Part shown: positions 1 through 64,000 of the stretch, piece by piece | Layout of the letters: each line of letters begins with the position of its first letter | Numbering within the stretch: the first letter of the stretch is position 1 | NCBI RefSeq assembly: GCF_028641065.1 | Contig: NC_073409.1 | Span: forward strand, 7,998,001-8,062,000 | Reading direction: 5' to 3' | Length of the DNA stretch: 64,000 nt | Source: Leucoraja erinacea | Taxonomy: Eukaryota | Notes under the pieces: generated by a model | The model's input: the letters and a program-made list of their open reading frames with translations, nothing else | What the model was told of the DNA's origin: nothing | Databases searched by the model: none | Made by a program: the position numbers and the translations under genes

Positions 1-49
1 GGATTCGGAGTCAGACATTTGAACTCAAGGAGCAAATAAGGTCAACTTA

Positions 50-402
50 GGGTGGCACAGTGGTGCAATCAAGTCAAGTTTATTCGTCACATACACATAC
101 AAGATGTGCAGTGAAATGAAAAGTGGCAATGCCTGCGAACTTGTAGTATTGCTGCCTTGCAGTGCCAGAGTCCCGGGTTTGATCCCAACTACGGGTGCCG
201 TCTGTATGGAGTTTTCTGTGGGTTTTCTCCGAGATCTTCAGTTTTCTCGAACACTCCAAAGACATACAGGTTTGTAGGTTAACAGGCTTGGTATAAATGT
301 AAATTGTCCCTCGTGTGTGTAGGATAGTGGCAATGTGTGGGGATCACTGGTCAGTGCAGACTTGGTTGGCCGAAGGGCCTGTTTCCGGGCTGTATCTCTA
401 AA
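50..402 (+). mobile_element. tRNA-derived V-SINE (HE1-like) with a short LINE-tail fragment inserted in its head
   Basis: Head GGTGGCACAGTGGTGCA...CCCGGGTTTGATCCC, V-domain-like GGGTTTTCTCC...CCAAAGACATACAGGTTTGTAGGTTAA, tail GGCCGAAGGGCCTGTTTCC...TGTATCTCTAAA. Same family recurs at ~795-1160, 1785-2070, 46430-46735(-), 59740-60180. Confidence 0.8.
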
Positions 403-794
403 TTAAAATAGCCAGAGGAAACCCATACGGTCACAGGAACAAAACCCCACACAGAGGGTCCCCGAGGTCAGGATTGAACCCAGTCTCTGGTGCAATGAGG
501 CAGCATCTCTTCCTGCTGCATCACTGGGCTGTCTTCTATTTTTGTTTTCAAATTTCCAGCATCTGCAGGTTTTTGATGTTGATTTACGAGTCATTTCTGC
601 AAGTCAGCCAGTGAGATTTGATTTGTGGGACTATCCATCTAGTTTTTAATGAAAGCACTCTCTACCAATTTACTTCTCAGGATTGCAAAGGCCCCATGAA
701 ACGTTTCCCCACTGTGGGCCCTGCCACCCTCTACAGCCACCCCTGCTGCCACACATGCTCCATTCACCAAATATCTCTGCAATGCTATCCAAGG

Positions 795-1160
795 CACAGT
801 GGTGCAGAGGTAGAGTTGCTGCCTTACAGCACCAGACACCCAGGTTTGGTCATGTCCACGGATGCTGTGGTACAGAGTTTGTATATTCTTCCTGTGACCG
901 TGTGGGTTTTCTCTGGGGGTTCCGGTTTCCTCCCACACTCCAAAGAAGTACAGGTTTGTCGGTTAATTTTTTTCCTAAAAAAATAATCTCTAATGTGTAG
1001 GATAGTGTTAGTGTACGGGGTGATCCGATTCAGATTCAATTTTAATTGTCATTGTCAGTGTACAGTACAGAGACAACGAAATGCATTCCTGTGCAACGAT
1101 CATTGGTTAGTGCGGACTCAGTGGGCCAAAGGGCCTGTTTCCACGCTGTATCTCTAAAGT
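795..1160 (+). mobile_element. V-SINE (HE1-like) copy with internal short insertion
   Basis: Same head, V-domain and tail as the 50-402 copy. Confidence 0.75.
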
Positions 1161-1784
1161 CTAATGTCTAAAGGCATCAACTATTTACCGAGCACAACAC
1201 CATACCAGGGCAAAATGCCAGGAAGAGGTGTTGCCATGCAAGGTTGGTAGTTGGTTATTCAAGTGCCCCTTTCTCAGAGAGCACCAGAGGAGGTGCCACC
1301 TATCAGGGTCAACATAACAGATGCTATGAAAGCAGAGGCGGTAAAAGACAGCATATCTCTGTTACGCTATCAGCATAAGACTAGTTAAAGGAACCTGGAG
1401 CAGATAGATGGTAACATGCACCGCTGAGCGCCGCAAATCAATCTGATGCACATTTATTCTTCAAATAATCTTACAGCTCATTCATTTCTCTCTATTTGTA
1501 TTCATGTGCCAGCAAGGCAGATGTTCGAGCTGTAACATATGAAACTCTTGATGCATTGACATCCTAAAAAATCTTTGCACAGCAAATAATTCTAACACAA
1601 CCCACTGACACATTGGTTATCACTGTGTGTATGATCAGCAAACTGAAAATGAATAAGAAGACTTGTCTAAATGTGCGAAGCATATCATAAAGTAGGCGAT
1701 GGATCAGCAAATCAGAAAAACAACAGATGTTGGAATTATGAAGAAAAAAAACAGGGAATGCTGGAAACAACCAAAGATTGGACA

Positions 1785-2070
1785 GCACGGTGGCATAGCT
1801 ATAGAGCTATTGCTTACAGAGCCAGAGACCTGGGTTCAATCCTGACCATGGGTGCTGTCTGTACGGAGTCTGTACATTCTCCCTGTGACCTGCGTGGGTT
1901 TTCTCCGAAAATCCAAAGGCATACAGGTTTGTAGGTTAATTGGCTTAGTATAATTGTAAATTGTCCCTAGCTTGTGTAGGATAGTATTAGTGTACAGGGA
2001 TTGCTGGTCGGTGCGGACTCAGTGGGCCAAAGGGCCGGTTTCCGCGCTGTATTTCTAAACTAAACTAAAC
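1785..2070 (+). mobile_element. V-SINE (HE1-like) copy
   Basis: GCACGGTGGC...GGGTTCAATCC (B-box-like)...GGGCCAAAGGGCC...(CTAAA)n tail. Confidence 0.8.
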
Positions 2071-3941
2071 CCACAGATCAGGGAGGTTAAGGAGACAGGA
2101 GAGAAAATTATTAGTTGTACTATTTACTGACAAGAAGTATAAAATGATCATAGGCACCAAGGTTTGCGAATATGCACCAGTGTTGGGATTTTGCAAGTGT
2201 TTCAATAGTTAATCAGCTCCATCATTCACATTTAAATTAAAGAAGAACTTTGAATTCATGATCTGCAAAAGGTCAGTAAAATTTATTGCCCTCATAACGG
2301 CAATATTCCCCATAATTTTGACTGGGTAGTCACTTTCATCATCCTTCGAAATGTCACGTTGTCCATAAGTATTTAAGAGCCCGTTACAATGCATGGAACC
2401 AAAGCATTCCTTGCCGTGCCAGCTGGCCAGATTGATAGGAGTGCCATGGCAGCCATTTGAACTTAATTTTAGGAGATTACAATTTGTGGAAAGAACTTAA
2501 ACTGTCAGCGGCTGAACAAATGAACACGAGAAAGATGTTAATTTGTGACACCTTTATAAGTGAAGCTGGACAGGAAATTAAGCAATGCTTTTCATGAGAT
2601 CCACATGCCAGGCTGGTCAAGAAATTCAAAGCCCATGGGATCAGGATCAGTAAAACTGGGTCATCGAGAAGGACAAAGGGTGCCAACTGTTGGGGTTATT
2701 GTAATTGGAAGCTGGTGCCAATGGGTTCCATAGGTCTCAGCATCAACACAGTGCTTTGTATAATATACGTTACTGAGTTAGATCTATGTATCGGGGGGCT
2801 TGATACCAAAGTTGGCCGATTGCTTGAGGAGGAATGGTTAGGGACTGCAGGAGGATGCTGATGGCCTGGTCCACTGAGCAGAAAAATAGCAAATGCGAAT
2901 ATAAGGAAGGACCAGGTCTCTGGCTCAGTCTATTAGATAACAATGCAACAAGCCTTGCAAACTGCTTTACACAATAGGAAACCTTACAACAAATGTACAG
3001 CAAATCTAGATAAAAGTAAAGGAAACCTAGAGTTTCTTACCATTTACTCCGGACGTTTTAACTCAACTTCCCAAGATGAAGAGTGGATTATTTTCAAGTG
3101 GTCTCTAAATTTCGCTCAGTAAGAGCAACCAGCTTGCAAAGAAACTTGGCAAGTTTGCTGATTAAACTCTTTGGTGTCTCAGTTGATGGAGCAGAAACCA
3201 GGAGGGAGGACAGGTCGTATCTCCTGACATCAGTTTGAAGAAGATGTCGCGACCCGAAGCGTCACCCATTCCTTCTCTCCAGAGATGCTGCCTGTCCCGC
3301 TGAGTTACTCCAGCATTTTGTGGCTATCCAGGAGGGAGGACCTTGTGCCATTCAGATAGTCCATGTGAATCATTGTCTGTCCAACTGGAGATTAAATGAT
3401 TTGAGATGATTAAATGTGCCCACACAGAAGATCGCAAAGTACAGGAATGTTGAGATGGGAATCTTTGTCTCTGTATCCTTTGTCTCTCTGCTGAATGGTT
3501 AGCATGCAACAAAATCTTCTCCGTACAGGTGACAATAAACAATAAACTAAACAATGCATGAGCATTATCACGATGGCTGCATACCTTGGATGGCAGGTGG
3601 GTGTTTTATTTACTGTGGGGTAGACAAAGAAGGAACAAAGGTGATTGCAGAGAGAAGTGCAGAGGGGTGGGGAGAGGGATTCAGAGAGGAGATCAGATCA
3701 TGCAAGTGAATGGAGCAAAAACAGAAGGACTTTGGCAAAGAAGTCCAAGTAAAATCTAAATTAAGGAAATTCTGAAAGTACGAAGGCAAGATGAATGTGG
3801 TTGTTTGGGATGATAAATTGAGACAGTGGAGAGGAAAAGAAATAAGCTGTGAAAAATTCATCAGGCAAAAATAGCACTAAAGGAAAAGTGATTTATCCAC
3901 GGTTGATCAAAGAAATTAAAGATTTTAAAAATTAAAGACCC

Positions 3942-4072
3942 GTCTGAAGAAGGGTTTTGACCCGAAACGTCACTCATTCCTTATCTCCAGAGATGCTGCC
4001 TGTCCCACTGAGTTACTCCAGCTTTTTGTGTCTTTCTTCGGTTTACATCAGCATCTGCAGTTCCTTCTTACA
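3942..4072 (+). mobile_element. Penelope pLTR-derived short repeat containing a hammerhead-like motif
   Basis: CTGAAGA-A-GGGT-TTTG-ACCC-GAAACGTC followed by AGAGATGCTGCCTGTCCC..TGAGTTACTCCAGC..CAGCATCTGCAGTTCCTTC. Homologous to the 3' end of the Penelope element at 11259-11350; more than 15 copies in the window. Confidence 0.7.
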
Positions 4073-7000
4073 AATTAAAGGTAGTATTGAATCGAATGAG
4101 GAGGCTTATACAATTGCTGGGACTGCAATAGGCTCGAGGACTGGGAGAAAAGCAAGTAAGAATGTGAGAGTAGACTGGCGAGAAGTATAAAAACAGACAG
4201 TAAAAGTCTTTATGGGCCGTAAAAAGATGAGCAAATGCAAGTGGAATGTGCTTAGAGTCAGAGAAGAGAATTTATAATACAGAATAAGGAAATGGCAGAG
4301 GGATTCAATAAAACTTGCTGGATGGATGAGGATAATCTGTAGCACTGGAGAAGCTGGTAAACCTAAAAGCCAATTGATCCGCAGGTATTGATGATCACCT
4401 ACAGGTTATCACCTTATGTAGGTTCTGTGTTTGTTAATCTGGGGTAATTTACAGAGACCAATTTACCAACAAACCCACAAGTCTTTAGGATGTGGGAGGA
4501 AGCTGGAGCACCTGCAGGAAGCCTAGTTTGCACAGTGAGAACGTGCAAACCCCACACAGGCAGCATCTGTGGTCAGGATTGATCCCGGCTCTCTGGCGCT
4601 GTGAGGCAGCAGCTCTACCTGCTGCCGCACTCATTCTTATCAAGGAATATAAAGGAAATCGTACAAAATATTCTGCAGACACATAAATAAAAAGTTGTGG
4701 AGAATTAGACAGGAGAAATCACGTGGTAAAAAATAAGAAAACAGAAGTATGAAATGACTTTGCGGCCAATATTTACCAGGGGGACATTACATGGGAAGAG
4801 AAAGGAGATGACTCACCAGATTTAATATGAAAAGAGCTGAAATATGAAAGGAATTAAATGAATTCCAAACAAATATCACAATTTTTGTCAACACATTTTG
4901 AAATAATCCAGGCCTGAGGGAACAGAGCCAAGTTACACATATTTACCAATTCATTGATGTTCAATTAGCTCCGCTTCTCTCTCCACACGTGACGGGTGAC
5001 TTGAGAATTTGCAGTTTTGTGTAATTATGCCGTGTCTGTGAAAGTGTGTATGAGTGTGTAAGTGTGTGGTAGTGCTTGTAAAAGTGTGTCTAGGTAATTG
5101 TATGTGTTAAATGTATGTTTTTAGTGTTCTTTAGCTATGTGAGGGTGGGAGGGTTTGGGAGCCACTTTTTCTAATCTCTTACCGTGACGAAGATGCAATT
5201 TTTTTTCTGTATCGTATCTCGGTCCACACTGTGACCTAACATCGAGGAGTTGGTAGCCTTTGCTGGAGACCGACTTCGAGAGCTCCAACCACGGTTGCTT
5301 GCAGACTTTCATCACGGAGCCCACGATCTCTGGTCAGAGACCGACTTCGGGAACTCCAAGTCACGGGAGTTTCGACCGCACGGACGCGGGAGTTTCGATT
5401 GCCCCGACAGATGGTTTGACTGCCCCGACCGCAGGAGAATAAAGAGGAAGAAGCTTGAACATTTTTGCCTTCAATCACAATGAGGAATGTGGGAAATCCA
5501 CTGTGGTGGATGTTTATGTTAACTTTTATGTAGTTGTGTATCTTGTTGCTTTTTTTTTCATATGGCTGTATGGTATTTCGCATATCACTGTACCTTAATT
5601 GTTACATGTGACAATAAAAGACCTTTGAAATCTTTGATTAGAAATTGATTCAGTGCCAGAGGGAAAGCTGAATTTGACAAGAAGTTGGAGCGAGAGCAGA
5701 TGGCTCCTGACATGTAGGCACTGTGTAAGGATATTGGTTGCTAACACACATGCTGCATAATTAATAAATATCGGATTTATTTAAATGATCCCAGTCCCGA
5801 AGGACTGGCAGTACAAATCAATGTGAAAATGCACAACCCAATATTATATTGGACTCTGAAACCAGACGGTGTTTACAGCTGTTAGTTGACAACAATATTG
5901 GCTTCAAAATTTTCAGGGTATTGAAATTTACTTGCAATTTTATAAAAATCTGAAAAATAAAAAAGGTTTTCTTGCAGAAACTATAAATATTCCTAAGTTT
6001 TAGGAGTAGAATTAGCCCATTCGGCCCATCGAGTCTACTCCGCCACTCCATCATGGCTGATCTATCATTCCCTCTCAACCCCATTCTCCTGCCTTTGTTC
6101 CATAACCCCGGACAACTGTCTTAATCAAGAATTTGTCCATCTCCGGTTAAAAATATCCATTGACTTGACTCCACAGCCGTCTGTTGGAATATTGTTGGGA
6201 TCCATCACTTTGGAAAGTGGATGAAGTTCGAACCGCACAAACTGTACAGTGAGGGCACATTACAAACTCATTTTGTTCAGTCTGCAGTCTGTGTGCAGAC
6301 GGAATTCTGCAGCCAATATTCGGGGAAAGTGGAGCGTAGCAAAATAAATTACTTTCAAAGCCGAGGACCGAGAACATACCATTGCATTTACTAACACAAG
6401 TGATATACTAACCCTAGTATGTATAAAGGAACTGCAGATGCTGGTTTACACCAAAGATAGACACAAAATGCTGGAGTAATTCAGCGGGACGGGCAGCATC
6501 TGTGGAGAGAAGGAATGTAATAATGTGGTGATTTATAACAAGGCAAATCTCAGAAGCAAACAATACCACAATGAGATGTATATAGTGGCGAAGTGAGCAA
6601 AAGTCAGCAAGAAGGGATTTGATGTGTTAGCAGGAAGTCAGAAAGTCAATCCTAACTGTTCAGGCAGCATGAGCTGCAGAAAGTAATAAGGGAACCGGTG
6701 AAAGCAAAGAGGAAAAACAAGGTGCTGTTAATAGAAATGAGCAAAATAAATTTACAGGGTGGAGCAATGATACAGGATGGGATAAATTATCCGTACAAAT
6801 GTTCCGGGGATAACCAAGAACAGTCATTAGTTTCAGAATATTGACAATTTCCTCATATACGTGTGCACAAATGCGATTAAATTAGTTGTTAAAATTTTGA
6901 AATTAGCACAATATTATGTTGTGGACTAAGACTGAGGCTCCAACACTGCAGGCCCATGAGTAAACCAGCCACCTACCTTGTTGCACTAGAACAGGTATGC

Positions 7001-7454
7001 GCACGTGAATGTGTTTAGTTCGGTATAGTTTAGAGATACAGCACGGAAACAGGCCATTCGGCCCACGGAATTCGCACGAACCAGCGATCCCCGTATGTTA
7101 CACTATCCTACCCACATTAGGGAAATTTTACAATTTACACAGATGGAACAAAATATTTGCTTATCTTTTGTCTTTTCCAATATTTTCCGTTTTACATGTC
7201 CATGGAACCACCTGTAATCATGTTTCTCACTCATCTACTCTTGAAATCCACGCAGTTTAACTTACCTTTTTAATCCAGTTCTACAGATAAAAATACAAAG
7301 TGCCAGAGTAACTCAACGGGTCAGGTAGCACCTCTGGAGGACATGAATAGGTGACATTTCGGTGGCCTATCCATGTTCTCCAGAGATGCTGCCTGGCCAG
7401 CTAAGTTACTCCAGCACTCTGTGTCATTTCCCAACAATCACCCCAAATATTCAC

Positions 7455-7830
7455 GTGTAGGAAGGAACTGCAGATGCTGGTTTAAACCGTAGACACAAGA
7501 GGCTGGAGTAACTCAGCAGGACAGGCAGCAACTCTGTAGAGAAGGTATGGGTGATGTTTTGGGTCGAGACCCTTCTTCAGACCATCCCCTCCCCTTCCCA
7601 GTTCTCCTACCAGTCTGATTGCCTCGAACTACATCTTATCTCTGTACCATCCTCTCCCCTTGCCATGTCTGAAAAAGGGTCTCAACCCGAAACGTCACCG
7701 ATTTCTCTCCAGCGATGCTGCCTGTCCCAGTCTGAAGAAGGGTCTCAACCCAAAACGTCACCCATTCCTTCTCTCCAGAGATGATGCCTGTCCCGCTGAG
7801 TTACTCCAGCTTTTTGTGTCCATCTTCACC
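7455..7830. repeat. Inverted plus tandem cluster of Penelope-derived short repeats
   Basis: A minus-strand copy (7455-7582) faces two tandem plus-strand copies (CTGAAAAAGGGTCTCAACCCGAAACGTC at ~7669; CTGAAGAAGGGTCTCAACCCAAAACGTC at ~7732). Confidence 0.7.
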
Positions 7831-9883
7831 CTACATATTCATATTCATAAGAAGGATTCCGAAGCCTATTCCTTTTCTCCGGAGATGCTGATTACTCCAG
7901 AGTTACTCCAGAATTTTGTGTCTATTATAAACCAGCATTTGGAACAGGCTGGAAGGTGACCGATTGAGGTTATTTCATTCTGTGAAAAGTAAATAAGTGC
8001 AAATTGCAGCCACTTCATTGGAAGGTGAAATTGTGATCTCCAGGTTCTTCTCTGAGGCCCCATCACTGAGGAGCAAACAGGATCAATGGATGGTGTGGAC
8101 CTGGTGGGCCGAAGGGCCCGCTTCCACGCTGTATCTCTAAAAAATGCAGCCAGGTGGCTCGACTCAAATGAAAGGGCCATGTTGATCTCCCAGCCACGGT
8201 TGGGATGAAGCTGAAAGGACAGACACAAGATGCGAGCTGTCCTCAACACAGGATGTACAATTGTATACCCAGTGGTGCAGTTAGGACATATTTGACAAGC
8301 TTTTCCCAAATATTGGTGTTGCTGTGCAACTGGATTTAGAGATGCCTTGCTCCAATTTGGTTTAGTTTAGTTTAGGTACAGAGTGGAAATGGGCCATTCG
8401 GCCCATCGAGTCCATGCAGACCAGCACTCACCACATACACTAGTTCTACCCTGCACACTTGGGACAAATTTCAGAAAACAATGAACCTACAAACATGCAC
8501 GTCTTTGGAATGTGGGAGGAAACCGGATCACCCAGAAAAAACCACCAAGATCTTCCCGTGAACGGAAGGCTTGAGGCCCCCCGACCGCGGGAGAACAAAG
8601 AAGTGAAGAGATTTAACTTTTTTTTCACCTTCCATCACAGTGAGGAATGTGGAGGTGTCACTGTGGTGGATGTTTATGTTAAAATGCATATTGTGTGTTC
8701 CATTGCTTTTTATTTGTAAGACTGACCTGGCAAATGACATTCTTCGTATATTGCAAAACATACTTGGCTTATAAAGTATTATTGTATTGTACCTGGTTTC
8801 TTATGAAGATAAATTTCTAACAGGAATAATTGTGAAATTCCTTCCATAAAAGTAACATTGATGTTTCAGAAACATTTAAACAGGTGCATGGATAGCACAG
8901 GTTTAGAGGGACTGGTAAGGACCAAATGCAGGTAGGTGGGACTAGAGTAGATGGGACATGTTGGCCCGTGTGGGCAAGTTGGGCCATAGGGCTTCTTTCC
9001 ACACTGCAAGTCTCTATGATCCTATTTGACTTGAGCACACAAAGTAATAAGTATTAAGAGGGGAAGTTTCAAAGATGAGGGCTTAAATTGGTCAAAAAGA
9101 CCAGAAGAAGCTAAGGCTCAGGGTCTTCTACGCTAAAAAAAACACTGCGTGAAATTGTGACCACGGAAATCAATTGATCTTGAGAGTGGAAACTTGAATG
9201 TGTCATTCACACAGTACAATGTGACACTTCAATCTATACAGTTAACATCACCCAACCCACCGAAATGAACAAATTTGACCTGGTTTAAAATAGCACTGGC
9301 AGTGTAAGCAGCAGTTTTAGATCTGCTACTTTTCTCACCCATCAAGCGTTGCTGAAATCAACCAACTTGCACCTTACAAGCTGCACAGATAGGAAATTCC
9401 AAAACAGGCAATGGACAAAATTGTGAACGCTTCACATGCTTGAATTTTCATTGTGGGTGCATGGGTCCACTTATGGGTCAAGATATTTGCAAACACAAAA
9501 CTTTGACATGGCACTGAACTCTGTTTTGAAAATATTATACAGATCTGAAAATGGAAAACCTTTTGAGCTACAACGCAACATTAATTAGGTGTAAATTGAT
9601 CTGAGGTGCTTCATATACAAGACTATCCTTGCAATAGAGAGACTAACTGGAACAATAATAAAGGAATATCACTGGCCAAAACTTCAGCTCATTGCTCCCT
9701 CTTGACAATGAAACTTCTAAGCTCAGTCCGCTGAAGTTGAAAGGTTAAAGGCACAACCTTAGAACCAACAAAGCCCCATCACAAATTAGGCTATGTGGCA
9801 AAGTGGCACATATTCTGCAACGGTATTGAAGCAGTTACATAGTTCTACATAGATTTCCTCAACTGAAAGTTGATAAACCCAAG

Positions 9884-9967
9884 GGATGGATGGATGGATG
9901 GATGGATGGATGGATGGATGGATGGATGGATGGATGGATGGATGGATGGATGGATGGATGGATGGAT
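9884..9967. repeat. (GGAT)21 microsatellite
   Basis: Perfect tetranucleotide array read directly; it explains the MDGW/IHPS pseudo-ORFs. Confidence 0.97.
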
Positions 9968-10741
9968 TGAGAAGATGCAGAGAACACAGGGAACTGATAT
10001 ACTTGGTACAGGCATTACATGGCTGTTGTCCACCAAGCTTTCATATTTATAATATAGAAAGCCATTTGGCCCACCAAGTCTGTGCCAACACTAAGTAGTC
10101 CATTAATCCAATTCACACATTTATTTCCATGTAATCTATTCTCTTTCACCTGTCCAGCAACTCCCAATGGTTCTCCTGCTGCCCACCTACTCATGGTGCA
10201 TTTACAGTCGACAATTAACCTGCTAACTTGCTAAGCTTTGAAATGCGGGAGAAAACTAACATGATCATGGAGAGGATGCAAAGTGTTGGCGTAACCTAGC
10301 AGGTCAAGCAGCATCTCTGGAAAACATGGATACGTAAAGTTTCGGATCGGGACACTATGTGTCCTTTCGTGTAATCCAGCACCTTCAGTCCCTTGTTTCT
10401 ACATGATCATGTTCATAAGTTATAGGAGCAGAATTGGGCTATTCTGCCCATCAAGTTTACTCCGCATTCAATAGTGGCTGACCCATCTTTCTCTCGCAAA
10501 CCCATTCTCCTGCCTTCTCCCCCTAACCACGACACCCATACTAATCATGAACCTGTCAATCTCCACCTTAAATATATCCATTGACTTGGCCTCCACAGCC
10601 CTCTGTGGCAATGAATTCCACAAATTCATCACCCACCCACTAAAGAACTTGTTCATCATTTCCTTTCTGGGACATTATTTTATTCTGAGGTTATGGCCTC
10701 TGGTCCTTGACTCTTCCACGAGTGGAAACATCCTTTTCACA

Positions 10742-12925
10742 TCCACTCCATCACAAGGAGACTGTGCAAACTCCACATAGACAATTCTGGAGGTCAGGAT
10801 CAAAGCCAGGTCATTGGATCTGTGAGGATGCATTACTCAGGCAGTGGATGGGTCTGAAAATATTGACAATATCCTTGGTCTCTGCTGCTGCCAGGACTTG
10901 ACTAAGTTAACCATAGTGACATGCAAATGTTCTGTAGGAGATTAATTGGGACAATGTTAACCAGTGGGCTCACTTGTTTCTGCAAAATGGCAACTAAATC
11001 ACCTTCACTGACAACGACAGCAAATATAATTGGATTGATTTCCCCTTTGATTTCTTGGACAACATTTCCCTGTAAACTCTACATTTTCAAAAACTGCATA
11101 AATGGGATCCATCAATAATACAAATTGACCTGCCTAATTCCTGAGAGGAGGACTACCAATGGTTATCAGTCAATGTCAAACTAATAAACCGACACACTGT
11201 TGGGGCCGGCTATCATCCAATCATTAAGAAATGTTTGATAAAAGCCTCTTTGCAAAATACCAGGTAGACAAAAATGCTGGAGAAACTCAGCGGGTGGAGC
11301 GAAGGAAATAGGCAATGTGTCAGGCCAAAACCCTTCTTCAGACTGATGTGAGGGTGAGGGGGCGGGAAGAAGAAAGGAAGAGGAGGAGCCAGATGGCTGT
11401 AGGGAGAGTTGAGAAGGGGAGGAGACAGTAAGCACTACCTGAAATCAGAGAAGTCAATGTTCATACTGCTGGGGTACAAACTGCCCAAGTGAAATATGAG
11501 GTGCCGCTCCTCACCCTGGCCATGGAGGAGGCCAAGGACAGAAAGGTCGGAATCGGAATGGAAGGGGGAGTTGAAGTGTTGAACCACCCGGAGATCAGGT
11601 TGGTTATTGCGAACCGAGCGGAGGTGTTTGGTGAAGTGTTCGCCAAGCCTACGCTTGGTCTCACCGATGTAGATCAGCTCATATCTAGAGCAGTGGATGC
11701 AATAGATTTGGTTGGAGGAGGTGCAAGTGAACCTGTCGCACCTGGAAAGACTGCTTGGGTCCTTGAATGGAGTCAAAGGGGGAGGTAAAGTGACAAGTGT
11801 AGCATTTCTTGCGGTTGCAAGGGAAAGTGCCCGGAGAGGGGATGGTTCGGGTGGGAAAGGACGAATGGACCTGGGAGTTACGGAGGGAGCAGTCTCTGCG
11901 GAAAGCGGACAGGGGAGGTGATGGGAAGATGTGGCAAGTGGTGGTCACGTTGGAGGTGGAAAAAATGACTGAGGATTATTTGTTGTACGTGACGGCTGCT
12001 AGGGTGGAAGGTGAGGACTGTGGGGACTGCGGGGACTCTGCCCTTGTTACGAGTGGGGGGATGGGGAGAGAGAGCAGTTTCACGGGGTATCGAAACCCTG
12101 GTGAGAGCCTCATCTATGGTAGAAGAGGGGAACCCCCATTCCCTGAAGAATGAGGATATCTCCGATGCCCTGGTGTGGAACACCTCATCCTGGGAGCAGA
12201 TGCGGCATAGATGGAGGAATTGGGAGTAGGGGATGGAGTCCTAACAGGAAGCAGGGTGGGAAGAAGTGTAGTCTAGATAGCCATGGGAGTCAGTGGGTTT
12301 ATAGTGGATGTCGGTCAGAAGTCTATCACCTCCGATGGAGATAGTGAGGACCAGAAATGGTAGGGAAATGTCGGAAATGGTGCATTTGAGTGCCGGATGG
12401 AAGTTAGTGGTGAAATGGACGAAGTCAGTGAGTTGTGTGTGGGTGCAGGTGGTAGAACCACTGCAGTTGTCGATGTAGCGGAGGTAGAGTTCGGGGATGG
12501 GGCCTGGTATGTCTCGAACAAGGATTGTTCGACGTACCCTACAAAGAGGCTGGCATAGCTAGGGCCCATGAGCGTTCCCATAGCTACGCCTTGTATTTGG
12601 AGGAAATGGGAGGAGTCAGAAGAAAATTTATTAAGGGTAAGGATCAGCTCCGCTAGGCACAGGAGAGTATCAGTAGACGGGGATTGGTTAGTTCTCCGGT
12701 CGAGGAAAAAATGGAGGGCTTTGAGTCTCTCCTGGTGGGGGATGGAGGTGTAGGTGTAGAGTGTAGTTTGCAAAATGCATATTATTTTCCCAGGCTCAGT
12801 TGTACAGCTCTTACAAGGCAGCACTAATTCCATGTTAGTGCCTGATCCAGTGAGGCTTCAGTGAGTGTAACCACTTGAACACATGTACCATCAGATTCCA
12901 GCACAGTCCATCACAGCACACTTCT
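10742..12925 (+). repeat. Left arm of an inverted duplication (copy of 19322-20004), split by a Penelope insertion
   Basis: 10742-11258 is the reverse complement of ~19466-20004, and 12767-12925 is the reverse complement of ~19325-19475, with scattered substitutions and indels. Confidence 0.93.
11259..12766 (-). mobile_element. 5'-truncated, frameshifted Penelope-like retroelement (RT + GIY-YIG endonuclease)
   Basis: Minus-strand peptides GVAMGTLMGPSYASLFVGYVEQSLF (PLE RT), PGTFPCNRKKCYTC (CCHH-type linker) and SSNQIYCIHCSRYELIYIGETKRRLGEHF (GIY-YIG). Flanked by a direct repeat TTTGCAAAAT at 11249-11258 and 12767-12776. Confidence 0.92.
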
Positions 12926-13478
12926 CGAATGTCAGTACTAGAGAGCAGTGAAAAGATTTGGGAATACATACAAATCTAATGCAATTTGGCATGTTGCCAA
13001 AGATTCCAACTTTATAGATGCATAGATTCGCAGAGTCATACAATGTGGGAACAGGCCTTTCGGTTCAACTTGCCCATGTCGATCAACATGCCCCATTTTC
13101 ACTTGTCCCTCCTGCCTGCGTTTGGACCATATCTCTCTAAACCTATCCATGTACCTGTCCAAATGTTTCTTGAAAATGTTGCAATAGTAACTGCCTCAAC
13201 TACGTCCTCCAGCAGCTCGTTCCATACTCTTTATGTAAAAATGCTACCCCTCAGGTTCCTATTATATATTTACCTCCTCATCTTAAACCCATGTCCTCTG
13301 GTTCTTGATTCCCCTACACTGGGCAAAAGACTGTGCATTTATCTAATCTATTGTACTCATGATTTTTTGCACCGTAGAAAGCATCCTATGGATTGCAGCG
13401 CAACTTGGCTTGGTTTCGACCAAGACCTCAAGAAATTTCAAGGAGACGTAGGTTTAGCCCAGTCTACCATGCAACTTA

Positions 13479-13518
<40 letters not shown>

Positions 13519-14077
13519 TCCCACTGACTCCATCTCCACTCCATGCTACCTTGAGAGAGCAGCCAACACAATGAAGGACCTCTAACAGCTCGGTCATTCC
13601 TGTTCCTTCCTTTCCAGTCGTGCAGAAGAAATTAAAGCTTGTACCATCAGTCTCAGGAAAATCCTCTTCCCTGCTATTATCAGGCCACTGATCTGACCTT
13701 TCTTAAGTTAAGAGTGGAGTCCAGAACTCCCAACCTACATCGACGCTGCCGTGCACTTGTTTTGTTCTGCAGTTCCTCTGTAGTTGCAATACTATATTAT
13801 GCATTCTGTTTTTCTCTTTGCATTACTTGTACTTGTGCAAGGATTAATTGTGCTCATACATGAAAATAATAAACCAATATCAATAACAAATCATTAACTC
13901 TACCAGACAGCGAGAGAAAGCAGAAGGTTAGCAGATTGTGGGTTTTTACTTCAAGTAGGCTGCAGTACAAGGGGAGAGGGTTACAGTTCAGTTGTGTAGG
14001 CTTTATCAGTCAACCCCTGGAGCCCATGTGTCTCTGTGTGAACTGTTTGGAAGATTGATGAAACGACTGATGAAACA

Positions 14078-15025
14078 TTTCTGTCTTGTCTTGAGGACAT
14101 TAAGTCCTGGATGGCCTTAAACTTTCTAGGACTTAACGAAAAAAAGACAGTAGTGATTTTGTTCGGCCCTAATGGCTGCCGTGAACCTCCCTCTGTTGAC
14201 TTGGGTCCACTTGCAGTGTTCGTAAAGCCAACAGTTTTAAACCTGGGTTTTATGATGGACGGTGATTTTAAATTAGATAAACAAATAGGCGCAGTGGTTA
14301 AGTCCAGCTACTTTCACCTAAGGAAGCTGGCAAAGGTGAAGCCCATTCTCGAGCGGCAGCATTTTGAAACATATATTTAATCTCGGCTGGATTACTGTAA
14401 CGCGCTCTACTCTGGAGTCTCACGAGCTTCGTTGGCTCGTCTCCAGTTGGTCCAAAATGCTGCCGCTCGCCTTTTAACCGGAACTCGAAAGAGGGAGCAC
14501 ATTACGCCAATTTTGGCCTCCCTTCACTGGCTCCCAGTGCACTTTCGAGTTAATTTTAAAATTATTTTATTTGTTTTTAAATCATTGAATGGCCTCGCCC
14601 CGCCTTACCTCTCTGAGCTGCTCCACCTATATGCTCCTACCCGGTGCCTCAGGTCAGCGGATCAGCTGCTCCTTGAGGTACCAAGGTTTAAGCGGAAGCT
14701 CAGAGGGGATAGAGCCTTTTCTGTTGCTGCCCCGGCACTCTGGATCACCTTGCCGCTGCAGATCAGACAGGCCCCTTCACTGTCCATCTTTAAATCCTCC
14801 CTAAAAACTCACTTTTATTCACTGGCTTTCGACACTGGCTGAGACATTGTTCCTGTTTTAGTGCTTTTAATGTCTTTTAATTTTTACTGTTTTTATAGTC
14901 CTGTCGTCTTAATGGTTTTAGTAGTTTGTAATAACTTTTTGTTGACTTCCCATGTACAGCACTTTGTGGTAACTGATGTTGTCTAAAAGCGCTTTATAAA
15001 TAAAGTTATTATTATTATTATTATT
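14078..15025 (+). mobile_element. 5'-truncated L2-clade LINE (ORF2 C-terminus, 3'UTR, (TTA)n tail)
   Basis: ORFs 14111-14380 and 14432-14842 encode LNEKKTVVILFG, SRLDYCNAL, RLQLVQNAAARLLT, HITPILASLHWLP, GDRAFSVAAPALW; then AATAAAG and (TTA)n at ~14999-15025. Confidence 0.92.
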
Positions 15026-18000
15026 GATTAAAGTGCTTGATTCAGTGTTTTTACTGAAACTAGACTGGGGGTAAGCTTAGAAATGAGCAATTATCTCTGG
15101 TTGCTCGATCATGATCTCAAAAGACCCCCAAACACTAGTTTGCAATCAAGCGTGTAGAGCTGTTTCGAACGCGGGTCCAGAAATCGGGCCCACACTGTGC
15201 AGGTTTCACATTTATTTCTGGCACCTCGTGAGTCGGAGCGGATCGATCATTCGCAGGCTTGGGAAAGGGTCATTAAAACAGAGTCTAGCAAGCACGGGGG
15301 AGTGGTTAACACGCCTTTGGGTTAGAGGCCCATAAAACCAGTCTAGGGTTAGAGGCCCTGATGGGGTTGGGTTAAAGGCCCGGTCCTTGGTTAGAGGCCT
15401 AAATTGGTCGTAGTTGGGCAGACTACAGCTGCCTTTAACGAGAACCTAGGTGAGGGGTGGCCAAAAGGTAGATCCTGGTATCCGAATTTGGTGGGGTATT
15501 AAAAACAGGTATTATCGTCGAATTGATCGCTGCCGGGAGCGTGAATTGAAAAGCTGCACTTCGAAAAACGGCATAATTCACAGCGCGAAGAGGCAAGGCG
15601 CTGGACCCTCAGTAATTAGCAGAGGGTGTGTCTGTGTGTAAGTTTCTGAGTCTCTCCCTGAAGTTTGGGACAAGGAGCTTCAAGAAGGTACCGAGCTTGG
15701 ATAAACTGGGTATAGATTAGCCGGAATACTCTAGTTTGTTCAAGAAAATTTAATTGGGCAATTTTAACTGATTCGAGAGCCCACATAGTAATAAAAATTA
15801 GGCGATCGAGTTCTGGTTCAAGTGTTCTAAATTTCCAGCGAAATTTCCAAATACTGGATTTCAAATTGAAGTTCTGCATAAGGTGGGATTTGAATTCCTG
15901 CATATAGAACTTCGATGTTGGTGCATGTCCGTGATCGATTCCGAATAGCGGCTGATCAACAGTGAGTAGTAACCCTCTGGTCGATTGTTGATTAGTACCT
16001 GATAGCGAAGAGTACCTGTGAGACGGGATCCTCCCTACTTGAGGAAAAGTAATCCGAATAGCGAGGCACCCCTAATTCCTTAAAACTTAGAGAGGAGGGA
16101 TAGAGGTCCCCCAATAGAAGTCCAGTCTTAGCAGAGGGATAGTAACATTCGGGAGGAAAAGTAATCATTTAAGGGAATAGTACCCCTCAGCAAAGAGTAA
16201 GTTAGGAAGGGAAAAATCTTCGGTATCAGAGGGAGAGGCTCACTGCGTGATACCAGCATGGCGCGGCGTCGAGATCGAGTGTTCGTGAATTGTGCACTAG
16301 TGCTTTAAATAATTTTGTAAATTGTAAAAATAGCTTTCTGTATTGTTATCCGGATTTTGTAAATATATTCTGTATGTAAATACATTTAGCGTAATTAAAA
16401 GTTAAGATTTAGAACGTGTTTAATAGTCCACGGACTATTGTGTTGCTGCTTGTGCGAGTGTGTACATATTTAAAACTTGAAGCGAGAGTGTGTTTAATTT
16501 AGATATTCGTATTTGTTTAAGATTGTTTTGTAAATCCGAATCGGGGTGGTTTGATCAGGGGTTGTATTCCTTCGATTGCTGCGTCGGGGAGAGGAGTCAT
16601 CTCGCTAATAGATTGCGCCACGTGGAGGGTTGATTAAAGTGGGGTTTACTGTATGATTATAGTTTATATTGGGGTGTGTTTTGGGCTGTTGATAATTGGG
16701 GGTATATTTTCATTCTTAGTTATAGTCTTGTTGGCGTGGTTTGAGTTTATCTGTTTGTGCCACCTTAAATTTAATGAAAGAAAGAGACTGCTATGTGAGA
16801 AGCTGCTGCGTGAGAGACTGTGAGTGGAAGTTAGACCCTTTGTTTAAAATTTGGAATTGAATGCAGCGATTGTGATTTAACCGATAAGAGAGTTGGGAGA
16901 GACTGAATAGGAGCTAGTGGTTTGAATAATTAAACAGGAGTGATTGGGAGATAGTCTGGAGCGGGTGTGAATCGGAAAGATCGTTACCCATTTTGAAAGA
17001 GAGATTCCATTGGAGTCTGGGAGAAGTAGTGGGAGAAAGAGGTGTTAGTCACTGGAACCTTTATTTTGCAATTTGTGTTTTGTCCATTGTTCCAAGATGG
17101 GGAATGTCTCTGAGAAGGATCGATCAAACAGATTGGACAGCCCGATAAGGATAATTTGCAGGGAGCTTCCAAATGAAGGGGATAGACTGAGGGTATTATG
17201 GGGGAAATTAAATGAACTTTTAAAAGATCAACTTTGATCTTTGGGTGGAGTAAAGTCTTTGATCGGGATAAACTATGTAGAATCATTACAGATTATGGGA
17301 ATAGTGAAGAAGCAAACAAGTTAATTCAGATGTGGAAAGCATTCTTCACTAGGAGAAAAATAAAGAAATAAATTGTTTTAATGTCCACCCTAAGAATGGC
17401 GGCTTGTAAATTGGGGATAGGAGAAGGTAATATACCTGATCCTTCTCAGGACATTTCAGAGTGGGGACAAGGGAAATTAATAAGCCAACAGCAAAAGCAG
17501 GAGCAGGAGAGTGTCATCTTTCAAAAAGGAGACTGCTGAGACGGCTCTTAAAGGGAAATTGCCAACGGAAATTAAATCGGGTAAATATGAGAAAGGGTTC
17601 GCACCCCTGAAGGGAATAATATGCCAAACTGGGCAGAGTTTTTCGGAGTAGATATAGAGCCACAGTGCCCACCAGAAAACTCCCATGTTCCTAAATCAGA
17701 GGAACCATGCGCAGTTTGCGAGCGGGACACACGGGAGGGGTCAACGTTAACTTCGGCTCCTCCAATCTAACACCGAAACATCGGGCAGAGAGTTGAATTA
17801 AAATTGGGATTAAAAATTGGAATTGGAATATAATTGGACATGGTCAAAAGAGGAACTGTGAGCAACAGGACTTCCCTTTAAGAGACCGGATTAAGAAATC
17901 ATTCAGGGGTTGAGAACTATAAGTGTGAGAACCACTAGACAACAAAGCCAATAGAATAAATGTGAGAACCCCTAGGCAGAGAACAAAGCCAACATGGTAA

Positions 18001-19320
18001 AAGCATAATAAGAGCTAATAGAATAAAGAACCAACATAGTGGAGAATTAGCATAGTATCCAGTCACATAAACAAGAGAAAAATGGAGAACAGACTTGGTT
18101 AACTATAGGGAGAAACTTGAACTGTATTGGGAATAGCAGAGCCGATGTGTATTCACCTGATGGATTTGAATTGTTTGCCTTTGATGGTAATGAGGCTTAT
18201 ATTGTCAAGGTGAAAAGAAATTGCCCCTGGATTTGGCATTCTTGATTAGATTTAGGATGAAATTAACAGTAAGAGAAATTGATTGTTTAAATTTGAACAG
18301 CTGGGAATTCCACAGGAATTGGATTATCGGCTACAATGCTGTGGAATGAAGAAGAAATGGGCATTGAAATTCGGAATAGTAATTGAAGGATAAGACTGAA
18401 TTTGGTTAAGTTGGAACATTTATCATGGTTTGCATCAAATTAAAGTCACGCCTTTAGGGGAATCTGGACTCAACCCAGCTGAAATGTATATGATTTCCTG
18501 TCACCAGATATACATAGTAACATGGTGTGAGGACGAAGGAGATTTAGTGTTGATCCTAGAATAATAACAAATGTATTAGGGAATAGAATAGGAGTAGGGA
18601 TATAGGGAAACAGGACAATATGATCGGTTCAATACGTAATAGAATAGAGCTTGGTTCAAGTGAAATAGAAATAGCAAATGTGTGTGAAAGCATGAGTGCA
18701 TAATGGTAACTTGCTTTGTCCCAAGCTTCTTAGGATTTTACTAGGGTTTATGTTTGACTGTGGAAGGTGATGGAAGGCTGGGCAGGAACACAGATGGAGG
18801 GAATTCACGTCCACGAAAACTCGGGAGGTGAAGACTCCTCAGACAGGACTTGTGAAGTCATGCCCATGAAAATTCAGGACGCTTTACAACAAGAAACAAC
18901 ATCATCTTGTGTTATTGATGGATGGGAAATGTAAAGTACACTTATGTATATCTGTATGTATATTGTCATGAACATTGTATGTATATCTGGTTAGCTGATT
19001 ACTGAGCCACTTCGGTTATCATTTATGATGGGTTAACAAAATGATAAAAGGAAGGGATGTCAATCCTGGCTAAATTGGACCAGCTAGGACTCCAACATGG
19101 GGTTAAGTTTCAGGGTTGCTGAGAAATGTGGTCAAATTGGAATGGGAATTGCTCTCTGCATGGCTGGGACAGGCTGCGACGGGTGCCAGGGAGTCTGGAA
19201 CGAAGATACAATTTGCCAGCAAAGAATGGGAAGCCTTACAAACCCTGTCAATCTGGTGCTAAATGCATTAAATGGATTGGATGACTGCAAACCAGACAAA
19301 CACCTTGTAAATAATGATGC
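15026..19320 (+). mobile_element. Degenerate, apparently pol-less LTR retroelement / endogenous retrovirus-like sequence
   Basis: ATTAAA plus U5-like segment ending ..TTTCACA (15210); PBS-like TGGCACCTCGTGAGTCGGA (15219-15237); long leader; decayed Gag-MA-like frame from ATG 17097 (MGNVSEKDRSNRLDSPIRIIC...KDQL*SLGG); purine tract AAAAGGAAGGGA (19046-19057) followed by TGT. No paired LTRs seen. The 5' LTR may extend to ~13890, upstream of the L2 insertion. Confidence 0.55.
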
Positions 19321-19321
19321 A

Positions 19322-20004
19322 GAGATATGTGCCGTGATGGACTGTGCTGGAATCTGGTGGCACATGCGTTCAAGTGGTTACACACACTCACTGAAGCCTC
19401 ACTGGATCAGGCACTCACAGCTGCCTTGTGAGAGCTGTATAACTGAGCCTGGAAAAAAAATAGACATTTTCCAAAGAGGCTTTTATCAAATATTTCTTAA
19501 TGATTGGATGATAGCCGGCCCCAACAAGTTCACACATTGTGTGTCGGTTTATTAGTTTGACATTGACTGATAACCATTGGTAGTCCTCCTCTCAGGAATT
19601 AGGCAGGTCAATTTGTATTATTGATTGATCCCATTTATGCAGTCTTTGAAAATGTAGAGTTTACAGGAAAATGCTGTCCAAGAAATCAAAGGGGAAATCA
19701 ATCCAATTATATTTGCTGTCGTTGTCAGTGAAGGTGATTTAGTTCCCATTTTGCAGAAACAAGCAGAAACAAGTGAGCCCACTGGTTAACATTGTCCCAA
19801 TTAATCTCCTACAGAACATTTGCATGTCACTATGGTTAACTTAGTCAAGTCCTGGCAGCAGCAGAGACCAAGGATATTGTCAATATCTTCATACCCATCC
19901 ACTGCCTGAGTAGTGCATCCTCACGGATCCAATGACCTGGCTTTGATCGTGACCTCCAGAATTGTCTATGTGGAGTTTGCACAGTCTCCTTGTGATGGAG
20001 TGGA
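19322..20004 (-). repeat. Right arm of the inverted duplication (MTHFS 3'UTR/3' flank)
   Basis: Reverse-complement match to 10742-11258 plus 12767-12925; lies about 160 bp past the MTHFS stop codon. Confidence 0.93.
19548..19553 (-). terminator. Candidate distal MTHFS polyadenylation signal (AATAAA); a proximal candidate lies at 20116-20121
   Basis: TTTATT on the plus strand, downstream of the MTHFS stop. Confidence 0.4.
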
Positions 20005-20166
20005 GTAATTGTTGTCATCAATGTTCTTCACCACTGATTAGCAGAAAGTCAAATTAAATGATTTTCCTCTTCATAAATGATTATTCTTTTCAGCGTTCAT
20101 GGATAATTGCTGTCCTTTATTTAGAATGATCTTTCTGTCCAATTCACCAGGATCCAATGAGCTCAT

Positions 20167-20390
20167 CTACGATGTCTCATACAATACTTCATCAATTGGC
20201 TTATCGCTTTCAGTCACAGGCACCAGATCACATATCTGCTCCTTGAAGGCCACGGCAATTGTGTAGGGTTTGCCCTTTGGATGCTTAAGACAACGCTCCA
20301 GGTAAGTGTCATAGTAACCCTTCCCTCTTCCCAATCTGTTGCCATGTTTGTCGAACCCCAGTCCAGGCATCAGGATCAGATCAAGGCCTC
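20167..20390 (-). CDS. MTHFS: 5-formyltetrahydrofolate cyclo-ligase (methenyltetrahydrofolate synthetase), exon 3 (last)
   Basis: [34 protein letters not shown]...DEVLYETS* contains the ATP-binding [10 protein letters not shown] motif. Acceptor TTTCAAACAG; phase 1 matches exon 2. Confidence 0.97.
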
Positions 20391-21608
20391 CTGTTTGAAA
20401 GAGCAAGAATATTGTTGAAAGAGAAAGAATATCAAGTACATAACCATATGAAGGTTAAAAAAAAAACACCGAACTACATGTCAGAAGAGAGTGTCCAGCT
20501 GAGGAACTTGAACAAACAAACCCCTGTCTTTCTTTTTTCATTTGTTGCATGGGTTGATATCAAATACTTTTGTACTACATCTGTGTGACTTTTACTGAAT
20601 CCAAAAGAATAGGAGGTTTAAGACAGTAATATAAATATTAAGTCTTGTTTAATAAAGCTGTTGTGAAATATTTCAGAAGTTGTTTAAAGTTAAGAATAAC
20701 AAAAGTTTTTACAGTTGCCCTCAAATAAATTCCTTTCACCATGATGATGACCTGGAAGCATTTAATGGGACCTTGTCTTCTATTCTTAAAGTAAGAAACT
20801 GCAGATACTGTAAAGCTGCAATAAAAACAGATTTTCAGGCCAATACAAGCTTTTCTAAGGCAAGCAAGATGTGAGATTATTATTGGTTCTAGAAAACATG
20901 AAGCTAAAAAAGTATTCAAGAAAAATATCTTGGAATTTTTCATGATCTCAAGATGTTTAACAGTACGTCATACTTCATGAAACACATTATTATAAGAATA
21001 AAGATCAAGGGAACATCAAGTTTACTATTAACAAAATTGTGGAAATAACATTTTAATCTACTTTAATGTACTTCATTGTTTCATTATTTTCTTAACAGTT
21101 GCTTACTTGCGTTCAGAGATAGATTTCTGGATATTAAGGGATATTGGCATAATGCAGGAGAAAGATCAATCATTATTTTGAATGTAGAGCAGGATTGAAA
21201 GCCCAAATGGTTTACGCCTGGCTCTGTTTGTGATATAACAGAAGAAACAAGTCAGATGTGGTCAGAAAAGCAAAGACTACAGAGGTACCAACAAAAATTA
21301 TTCCAAGAACTGGAAGCTGGGACTCGGGATTAAGATGCGAGGATTGTTTTGTTTGTGCATGTGTGAAGTGACAACAACACCATTCTTCACAGATGCCCGT
21401 AATGGCCCTCGTTTTGTTCAGGGCAGTGCCTCGAGTTGGCAAACTCAGAAACCTGTTCATAAACATTTAGGGATGATTCATCAGCAAGAATGGTACTGAC
21501 TCTGGGTTTGCTACTTTGGAAGCTGGATTTACGACACATTTGGAGGAAGCACAATATTATCATCAAATCTCATTTGGTGATGCTTCAAATGTGTGAAACA
21601 GAAGGAGT

Positions 21609-21614
21609 TATAAT
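21609..21614 (+). promoter_or_regulatory. Possible TATA-like element of the nested C1q-domain gene
   Basis: TATAAT about 75 bp upstream of the predicted ATG (21685); positional inference only. Confidence 0.3.
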
Positions 21615-21684
21615 CCACACGACCTGAAGACCAAACACATTGGCTGAAAAAGAAGTTGGAGAGCAGAAAGCTGCTCTGATCAAA

Positions 21685-21687
21685 ATG
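21685..21687 (+). CDS. Nested C1q-domain gene, coding exon 1 (ATG only)
   Basis: CAAAATG|GTACGT has A at -3 and a good donor; a 79-bp intron leads to TTTTATTTTATTTCAG; phase 0. Confidence 0.65.
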
Positions 21688-21766
21688 GTACGTGAAGTTG
21701 CATTGGCAATGTTTAACAAATGTGGTTATTTTTGCTCAAGTGAAAGGATGTTTTATTTTATTTCAG

Positions 21767-21844
21767 AAAAACCTGCTGTATTTGATCCTCTTTTACTGTA
21801 TCTATCAATCGAGCACTTTGGACGATGATCTGGAATATTTTCTG
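21767..21844 (+). CDS. Nested C1q-domain gene, exon 2 (signal peptide)
   Basis: KNLLYLILFYCIYQSSTLDDDLEYFL has basic-hydrophobic-small residue organisation; acceptor TTTCAG, donor CTG|GTAAGG; 78 bp, phase 0-0. Confidence 0.8.
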
Positions 21845-22584
21845 GTAAGGATAGAAAATTAATTATATGTATTTTCTAATACTCCATTTGAATGACACCA
21901 GTTATTTCTTTCTCTGTCTTCTCCCCTTACGGTCACAATATTCCAGTTCATTTTGCACTCTTTCCCTTCATCTCTCTGTTCCTGTTATTCTTTGATTGTC
22001 CAATTATTTATCTTTGCTCTGATATCACCATTCTGTATCTGATTAGTTTGCTTCATGATCTTTTACTGTTTCTTCCCATCCTTTCTCTTGCCTTGCATCT
22101 GTTCCTATGCTCCTTCTCTCCATCTACATTCTCCTTTTGTGCATTACTGCAACTCTTTCTTCCTCTCTCACTCTCTTTTTATCTATACATCTTATTTCAC
22201 CCTCTAACCCCCCCACCAATCCTATCCTTGTTCATTGACTGTGATCCCCAACATCTTCCATTTAAGTTATCATTCTATTATTTGAATATCTTCATGGTCG
22301 TGTCTCTTCCAGTTCACATAATTTCCTCTGCAATATACGTTTTACATAAACCATCACAGAAGCCAAATATATCTTGTGTTAAACTTTCAAAAGTAATTTT
22401 GCATTGTACGGTTTAAAGTGTTAAGATCTTCCAAAATGACTTTTGGCACAAAAAAAAACACACACTATTAGCTATTGGGGATTAATCAATCAATTAATTA
22501 ATTAATTGTTTGATTGATTGCTGCTTTATGAATGAATGGCCCGAACAATTGATGAGTTTTCTTCCAATTATTTGAATGGTTCAG

Positions 22585-22672
22585 AAAACACCTGATGAAG
22601 AAATGGATGTGAAACCACTGCACCAGGCTCAAATGCCAAATCCCAAAATGGGAAATGATAATACGTGTGGAG
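22585..22672 (+). CDS. Nested C1q-domain gene, exon 3 (linker)
   Basis: KTPDEEMDVKPLHQAQMPNPKMGNDNTCG+G; acceptor TTCAG, consensus donor GAG|GTGAGT; 88 bp, phase 0-1, which exactly bridges exons 2 and 4. Confidence 0.78.
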
Positions 22673-23313
22673 GTGAGTTCTTTCGCAAAAAAAAGTTGTG
22701 GGTATAACGAATTGTTGCTTGCCATGATGGCCACGTAATTCAACCATGAGTTGATTCATGAGTTAATAAAAAATATTCATCTCGTGTCAAAAATAATAAT
22801 AACTAATTCCAGGTAGGAATGGGAGGAAATCCATTCCATTCCACTTTCTAACTGGTGGCCGTTGGCCCAACTCCAGATGATAAATTAATGAATAAGTTTA
22901 TTGGCCAAGTATTCACATACAAGGAATTTGCCTTGGTGCTCCCCCCGCAAGTGACAACATGACATACAGTGACAGTTAGGAACAACACATAAAACATTAT
23001 CAATTAAACATGTGAATTAAACGCTGCCCGGGCCATTGACTCTATAAAAGCTGCCTATTTTTATTTTTCTCTCAGTATTCAACTGCCTTCCCTTTGAATA
23101 ACCCACAACTCCCTATAATTAAATGCTCTAGAATGTGATTTGCACTTTTCCATTTCCAATCCAAGAGTCAATTGCCTCAAATTGTTTGAATTTTGTTTGC
23201 TTATATACAAGGTGGATTGTGCTCTACACTTTAATCTTTACATCATCAATAAGGAGAGACAATAAAAGTAGTCATATTGCCATTAGGTTCAATCTACAAT
23301 TTTACTTTCACAG

Positions 23314-23711
23314 GCAACAACGTGAGTTTTGATGCAGAGCGAACCTCATATGAACATGTGATAGGGACCAACGTGACCATTATTTTTGATAAGCTTAATC
23401 TCAATACAACCAAAGATTACAACCCCACCACTGGGATATTCATATGCCAAGTTCCTGGTATATACTTCTTCAGTTTTTCTTCTCTGCCAAAGAGAGGGGT
23501 TCATACTGACGTGGTCCTGATGAAGAATGAGACAAAAATCAGTAACATCCACAGTGTGCTGTCTGCTGGTACCAGCCAGCTCGCTGTCAAGAATGCCATA
23601 TTGAAACTCGAAAAGTTCGAATCTGTGTGGGTCCGGCTTGAACGTGGAGAACTCTGGAGCCGGGATGGATCAATCAGCTTCCAGGGATTTCTCATATATG
23701 GTTCAGCCTAA
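23314..23711 (+). CDS. Nested C1q-domain gene, exon 4: globular C1q domain (C1qDC / cerebellin-like)
   Basis: Acceptor TTTACTTTCACAG, phase 1. VSFDA...TIIFDKLNLN...YNPTTGIFICQVPGIYFFSF...VVLMKN...AILKLEKFESVWVRL...SFQGFLIY* reproduces the gC1q signature motifs. Open frame with a normal stop. Confidence 0.93.
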
Positions 23712-26700
23712 GAAGACAGCGTGAAATGTCAGGGTTCATTCTTATATTCAGTGTTGCAACATAAGAGCTTGGTGGGATAGAATCTGAAGTTTCAAGTACA
23801 ACCTGCTGAATACTCATTTCAGTAGTCAGAAAATAACATGTTCAATTTTACAGACAAAGATTTTGTCCCAACAATCACACATGTCCAGACACCAAAAAGG
23901 AGAGTGGATTGTCCCTGGAAATCACAGATGATTTCAAGTGTGTTTTCGCTTTAAAAAAATGCTTATTGTTTGGGCTGTTGCAGAATGTACTCCAATAATT
24001 AATCCAGTTCATAGATAAATGTTGAACAAGAGCCAAAGAGTTAGAAGTTAAGTAAGAAGTACCGTGCATAGGAGCCAAAGGCACGGATCATTGAAGACCG
24101 TGTCTGAATGGAAGTTAAATCATGGCCTGAAGGTAGATACAAAATGCTGGAGTAACTCAGCGGGACAGGCAGCATCGCTGGAGAGAAGGGTGATGTTTCA
24201 GGTCGAGACCCATCTTTAAACTAAGAGTCAGGGAAAGGGAAATATGAGATATAGCTCGTTATATCTCTCATTTACCTTTCTCCTAAAATTATTGTTGCTC
24301 CAGCATTTCGTGCTATCTTCAGTTTGAACCAGCATCTGCAGTTCCTTCCTACACATTAAATCATGGCCTGCTCGGCAAAACAAAGCAAATGCAACTTCAA
24401 AGGTGCAAAGATAATGCACTCATGCTGTATTTTATAGAATGTAGTCAGTAGCTACCGCTGTTTGCAGATTTATCAATAAAGGCTAAAGCATCAGCATTGG
24501 ATTTTGTGTTTTGATTCTCACAGATGGTAGTAAAACAAACAATGACATGACTTTGATTAAAACATCACCAATATGATGAATGGCTTTTAAAGGTTGATTA
24601 AAGCATTCCACTTTACAACAATTGGAAGGTAATGAAAAGATTAGGCCAGGATCAGAAATCTATCCGGGCGGGGAGTGAGCATTATGCCAAGGAGTAACTG
24701 TACACCAGCAGTGAATGAGCAGTTGTTCAGAGGGGGAGATGGGGAGGCTAAGTAGAAGGTAGTGGGGAAGGTTAAGTGGGGAGATGGAATAAAGAGAGAG
24801 AGAATACAAGTGAGGAAGAAAAGGAAAGCCAGATGCAGGGGAACAATAGAATTTGGAGCTTTCGGACAAACAAAAAATAGAAATGCAGAGTATTTTTGCG
24901 AATGACGAGAAATGAAATGGTGTCGGTGTTCAGAGGGACCAGAGTGTCCTTGTACACAAAGCACTAAAAGATTAAGCAGATTCAGTAACAACTGGGAAGT
25001 CAAATGGTGCATTGTCTTCATTGGAAGATCTGAGTAGAAGAATAAAGAAGAGTAAAGACATCATGTTCTGATTATAGAGGGTAAAACTGAGGACGTGCCG
25101 AGAATATTTTGTACAGGCTTGTCCTTCCTTTATGTGAAAGAGGGAGCACAACAAAAGTGCAGCAGGTTAAATTCTGAGATGGCAGATTGATGACGGAAGA
25201 GAAATTAGGGCCCATCCCTATGCTCACCAAAGCCCCTTCACTCACAGCAACCCACACGCTGAATGCTGTTGAACAGCAACCATGCTGTTTATTGTGAAAA
25301 CTCAAATAACATTAGCCCAGTCAGCTGATTTCACTGGCTTTCAGATAGGAGTTCTCAAGTGGTCTCCACAATAAACATTCAAGAAATGCCTGGTCTTTAA
25401 TTCATTGTTGATTCAAGCAGCTTTTTAAGCCTGAAGGATGCCCGATTAATCATATTTAAATGCAAGGCAGAATTTGAACAATCCAGCAATTTATGTATTA
25501 TGCAGTTTTCCACACTGTTGGGGAGATGCCAGTGTTGTAACTATAGTCATCGTATTCCCCTGACATTTGACTCATGTGCAGCTTCAATTTGATTTAGACA
25601 TAACATAAACAAATCCCCTTTTATACCAATGCAACTCAAAAATGCATCATATTCAGATATTTATATCTTCCTGAACATAATATGAACATTGTTACAATGA
25701 TTCAACCAGCACCACCATTAATGGCTCAGAGTAAGCTCAAAGCAATGTAGCACGACAAAGTCTATGCTGTCTCACAGAACTCAATGTCGTAGCGTAAGAA
25801 AGGTCAGTTCAAAAATCGACAGATGGAACTTGAATTAACAGCTTAAGAGCAGGTCTACACTCATTCGACATCAGGACTTCTACAAAGAAGCCGAGGTAAA
25901 GGTATTGGCAAAGGCAAGCCACTTGATGGAGGTCAGCACTTTGAACAACTCGCAAAGATTTGTAGTGCACTGCCATCTGCTGGGTAAATTGGGCATTTTC
26001 AACGCCAATAGTAGCTGGAGATTTAAAGTACCCAAATTTGGATGTTGGAAGCAAGAGGTCAATACTGAAATTTTCTGACAAAGCCAGATCGGTAGCACTA
26101 CAAATTATTAGGTGGATTGGAAAAGACTGAAGAAAGAATCCTAATAGGACAATTAGGCAGATTGACACACTGGGTACCAATTCAGCACACAAGACCAGAT
26201 AAATGAAACATTTAAAGAGGTCAAAATTGTTGAAAGCGGATGTTGATATGCAGGTCATTTAGTGACATAAGAAAATTAAGATGGTTGGGATTAATTTAGA
26301 AACACAGGTAAACAAGGTTTTAGCTGTCTAATCTAGAGACACGTTTGAGCATCTCATCACAGGAAAGTACAAGAACTGATTGTTATCAAGGTTAGGATAG
26401 ATTGAGGTCATAAATACCAGTTAGGGTTTCGAAGTTATTCACTTTCACAGCAAGAATAGAAAAGCAGAATATTGAACAGATGGAGATACCGCAGAAGGCT
26501 GATCTGGCCGTCATCGTATTAACATGTTAACATGTGGGTGCAGCAAATAATTACAAACACAAATGGAACATTGGCCTTTATGGCAAAGCATAAATGAACC
26601 ATTAAATTGACACCAAGCGTAAATATTTCCTATTTCAGCAGATATTCCGCAAGCTGATGAACAGCTTCCTTTGGACACAAACTAAATATCACCATTTTTG

Positions 26701-27397
26701 GATTTCACAAACAAAGTTTGCCATTGTTTCACTTCAGGCTTGAAAAGAAGTACACATTTAAACCTTTTATCCTTCAGATAAATAATATAATTAAGTTTGC
26801 GTTTGCTCTATGCACGGCCTTATAGCAGCTTTAAATGCTAAAAATCACAATCGCAGTCAGTAACCTGTTTTGCTGTGTCATTGTTTGAAGTGCATTCTTA
26901 GCTTCAGCAAACATTCACAGCAGAGAGTTAGGCAATTTTGCATCAAGTTCAAACTGGTCAACAAGGCAAACAGAATAAAACAGAATCAGAGTGTTGGCCG
27001 TTAAGGGGAATAGTTACAAGCTGAACTTGCATGATCAATGAGCATTGTAAATATGGTCAGAATTAGTAGATTTAAATACAATAATACTTTGTTATTGGAA
27101 CAATGAGGTAAAATTGATGATGGAAACACATACAGATTTTAGTTAGTTTGTTTCTGGAAGCATCCAAAGGTTATATTGACCAACGTCTATTTTGGTGAAT
27201 ATAGAACCTAGTTAAATATTTAATGAAAAGGCTAGAAACACACTGCACAATACCAGCAAGAGCATCTTCAAAAAAAGACAAAAAGTTGTAAACCATAAAT
27301 TACCATTTGAAAACATACTTTCTTTGCTGGTTTTTATGAAGCCACGTTTTCATCACAGTAGCTAAAGCAAGTGAACCAGTTATGGGAAAAATTCACA

Positions 27398-28270
27398 TCA
27401 ATCAATCAATCAATCAATCAGTTTTATTCGTCACGCACATGAATTTGCCAGCAGCAGTACAATGAAAAAAGAACACACAAAAACACAATAACAATTTAAC
27501 ACAAACATCCACCACAGCATTCATCACTGTGGTGGAAGGCACAAAATTTGGCCAGTCCTCCTCCATTTACCCCCGTGATCGGGACCTCAACTCTCCTCAG
27601 CCGCCGCTGCGGGCGTCCAGATGTGTAGACAAGATAAAGTCCAGTTAAGTCCTGAATCGGTGCCTCCCCACCGGAGTACGCGGCTTCAGGTTGGTGTAGG
27701 CCGCAGGCCGGCGGTCGAAGATCTAAAGTCCCCACCGTGCTGCAGCCGGAAGCACCGCAGACGGCAGGGCCGGCGGTCGGAGCTCCTCTCCAGGGGTCCC
27801 CGGCGAGGGACCCACTCCGGATGGCAAGTGCCCGCCGCGCCCGCGGTGGAAGTTTGCCGCGGGCCGGCCGTCGGAGCTCTTCTCCTCCCGGGTCCCCAAC
27901 GAGGGATCCCAGGCTGCGGATGCTGCGCTAGCTGGAGCTCCGCAGACTGCGGCTTCAGGCTGCTGTGGGCCAGCAAACAGAGCGCTCCCCTCCAGCTGCG
28001 AGAGTCCGCGCTGCGCCCGCCGCTGAACCCCGGGCACGTCTCCGGGAAAGGCTGCACCGATCCTTGCTGTTAGGCCTCAGGGGAGACATGGAAAAAGTCG
28101 CCTCTCCGTGGAGGAGGTGACCAAAGCGGTTTCCCCCTTAGCCTCCCACACCACCCCACACGAGACACACAGAAAGACACCAAAAACACACATTAGGACA
28201 CACACAAAAAAAAACTAGAAAAAACTAACAAGCTGCTGGCAGGGCTACCGGCTTGCAGCGCCTCCACCGA
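27398..28270 (-). mobile_element. CpG-rich non-autonomous retroposon with a (TGAT)n tail in MTHFS intron 2
   Basis: (ATCA)n at 27398-27420. The 3' segment CACAG..ATGAATGCTGTGGTGGATGTTTGTGTTAAA resembles plus-strand repeats at ~5100-5630 and ~8545-8790. The body is GC/CpG-rich with no coherent ORF. Confidence 0.6.
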
Positions 28271-28688
28271 CACATATTTTAAGACTAAAGATTTTAACAG
28301 CAGAAATTGAGTTGGAGGAATGGATGTTGCTTGATTGGGAACAGGGGAATTGCAGGAAGGGTTATTTGAACATAGTTGACATTTTAAAATCATGGTGTTG
28401 TTGCTTTAGTAGCCAACACACAGTTTGCCAAGCACAAGGATTTATGAAGGTTGGAAGATGGGTGGCCAACAAAGGCAGCATAGGAGTTACGAAAATTAAA
28501 GCGAACAAATCCATGGGTAAAGATTTCAGCTGAACTTGGACTGAAGCAACGCAAAGATATGTGGTGATACAGAGTTCGAGGTATTTGTGATGTGGAGAAC
28601 CAAGTGTAAGAGACCCATGCCTAAGTAAAATCCTTAAGAATAAGATGTTTAAAGTCCAAAAGCAATAAATCTCAAGTTAATTACCAAC

Positions 28689-28950
28689 CTGTGGTTAGTG
28701 CCTCTTCCAGCAACACATCTTCTGCAGGCTGGTGAATGTTCCAGGAAGTCAGGGGCAGGTTGTGGATTTCTTCAGCTGAGCTGAGCTTTACCATATCCAT
28801 GTGGTTGCTTCTAGGCTTGTACCGTGGAATGAAACACTGTTTTCCACATTGGAACACATCCTTTATTATATCTTCTGTCTGAATTTCATCAGACATGCTC
28901 AGAAAGACAGCAATTCTTTGGCAGTTCTGGTACTTGGGATGAGCCAGTAA
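28689..28950 (-). CDS. MTHFS: Methenyltetrahydrofolate synthetase, exon 2
   Basis: [44 protein letters not shown]...LTSWNIHQP...EEALTT; acceptor TTTCTTTCAG, donor G|GTTGGT; 262 bp, phase 0-1. Confidence 0.96.
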
Positions 28951-29159
28951 CTGAAAGAAAAAAAGAGCAAATCAGTTGGAATGATGTAGAAAGGCACATA
29001 AAAGGTTTTAATTTAAATTAATCAACTAATTTGATAATTGCAGAAATCACCATGTTGTCCTGGTTGAAAATGTTCTGAATGAAAGGGTGGTGGATGGAAA
29101 TTCAATAATAATTTTCAAAAGGGAATGGAATAACTACATAGAAAACTGCAGAACCATGG

Positions 29160-29640
29160 AGGGCACTTCGGGTCGAGCATGTGGCTGGTGGAAATGATGC
29201 TGGATAAAAAGTTGCAGATGATTGGGCAAAGGGAAGAGATGAAAAGACAGAAGATGTTAAGACAAAAGCATTGAAGAGTTATGAATTGTGATGCTAAAGA
29301 AGGAATGTGGGTCTAAGCTGATGGGGGGGGGGGGGGGCAGAAATAGGTGCCAGGTGAGGGGGGGGGGGGGGAGAGAGATTGGAGGAGGTCCAGGACAGAA
29401 AAGTTGCTATGGGAATTGGAAGAGATATTAAAAAGGTTAACCAACAGGAGATTCAGTAGACCTTGGCAGATAGAGTGCAAGTGCTCGACAAAACAGTCGG
29501 CAAGTCTACACTTGGTCTCAGCCAAGCCAGTGTCCAGGAGGCCATATCGGGAACACCGGATGCAGTAGATGAGGTTAGAGGAAGTGCATGTGAACCTTTG
29601 CCTCACCTGGAAGGACTGCTGGGGTGCCATGATGGAGATG
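29160..29640 (-). mobile_element. Degenerate Penelope fragment (GIY-YIG region)
   Basis: QQSFQVRQRFTCTSSNLIYCIRCSRYGLL..AETKCRLADCFVEHL, homologous to the 11435-11776 frame. Confidence 0.8.
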
Positions 29641-31452
29641 ACAGAGAAGGTATATGTACAGGTGTCACCTTGAAAGATTGCTGGGTGCCCTGGGTGGAGG
29701 CGAGGGAGCAAGTAAAGGAGCTGGTGCCTTTCTTTTTGTACTTATAGGCAAACAGTCCATGATGATCACAATGAAAGATACATCTTTATTGGTCAATAAA
29801 AAAATTACTCCAAAATTTCCATTTCTAACTTTAACTGCAATGCCAATCTTTGAACACCAGCATCAGTTTAAACAATCTTACTCCAGGATGCATCTTTGTG
29901 ATGTATTCATATTACTGAAAATTCATATTTTGTATCACAAAAGAATCGCTACAAGGAGTAAAATTAGTTGCAGGCTACACGGATAGTGATTAGGGGAAAC
30001 TGATCTTTCTTACTTAGGACAGCTCAGGTAATTGCACAGAATACAGGAAGTATACTGAACTTCATTGAGCCAAGCAGAAGACGTTGGCCCTTTGGCACAC
30101 CACATCCACACCTACCTTTTTGCCGACCTATACCTGGTCCAATAAGTTTAGTTTAGTTTATTGTCATGTGTACCGAGGTAGTGAGAAGCTTTTTGTTGAA
30201 TGCTAACCAGTCAGCGGAAAGATTATACATGATTATAATCGAGTCATCCAGTGTACAGAGACATGGTAAAGGGAATAACGTTTAATGCAAGATAAAGCCC
30301 AGTAAAGTCCAATTAAAGATAGTCCGATGGCCCCAATGAGGCAGATCGTAGCTCAGGAATGCTCTCTGGTTGTTGGTACGGTGGCTTAGTTGCCTGATAA
30401 CGCTGGGAAGAAAATGTCCCTGAATTTGGAGGTGTGCGTTTTCACGCCTATACCTCTTGCGAGAGGAGACGAGGAGGTGACCAGGGTGAGACGTCCTTGA
30501 TTATACTGGTGGCCTTGCCCAGGCAGTGTGAGGGGTAAATGGAGTCAATGGAAGGGAGGTTGGTTTGTGTAATGGTCTGGGCTGCGCCCACAATTGTCTA
30601 CAATTTCTTGTCAAGATATGAATCTTATGCGTTGATATTAAGGATGATCATCTTGAACTATATACTAGTGATATTGAATTTAATTCTGAAAAGAAATGGA
30701 GATGCTTTTCAGAACAACTAATAAGTTAAAGTGTAGGAAGGAACTGCAAATGCTGGTTTACACCAAACAACAGCGAATGTCTTTAAGAAGGAACTGCAGA
30801 TGCTGGAAAATCGAAGGTACACAAAAAAGCTGAAGAAACTCAGCGGGTCTGAAGAAGGGTTTCGGCCCGAAACGTTGCCTATTTCCTTTGCTCCATAGAT
30901 GCTGCTGCACCCGCTGAGTTTCTCCAGATTTTTTGTGTAACAGACAATGTCTACTTTGATCTGTCGTTTTCACACCTTACCCTTCTATATCTCTCGTCTC
31001 CTAATCCCCTGACTGACTGAAGAAGGGTCTCGACTGAAAACCTCACCCATTCCTTCTCTCCATAGTTGCTGTCTGACCCGCTGAGTTACCCCAGCATTTT
31101 GTCTCTATCTTTCTGTTTTTGCCCAGGTGACCTGCACGATCTGACCCCCTTCCTCTTCTGCACTTCTCTCTATAATCACCGTTGAACCTTCTTTCTCCGC
31201 CCCACAGTAAATAAGACACCCACCTGCCGTCTAAGGTATGCAGCCACTGTGATAGTTTTGTGTCTGTAATGTTAAAGTACTGAGGAACAGAGGGAGCTCG
31301 GTGCACAAACAAAGCCCAGGCAGCACTGGTGGAGAAGGCGGATAGGATAGCGGCCCTCACCGACCCTTTAAACCATCAACACACCCACCCACCCACCACC
31401 TCCCGCCCGCCCGCCCGCAGCGAGGGTTAGACGGGCCGCTGCCGCCCCTCAC

Positions 31453-31563
31453 CCGCCGGCTCACGGCCGCCGTCTGCCTCCTCTTCTCGGCGTCGCTCAG
31501 CGCCGCGACTCTCCGCTTCAGGTCCAAACGCAAGGCCTTCTTAGCGGCCCACAAGGCGGCCAT
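31453..31563 (-). CDS. MTHFS: Methenyltetrahydrofolate synthetase, exon 1
   Basis: MAALWAAKKALRLDLKRRVAALSDAEKRRQTAAVSRR; Kozak AACATGG; donor CGG|GTGAGG; inside a CpG island. Exons sum to 111+262+224=597 nt (198 aa). Confidence 0.95.
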
Positions 31564-31601
31564 GTTTGTCCCCTGGCTGTCCATCAGTGGCCACACGAAG
31601 C

Positions 31602-31996
31602 GCCCCCCCGCCCCCAGCGGTTTGTAGCCCCCCCCCCCCCCCCCCCCCAGGGCCCGCCCCCAGTGGGTTGTAGCCCCGCCCCCAGTGGGTTGTAGCCCCG
31701 CCCCAAGTGGGTTGTAGCCCCGCCCCCAGCGGGACGTAGCCCCGCCCCCAGCGGGTTGTAGCCCCGCCCTCAGTGGGTTGTAGTAGCCCCGCCCCCAGCG
31801 GGCTGTAGCCCCGCCCCCAGCGGGTTGTAGCCCCGCCCCCAGCGGGTTGTAGCCCCGCCCCCAGCGGGTTGTAGCCCCGCCCCCAGCGGGTTGTAGCCCC
31901 GCCCCCAGTGGGTTGTAACCCCGCCCCCCGCGGGTTGTAGCCCCGCCACCAGCGGGTTGTAGCCCCGCCCCCAGCGGGACGTAGCCCCGCCCCCAA
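31602..31996. repeat. 22-bp GC-box minisatellite (~16-17 units of GTAGCCCCGCCCCCAGCGGGTT) in the MTHFS promoter/5' region
   Basis: Period of 22 read directly (e.g. GTAG at 31805, 31827, 31849). Nearly every unit reads GGGGCGGGGC on the minus strand. Confidence 0.95.
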
Positions 31997-32039
31997 CTCG
32001 TGAACGCGCCTCGCACTCCCGTGGCCCAGCACAGTTCGT

Positions 32040-32250
32040 ATTCCTTCTCTCCCCTCCTCCCTCTCTATCGCCCCTCCTCACTCTCTCTCTCCCCCTCCCT
32101 CCCCCTCCTCACTCTCTCTATCCCTCCCCTCCCCCCTCCCCCCTCACTCCCTCCCACTCTCTCTCCCCCTCCTCCCTCTTTCCTTCTCCTCCCACTCTCT
32201 CCCCCCTCCCTCCCACTCTCTCCCCCCTCCCTCTTTCCTTCTCCTCCCTG
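32040..32250. repeat. Polypyrimidine (CT-rich) low-complexity tract
   Basis: Almost exclusively C/T on the plus strand. Confidence 0.9.
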
Positions 32251-33419
32251 TTTTGTGCAGGAATCATGATGCAGAAAGATAATTGTTAACTTTTGCAAAG
32301 AAAGGTGTAAATTATTTTTTTGCAGGGCATGGCAAAAAGCCAGAGTGCAATGAACTGAATAATGAACAACCTAGATAGAGTGGACATGAAAAGGATGTTT
32401 CCAGTGGGACCCGAGGGCACAGCCTCAGAATAAAAGGGCGTATCTTTAGCATGGAGATGACACAAATGGTCATTCAGCCTTCCTCTCTGCTGTGAGGCGG
32501 ATGGTAAACATATAGCTTTTGTGAAGCACATACTCTGGCATAGCTTTAATGATAGGAAAGACTCCAAGATTCAGCTAGGTTGTGTCTCAGGAGCTACATC
32601 AGTCATCTTTCTTTTAAAGCTTCTTCCCCTCTGTTATCAGGCTTCTGAACAATAAGCTAAGGTATTGTCCTTTTGTTTATGGAACTGATGCGATACAATG
32701 CTGAGAAATATATTCTGAAACCTGGATCTTCCCCTATGCTCTATATATTTGTCCCTCCATGACACACTGGTCAACCTCAGCAACAGACTGGTTCCACCAA
32801 GATACAGTGCAGAACCCCACAGGGAATCCTTCTTCCCTGTAGCGATCAAACTACAACTACCCCCCCCCCCCCCCCCCCCCCCCGTCATGGGGTAAAACAA
32901 ACTCCTCTCCCCAATCTTTGCCCATCCCCAATCCTTTCCACTCAGCACTTTAATTTCATGGTTCATGTATTTTGTGTTTAATAACTGTTGGCAGATCAAT
33001 TTCCCTCCTGGGATAAATAAAGTTCTACCGTATCGTGTATTGTCCATGGTTCAACTTGATTGTGTCCTTGGAGAGTATATCTGATTAGTTTGGATAACAT
33101 GCAAACAAAGCTTTTCACTGTACCTACACACATGTGACAGAAATAAACCAAAATCACCGACTCACTAGGTGTTGAAGGAATGCACGGATAATTACACAAT
33201 TGTGACTGCTGGAGTCACAATTAACATTGGGATATTCACCAATAATTGGCATCATCTCTTTCAAAATTCAACAAATTCCAAATTTGGTGTTTCTTAGACA
33301 TCTCTTGAAACTTTTCTTGAAATGTACAAACCAGCCATACTGAATTAACGACCAAGTAAGCACATCGACGCTTCTACTTCCTAAGTAAGCTTAGGACGTT
33401 CAGCATGTCCCCACCAATT

Positions 33420-33932
33420 TCTACACATGCGCCCTAGAAAGCATTTTATCGGGATCCATCACAGCTTGGTTTGGGAACAGCTCCATCCAAGACCGCAAGA
33501 AATTGCAGCAAATTGTGGACGCAACCCAGACCGTCACGCAAACCAACTTCCCTTCCATTGACTCTACCTCATGCTGCCTCAGCAAGGCCGAGTCACACTC
33601 CCTCTTCTCCCCTCCCCCATCGAGCAAAAGGTATAGAAGTGTGAAAATAAACACCTCCAGATTCAGGGAGTTTCTTCCCAGCTGTTCTCAGGCAACTGAA
33701 CCATCCTACCGCAACTAGAGAGCAGTACTGAAGTACAATCTACCTCATCGGGGACCCTCGTACTATAATTGATCGGACTCTACTGGCTTGACCTTGCACT
33801 AAACGTTATTCCTTTATCATGTATGTACACTGACAATGGCTCAATTAGAATGTGTTGTCTTTCCACTGGCTGGTTAGCACACAACAAAGGCTTTTCACTA
33901 TACCTTGATACGTGACAATAAATTAAACTGAA
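33420..33932 (+). mobile_element. Rex1/Babar-like LINE 3' remnant
   Basis: ESILSGSITAWFGNSSIQDRKKLQQIVDATQ peptide plus a tail ending GTGACAATAAA(CTAAA/CTGAA). Related minus-strand copies at ~30145-30610 and ~60895-61060. Confidence 0.75.
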
Positions 33933-35319
33933 CTGCTTTAACTTCCTGGACCAGCCTACCATGTAGGAACATGTCAATACCACATTGTTTGCCCTGCCTT
34001 TATCATTTTCTTAATTACTTCCTCAACTATTCAAACAGATTTGTGAAAGTGAAATTCTCCAGCAATAAACAAAGCTGCCTCCACCAAATCATAATCCCCA
34101 CCTTTCCAAAGATCATGAAACCTGACATGTATAAGTTTTTCCCCGTAATTCCCCTATTGCGGGCTGTTGAGCCTTACATCAGTATTAGGGGAATTATGAT
34201 CTATTCCCACTGCTATTTTGGAATAAAAGAAAAATATTTACTACCTCCACCCTTCTGTTACGTCAACCAAGGCTAACAAAGAGTGTACAAGCATAAGAGT
34301 GCAGCAGGAAATTGAATGAGTGTAAGGAGAAATACTAGGATTTAAAAGAGCAAAGAAAAAAAAGACAATTCACATAAGATTACATGAACCTAAGAATTTG
34401 GCTGGGTTTAGTGAAAATGAAAATAAAAACCAAATTTGATATGTATCGTAGAGTGTGGTAAATTAAGTTGAGGAACTTTCGGCACAGACATTCAAGCGGA
34501 AATATATGGTTGCAGTAACAGAAACTTGGCTCCAAAAGAGGCAGAACTGGTCAGTGCATATATTTCCGCTTCGTGTTCAGGAAGGATATGGAAAGAAAGG
34601 AATGGGGAGGGGTGGCATCTCGACCATTCCTGAACTATCTATGGCTTAAAAGACGGCCCATTGTTCGGCCAAAATTTTCCCGTCAATTTTTGATTACAAT
34701 TTGCATTCTCATCCCACTGCAAATTGACCTCCCGCAAATAATTCATTTTGTATCTGAATCGCAAGAGATTGTAGTTGCTGGAATCTTGAGCTAAAAACAT
34801 AGCGTTGTAGGAACTAGAGATGGATCCTGATCCGAAACATCATTTATCATTCCACTGCACAGAAGATGTGTGGCTTGCTAAGTTCCTCCCAAAATTCCTC
34901 CAGCACCTTGGTTTATAGCTCATTATTTTTGTCTCCTTTTCCTTTGATAATCTAAATATTGTGATATTGTGGCGATGTGGGGTATATGGACGAGTGATGA
35001 CTACTCAGGGCAAAAATGAAAACCTGTGCACAAATTTGCTAAGGTACTAAATGAGAACTTTCCATCTGTCTTCAATTCGAGGCATTAATCCATGATAGGA
35101 TTATATTTTGCCTGTGGGAAATGCATTAAACAAGCCAGGTCAGGCTTAATTATGTTTGATGTGGTGAAAGATGGATTTGGTGAAGATATTAAAGTAGATG
35201 TGATGTACCAAACAGACAGAGAGGTAGAATCAGGGATCTTTGAGGAGGTGCAACATTTGCACTGACTCTTAGATGCCTCTGACCCATGGCTGTCCAAAGT
35301 AGAGAAGCAGTATTTGGGA

Positions 35320-35870
35320 TAGAAACATAGAAATTAGGTGCAGGAGTAGGCCATTCGGCCTTTCGAGCCTGCACCGCCATTCAATATGATCATGGCTGAT
35401 CATCCAACTCAGTATCCCGTACATGCCTTCTCTCCATACCCCCTGACCCCTTTAGCCACAAGGGCCACATCTAACTCCCTCTTAAATATAGCCAATGAAC
35501 TGGCCTCAACTACCCTCTGTGGCAGAGAGTTCCAGAGATTCACCACTCTCTGTGTGAAAAAAGTTTTTCTCATCTCGGTTTTAAAGGATTTCCCCCTTAT
35601 CCTTAAGCTGTGACCCCTTGTCCTGGACTTCCCCAACATTGGGAACAATCTTCCTGCATCTAGCCTGTCCAACCCCTTAAGAATGTTGTAAGTTTCTATA
35701 AGATCCCCTCTCAATCTCCTAAATTCTAGAGAGTATAAACCAAGTCTATCCAGTCTTTCTTCATAAGACAGTCCTGACATCCCAGGAATCAGTCTGGTGA
35801 ACCTTCTCTGCACTCCCTCTATGGCAATATTGTCCTTCCTCAGATTTGGAGACCAAAACTGTACGCAACT
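35320..35870 (-). mobile_element. Well-preserved 5'-truncated CR1 LINE (ORF2 C-terminus and 3' tail)
   Basis: CVQFWSPNLRKDNIAIEGVQRRFTRLIPGMSGLSYEERLDRLGLYSLEFRRLRGDLIETY...FFTQRVVNLWNSLP is in an open frame; the tail ends TTCTATGTTTCTA. Confidence 0.93.
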
Positions 35871-36450
35871 GTACGGATGGTACTGAGAACTGCAAGGGTG
35901 TGGATCAGGAGCACACAGAGGCACTGTGCAAGGGGCAGAGGGATCATACCATGACAGAAATTATCTACCTGCCTCATCAGCTCCCTCTGGCATAGGCAGC
36001 AGTTCCCAGGCTAGCCTCATTAACTACATCACAACCACAAAACCAGAGTATATGCAAGTGATCCTCCATTCTGAGGGACTGCCTTAGAAGAAGGACATGG
36101 ACTTCCAGAACACTATTGATAAGGTGCTGCATAACAAGCTTATTAGTAAGACTGGAACACATGGCATAAAAATTACATTGTTAGCTATTCCCATGGAATT
36201 GGTGTTAAGACTTTGGCTTTTTATGATCTATATTATTGACCTGGGGTTGGAAATACAGTATATGGATGGCACAAAATTGTATAAAATTGTGAACCACAAA
36301 GAGAAAAATTATAAATCGCACTAAAGAATAGTGAACAGTTGAGACATCCTGAGTTCCCATAATAGGAATATATAAACACAAATCTTTATTTCTCATTGTT
36401 TACTTATTGAAAATAAAACTAAATTCCAATTGCCGTAAAATAAGTTTAAT

Positions 36451-36456
36451 TTTATT
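36451..36456 (-). terminator. Candidate BCL2A1 polyadenylation signal (AATAAA); a second one lies at 36384-36389
   Basis: TTTATT on the plus strand, about 140 bp after the stop codon. Confidence 0.55.
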
Positions 36457-36597
36457 GCACATAAATTCTTCATCTTTGCTTAGATTCAACAAACTTCACA
36501 AAAGTTAATTAGACCAAGTCCTGTGCAGGTTGTCAGTTCAAGGATAATGGTCACCTGCTGCTTAGGTTTCTGATGTGTGGAATTCACTCCCACGTTT

Positions 36598-36711
36598 TCA
36601 ATGCTGGTAGATCACAAAGGAAAAGGCAGCAACAATCCCCGTGAAAGCAGCTATCTTGGCATATAAATGCGGATTCTTTTTCTGCTGGAAGTGGTCCACA
36701 AATCCTTTCTC
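36598..36711 (-). CDS. BCL2A1: Bcl-2-related protein A1, exon 2 (end of BH2 and C-terminal tail)
   Basis: Acceptor CTCTTCTAACAG, then EKGFVDHFQQKKNPHLYAKIAAFTGIVAAFSFVIYQH*. Joins exon 1 as NGGW|EKGF, matching A1-type GGWENGF. Too short to appear in the ORF track. Confidence 0.9.
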   Translation of the reverse strand, partial: EKGFVDHFQQKKNPHLYAKIAAFTGIVAAFSFVIYQH

Positions 36712-39201
36712 CTGTTAGAAGAGTACATTTAACATCAGTAAATGTAAAGTATTTCTGCACATTACTTTAAACATGGGGTCAGTTTTACAGTTTGTGTTAT
36801 AGTTTACCATAATAAATGTTGGGGGCATCTTGTATCCCCTCACATCAGCCCCAATTAATACATCCAAATAAAGACTCCAGCAGATATGTCAAACTCAATT
36901 TTGAACATTTACCAAACTTTTACCTGTTTAATCAAATTGTGACCCAACTTGCCCACACTGGACAACATGTCTCAGCTACACTAGTCCCACCTGCCTGCAT
37001 TTTGTCCATATCACTCCAAACTTGTCCTATCCATGTACCTGCCAAACTGTTTCTTAAACGTTGGGATAGTCCCAGCCTCAACTACCTCATCTGGCAGCTT
37101 GTTCCATACACTAACCACCCTTCATGTGAAAAAGTTACCCCTCAGATTCCTTTTAAATCTTTTCCTGCTAGGAAGTCTTTGATAATGCAACTCCCCATCT
37201 TTAAGGGTCACACTAATTTGCCAACAGTTCAATGTTTTCTTTCTTCCACCTTATCTTCCCCTCTCATCCTCATTCTGTCTTTTCCAATAACCTTTGACGA
37301 CCTTACTGAGCAATAACCTGCCAATCGCTGCCCAAAAAATACCCAATGGCCTCCACTGTCATCTGTGACAATGAATTCCACAGACTCGCCAACCTCTGGC
37401 TAAAAATTCTTCCTCATAAAATAATTGTAAATAAATTCTTCCTCATCTCTATTTAAAAGGTACGACCTTTTTTTCTGAAGCCGTGTCCTCTGGTCCCACT
37501 ACTGGAAAGATATTATCAGAGAAAGATATAACAGAGTTTTGTAGAGGTGGAGTGAAATGTTTAGGTCATCCAGCTGACTGATGTACAGATAATCCAGCAA
37601 CATGGGATTGTGCTGTTGCCACCCAGGTTCAACTAACAGACCCACACCAGGGCACGAGTAAGAATAGGAACTCGGAATTACAACTTACAATGCATTTCGT
37701 TGTCTCTGTACTGTACATGACAATACAACTGAATCTGAATCTAACCTCCTCGCTCTTCCTTGTTAGTTAGCAATGCGTTTTTGACACCAACACACACATT
37801 AGTGTCCTGTTTGTTAAATTTTACATTTGATAGACATTCTCCTTCATATAAGCTTTATCATGATAAATTTATCTTGGTGTTAAAAAAAAATTCAAAATAT
37901 GTAGAGAGTACACATCTGCCTTCTACAAATTGCCTATGCACCAAAATTAATAAAGTTCCCTTTATAAACAGATTTATTTTTGGACACAGTAAAAAATACC
38001 AATATATTTAAGTCCACAGATATGTCTGCTCATCCTTATTTGCTATTAAAATAAATAGGTAAATTGATAAATAAATAGCAGACAAATTGACCTTCACTGT
38101 TTCTATGTTACCACAAGGAAGCTTGTTATAAGGGCACTGGGATGGGAACGGTTAGCAGGTGGCTCTGCCACACACAGAACCAGGAAATGAAGAGACACTG
38201 GCTCCTTTCAGCTGTTGATTGGCATTTGAGCTGATGGATTATAGAATTTCTTCACAGGGACTGGTGAGATTTGACACCTAGTGGTCTCTCAGGCCAAGTC
38301 CAGCCCATGGCACCAGGCCAAAGCAAAACCATTGCAGCCAAGACCTTCAGCAAGAGATGTATAGTCAGTAAATGAGCCTAAGGTTAAACCCAATGGAAGA
38401 GAAAAATCAATATGTCAAGCATGTAATCGATGTTGGAAAGATCTAGTAAGTTTGGATTTGCAATAGCATGTTTGATTACAGTGTTGGACTAGTTGAGTGA
38501 AGGCCAGATGATGTATAATAACATTGGATCAGGCATCACCTAGGCCTAGTTTTTTTTTTGTTACTAAAACATCGGTAGAACTGGTCCTACAATTAATGCA
38601 GAGCAGCTGTGAGGCCGATGCTGGAATCAAAGTTAAGACACAAAGTGCTGGAGCAACTCAGTGATTCAGGCAGCATCTCTTGAGAAAAAGGACATGTGAC
38701 GTTTTGGATAGGAACCCTTCTTCAGAATCGGAATTTAAGTATCGAGTTTTGGCAGATGATAAAAAAAATTGTGTTGATTTTCCTCTGAAAGCAGACACAA
38801 GAGAGGGGGGGGGGGGTTCATACAGGTGAGCAAGGTATTAAATGGCAACGTAGTGAGGTCAGAAAAATATTTCAAGGGAAAACATAATATGAAAATGAAT
38901 ACGTGGAAAACAGGATATCTGGAAAAATGCTTTTCATAGAGTGATTAATGTGAAATGATGAATCCAATACAAAAGAAAGTCCTAGTCAATCAAGATCTAA
39001 AGAGTAGATAAGATAAAGTGGGCACGTTTGTTGGGGGGTGACAAGTTGCCTGTCCCTTTACCATTATTGGACCGAAGGCCCTGTTTCCATGCTGGGCGAG
39101 TCCATGACTCTAAAATACAACCCTCCACCAAACATTTAAACTGAAATGACGACGCGTGAGCGGGCGCACTGGTTCAAAGTCGATCAAAATCTTCCCCTTA
39201 C

Positions 39202-39645
39202 CCAGCCTCCATTCTCCTTGATCCACGCAGCTTTGTGAGTCCAAGTGTATTGGGCGACACACTGAGCTACCTCTTCTATCACCTCTCGCTCCGGAACGCC
39301 CTTCTCTATCAAGTGCCTGACCAGGGCCGCACAGAAAGTGTACAAAGTTACAATCCTGCCCCAGTTATCAATCCCGTCCGAGTAGATCTCTCTCATTAAG
39401 TCGGGGAGCACTCGTTTCGTCTCTTCCGCGGACCCCAGGTTTAATTTGTCGACGCAGCGCTGTAATTCCTGGCCGTCTGCGAGCAATGAGGAGCCGGAGC
39501 GGCGCAGAGTTTCAGCCGCTGTGTTGGCCGCCGGCTGCGACTCCGAGCCGTCTAGCACAAAGCGGAAATAATCCTTCGCCAGTAAGTAGCAGAACCCCTC
39601 GGAGTTTGGATGTTCGCAGCCCATAATCTTTTCAGGCGCTTGCAT
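39202..39645 (-). CDS. BCL2A1: Bcl-2-related protein A1, exon 1 (start at 39645 or the stronger-Kozak ATG at 39624)
   Basis: LAKDYFRFVL (helix 1), BH1 DGIDNWGRIVTLYTF, BH2 WIKENGGW, then the family-conserved phase-0 donor TGG|GTAAGG. Position and orientation between MTHFS and ZFAND6 match mammals. Confidence 0.92.
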
Positions 39646-39681
39646 CTCAGACAACAGTGACGACCCAAGCATCACATCACC

Positions 39682-39785
39682 ATATTTATTCTCTGCTCAC
39701 GACCGCGTTAGGGTTTCCCCGTTGCTTACGCACTGACGTTGCGGGCAAACCAATTTCCCACTTCGAGTGAAAGGGGAAATGACAC
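39682..39785 (-). promoter_or_regulatory. BCL2A1 proximal promoter: TATA-like box, NF-kappaB site(s), CRE half-site
   Basis: Minus strand AATAAATA at ~39683-39690 and GGGGAAACCC at 39711-39720; TGACG at 39734-39738; weaker kappaB-like GGGAAATTGG (~39750-39759) and GGGGAAATGA (39773-39782). Confidence 0.6.
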
Positions 39786-40099
39786 AGAAGTAATGTCGTT
39801 TCGTAATGTCGCATTACGTTTCCATGTGACCATGTCTATATCAGTAGTACCAATCCTGTAGACATTCCACTTCTTAAATAACTTGCAAAGAAAGGGACTA
39901 TAATTCTCAATGCCAGAGCCTCCCAAGGCTTTACCAACGACTCACTTTAAGAACAGTCACGTTTATGTTGCAGAGAAAGAGGTGGTCAAAGTGAGCATAG
40001 CACGTCCCACGACAGTCATCACTGGGTCATCTGTTTCGGTGAAACCGACTAAGTGGCCACACCAGCACTTTCCCATTCTTTCTCAGTTCCACTTGACTG

Positions 40100-41002
40100 C
40101 ATTTCTGTCGAGTTTGCCAAGACCATCTCTTATCTGCCTGCACATAATCCATATCCCTCCATTCCTTACATATCCATGTGCCCATCCAAATGTCTCGTAA
40201 ATGCCACTATTGTATCTACTTCCACCACCACCCTTAGCAACATGTTCCAGGTACTCACCAACCTCTGTGTAAAAAATCTTGCCCCACATATCTCATTAAA
40301 ATTTTCTCCTCTCATCTTAAAGCTATGCCCTATAGATTTTGATATTTCGATCCTGGGAAAAATGTTCTGACTGTCTACCCTATCAATACTTAATATAAAT
40401 TTTAATCCTTCTACCAGGTCTCATCTTTGGTGTTCTATAGAAAACAATCCAAGTTTGTCTAACTTCCCCCTGTAGCAAATACTTACTCATCCAGGCATCA
40501 TTCTGGTAAACCTCCTCTGCACCATTTCAAAATACACCACATCCTGTCTCTGGGGCAACTAGAACTACGTGCAATACTACTACATATACGGCCTAACCAG
40601 AGTCCAATAAAGATGTATCATGACTTCCTGTCTCATACTCAATGCCCAACATATGAAAACAAGCATACCATATGTACTCTTTACCACTACTAGTGTTTCC
40701 GCTTTCAGGGAGTTATGGGCTTGGACTCCAAGACCCCTCTATACATCAATGCTGGTATGGGTCTTGCCGTTAATTGTATATTTTGGGAGATTGAATTCAA
40801 CATTCAACCTCCCAAAATTCAACACCTCATACTTGCTCGAATTCTCTGCCAGTTATCTGCACATTTCTGTTGCCAATCTATTATCTTGCTATATACTTTG
40901 ACAGCCTACCTCACAGTCCACGACCCTAGCAATCTTGGTGTCATCTTCAAACTTACCAACCAACCGGTCTATGTTTACGACCAAGACATTTATATATATA
41001 TA
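40100..41002 (-). mobile_element. Degenerate CR1 LINE, continuing beyond the Helitron at ~42754-42810
   Basis: CR1 3'-region sequence (TAGGGTAGACAGTCAGAACATTTTTCCCAGG, GGTGCAGAGGAGGTTTACCAGAATG on the minus strand); resumes with GATCCCTGTGGAACTCCACTG. Confidence 0.75.
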
Positions 41003-41084
41003 CCAGACCAAGTGCAGACCCGCTGGGTCTGTTCCCCCAACGTGCGGTTGTGGGAGGAGAGGCGGCATGCAGCACTCGCGCTAA

Positions 41085-41094
41085 TGGAGGGGAG

Positions 41095-41129
<35 letters not shown>

Positions 41130-42287
41130 GGGAGAGAGGGGGGAGGAGAGGAGGAGAGAGGGGGAGGAGAGAGGGGGGGGAGAGAGGGGGGAGAAGAGAG
41201 AGGGGGAGTGCTGAGAGGGGGGGTGAGATGAGTGGCGGGGAGAGGTGGGGAGCAGGGAGGGGGGTAGGGGTGTGTGGAGGGGAGGGGGGTTTTAGGGGGG
41301 GGATGGGGAGGAGAGGGGAGGGGGATAGGAGAGGGGGGATAGGAGAGGGGGAAGGAGGAGAGGGGGAGAGGAGGAGGAGGGAGGGGGGGAAAGAGGAGAG
41401 GGGGGAAGAGGAGAGGGGGAAGAGGAGAGGGGGAGGAGGAGAGGGGGGAGAGGAGAGGGGGGAGAGGAGAGGGGGGAGAGGAGAGGGGGAGAGGGGGGGG
41501 AGAGGAGAGGGGGGGAGAGGGGGAGGGGGGAGGGGGAGAGGAGAGGGGAGGAGAGGGGAGGAAAGGGGGAGAGGAGNNNNNNNNNNNNNNNNNNNNNNNN
41601 NNNNNNNNNNNNNNNNNNNNNNNNNNNNNNNNNNNNNNNNNNNNNNNNNNNNNNNNNNNNNNNNNNNNNNNNNNNNNNNNNNNNNNNNNNNNNNNNNNNN
41701 NNNNNNNNNNNNGGGAGGAGGGGAGGGGAGAGGGGAGTAGGGAGAGGAGGAGAGGAGAGGAGGGGAGGAGATGAGAGGAAGGGGGGGGGGAGAGGAGAGG
41801 GAGGGGGGAGGAGAGGAGGGGGGGGAGGGAGGGGGGAGAGGAGAGGGAGGGGGGAGAGGAGAGGAGGGAGAGGGAGAGGAGAGGAAGGAGGAGGAGGAGA
41901 GGAGGGGGGAGAGGAGAGGAGGGGGGAGAGGGAGAGGGAGGAGGAGAGGAGGAAGGGGAGAGGGGGGGAGAGGAGAGGAGGGAGAGGGGGAGAGGAGAAA
42001 GGAGGGGGGAGGAGGAGGAGAGAGGAGGAGAGGGGGGAGAGGAGGAGGAGGGGGGGGAGAGAGAGGAGGAGAGGGGGGGGAGAGAGGAGGAGAGGGGGGA
42101 GAGGGGGAGGAGGAGAGGGGGGGGAGAGGAGGAGGGGGGGGGGGGGAGAGGGAGGGAGGGGGAGGGGGGGGGAGAGGAGGAGAGGGGGGGAGAGGAGGAG
42201 AGGGGGGGGGGGAGAGCGAGGAGAGGGGGAGAGAGGGAGAGAGCAGGAGGGGGGGAGCGAGAGGGAGTGGGCGAAAGAGGGGGGGAG

Positions 42288-42322
<35 letters not shown>

Positions 42323-42330
42323 GGGAGAGA
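41085..42330. repeat. Polypurine (GA-rich) low-complexity tract spanning an assembly gap
   Basis: Nearly pure G/A on the plus strand; quasi-repeats GGAGAGGAGGAGAGGGGG. Confidence 0.95.
41577..41712. other. Assembly gap (136 N)
   Basis: Run of N. Confidence 1.
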
Positions 42331-43981
42331 GTGCCTTTTTACTTCAACCCAAACCCAAACAACCATTTGCAGGCAGTGCTTTTTTACCTCTGACCATATT
42401 TTCATTTTCAAACCAAATTAAGGATACTCACAGTGCTGTAGATATTTGTCAGTGTCATTCAAAGCTCTGATTAAGGCACACCACTTGCAGAGACTGATTG
42501 AGGCACACCACTTCCTGGTTTTATAGTCCCTCCCCCTCCCTCCAGCAGGGGCAGCAGAGAGAATGGGGAATGTTGTAAAAACATTAATATCTCTGTCAGT
42601 TTTCATCGACGGGAAAAATCCTTGGCACACATGCGGCAGAGGGGGGCTCTGAGCGAGGTGGCCAAAAATAACGGGCGTAGGTGGCGGCGTACTCTCGGAA
42701 ACCGCAGCACAGAGAGCCAAAACCGGTCAAGAACGTAGTTTTAGTAATATAGATATATATCACAAGATCCCTGTGGAACTCCACTGCTCACAGACCTCCA
42801 GCCTGAATATTGTCAGTGACAGTGACATTCATATAACTGGTGTGAACTGCACTGAGATATTTTAGGAGTGTAAAAGGCACAAAAAGAAATGTTTTTACTT
42901 CAAAGCCACCTTGGCTGGCCATTTCCTGTTTCCTATTATATCTGATCTAGCAACTTTCCTAATCGGTTCAAGTAGAATCAATGTACAGTTCTTTAGAGAA
43001 ATACTTTATGGAAACAAGCCAAGTTGATATACAAAAATATGAATTATTTTCCAATTTCTTGGCACCAATACACCATGACATCAATACAAAGGTCATAACC
43101 CACACTTCTGATATCGTTAAAATACCCCAACCACATGCATCACAACCTTTTACTGAAACGTGATATTTTCGCTGCAAGTGAGATTAAAATAGCTAATCGC
43201 TGAAACAATCGGAAAGTCTTGTCACCAATTAAATTAAAAAACAAAAACCTATGAAATGGTTCATCTTCCTTGTATTCTGGGCATGCACTGTGGCGCTTTC
43301 ATACAATGAGGCTGAGAACAGACAGTATGCATTAAAATGCAGAGTGAAATCTGTTACTCAAGATACAACATCTCTACACTGTGCTCTAAGATGCCACAAA
43401 CCTGTGCCAAGATGATGCTGGAACTATCTGAACATCCCATCACTATCCCAAAAAACCAACCATATCTTAAGAATTTAAATATATGTGTAAATACAGAAAT
43501 TACAAAGTTGCCAAAGATTCATTATAAGTCTGCTGTCTGCAGATTTATACTAGACTTGTTATAGAAACCAGCCAGGGAGTGAAGTTGAGATAAACTCAAC
43601 AAAAATTTGTCACAGAAGCATAAATAACTCTATGACTCAATTGTGTGTCATGTACAAGGTGTAAGTGGAAAAGCAGCTGACATATAAAATAATGTGACAA
43701 TTAAAAAAGACAATCAAATAATTGATTATTTCAACCCTTAAATCTTCCCAATGTAGTTTAAAGGTGATTGCAGGTGGGTTGAGTTTGTTTGCTTTTGAAA
43801 TTAATATATTTAGAAAAATTTCAGCACTGAAGTCCGGGATTGTGGCTTTAGGTGAATCTGTCTTTGACCATGTAACCTGAAGTTCCTTTTATACCATCAG
43901 TTACTTATCAATCGGATAGTTTTGCCATCAAGTATCATTGCAGCATGTTGTGCGTTCCCCAATGAAACATTTTGAAAGCTA

Positions 43982-44548
43982 TCAAGTCAAGTCAAGTCAA
44001 CTTTATTTGTTACATACACATACAAGATGTGCAGTGAAATGAAAGTAGCAATGCCTGCGGATTATGCAAAAAACTACAGAACAGAATCAATATTTACATA
44101 TTAGCAAAAAACCCAGCAATTTTAAAAAGACACAACATATTAGTATAGTAAATTAGTCCCTGGTGAGATAAGAGTTTGCAATCATGATGGCCTGTGGGAA
44201 GAAACTCCGTCTCATCCTCTCTGTTTTCACAGCATGACAGCGGAGGCATTTGCCTGACCATAGCAGCTGGAACAGTCCGTTATTGGGGTGCTAGGGGATC
44301 TTCATGATCTTGCTGGCTCTGGATCTGCACCTCCTGGTGTATAGGTCCCAGCAGGGGGGTGATTATAGTTCCCAAGGTGTGTTCTGCTGAATGCACTACT
44401 CTCTGCAGAGTCTTTTTGGCCTGGGCAGAGCAGATCCCAAACCTGATTGTGATGTTGCTGGACAAGATGCTTTCTACAGCACCAGAGTAGAAGCACTGAA
44501 GGATCCTCAGAGAGACTCTGAATTTCCTCAGCTGCCTGAGGTGGTATG
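43982..44548 (-). mobile_element. Rex1/Babar-like LINE 3' fragment with a (TTGAC)n tail
   Basis: YHLRQLRKFRVSLRILQCFYSGAVESILSSNITIRFG...LQRVVHSAE peptide; (TCAAG)n at 43982-44000. Confidence 0.8.
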
Positions 44549-47500
44549 CGTCTTTCTTTACAAAACATAAGAAATGAACATAGAATAGGCCATTCAATGT
44601 AATCATCACTGAACTAACATTTCTTCTTCAGTCCATAATCCTGCATTTCTCCATGACCATTGATTTTTTTTACAAATTAGAAATTTATCTTTCTCGGCTT
44701 TAAAAGTGCACAAAGACTCTGTTTCCACGCCTCTCTGTGTTGAGAAGTTCAAAAGATAATTCATCCCTCAAGAGAAGAAATCCTTCCACAGCTCAGTATT
44801 AAATGGCCACACCTTTACTCTAAAACTAGGTTCTCCGGTTCTGGACATTCCGTTTAAAGGAAACTTCCCCACAGCATTTATTCTCTCTACCAACCCTCCC
44901 CCACTCCCTCTCCCCCCAAGAGACTTATTAATTCAGTAAAATCACCTCTATAAACTCCACTGAGTATCAACTTGTTTGAATTTTCTTTATAGACCTCCAC
45001 ACTCAGATCACCAAAGTGAACTTTCTCTTAAATGTCCCTATTGGCATAATTTCTGTCTTTAAGAAGGAGTAAAACAATTGTTTGCAGTACTGCAGATGAC
45101 ATCTCACTGGAGCCTTGTACATTTGCAGAGAGAATTCCTTACTTTAATACTCTAACCCCATTGGGATGAAGGGCCAACGTGGGAAACAGCTGAGGGATTT
45201 ACAAACTGTAAATGGTCTGTAAAGAAAGACACGGTTAGCTTTCATAACATTCCTTTGGGGAATGCTGGAATGATACTTGGTGACAATACTTACCTAGTGA
45301 TAAATGATTGATGGTATAAAAGGAACTTCTGCTGGCTGGGCCTGGGGTACTGCCTACAGAGCCTCCTGCGTGATTTTGAGGTTGGAATGATTGATCACCA
45401 ACAAACACAAGCATCTTCCTTTGTCTGCCTACATTGATTACTTTTAATGCACAAGGTCGCTGCTGATCTTCATTGGATATTACAAATTACATCTTTAGTT
45501 TCATTACACTTCTTTAAAGTTTCTCCCCAGTCCCTGAATACCGCTGCCTTACTGGCAGTTGAGAAATTGTTCATACTTCCCAGCAGAGATTCATTAATTT
45601 CTATTTTGTCTCGATATGTTCTGAATATATTTTTGAATTTACCAGATACTAACAAGTTGCTTCCCCACCTCCTCCTTCCTGCGGGGTTTTTGAAGCTGAT
45701 TTCCCTTTTTTGTTTCACTTCCAATTTTCTCAATGAACCATGCAAATATTGCTATTTAAATTTGAGGTACAGGCGTGTGATGTAATTTCTTGTTTCATAA
45801 GTTCACAAGTTATAGGAACAGAACTAGGCCAGTCGGCCCATCAAGTTTACTCCGCCATTCAATCATGGCTGATCTATCTTTCCCTCTCAACCCCATTCTC
45901 CTGCCTTCTCCCCATAACCCCTGACACCCGTATTCTCTGTATCCACAATGTTCTTGCTGACACAATGTGTCATGAAGATGTGATTATTTCAATGACTAAT
46001 TCTGACTCAATTATATCCTAATTTATAGCAGATTTATTGAGATGCCCCTTCAATGGAGCTGGTATTCAAACTTGTGTACTTACCCATCTTCTCAAATAAT
46101 TCATGTTCATAGGTTCTAGGAGCAGAATTAAGCCATTCGGACCCTCCTGTATTAAAACCCTCCTGGCTAGTCTATGCATGCTTCATGCCATTATTCCTTT
46201 CTACAGGATGAACTACCTTAACTTCACTTCTATCTCACTTTAACTTTAACAAACTTGCAGAATGACAACAAGCTTTAAGAGGTTGTACTTTCGGGATGAA
46301 GATAATGACTAAATGCGAAATTCGCTAAAACAAACTATGGACACACCAATGCCGTTTAAGAAAATCACAAAACGCATCTAATGTTCGTAATGAAATATTA
46401 TATTAATAAAATGTCTGAAGAAGGGTCCAGTTTAGTTTAGAGATACAGTGCCGAATCAGGACCTTCGGCCCACCGAGTCAGCACTAACCAGCAATCCCAG
46501 CAAATTAACACTATCCTACAAACACTGGGGATAATTTACACTTATACCAAGCCAATTAACCTACAAACCTGTACGTCTTTGTAGTGTGGGATAAAACTGA
46601 AGATCTCAGAGAAAATCTACGTGGTCACGGGGAAAACGTACAAACTCTATACAGACAGCATCCGTAGGGACCGAACCCAGGTCCCTGGCACTGCAAGCGC
46701 TGTAAGGCAGCAACTCTACCACGGCACCACCCTGCCTCTTTCGAGTCCCGAAAAGTCACCTATACATTTTCTCCAGAGATGCTGCTGGGCTCACTGCGTT
46801 ACTCCAGCATTTTGTGTCTATCTTTCTATATTTAATACTTGGATCCATTGTGAGAAGGATAGATTTGAATATGCATAGAAATGTAATTAGACCATATTTG
46901 GGATAATTTGAACAGCCATAGTCTCCATATTATACAATGAAGAGACAGCAAATAATTACATGTATGACATCTAGAATTTAGACACTATAACTAACAGGAA
47001 AAATGTAATAACTTCCAAGGCTTGGATTATATCCTCTAGAAAAATGACAGAGGCATCCTAATGAACAATGTTAAAATTGTAGTGGATTCATAAAGATGAT
47101 ATTTGTTACTCTTGTGTGGAGCGTCAAAACTAAGTGCCACAAATAAGATGAGAATTGAGGAGAAACTGCATCACACACACATTGGTGGGAATGTGGAACA
47201 TAATATCACAAGTAGTTGACGTGAATAGCATAGAAGAAGTTAAGGGAAAGGTGGTTAAACACACAAGGGAGGAAGGAATAGTAGGAAGTGCTGACAAAGT
47301 GTAGTACGTGTTACTGTGGCCTAAACTTTACGTAATTCTATGTAAAAGTGTTTCCCCTTTTTCTCAATTAAATGAATTATAATTTTCTCAATGAGAATGG
47401 AAATGTTATAATCTGGGTTTTTTTAACCATTCTTTCCAGAAGTGAAAAAAGACTTGCCTCCGCATAGATGTTTTCACATCCCTAGGGCAGCCTAAAGAAG

Positions 47501-48339
47501 TCTACAGATAATGAATGATGTGAGGTCATGTTTGCAATCTAATGGTTTATTATTGTCAGATCGACCAAGGTACTATGAATAGCTTTTGTTTGCTTGCTAT
47601 CTTGCTTACTGCACATGAGTACAATCAAGCCATGTGTGGAAACAAATGTGAGGAAACATGCAGCCATGTTGTGCACTGAATAATCCCATAAATCATCTGA
47701 ATACTGCTGCCTATTTAGTGGTGTGGGTTGAGAGGCAATTATTTACCAGGAAATTGGGGAAATCTTCCATCTTCTTTTCCAAATGGATCCATAGGTTCCA
47801 TTTCTTTGGCAGTGGAGCACACACTACAAACCACATACAATTATCAGCTTATGAGTTTGGTTGGAAGTCCATGAGCCTTGAGCTGGCAATTTGGTTATGA
47901 GAGCATAACGCTCCTGATAATGGGTGACATCATGGAAAAAGGGGAGAAGGACCCCAGAATCGGTAGCTTTTGTTGGCTTGGTGCCAATATTTGATTCTAG
48001 GCATCATAATGGATTGTGGAAAAATCTTCTTAAATACAAATATTCTCGCAAACGTTTGAAAATCATTTGCCAATCATAATGTTCATGCGATGAATTGAGT
48101 CAAAAATCATGCAATGAGTTGAGTCATAGGTCACTTTGATTCCTGCAGAGAATTGGACAACCCCTGAGGGTTCACAATCTAATTTATCACCAAGTTCTAG
48201 CTATTTGATCGAATTGGTATTGTTATTGGGATGGTTAGTGCAAAAAGAGGATGAAAAACATTTTGGACATTACACTATTAAATATGTTAGCTTAAAAATA
48301 GTGAGAGCTCACCACAGAGAATGAAGAATGAATATAGAC

Positions 48340-48900
48340 AATGAGGCTCAACAAGACGAGTTTGATGCTGGTACGACTTGAGTGGGGGAGGGACGGAGAG
48401 AGAGGAATGCAAGGGTTACTAGAAGTTAGAGAAATGCTAGTTGATGGTTTATCTTCGGCTGCAAGCCGGTGGTGTGACTGATAGTAGACGCAAAATGCTG
48501 GAGTAACACAGCAGGACAGGCAGCATATCTGGAGAGTGGGAGTGGGTGAAAGAAGTGCAGATGCTGGTTGATGGTGTAAGTCACACCAGGCACAAAATGT
48601 TGCAGTAAATCAGCGGGCCAGGCAGCATCTATGGAAAGCGGGAATAGATGAACAGGTGCAGATTCTGGTTTAAACCATGGATCGACACAAAATGCTGGAG
48701 TAACTCAGCGGGACATGAAGCATCTCGAGAGAGAGGGAATGGGTGAAGAAGCAACTGCAGACGAAATGTGTAGGAAGGAACTGCAGATGCTGGTTTAAAC
48801 CGAAGGCACAACATGTTGCAGTAACTCAACGGGCCAGGCAGCATCTCTGGAGGATGATGGGTGATTGAAGGGGCAGCAGATGAAGGTTGATGTTTGCAGA
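48340..48900. repeat. Tandem array of ~4 degenerate ~100-120-bp Penelope-tail units abutting the ZFAND6 CpG island
   Basis: Recurrent AAAATG(C/T)TG(G/C)AGTAA..CAGCGGG..GGCAGCATCT..GCAGATGCTGGTT at about 48490, 48595, 48690 and 48810. Confidence 0.75.
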
Positions 48901-49620
48901 AACCGGTGCTGTGCGTGACTGACAGGCGCGGGGGGCCGGGCGCCACCTGCAGGCGGGCAGCCAACGGGAGCCGGGCGGCCGCGTGACGTCAGGGGCAGCC
49001 AAGCGGGCCGCTTTGTCCGTGTAAACAGGGCCGGGCGGGCGGGCGCACACAGGCCGCTCGCTCCTTTTCTTTATCTCTTATTTTGTTTAAAAAGAGGTAG
49101 GTTTCGCTGTCATCGCGGAATTCCTCCAGTCAGATTTTTTTCTTTCCTGCAAGAGGGATGTTTTGGACCTGCTAGCCCCGCGGGCACTGTTGGCGATGGG
49201 GGTTGGGGGGGGGTTTCTTGGCTCCATTATCTTTCTCTTCTTCACCGCTGCGGGCCTGGCCGCTCCCACTCAACCCAACTCGCTGCCGGAAGTGCCGACA
49301 CGGAGGGGGCGGGCCCAGGGTGGAGGGGCGGGGTTTGTTATTGACGGGGACCTCGACCAATCGGATCTGTGGCCTGGGCAGATTGGCAGCGTCCTGGCCA
49401 ATGGGAAACGTTGGTCGCCAAGGAGGCGGGGTTTTCCACGCCAGCGAGTTGGGTTGAGGGAAGAGTTGGGCCGTGACCAGTCCCGGCCGGGGTGTTGACG
49501 TGCCCGGGGCTGGGCCAGACCAGGCCCTGGGGCCGCATTCGCTTCATGGTCGAGTGGGGAGGGGGAGAAGGTTCAGTCCACACGGGCAATGCTCGGTGTA
49601 AGCGCGGCCCCGGATACAGT
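48900..49620 (+). promoter_or_regulatory. CpG-island promoter and non-coding first exon region of ZFAND6
   Basis: High CpG density; full CRE TGACGTCA (48984-48991), TGACTGACAG (48916-48925), forkhead GTAAACA (49021-49027), ETS CCGGAAGT (49286-49293), GC boxes, three CCAAT boxes, GGGGTTTTCC (49428-49437); candidate donor GAG|GTAGGT at 49097. Confidence 0.8.
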
Positions 49621-52007
49621 CAACTTGACTTGTCGGAAATTCCAACTCTCAAGTAAAACTTGGCATCGAAACAACATTGTGACTGCGGGGGTCGGGGGTG
49701 CGAGTATCGGGGCTGCTGCACCTGTTCTCTGTGGCCTGTTGGGAGGGATGTTTGGTCCAAGAGCAGAAGCATTTGGGTGGTGGCTTCCAACCCGGAACTA
49801 AGTGCAGGTTTACCAAGGTCAAGGTTCCCTTGAAGAGTGGTATTTACGGAGATAATAACAAAAGAGTACAAAATGTTGGGCTTTGCCATTAGTTCAATGT
49901 GATTAAAGATAATTGGGTGGACTTTTTATTTATATAAAATTAAGTGTTAATCCTGGGAACAGCAGGTGCAGTGGTTTCAGTCGGGTGCTGTATTGAAAGT
50001 GTGAAATGTATAGCCAGCAGTATATTAAATGCTGTACTATTTATATCATAGTGGTACAGAACAAAAAATATCTACCATGCCCCTGCCAGTTAGCAAGTAA
50101 CCTCTTACCCTCGGCGTCTACAATCTAAGCGCATCATCATTTTCAGTACCTCAATCAGGTTCTCACAGCCTCCTCTGCTCTTAGGAAAACACATCCAGCC
50201 TATCTAATCTCTCATCACACCTGAAATGCTCCATGTCAGGCGACATGATGAATCTCATCTGCTGCCTCTTGTATTGCAGTGGACAGAACTGTACATAATA
50301 TCCAGCCTATCTGGTGTTTTAGAAAGTTGTACCACATTGTCCATGTTCTTTTCTTTGCTCTGGCCTTTGAAAGCAAGTATCTTGTATGATATTTTTCCCA
50401 CCTTACCAACATGTGCTGTCATCTTCAGTGATGTCTGGATTTGTAAACATATACAATGAACAGAGGGAGCTATGTTCTACTCTTATCAGCCTTCCCAAAA
50501 TGCATTATCTTGCATTTATTAGGAAGAATTTCCAACTACCATTGTGCTGACAATTGGACCTATTAGTCAATATCTTGTAGATCTTGACTCCTCAAAAACA
50601 TCAACAAAATTTGTGTGTCATTGTGTCACAATACCTTTTACATCCATATTCACACTGAATATAACAATCACGAAGGACCCAGCACCGATCCACATCGTAC
50701 ATTACTGGTCGTAGTTTTCAAAAGCAATCCTCCAACATCACCCTCTGTCAATGAAATTTTTGGATCCAATTTGCCAACTTGCCATATTCCCTACATATCC
50801 ATATGCCTACCCAAAAGCCTTGTGGTAACCATTATCCTACTGCTCATTAACAGTGCGTTTCATTCTGGAAAAAAACCTGCCCCGCACATCTGCTTTAAAC
50901 TTTCCCCCTCTGACCTTAAAACTATGCCCCTCAACCTCCAACATTCCAGAGGAAACTATCTAAGTTTGTCCAAACTCTCATATCTATAACCCTGTAATCC
51001 AAGCACCATTCTGATACTGAAGAAGGGTTTCGGCCCGAAACGTTGCCTATTTCCTTCGCTCCATAGATGCTGCTGCACCCGCTGAGTTTCTCCAGCTTTT
51101 TTGTGTAACATTCTGATAAACCTGTTTGGCACCATTTCCAAAGCCTCGACTTCCTCCTGTAATGGGGTGACCAGAACTGCTTACTCAAAAGGTGGCCCAG
51201 CCAAAGTTTTATAGAACAACAACAAAGCTTCTTGAACTCCTTGATCAATGAAGGGAGGTATAGCATTCATAAGCCTTCTTTACCACTTGATTTACTTGTG
51301 TTACCACGTTCAGGGAGCTATGAACTCCAACCCCAAGATCCCTCTGTCCAGCAATGCTTTTAAGGGTCCTACCATTAACTAGATTTTGAACCTGTTGCCC
51401 ATGTTCGACTGTCAAAAGCCTTACTGGAGTCCTTGTAATCTATACTGTCCACAAGTGCATTGCCCTTATCAAAACATTTTGTTACCTCAGAATTTCAGTG
51501 AATTATATCTCTCCTAATAAAGTAATCCTGATGATTTTTCATTAATCCCTGCCCTTGCAGATGTATACTTAATCCTCTCCTTCAGAATTTTCTTGAATAA
51601 TTCCCCAGCACTGACATTGATTGCAGGCCTAACCTTGTTGGCCTTTTTGAATAATGGTACTACATTTGCTGTCCTCCAGGGCACCCCACCTGTGACCAAC
51701 ATAGATTAAAAAATCTGTTGACTGTTTTTGAAGTGAACTTATTTATCATTAGTCCATAGAAAATCATGAAAGTTATTTACAACTTTTTTTTAATGAATTA
51801 AAGAGTGGAAGAAATAGTCAGGCACGAAGGCACTTACAGATGAGATTAAAATTGGAACCATCTCCAGCTCTTAGCTACGGTGTGATAAAAAATGCAAACT
51901 GCTTGGACGAAACAAAAACTCATCCTTGCTAAAAGCAACAGTCACAGAGTCAGGGAATTGTAAAGCATGGAAACAGGCTGTTTGGCTCAACTCATCCACG
52001 CTGACGA

Positions 52008-52245
52008 CAGACACTAAATTGCTGGAGTAACTGAGCGAGACAGGCAGCATCTCTGGATAGAAGGAATTGGTGACATTTCAGGTCGAGACACCTTCTTCAG
52101 ATTGTCTTCTTGAGTCTGAAGAAGGATCTCGACCCGAAATGTCACCCATTCCTTCTACCCAGAGATGCTGCCTGTCCAGCTGAGTTACTCCAGCATTTTT
52201 TGTGCCTGTCTTTGGTGTAAACCAGCATCTGCAGTTCCTTCCTAC
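52008..52245. repeat. Head-to-head inverted pair of Penelope-derived repeats (~90-bp arms, ~13-bp spacer)
   Basis: GCTGGAGTAACT..GCAGCATCTCTGG..CTTCTTCAGA / TCTGAAGAAGG..CCAGAGATGCTGC..AGTTACTCCAGC. Confidence 0.85.
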
Positions 52246-53189
52246 GTATTTAATCACCACTGACCACTGGGCATCCTTATATATTAATCCCAACTCCCAG
52301 CACTTGGTCCACAGCCTTCACACTTTTCAAATGCTGTCAACCACCCACCTTCAAGTACTTTCTCAGGCAGTGCATTGCGGGTACTTGCCACTCTCTGGAT
52401 GAAGAAGGTCCTCCCCTTCATTCTTCTAAATCTTTTCCACGGTATCAAATGTCCTCTAGATTTATCTATCTATGAAAAGGGGAAAAGTTTCTTGCATTCT
52501 ATCCTATCTGTACCGTCATGATTTTATATACCTGTACCTCAATCATCTTCCCTTTAAATCTTCATCACTCCAGGGAAAACAGACCCTGCTTCTCAATTTC
52601 TCACAACTGAACTGTCCCTTTCCAGGCAACATCCTGGTGAAACTCACCTGCACTCTCATCAGCACTATCAGATCCTTCCTGCAGCATGGTAATCAGAGCT
52701 TCACGCAGTATTCCAACTTCAGTCAGACCAAGGTTTTATAAAGTTAGAGTTTAATATCTTTACTTTTGTGTTTGATGTCCTAATGCAATTCCTAATGGAG
52801 ATACATGAGACCGAAAATGCTGGAATCTTGAGCAAAAAACAAAGTGGTGGAGAAACTCAGTGGCCAAGCAAAATCCGTGGAGGTGAATTCTCAGACGACG
52901 TGTCGGGTTGGCACTCTTCTTTTGACTATCTTCAGAGTTTGAAGAAGGATCCTGACCCAAAATGTTTCCCTCTAGCCTGCTGAGTTCCTCCAGCACCTAG
53001 TTCTTTGCTCATTATTCTATATGGCACAAAACATGAGGCAGAGAGGTCCTGGTTAGTTTTCATGTACCAGTTTACTGAGTAATTCTCATACTGACCCAAA
53101 TGAATTGTTCTCATCTTTTTCCCCCCCAGAAGAAGCATGTGGAGACTAGTGAGTTCAGGGAGGGATATATTGATCGTCGTAAGCATGTA

Positions 53190-54680
53190 ACTATTAAGAC
53201 AGTGGAAGTGTTGGGTGTCTTTGGAACACATAAAAGTAGATAAATACCCAGGGCTGGATAAGATCTAGCCCATAATGCGATGGAAGAAAGGGAGGAAATT
53301 GCTGGGGTTCTGATCAAAATGTTTGCATCTTTGTTAACAACAAGCGAAGAACCTGAAGACTACAGGAGAGTTCTGTTCTTTTATTTCAGAATGGCAGAAG
53401 GAATAAGCCAAGTAACATAAGCTGAGAAGCCTTGCATTAGTGGTATGAAAATTATTGAAGACAATTCTCGGTTGACAACATTTACATAGGTTTGGAAAGG
53501 CTGTGTCTGATTGATAGCCAAAATGGCTGTGTGCAGGGGAATTCCTATCTCACTAATTGAATTTTTTCAGGTGGAAACAAAGGTTTCAGGATGGTAGATG
53601 TGTATATAGAGTTTGGTTAGGCATTTGACAAGGTCTCACATGGTAGGCTGGTCCAGAAGGTTAAGGCACCTGGGATCCAAAACAAGTGAAAGAAGGCAGA
53701 AGATAGTGATGGAAGGATATTTTTCTGATTAGAAACCAGTAACTCTTGGTGCGCTGGGTATCAATGCTAGAGCCTTTGCTGTGATATATTAACAACTTGG
53801 ATGTGAGTGCAAGAGGTATGGATGGCATGGTGTTGTAGATAGTGAGGAAGGTTGTCAAAGTCTATGGCAGGATATAGACCAGATAGAAAGTTAGGCAGAG
53901 TATTTAATCAGAGAATTTAATCATGACAAGCGCGAAGTGATGTATTTTAGCAAGTCATACAGAGGCAGGACATGTACAGTAAATGGTGGAACACTAGGCA
54001 ATGTTAATGAACAGAGAGACTATGGAGACCAGCACCATAGTTCACTGAGAATGGTAGCACAGGTAGATGGGGTGGCGAAGAAAGCAGATTCATGCTTGCT
54101 GTCATAGGTTGGGGTATAGAGTTGGGATGCTTTACAACTTTACAAAACACTGGTTAGGCTGCACGTGGAGTATTTTGTGCAAACAAAGTTGCCACGCTAT
54201 AAGAAGGATGTGATTACACTGGGGAGAGTATAGAGATTTACCAGGTTGTTGCTTGGATTCGTGGACTTTAGTTATGGAATGAGATTGGATAGGTTGGGAC
54301 TGTTTTTCTGAAGCGACAGATGCTGAGGGGGTCACCTGACAGAAATATATAAGATCATGAGAGGCACAGATTGGCTAGATAAAATATTTTCCCCATGGTT
54401 GGGATATCACAAACAAGTGGGCATATGTTTAAGTTGAGAGGAAGGAATGTTTAAGGAAATCTGAAGGGTACATTATATTACAGAGCGTGGTTGATATCTG
54501 GAATACAATACCAGAGGAGACGGTGGAATCAGATACAATTACTATGTTTAAGACCTATTCAGGAAGATACTTAAATTGGCAAATCATAGATGGATATGGT
54601 CGGACAAATGGGATCCATAGATGGACAAAAATGTTGGCGTGATCATGGTGGGCCAAAAGAACAATTTCTGTGTTGTATAA
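53190..54680 (+). mobile_element. Degenerate CR1 LINE (RT region to 3' end)
   Basis: Recognisable GCATTTGACAAGGTCTCACATGGTAGGCTG (AFDKVSHGRL), CTTTACAAAACACTGGTTAGG and CTGAGGGGGTCACCTGACAGAA; many stops. Confidence 0.8.
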
Positions 54681-55689
54681 GCCTGACTTGATTCCATATT
54701 GTGTCCAAAAATCTATCAGTCTTTTAGAAACCAATGGTCTGCAATCGTACCTGAGTAAAGGACTTTTGTTACATATCAGTCATGACTCCTTATGTTGAGA
54801 CTGTCTTGTAGTTGTTATCTCTTCACCTCAGAGACACCAATGGGTGTATATCTATGCTGTGAATAGCTTTTGGTATATTTTACATTTCAATAAAACCGCT
54901 TCTCATTCTTGCAAATTCCATGAGCACAGACATGCCTTATCCAATCTAACCTCAGGTAGGTGAGTCCTTCATCTGAGGATTCAGTTGAATGAATCTTGAT
55001 GCGCAAGCTTCTAGACAAGTATATTCTTTCTTGAATGCAGGACATAACTGTCTCCATTTTAGCGCAGATAGACACCAAATGCTGGAGTAACTCAGAGGGA
55101 GAGGCAGTATCTCTGGAGAAAAGGAATGGGCGACGTTTCGGGTCGAGACTATTTTTCAGTGCAACTGCAAAAGGCTTACTCAGTGTTGTACTAAATTATT
55201 TGGCAGTAAAGAACAATGTACCTGTTTCTAATTGGTAGTAAACCTGCATAACTTTATGCTTATCATGAATTCCCATTTACCAGATTATTTACACAAAATG
55301 ATTTTTTGATCATTCTACCAAAGTAAATAACTCCTACATTATACTCCCTTCAGCTATTCACTTTACTCATCTATATTATTTTCTGCTCACAGTTAACCTT
55401 ACCCCCTAGTTTATGTTAATTAGCACGTAAATATGAGTGCATTCAAGTGAAACATATTCAGGTATTAACATAGCACACCCAGTGCTGATCCTTGTGACCC
55501 TCTAAAAGCAGACATACCCTTTTCTCTGCTCTTTAACAGGCCTTCGACCTCAATAGGCCAGGAAATGCCTCATACTAATATACAAGGATTATACTGACTG
55601 TCCTAAACTCCTCCAACATCATAATTGTGGTGGAATACAGTTGAGTAAGGGTGCTCAGGAAGTTTGATATTTCTGGTAGACCAGACTAT

Positions 55690-56370
55690 CTCAACAGAAT
55701 AGGAAAAACGGAGTGAACATGATAACAGACATAAATGGCCAGCTTTGACAGAGATAGCTATCTAAATTTGCACAATTCAACGTTGTAGGCTGCAATGTAC
55801 TCAGCTGGATGATGAGTATTGTTCCCCAAACCTCATAACAGTGTAGGAGGCCACAGATGGAGAGGTCAATGTGGATGATGAATTGAAGTGTCAAGCAGTG
55901 GTCACTGCATACAGGTACTCTTCAGTGCGATGACCTGATCCGTGTATGTTTTCTCCAATGAAGAGAAAATTATATTGTGAACATCTAATGTCGAACACTA
56001 GATTGGAAGTAGTGCAAGTGAATCACTGCTTCACTTGGAACAACTGTTTAGGTCCCTGGATGGTGGAAAGGAAGAGGTGAAAGGACTCTCCTGTATCTCC
56101 TGTAGTGGCCTGGGAGTGCCCTAACATTGAAACTGTTTGCTGGGGAAGGTAGAGCAGACCAGGAGCTGTAAGGAGAGTGATCCTTGCAAAATGCTGAATG
56201 TGGAGGAGAGGGGGACATATTTCTGGTGGCGGTGCCTTGTTGGAGCTGGTTAAAATTGCAGAGGATTTTAAACATGGGAGGCATTTGGGGTGGAAAATAG
56301 GGAGCAGGAGAACTCTGCATGCTCTGTCCAGGGGAAGAGAGGGGTGAGCGCAGAGGTTTGAGATGTAATT
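55690..56370 (-). mobile_element. Highly degenerate Penelope remnant (another at ~58990-59450, + strand)
   Basis: STIQGPKQLFQVKQ peptide matches DSIQGPKQSFQVRQ of the 11.3-12.8 kb element. Confidence 0.65.
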
Positions 56371-58499
56371 TTCTGTTGTAATATGGTCAATATGCATGTC
56401 CCTTTACAACAAGATTATTAAGTAACCTTTGCCATTTACACAGTACTAGATCTAAAATAGCTGTCCCAAAGCGAATAAAACTTTGCCTTATAAAAATTAA
56501 TTATTTGTGCTTTGTTTTACCCAGTCTACTAGGTTAAAATCCTCTATGCTAACTGTATTTGACCTGTCATACACACTTCTATATTCTTTGTGCTCTGGTC
56601 TACATTACAACTACTAATTGGAAACCTACAAATATGTGCTCGCAATGTTTTCTGCCTGAACAGATACCAGCCCAGTAACATAACATGATAAGTTTTTACC
56701 ATCGTTCATTCAACATCAAGTACTGATTTAATCTAATCCCATTTTCCAACACTTGGTCCATGTGTAAACGTGGCATTGGAATAGAAAGGCATGGATTTAG
56801 GAGCTAATAAATGAAAGGATTTGGGGGAGGAGAGGTAGCTTGAAGAAGACACAGATGGCAGTTGCAGTTATATTTATGGGAAACAGATACTAGTTGTTTT
56901 GAAAGAAGTAGAGTATACAGAAACTTAATTTTAAAAATGTACTGTGCTGAATGTGCACCACGTTTCTTGTTTGTATGAGCAGGTCAGATTGAGTGTCCGG
57001 TGATAAGTGAGTCACTGGAAATGCCGAAATCTCCCCCAATTTACATGCTCAAATTGGGTGTGTTTGGTATGCTTTTCACAAGCATGGAGGAGTGTAGCTA
57101 TACCAACTCTAAAGAGGTTTAACACCATCAAGTATAGTCTCCAAAATGCGCTGCAATTACACCAGCAGCATTTCCTAAACCCATGACTTCTTTCATCAAG
57201 AAGATCAAGGGCTTCTGATACATGCGCCCACCACTGCTTGCAGATGCTGCCCTAAGTTGAGCATCAAGTTGCCTTGGAAATATATTCAACATCTTTCATT
57301 ATCCCCCAGTCTAAATCTCACAGCCTCCTCCTAACAGCATTGTGGGCATATCAGAAGGTTCAAGAGTAAGACTCACTATCACCTTCTCAAGAGATGTCCA
57401 GATACCGTAAAATTAAGAAATAACAATAATTAGTGATTTAGAGGTCTGTAAGGAAATGTGTGGATGATGCATAGTGGCCAATGATATCAGAAAACGTTGG
57501 TTCTGGGAAGGGGTTGTGGGCAAGATTAACTGGGCATTATGGTTGAGAAATACATGGAATCAGGGCTGAGAGACTATGAGGAAATTTAACTTGGTAAAAA
57601 TGAACCACCTGATCTTGTGACCACACTTGTTATCAAACAACTTATGACCTTGCATAAGCTGTGGGTGACGTTTAAAGGAGGGAAAAGAGGGATGGGAACT
57701 TAAGGGATTAGTTGTTAGTGCAGAAGCTTTCTGGGCTGTAGCTTTTCGCCAACAGGATGTTTGGAGACTGGAGTGTGGAGCCTGACATGGTTGGGACCCA
57801 TCTGAAATGAAGGTAAAAACAATGGTGTGCACGATTGGTTGGTAGTTTGTAAAATTATTGAAGAAGCTTTTCTTTTTTTCAGGAGAACATTTGGCAAGAA
57901 ATGGGGTTGGGTAGAGTAGTTGCGAAGTGCAAAGGAGTAATTGGAGATGGCTTTATCTATGCTCACAGGCCCACATGAGAATAGATGAAATAATAGGATG
58001 AAAAATGTATTTTTGTTTTGAAAAAGCGGTATATATTTTGTTATTTCTGTGGATCCAAAGATGATGCAAGTGTCTGTATATTTAAATAATTGTTATCAAT
58101 TTCGTCGCATGGGTTTGGGAAATGTTTCTGTTGAATTTTGCATTTTTGTCCTTTGAAAGAAAACTCACGGGAGACTTCTATAGAATTGTTTTGTTTCCTT
58201 GTTGAAGTTATATTGCCTATGTAAATTCAAAATCCTTTGGAGTGCTTTCCTAATGGGAGTATCATATCTTGAGGTATATCATTACTGTGATGCCCTTTGT
58301 ACCCAATCTTTGTATATGTGAGCAGTAATATTGCTCTCTGCAGCCATGATACAGTGAAATACGGTATCTTTTGGAACAGTTCTTTGGCTGTAGTAACACC
58401 TATTTTGGACCAACCTGAATAAAGTTATGTCCATGATGTAAGTTTATCAGCATCTCTGATTTTTGCTTATTTTTATCCACATTTGGGTAATGTGCAGCA

Positions 58500-58638
58500 G
58501 TGGGTGGGGCTTGCTGAAATGACATCACATTGACTGACAGCTAGTTTGTGCTTACTAAACAATAAGTATTAAACTTGGGGGAGGGAGAGACCTGCATCCA
58601 GTCAAAGGTGCAAATAATGCAAAAATCAAGAAATTAAG
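58500..58638 (+). promoter_or_regulatory. Candidate alternative promoter/enhancer and non-coding exon of ZFAND6
   Basis: GGGTGGGGC, TGACATCA (58520-58527), TGACTGACAG (58531-58540), TAAACAA (58556-58562), donor-like AAG|GTATAT at 58639; non-repetitive context. Confidence 0.4.
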
Positions 58639-61600
58639 GTATATGCTGTGATTTGTTTAACATTTTTTTTAATCGAAGGTTTGATTAGCAGAAGATGCAC
58701 AGGCTGGCAGCTTAAGGATGAATTTCTCGCGCCCGAAGCCATTCTAACGTCGGCTCTGAATTAATGCAACTTTGCAACCTTCAGTAAACAGAGTAACTTA
58801 TTTTCTACTATTCATTTGGGTATATTTAAGATTGTGCTATTGCTTTGTCATTTATAGGTAACTAGCTTTATTTGGATAGGTTTCTTCAGTGAGGTAACCA
58901 ATGTTTGATGTTAAATGAATTAATTACACTAGCAGTAAATACCACACCACAAAAGCATTTCATTGTCTGCGAGTACTTTGTGATGCTTGAAGAATAAAAC
59001 ACTAATCTGAACTTCAATTAACCAGTTTCTTCTGCTCTCACTCCTCCTCTCAGCCAGAACAAGGAAAGGGTTCTTCTTGGTCTCATCTATCCTACCAGCC
59101 TCCATGTTCAAAGGATCATCTTTCTTAATTTTTGCTTCCTTCAATAGGGTTCCAACATCAGCTCTTCCCTTTCCTTCCACTCTCGGCATCCAAAAATAAT
59201 TTTCACAACTCTCTGGGCAGCCGTTCCATCTCCATCAAACACTCCACTTCTCATAGCATTTTGCCAAATAACCACAAGAGATGGAACACTTGCTCTTTTG
59301 CCTCTTCTCTTCCCGAAATTTAGGGATCTTTACAAGTGAATTTTCACTTCTTCCCACTCACTGTAATCCATTCTGTATTTGCAATGTGATTGGAGGGACC
59401 AAAGTGTGATTGGGTGACTACTTTGCAGAAGACCTCTACTCAGACCTGAGAAACTAAGTTCACAAAAAGTAGAAATAAGTGGACACATTTTTATTTGCGA
59501 ATTTTCATTTAGATTGTAGTTTGGATTTCACTGTTAGGTACAAATCGGCAAGTTTATTATTTGGTGTCTCGATTCATAGGCACTTAAGGAAATAGTCTGA
59601 AACTGCAGCGACCCTGACTATTCTGTTAGAATTCTCTTTTATTGTTCACTAATTAGGGGGGATAATTATTTATTTAAGATGTAACACGGTCTTAGGTTTG
59701 AAATTTAAAACACTATTCAGTTGATCTCAGTGATCTCAGGGCGCCACAGTGACACAGTTGGGCGAGCTGCTACCTCAGGGCACTGGAGGCCCAGGTTCAA
59801 TCCTGACCTCAGATGCAGTCTGTGTGGAGTTTACATGTTCTCCCTCTGATTGCATGGATATCTTCTAGGTGCTGTATGTGTGTTATGATTGTGTTTATAA
59901 TTTGTTTGGTTGTTTTGTTGTTTGTCTTTTGAACAAAAGCCCGCGAGCATTGCCACTTTCATTTCACTGCACATCTCGTATGTGTATGTGACAAATAAGC
60001 TTGACTTGACTTGCTCTGGTTTTCCTCACACTTCCCAAGGACGTTTGTTAATTGGCCTCTGTAAATTGCCCTTAGTGTGGGGAGTGGATGAGAAAGTGGG
60101 ATAACATAGAACTAGTGTGAATGGGTGATCAATGGTCTGCGTGGTCTCGGTGTGCCAGAGAGCACTGCTACATCTCTAAAATCTACAAAACTAGTCCAGG
60201 TTTCTTTTAGATCTGTTTGTTTCTTTTCCAGCAATAGGATACACCAATTTCTATTCAACTATTTTTCATAAAAAGTAATTTTGTAATCATGTCATAGTTA
60301 AATTTGATTAGGAAATGGTGGCAACAAAATGCAAAATGTGTGTTTGCAACTAACTGCAACATATATTTGAGCAAAGGAATGTTAATTGTAAACTTGACTT
60401 TTGTTGCTGGGAACGAGATTTTTTTCTGAGCACATTCTGGATGAGAGCATGAGAGTTAAGACATAACAGTTGAGCAATACGGCCACTAATGCTAATTTTA
60501 TGGAAGAATGTTAAACCATATTAAAGGAAAAGTTTCATTTGGGTAAATATTCCATGTGGAAACGTGTACCTTTAATTTCAAGCAGCCAGCCAAACGATTT
60601 TGGAGTTAACCAGTAGACATCTTTTTCTTGGGAATTTCTTGTTTGATGATAAAAATGGCTATATTTATTTACATTTATTTATTTCTATGGTTCCTCCATT
60701 TACATAGCTTGTGTGTAACAATGGAATCATGACTTTAGTTTCTCACAATTTCTTCCTTGAGTTGGTAAACGATTAGCTACATTGCAATTGAACGCAGCCG
60801 AAGCGCTCAATGTTGAAATTGTCTCCTGAAATTCAAATAAATGTAGTGTTTATGCAGTTTGTTTGTAGCTTCAATCTTTATCCGCCCCTGAAAACTTTAG
60901 TTTAGTTTAATTGCCACGTGTACTGAGGTACAGTGAAAAGCTTTTGTTGCGTGCTCTCCAGCCAGCAGAAAGACAATACATGATTACAATTGAGCCATTT
61001 ACAGTATATAGATACATGATAAGGGAATAATGTTCAATGCAAGGTAAAGCCAGCAAAATATAAGTAGCAGCTGATCAATAGTGTACAGGCTGCTATTTGT
61101 TATTGGCACATTTTAATGGTGACTTCTTTATTAATGTGTGAATCAGCCAGCATGTGATGACGAGGGTAATATACCTGGGAAATAGAAGTCATTTAAATAT
61201 AATAGATAACTAACATTTGTTTGTTAACTTAATTGAAACTGTAGCTCAGGCTCAACCTCGGTTTTACGTGTTTACTTCATATATAAAAGTAAGAGCTAAT
61301 TTAACTGTTAATACAATGCTGGTAATTGTTAGTGCAGTACTTGTACAATATTAATCAACCTCCCTGAGCCAGAAAACAAATCATTTAAACCTGGTCATTC
61401 TTGTATTCAGTTTTTGTACCCGAGTTGATTTTAATTCACCTTTTTCAACATTTTCTGTTTTCCTCCCACTTCTCAAAGATGTGCTAATTGGCTAATATAA
61501 ATTACCCATTAGTGTAGTTGAGTATCAGAAGAACAAGAGGGGGACTTGATGGGCAAGAGAGAGAATACGTTTTCCAGCTGCAAGAAAATAAGAAGAGGGG

Positions 61601-63589
61601 GAATCGCACTAATGGGATTACTCTGCTGAGAGCCAGCATGGAACTGATGGGTTGAATGGCCTCCTGAGTGTTATAAGTAAGTTCTGTGCCCTCGTGATAC
61701 TGTAATTAGCTTCCAGTTCAGCAAATCACAGCACAAGCTGCAGGATATAGAACAATATGTGACATTGTATGTCATGCCAAGGTCTGTGGCTTCAGGAAGC
61801 TTTCATCCACTCTTACTGTATGGATATTTGTGCTTTATTTTGATGTTTATTTTATGTATAATGGTGCATCAATCTCCAAACCATGGGTTTGGCTAATTGA
61901 ACGTTAATGATTAGTTGTGCTCTACTCACACAAGTTGGTTTCGCAACTATTTATTAAATTATGTAAGCAATGGGATTTGATAAGAGTGCAGTCTGTGCTT
62001 TCTGTACGACTTGCATCATTCAAATTAGTATTCATTTAAATTGGGAGATATCGTCACGGGTTTGGGTGGTGTAATTGCTGGTGTAACTGCAGTGCATTCT
62101 TGATTTTCTATTTTCATTTATTCACTGGAGCATCATTGGCCTTAATCACCTATATTGGACTGCCCCAACAATGTCGCTTGCTAAGCTAGTATTGAGGCAG
62201 CTAAGAGTTGACCATATTGCTGTGTATTTGGTGTTATACACGAGCAAGAGCAAATAATGATGGGTGAAATTCTTAGAGACACAAGATGCACCAGTTGCCA
62301 TATTCTGGAGCAAAAAATAAACTGCTGAAATATTCTATTTTGTTAAACCCTTCAGCATTTTATTTTTTGCTCCAGAGTACAGCAACTGGCGCCTCTTGTG
62401 TTTTTGCTTTGGGAGAATTTCTTCTGTAAAGGGCATGTCTTTACAATAATCTCAGTATTTTATCTCACCGTTTGTATTGTAGGTTTAATTAGGTTCCCTA
62501 GCTGTAGCTGCCACAGTGGGATTCATATTCGTCTCCAGATCAATCAGACTTTAAAGGCTAATCCGGTAATTTGCCCACTGAGTAACCTTGCTATTTTCCT
62601 CATGTGGCTTTTATTCACTTTTTTTAGTAGTAACAATAACCAGAGAATTATCAGGAGATTATAATTTACAGTTTTCAAAGCATTACAAGTTTAAATAGTG
62701 ATCAAGGTTCACGTGCACTAATTATGCCACTTGCTGCTGAATGTTTAACCGCATGACTTCCATTATATGTGTAAACAATTTGTTCATCAGCTGCAATAAA
62801 TAACTCAGACCTCACACCGCTGTGAGCTCTGAAGGTGGGAAAAAAGTTCCACAGTAGCTAAAAATACTTTTTCAGACGTTGAATTCTCTGATATAAAAAA
62901 AAACAAGATGCTTAAAGTATTCAGGGCATCAGGCAGCAGTATTAAAGAGGGGAACAGAGTTAACTTAAAGGTCTTTGATCTGAAACTATCCCTTTCCCAC
63001 ATCTCTATTTACTCCCTCCCTAATAACCAGGCTCTATTTCCTTGTCCATATATATTTTGAAATTGCATGCCCACAGAAATTCTTGCTCAGTTTACTAATC
63101 ATCCACCGCAAACGCATCTCCAGTTAGCTACTTTTGGATAGCATTCCTTTATTCCCATTGCGCAATTGGCTTTAGTGCCCCAAGTTAATGTATGAAATCA
63201 GTATTTGTAAAATCAGTATTCTCAATGAAGTGCACAATGGGATTTACCTTTAATATCTTCCACCAGCACCTCTTTCTTCCCCAAACCCTCTGTCCACAGC
63301 GTTTCTTCAGGTGGAATTTCTTGCAGACATTTGTTGTAGTGGACGTGCATTAGACAGTGTTACTCCAGCACAGAGTTAAGGCCTTGGGAAAGAGTGGAAA
63401 GTAGTACCTGTGCAGTGCTAAGGTACATTCAACAAATACTGAAACATTTTCAAAATTTATCTTTCCATTTTTCTGCTTCAGTGAAGTCAGCGCAATCTAC
63501 AACACCAGTGAGTTTTTCACTTTGTTGTATCTTGTGGCCATGACTCTTAACAGTTTTTAACTTTGTTTTTGAAGGTCTGTTGGAAGAAC

Positions 63590-63737
63590 ATGGCTCAAGA
63601 AACCAATCAGACTCAAGTGCCTATGCTGTGCACCACAGGCTGTGGATTTTATGGGAACCCACGAACGAATGGCATGTGTTCTGTTTGCTATAAGGATTTT
63701 CTTCAAAGGCAAAACAATAATGGCAGAATCAGTCCTG
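63590..63737 (+). CDS. ZFAND6: AN1-type zinc finger protein 6, first coding exon (A20 zinc finger); gene continues beyond the window
   Basis: [49 protein letters not shown]; acceptor TTTTTGAAG| (exon starts 63575), Kozak AACATGG, donor G|GTAAAT. QVPML and RISP residues plus synteny favour ZFAND6 over ZFAND5. Confidence 0.93.
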
Positions 63738-64000
63738 GTAAATACCATCTTGCTTTTTCTTCAAACAAAGAGTAGTCCATAATTCATTCCATTTTTGAAG
63801 GGATCTGCACTAATTCATTTTGTTGTTTGCTTTTGGTTATTTTCATCACTCTGCTTCCAAGTTTCAGCTTTACAGAATCCATATTGCCTGTTGATTTCTG
63901 GCACATGAGGCTAATGATATGGCCCAAGACCAAATATTCTCAATTTGACATAAGAAGACTCCCACTGTGTTTTATCTGGTTTTGCCCTTTAACTAGTTAC

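Follow-up and report, generated by a model that had tools for sequence, protein, structure and literature searches.

Which gene lies on the opposite strand within an intron of MTHFS in the little skate, Leucoraja erinacea, and what has shaped the protein that it encodes, are the questions raised by this locus. The window, i.e. the whole stretch of 64,000 nucleotides that was analysed (RefSeq assembly GCF_028641065.1, contig NC_073409.1, forward strand positions 7,998,001 to 8,062,000), had been described in an earlier note as harbouring a hidden gene for a secreted, collagen-less C1q-domain protein.

Gene structure and encoded protein

The proposed four-exon gene is present in the sequence in all its parts. 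GT donors and AG acceptors are found at every junction, the phases are 0, 0 and 1, and the coding sequence of 567 nt specifies 188 amino acids followed by TAA, free of internal stops and with a stop in frame 5′ of the ATG. We refer to this gene as copy A, and to two tandem paralogues on its left as copies B and C. Its features are the following:

21685..21687, plus strand: coding part of exon 1, consisting of the ATG only; the 5′ UTR lies further upstream, and the same ATG directly followed by GT leads to RefSeq proteins in B and C
21767..21844, plus strand: exon 2, encoding the likely signal peptide, which is hydrophobic, and the first part of the acidic linker; 96-97% identical to B and C
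22585..22672, plus strand: exon 3, acidic, proline-rich linker with Cys55, a residue that varies within the family; identity 100% with B and 97.7% with C
23314..23711, plus strand: coding part of exon 4, entire gC1q domain (amino acids 58-188) and stop, apparently under positive selection (PF00386, codon tests, fold and trimer models); nucleotide identity 79% to B, 98.4% to C
23712..24480, plus strand: probable 3′ UTR; first AATAAA at 24475, end without read support

The equivalent four-exon joins of copies B and C reproduce XP_055517142.1 and XP_055517140.1 letter for letter, which lends independent support to the four-exon model, far beyond chance. In copy A, the Pfam C1q model (PF00386) is matched with an E-value of 7.7e-24 and 84.8 bits (cut-off 23.7) across model positions 2-127 of 127, nearly its full length, which bears out the proposed gC1q domain. 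The protein is also collagen-less as described: a Gly-X-Y run is absent, and the skate and ray family sequences are free of (Gxx)2 runs. The first 13 residues are hydrophobic (Kyte-Doolittle 9-residue window up to 2.6), a stretch with a short core that is conserved in the family, and hydropathy reveals no later membrane anchor, all 19-residue windows after the N-terminus being at or below 1.31; this combination points to a protein that is likely secreted.

Cysteines occur at positions 12, 55 and 101, of which one lies in the linker, and sequons at NVS59, NVT76, NTT87 and NET128. The four sequons and the single linker Cys reported earlier are accordingly real in copy A, but they do not extend to the family: sequons number two in copy B and zero in both Rhinoraja P0003 and Hypanus, and the linker Cys is missing from P0003 as well. 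Conserved glycosylation is ruled out by this variation among family members.

Host locus and tandem duplication

Exon mapping with the RefSeq protein P0035 places copy A within MTHFS intron 2 on the opposite strand, in keeping with the nesting first proposed. The surrounding features are as follows:

31453..31584, minus strand: MTHFS exon 1, coding part; mapped with P0035, not found within 70 kb on the window's left
28689..28950, minus strand: MTHFS exon 2; mapped with P0035, not found within 70 kb on the window's left
20391..28688, minus strand: MTHFS intron 2, the host intron; exon mapping with P0035
20167..20390, minus strand: MTHFS exon 3, coding part; P0035 mapping and RNA depth, with a second copy encoding identical protein at G000:C33:7958793-7958993
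39184..39696, minus strand: Bcl-2 family exon (Pfam PF00452, E 4.2e-21), BCL2A1-like by the earlier label and synteny
1126..41029, no strand: the window's share of a tandem segmental duplication in three units, parts of which are also found at G000:C33:7932076-7972142 and 7975862-7995932

Two further occurrences of about 40 kb of window sequence, differing by ~3-10% mismatches and numerous indels, lie within 70 kb on the window's left. Both upstream units are devoid of MTHFS exons 1 and 2; one retains a copy of exon 3, and the exon 3 region is 99.3% identical between the two units that have it. Of the Bcl-2 family exon, one upstream unit has a frameshifted copy and the other a short remnant. 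Only the C1q gene retains, in each of the three units, an uninterrupted reading frame with canonical splicing signals. That its frame is intact where MTHFS and BCL2A1 are fragmentary suggests that the C1q gene may be the cargo retained through the duplications.

When the head exon was searched against the genome, 30 of the 48 candidates scored were matches. Copy C lies ~59 kb left of A (97%) and copy B ~8 kb left of the window (61%); four copies at 36-40% reside on unplaced contigs, alongside ordinary distant gC1q genes. The stop of copy C comes two codons earlier than that of A. Copy A is thus not a lone gene but one of three tandem copies, and the main feature of the locus, a tandem array with an apparently selected head exon, had been missed. 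The epithet 'hidden' may suit copy A, which is not among the returned protein clusters, but not its relatives: both tandem paralogues are present as RefSeq proteins, and RefSeq or UniRef list predicted orthologues from 11 other species.

It could be argued that balancing selection maintains, or once maintained, A and B as strongly divergent alleles, the array consisting partly of haplotypes assembled in series, or of alleles later fixed side by side. The near identity of the MTHFS exon 3 region in two units would fit such a scenario, as would the return of only a B-type protein for Amblyraja (121/128 head residues equal to copy B), and four reads in run X17 carry three exon 4 differences that, as a set, match no assembled copy. 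However, three units are more than two haplotypes can provide, their mismatches and indels are extensive, and both upstream units lack MTHFS exons 1-2 and have broken Bcl-2 exons; moreover, two proteins each are also recorded for Rhinoraja, Mustelus and Scyliorhinus torazame. We regard divergent alleles as very improbable.

The suggestion that the C1q gene shares its regulation with BCL2A1 found no support: there is no NF-kB consensus in 20400-21800, and BCL2A1 exon 1 lies more than 15 kb away, past the MTHFS start. Besides position, nothing was seen that ties the C1q gene functionally to MTHFS. At 21301 there is a STAT-type palindrome that copy C shares and that is altered in B; with 10 such sites in 64 kb, it was not counted as evidence.

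Expression

Raw RNA was read from 4 of 12 runs, representing four studies and ~1-25% of each run, with three reads as the threshold for a joint. No spliced joint of copy A was detected in these four partially sampled runs, and the plus-strand junction reads predicted by the earlier model (21687^21767, 21844^22585 and 22672^23314) were absent from all of them. In two stranded runs, MTHFS has a depth of 7-15 and the sense strand of the C1q gene is without exon cover. Run X13 has faint cover over the C1q exons (depth ~0.5-6) and none in intron 2, with cover also in the end of intron 3. In four contig runs, presumed to be RNA, MTHFS exon 3 reaches a depth of 35-97 and the C1q region background depth only; one contig crosses intron 1 unspliced. 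A repeat at ~24130-24350 dominates the joint table of the contig runs, and the lack of junctions is accordingly a result of the raw runs only. Overall, the C1q gene is silent or low in the RNA samples read.

A gene family of sharks and rays

A profile built from five skate and ray proteins was run against 3650 candidates at an E threshold of 1e-8 and matched 12 proteins (E 1e-104 to 1e-48), all 12 from sharks or rays; cluster members contribute three further shark species. In the alignment, homology spans signal, linker and head. An exhaustive search of 50% representatives returned three full-length matches above 200 bits and then a gap, the next single-domain protein being P0058 (128 bits), which is encoded on the skate unplaced contig C986 by a gene with the same four-exon plan as copy A. 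The nearest single-domain matches outside the family are P0064, P0065, P0066, P0073, P0075, P0097 and P0114. Copy A and all 12 family proteins, of 158-227 amino acids, have one gC1q domain (longer fused forms fall outside that search). As far as named matches go, the gene is lineage-specific, as had been surmised.

In all 11 species with both NCBI records, a count that excludes Pristiophorus (no NCBI record), the contigs recorded for the C1q protein and for MTHFS are equal in length and the two accessions are 1-4 apart, which shows adjacency, not nesting. Further species with an MTHFS match returned no family member, which is not evidence of absence. The MTHFS-linked gC1q family represents a conserved neighbourhood across sharks and rays.

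Orthologue names are inconsistent, ranging from C1QTNF1-, 3-, 4- and 6-like to C1QL2/4 and cerebellin-4-like; an old nested or adjacent gene has been named differently, and wrongly, in each genome annotation. In a tree of 48 rows, the family and the sister cluster on unplaced contigs stand apart from CTRP3-, CTRP4- and collagen-like gC1q proteins, with modest support for the family node (85/80); the three class labels were assigned from motifs that we take to be diagnostic. The separate clade, the lack of Gly-X-Y and the single domain rule out orthology to C1QTNF3/4, and the possibility that the gene is a known collagen-bearing C1QTNF orthologue can be set aside on the same features, given the motif-based labels.

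Predicted fold and assembly

The AlphaFold model of copy A has a mean pLDDT of 72, with the first 27 residues below 50, and the 40-amino-acid linker between signal stretch and head is without confident structure. The head is predicted to be a gC1q jelly-roll beta-sandwich; with this model as the query, every match listed by Foldseek is a gC1q domain (TM 0.60-0.74, best E 2e-8). A profile match to Cbln1 has an E-value of 4e-14.

Copy A is also predicted to form a homotrimer. The trimer model scores 0.95 (best of three controls 0.00, 97% contact agreement between runs, pLDDT of at least 91), a score that may reflect memory of gC1q trimers rather than binding, since like complexes have been solved and the mark was reached by only 1/7 eukaryotic cases without an older solved relative. 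In calibration, the mark was reached by 21/30 solved pairs and 0/23 single chains, and by 17/29 in eukaryotes and 7/16 in animals.

Divergence confined to the head exon

Comparison of A and B reveals a pronounced divergence peak. Outside the exons, identity is 92.0% upstream, 98.0% in the intron 1 region, 96.5% in intron 2, 98.7% and 96.4% at the two ends of intron 3 and 94.3% in the 3′ flank; exons 2 and 3 are 96.2% and 100% identical. Exon 4, in which 81 of 386 nt differ, is 79.0% identical (mismatches against pooled flanks, Fisher p 2e-25). The rise in mismatches begins at the exon 4 acceptor, dips in the conserved strand C stretch and falls past the stop. At the protein level, 54/57 residues of the N-terminal part (95%) and 78/128 of the head (61%) are identical (p 5e-7), and 20 of the 50 head differences alter the charge class.

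Between most shark lineages identity is higher in the head than in the N-terminal part (70-80% vs 54-65%), and between skate genera the reverse holds (57-59% vs 73-79%). The ratio of gC1q to MTHFS protein distance is 10-11 for Leucoraja-Rhinoraja, compared with 3-5 in ray comparisons; among sharks it is 1.2-2.4 across families and orders and as high as 4.4 in one close pair.

Given that the Amblyraja protein is of B type, the A and B heads separated before the genera Leucoraja and Amblyraja split. Exon 4 has a dS of 0.14 against a flank divergence of ~0.03-0.07, so that its history is not simple. An A/B split older than the genera, combined with a dS above flank divergence, suggests that the flanks were homogenised later, presumably by gene conversion. 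At fourfold sites, 3/35 differ (p 0.16 against 4%), and a greater age of exon 4 relative to its flanks is therefore not demonstrated.

Tests of selection on the gC1q domain

Codon-based tests were carried out on what amounts to one independent pair, A and C being 98% alike. For the A and B heads, the Nei-Gojobori method yields an omega of 1.6 (p 0.07), and the maximum-likelihood codon model for exon 4 a borderline 1.96-2.01 (dN 0.28-0.29, dS 0.14, p 0.047-0.055). When sites are divided on evidence from sequences other than A and B, omega is 2.9 (p 0.003) at sites variable in nine shark sequences (66/127 codons) and 3.3 (p 0.0005) at those not invariant across all 12 outgroup sequences, compared with 0.25 at the 43 outgroup-invariant sites, of which three differ, and ~1.1 at shark-invariant sites. 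Model M2a is preferred over M1a, with 53-56% of codons at an omega of 4.9-5.7 (p 0.001 and 0.0002); the preference persists with double-base mutations allowed (A-B p 0.013, C vs B p 0.04), and none of 68 null simulations reached the observed statistic.

Comparisons within the locus and beyond serve as controls. Copies A and C, with six differences, have an omega of 0.37. Sister genes on unplaced contigs show 0.37-0.51 in 5/6 pairs, with the exon less diverged than the flanks, and no M2a signal in any of the three pairs tested; the recent sixth pair, L005/L007, has an omega of 3.9, which is not significant, and the control is in this respect not uniform. The sister cluster is under ordinary purifying selection, with one deviating pair.

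An alternative is relaxed constraint together with gene conversion: old paralogous head exons would evolve near-neutrally in skates, with flanks alike by conversion or recent reshuffling and nothing adaptive involved. The whole-domain omega indeed departs from 1 only at p ~0.05, exon dS is about three times flank divergence, copy C stops two codons early and RNA cover is faint. Neither the predicted trimer interface (14/45 vs 36/83 elsewhere, p 0.19) nor the set of strands C-H (15/52 vs 35/76, p 0.065) shows a significant shortage of A-B changes, which, along with the omega of ~1.1 at shark-invariant sites, is compatible with partly relaxed constraint; interface avoidance is not significant in any of six pairs. 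Strands C-H are nonetheless avoided by changes in three skate comparisons (p 0.001-0.017). Near-neutral drift sits poorly with 50 amino acid changes free of indels and internal stops, with 39 head positions invariant across 18 sequences and so few differences at family-invariant sites, with an M2a signal that withstands multi-base mutations and simulation, and with a divergence peak that ends at the exon edge. Relaxed constraint as the whole explanation is in our view improbable. Rather, positive selection appears to act on the gC1q exon of the skate copies, a conclusion supported by the one independent pair and by the cross-species rates.

Possible function and evolutionary drivers

The balance of probability tilts modestly towards the following explanation: copy A is an intact family member encoding a likely secreted, predicted homotrimeric recognition protein, the head of which is diversifying in skates, most likely against microbial or parasite surfaces. 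The N-terminal hydrophobic stretch would direct secretion, and the trimer heads would bind surface ligands. A-type and B-type heads would differ in specificity, an arms race having diversified them; the likeness of the flanks would be due to recent duplication and/or gene conversion, and selection would hold the two head types apart. A microbial ligand is suggested by analogy with the oyster C1q-domain-containing (C1qDC) clusters and the acute-phase C1q-like proteins of trout discussed below.

The same gene and the same selection could also involve a non-microbial partner, with the product acting as a matrix or recognition protein in reproduction, the egg case, skin or sensory organs, and sexual conflict or gamete recognition as the driver. 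It is important to point out that positive selection does not name its cause. At most faint expression in the four raw runs fits a narrow tissue distribution, and gC1q domains also function in the matrix and at synapses, with collagen X, cerebellin and C1QL among the nearest solved structures. The parallels found to be nearest in architecture and evolution, however, are immune, and no tissue data favour a non-microbial role; we consider it rather unlikely.

Building on the microbial-surface explanation, a more far-reaching account is conceivable, if doubtful. A gC1q gene of ancient origin that evolves slowly in sharks, and that was nested in MTHFS already before the divergence of sharks and rays, would have been turned into a hypervariable secreted recognition system in skates: duplication multiplies only the C1q gene, conversion keeps the signal and linker portions and the regulatory DNA uniform, strong selection remodels about half of the head, and co-expressed A and B chains could form mixed trimers. 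If true, this would be a vertebrate counterpart to the diversified C1qDC lectins of bivalves.

Comparison with known systems

Proteins of this class are known, and automatic annotation already includes the paralogues; the family, its position at MTHFS and the selection on it are apparently undescribed, and the evolutionary signature is unusual. No published account of the gC1q family, its position or its selection was found in the literature outside subscription journals and most supplements, and the papers searched yielded no mention of six family accession numbers.

Cerebellins CBLN1-4 are secreted and collagen-less with a gC1q domain, an organisation that is also likely for the skate protein; the skate gene is 20-26% identical to them in structure alignments and evolves fast, not slowly. 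The hallmark of cerebellins is a pair of conserved N-terminal cysteines that serve in hexamer formation. A cerebellin-like disulfide hexamer is ruled out for the skate protein, with one linker Cys in copy A and none in Rhinoraja P0003. C1QTNF3 and C1QTNF4, the source of the RefSeq 'like' names, have only the gC1q domain in common with the skate gene, which is without a collagen stalk and single-domain; C1QTNF4 has two tandem gC1q domains. Teleost cerebellin-like and C1q-like proteins are collagen-less secreted gC1q proteins, the architecture that is also predicted for the skate gene. In trout, C1q-like and cerebellin-like proteins increase upon bacterial infection, according to PMC6167799; these acute-phase proteins are likewise from fish, but no named bony-fish protein is among the family's 12 profile matches.

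A close parallel in both architecture and evolution is found in the secreted globular-head C1q proteins (sghC1q; C1q-like type II) of bivalves and other invertebrates, which, according to PMC6835236, combine a signal peptide (likely in the skate), no collagen and one gC1q domain with tandem duplication and positive selection on newly arisen copies; the tandem C1qDC clusters of oysters are described there as lectin-like and under episodic positive selection. The skate gene differs in being from a vertebrate, in having few rather than hundreds of copies and in its 40-amino-acid acidic linker, which would make it an intermediate of sghC1q and coiled-coil type II under the classification used in that paper. 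Selected sites make up about half of the head codons in skates and 5-10% in the oyster clusters, figures obtained with different methods, and the skate introns are more conserved than the exon, whereas the oyster case in that paper is the reverse. The nearest ESM Atlas feature matches are molluscan C1q-domain clusters of 178-182 amino acids (score 0.94-0.95), a lead and not homology.

In cartilaginous fishes, MBL, ficolin, C1qA and C1qC are absent from the genomes studied, according to a review figure legend (PMC6795676), which would leave soluble pattern recognition open in these animals. C1q in dogfish mucus is mentioned without identity in PMC10707392, and is absent from the one supplement file of that study that was searched. 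A gC1q gene found across sharks and rays, and apparently under strong diversifying selection in skates, is a concrete candidate for soluble pattern recognition in this poorly mapped branch of innate immunity, and A and B, as natural head variants on a common stalk, are suited to a direct comparison of ligands.

Finally, the divergence peak resembles that of the red and green opsins (PMC3924837), where tandem duplicates with homogeneous introns likewise differ in one highly diverged exon. In the skate, unlike the opsins, an exon encoding a whole domain has diverged, with its 50 amino acid changes, and conversion is only inferred; the locus offers a clean vertebrate case of a divergence peak confined to an exon.

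A second MTHFS exon 3

The window's own contig carries a second copy of MTHFS exon 3, 59 kb downstream of the exon 3 in the window, which shares 99.3% nucleotide identity with the window copy and encodes an identical protein sequence.

G000:C33:7958602-7959046 (L019/L028), second MTHFS exon 3; counterpart at window 20006-20450

MTHFS could use the duplicate as an alternative terminal exon, in which case all three C1q copies would lie within one long intron. Identity between the two exon copies extends as far as window 20006, and from there the window copy runs on into a repeat that recurs at window 10742-10845; the match to the organism A contigs breaks off at the same base.

Window 31690-32000, tandem repeat with a GC-rich unit of ~22 bp, directly upstream of the MTHFS start codon

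Exon 1, intron 3 and exon 4 of the C1q copies

Upstream of the C1q ATG, the untranslated frame at window 21620-21687 resembles by eye the longer annotated N-terminal extension of the Heptranchias protein P0007, a likeness that suggests conservation of exon 1. Intron 3 is 641 nt long in copy A, 1276 nt in C and 4327 nt in B, and read depth in this intron and in the 3′ region is dominated by interspersed repeats.

Window 22883-23000, abundant interspersed repeat in intron 3
Window 24123-24360, abundant interspersed repeat in the 3′ region

Four reads with two start points in the raw RNA run X17 carry three differences in exon 4 (window 23454, 23491 and 23519), two of them amino-acid changing and only one in agreement with copy B; these reads possibly represent an allele or a further C1q copy.

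The Bcl-2 family gene

The Bcl-2 family exon recurs in two broken copies: one has a 4-nt insertion, and the other is a short remnant.

G000:C33:7971616-7972142, broken Bcl-2 family exon copy
G000:C33, near 7995235, broken Bcl-2 family exon copy

For the Bcl-2 family gene at window 39184-39696, the second coding exon did not turn up in a quick motif scan of window 32500-39190.

Related gC1q genes

Four sister gC1q genes are located on unplaced contigs of the skate genome (L004-L007, L027).

G000:C1493:92677, 127809 and 152669, sister gC1q genes
C986:32931-41348, sister gC1q gene

Their heads are 36-40% identical to that of the window's C1q gene, whose four-exon plan is shared by the gene on C986. 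Selection in this cluster is mostly purifying; one recent pair differs at 10 nt, with 9 amino acid changes among these differences. Outside the shark-and-ray family adjoining MTHFS, the closest group in the tree, with weak support, is a clade of single-gC1q proteins with a His-rich linker (P0065, P0075, P0097 and P0114), the taxa of which bear on whether the family reaches beyond sharks and rays.
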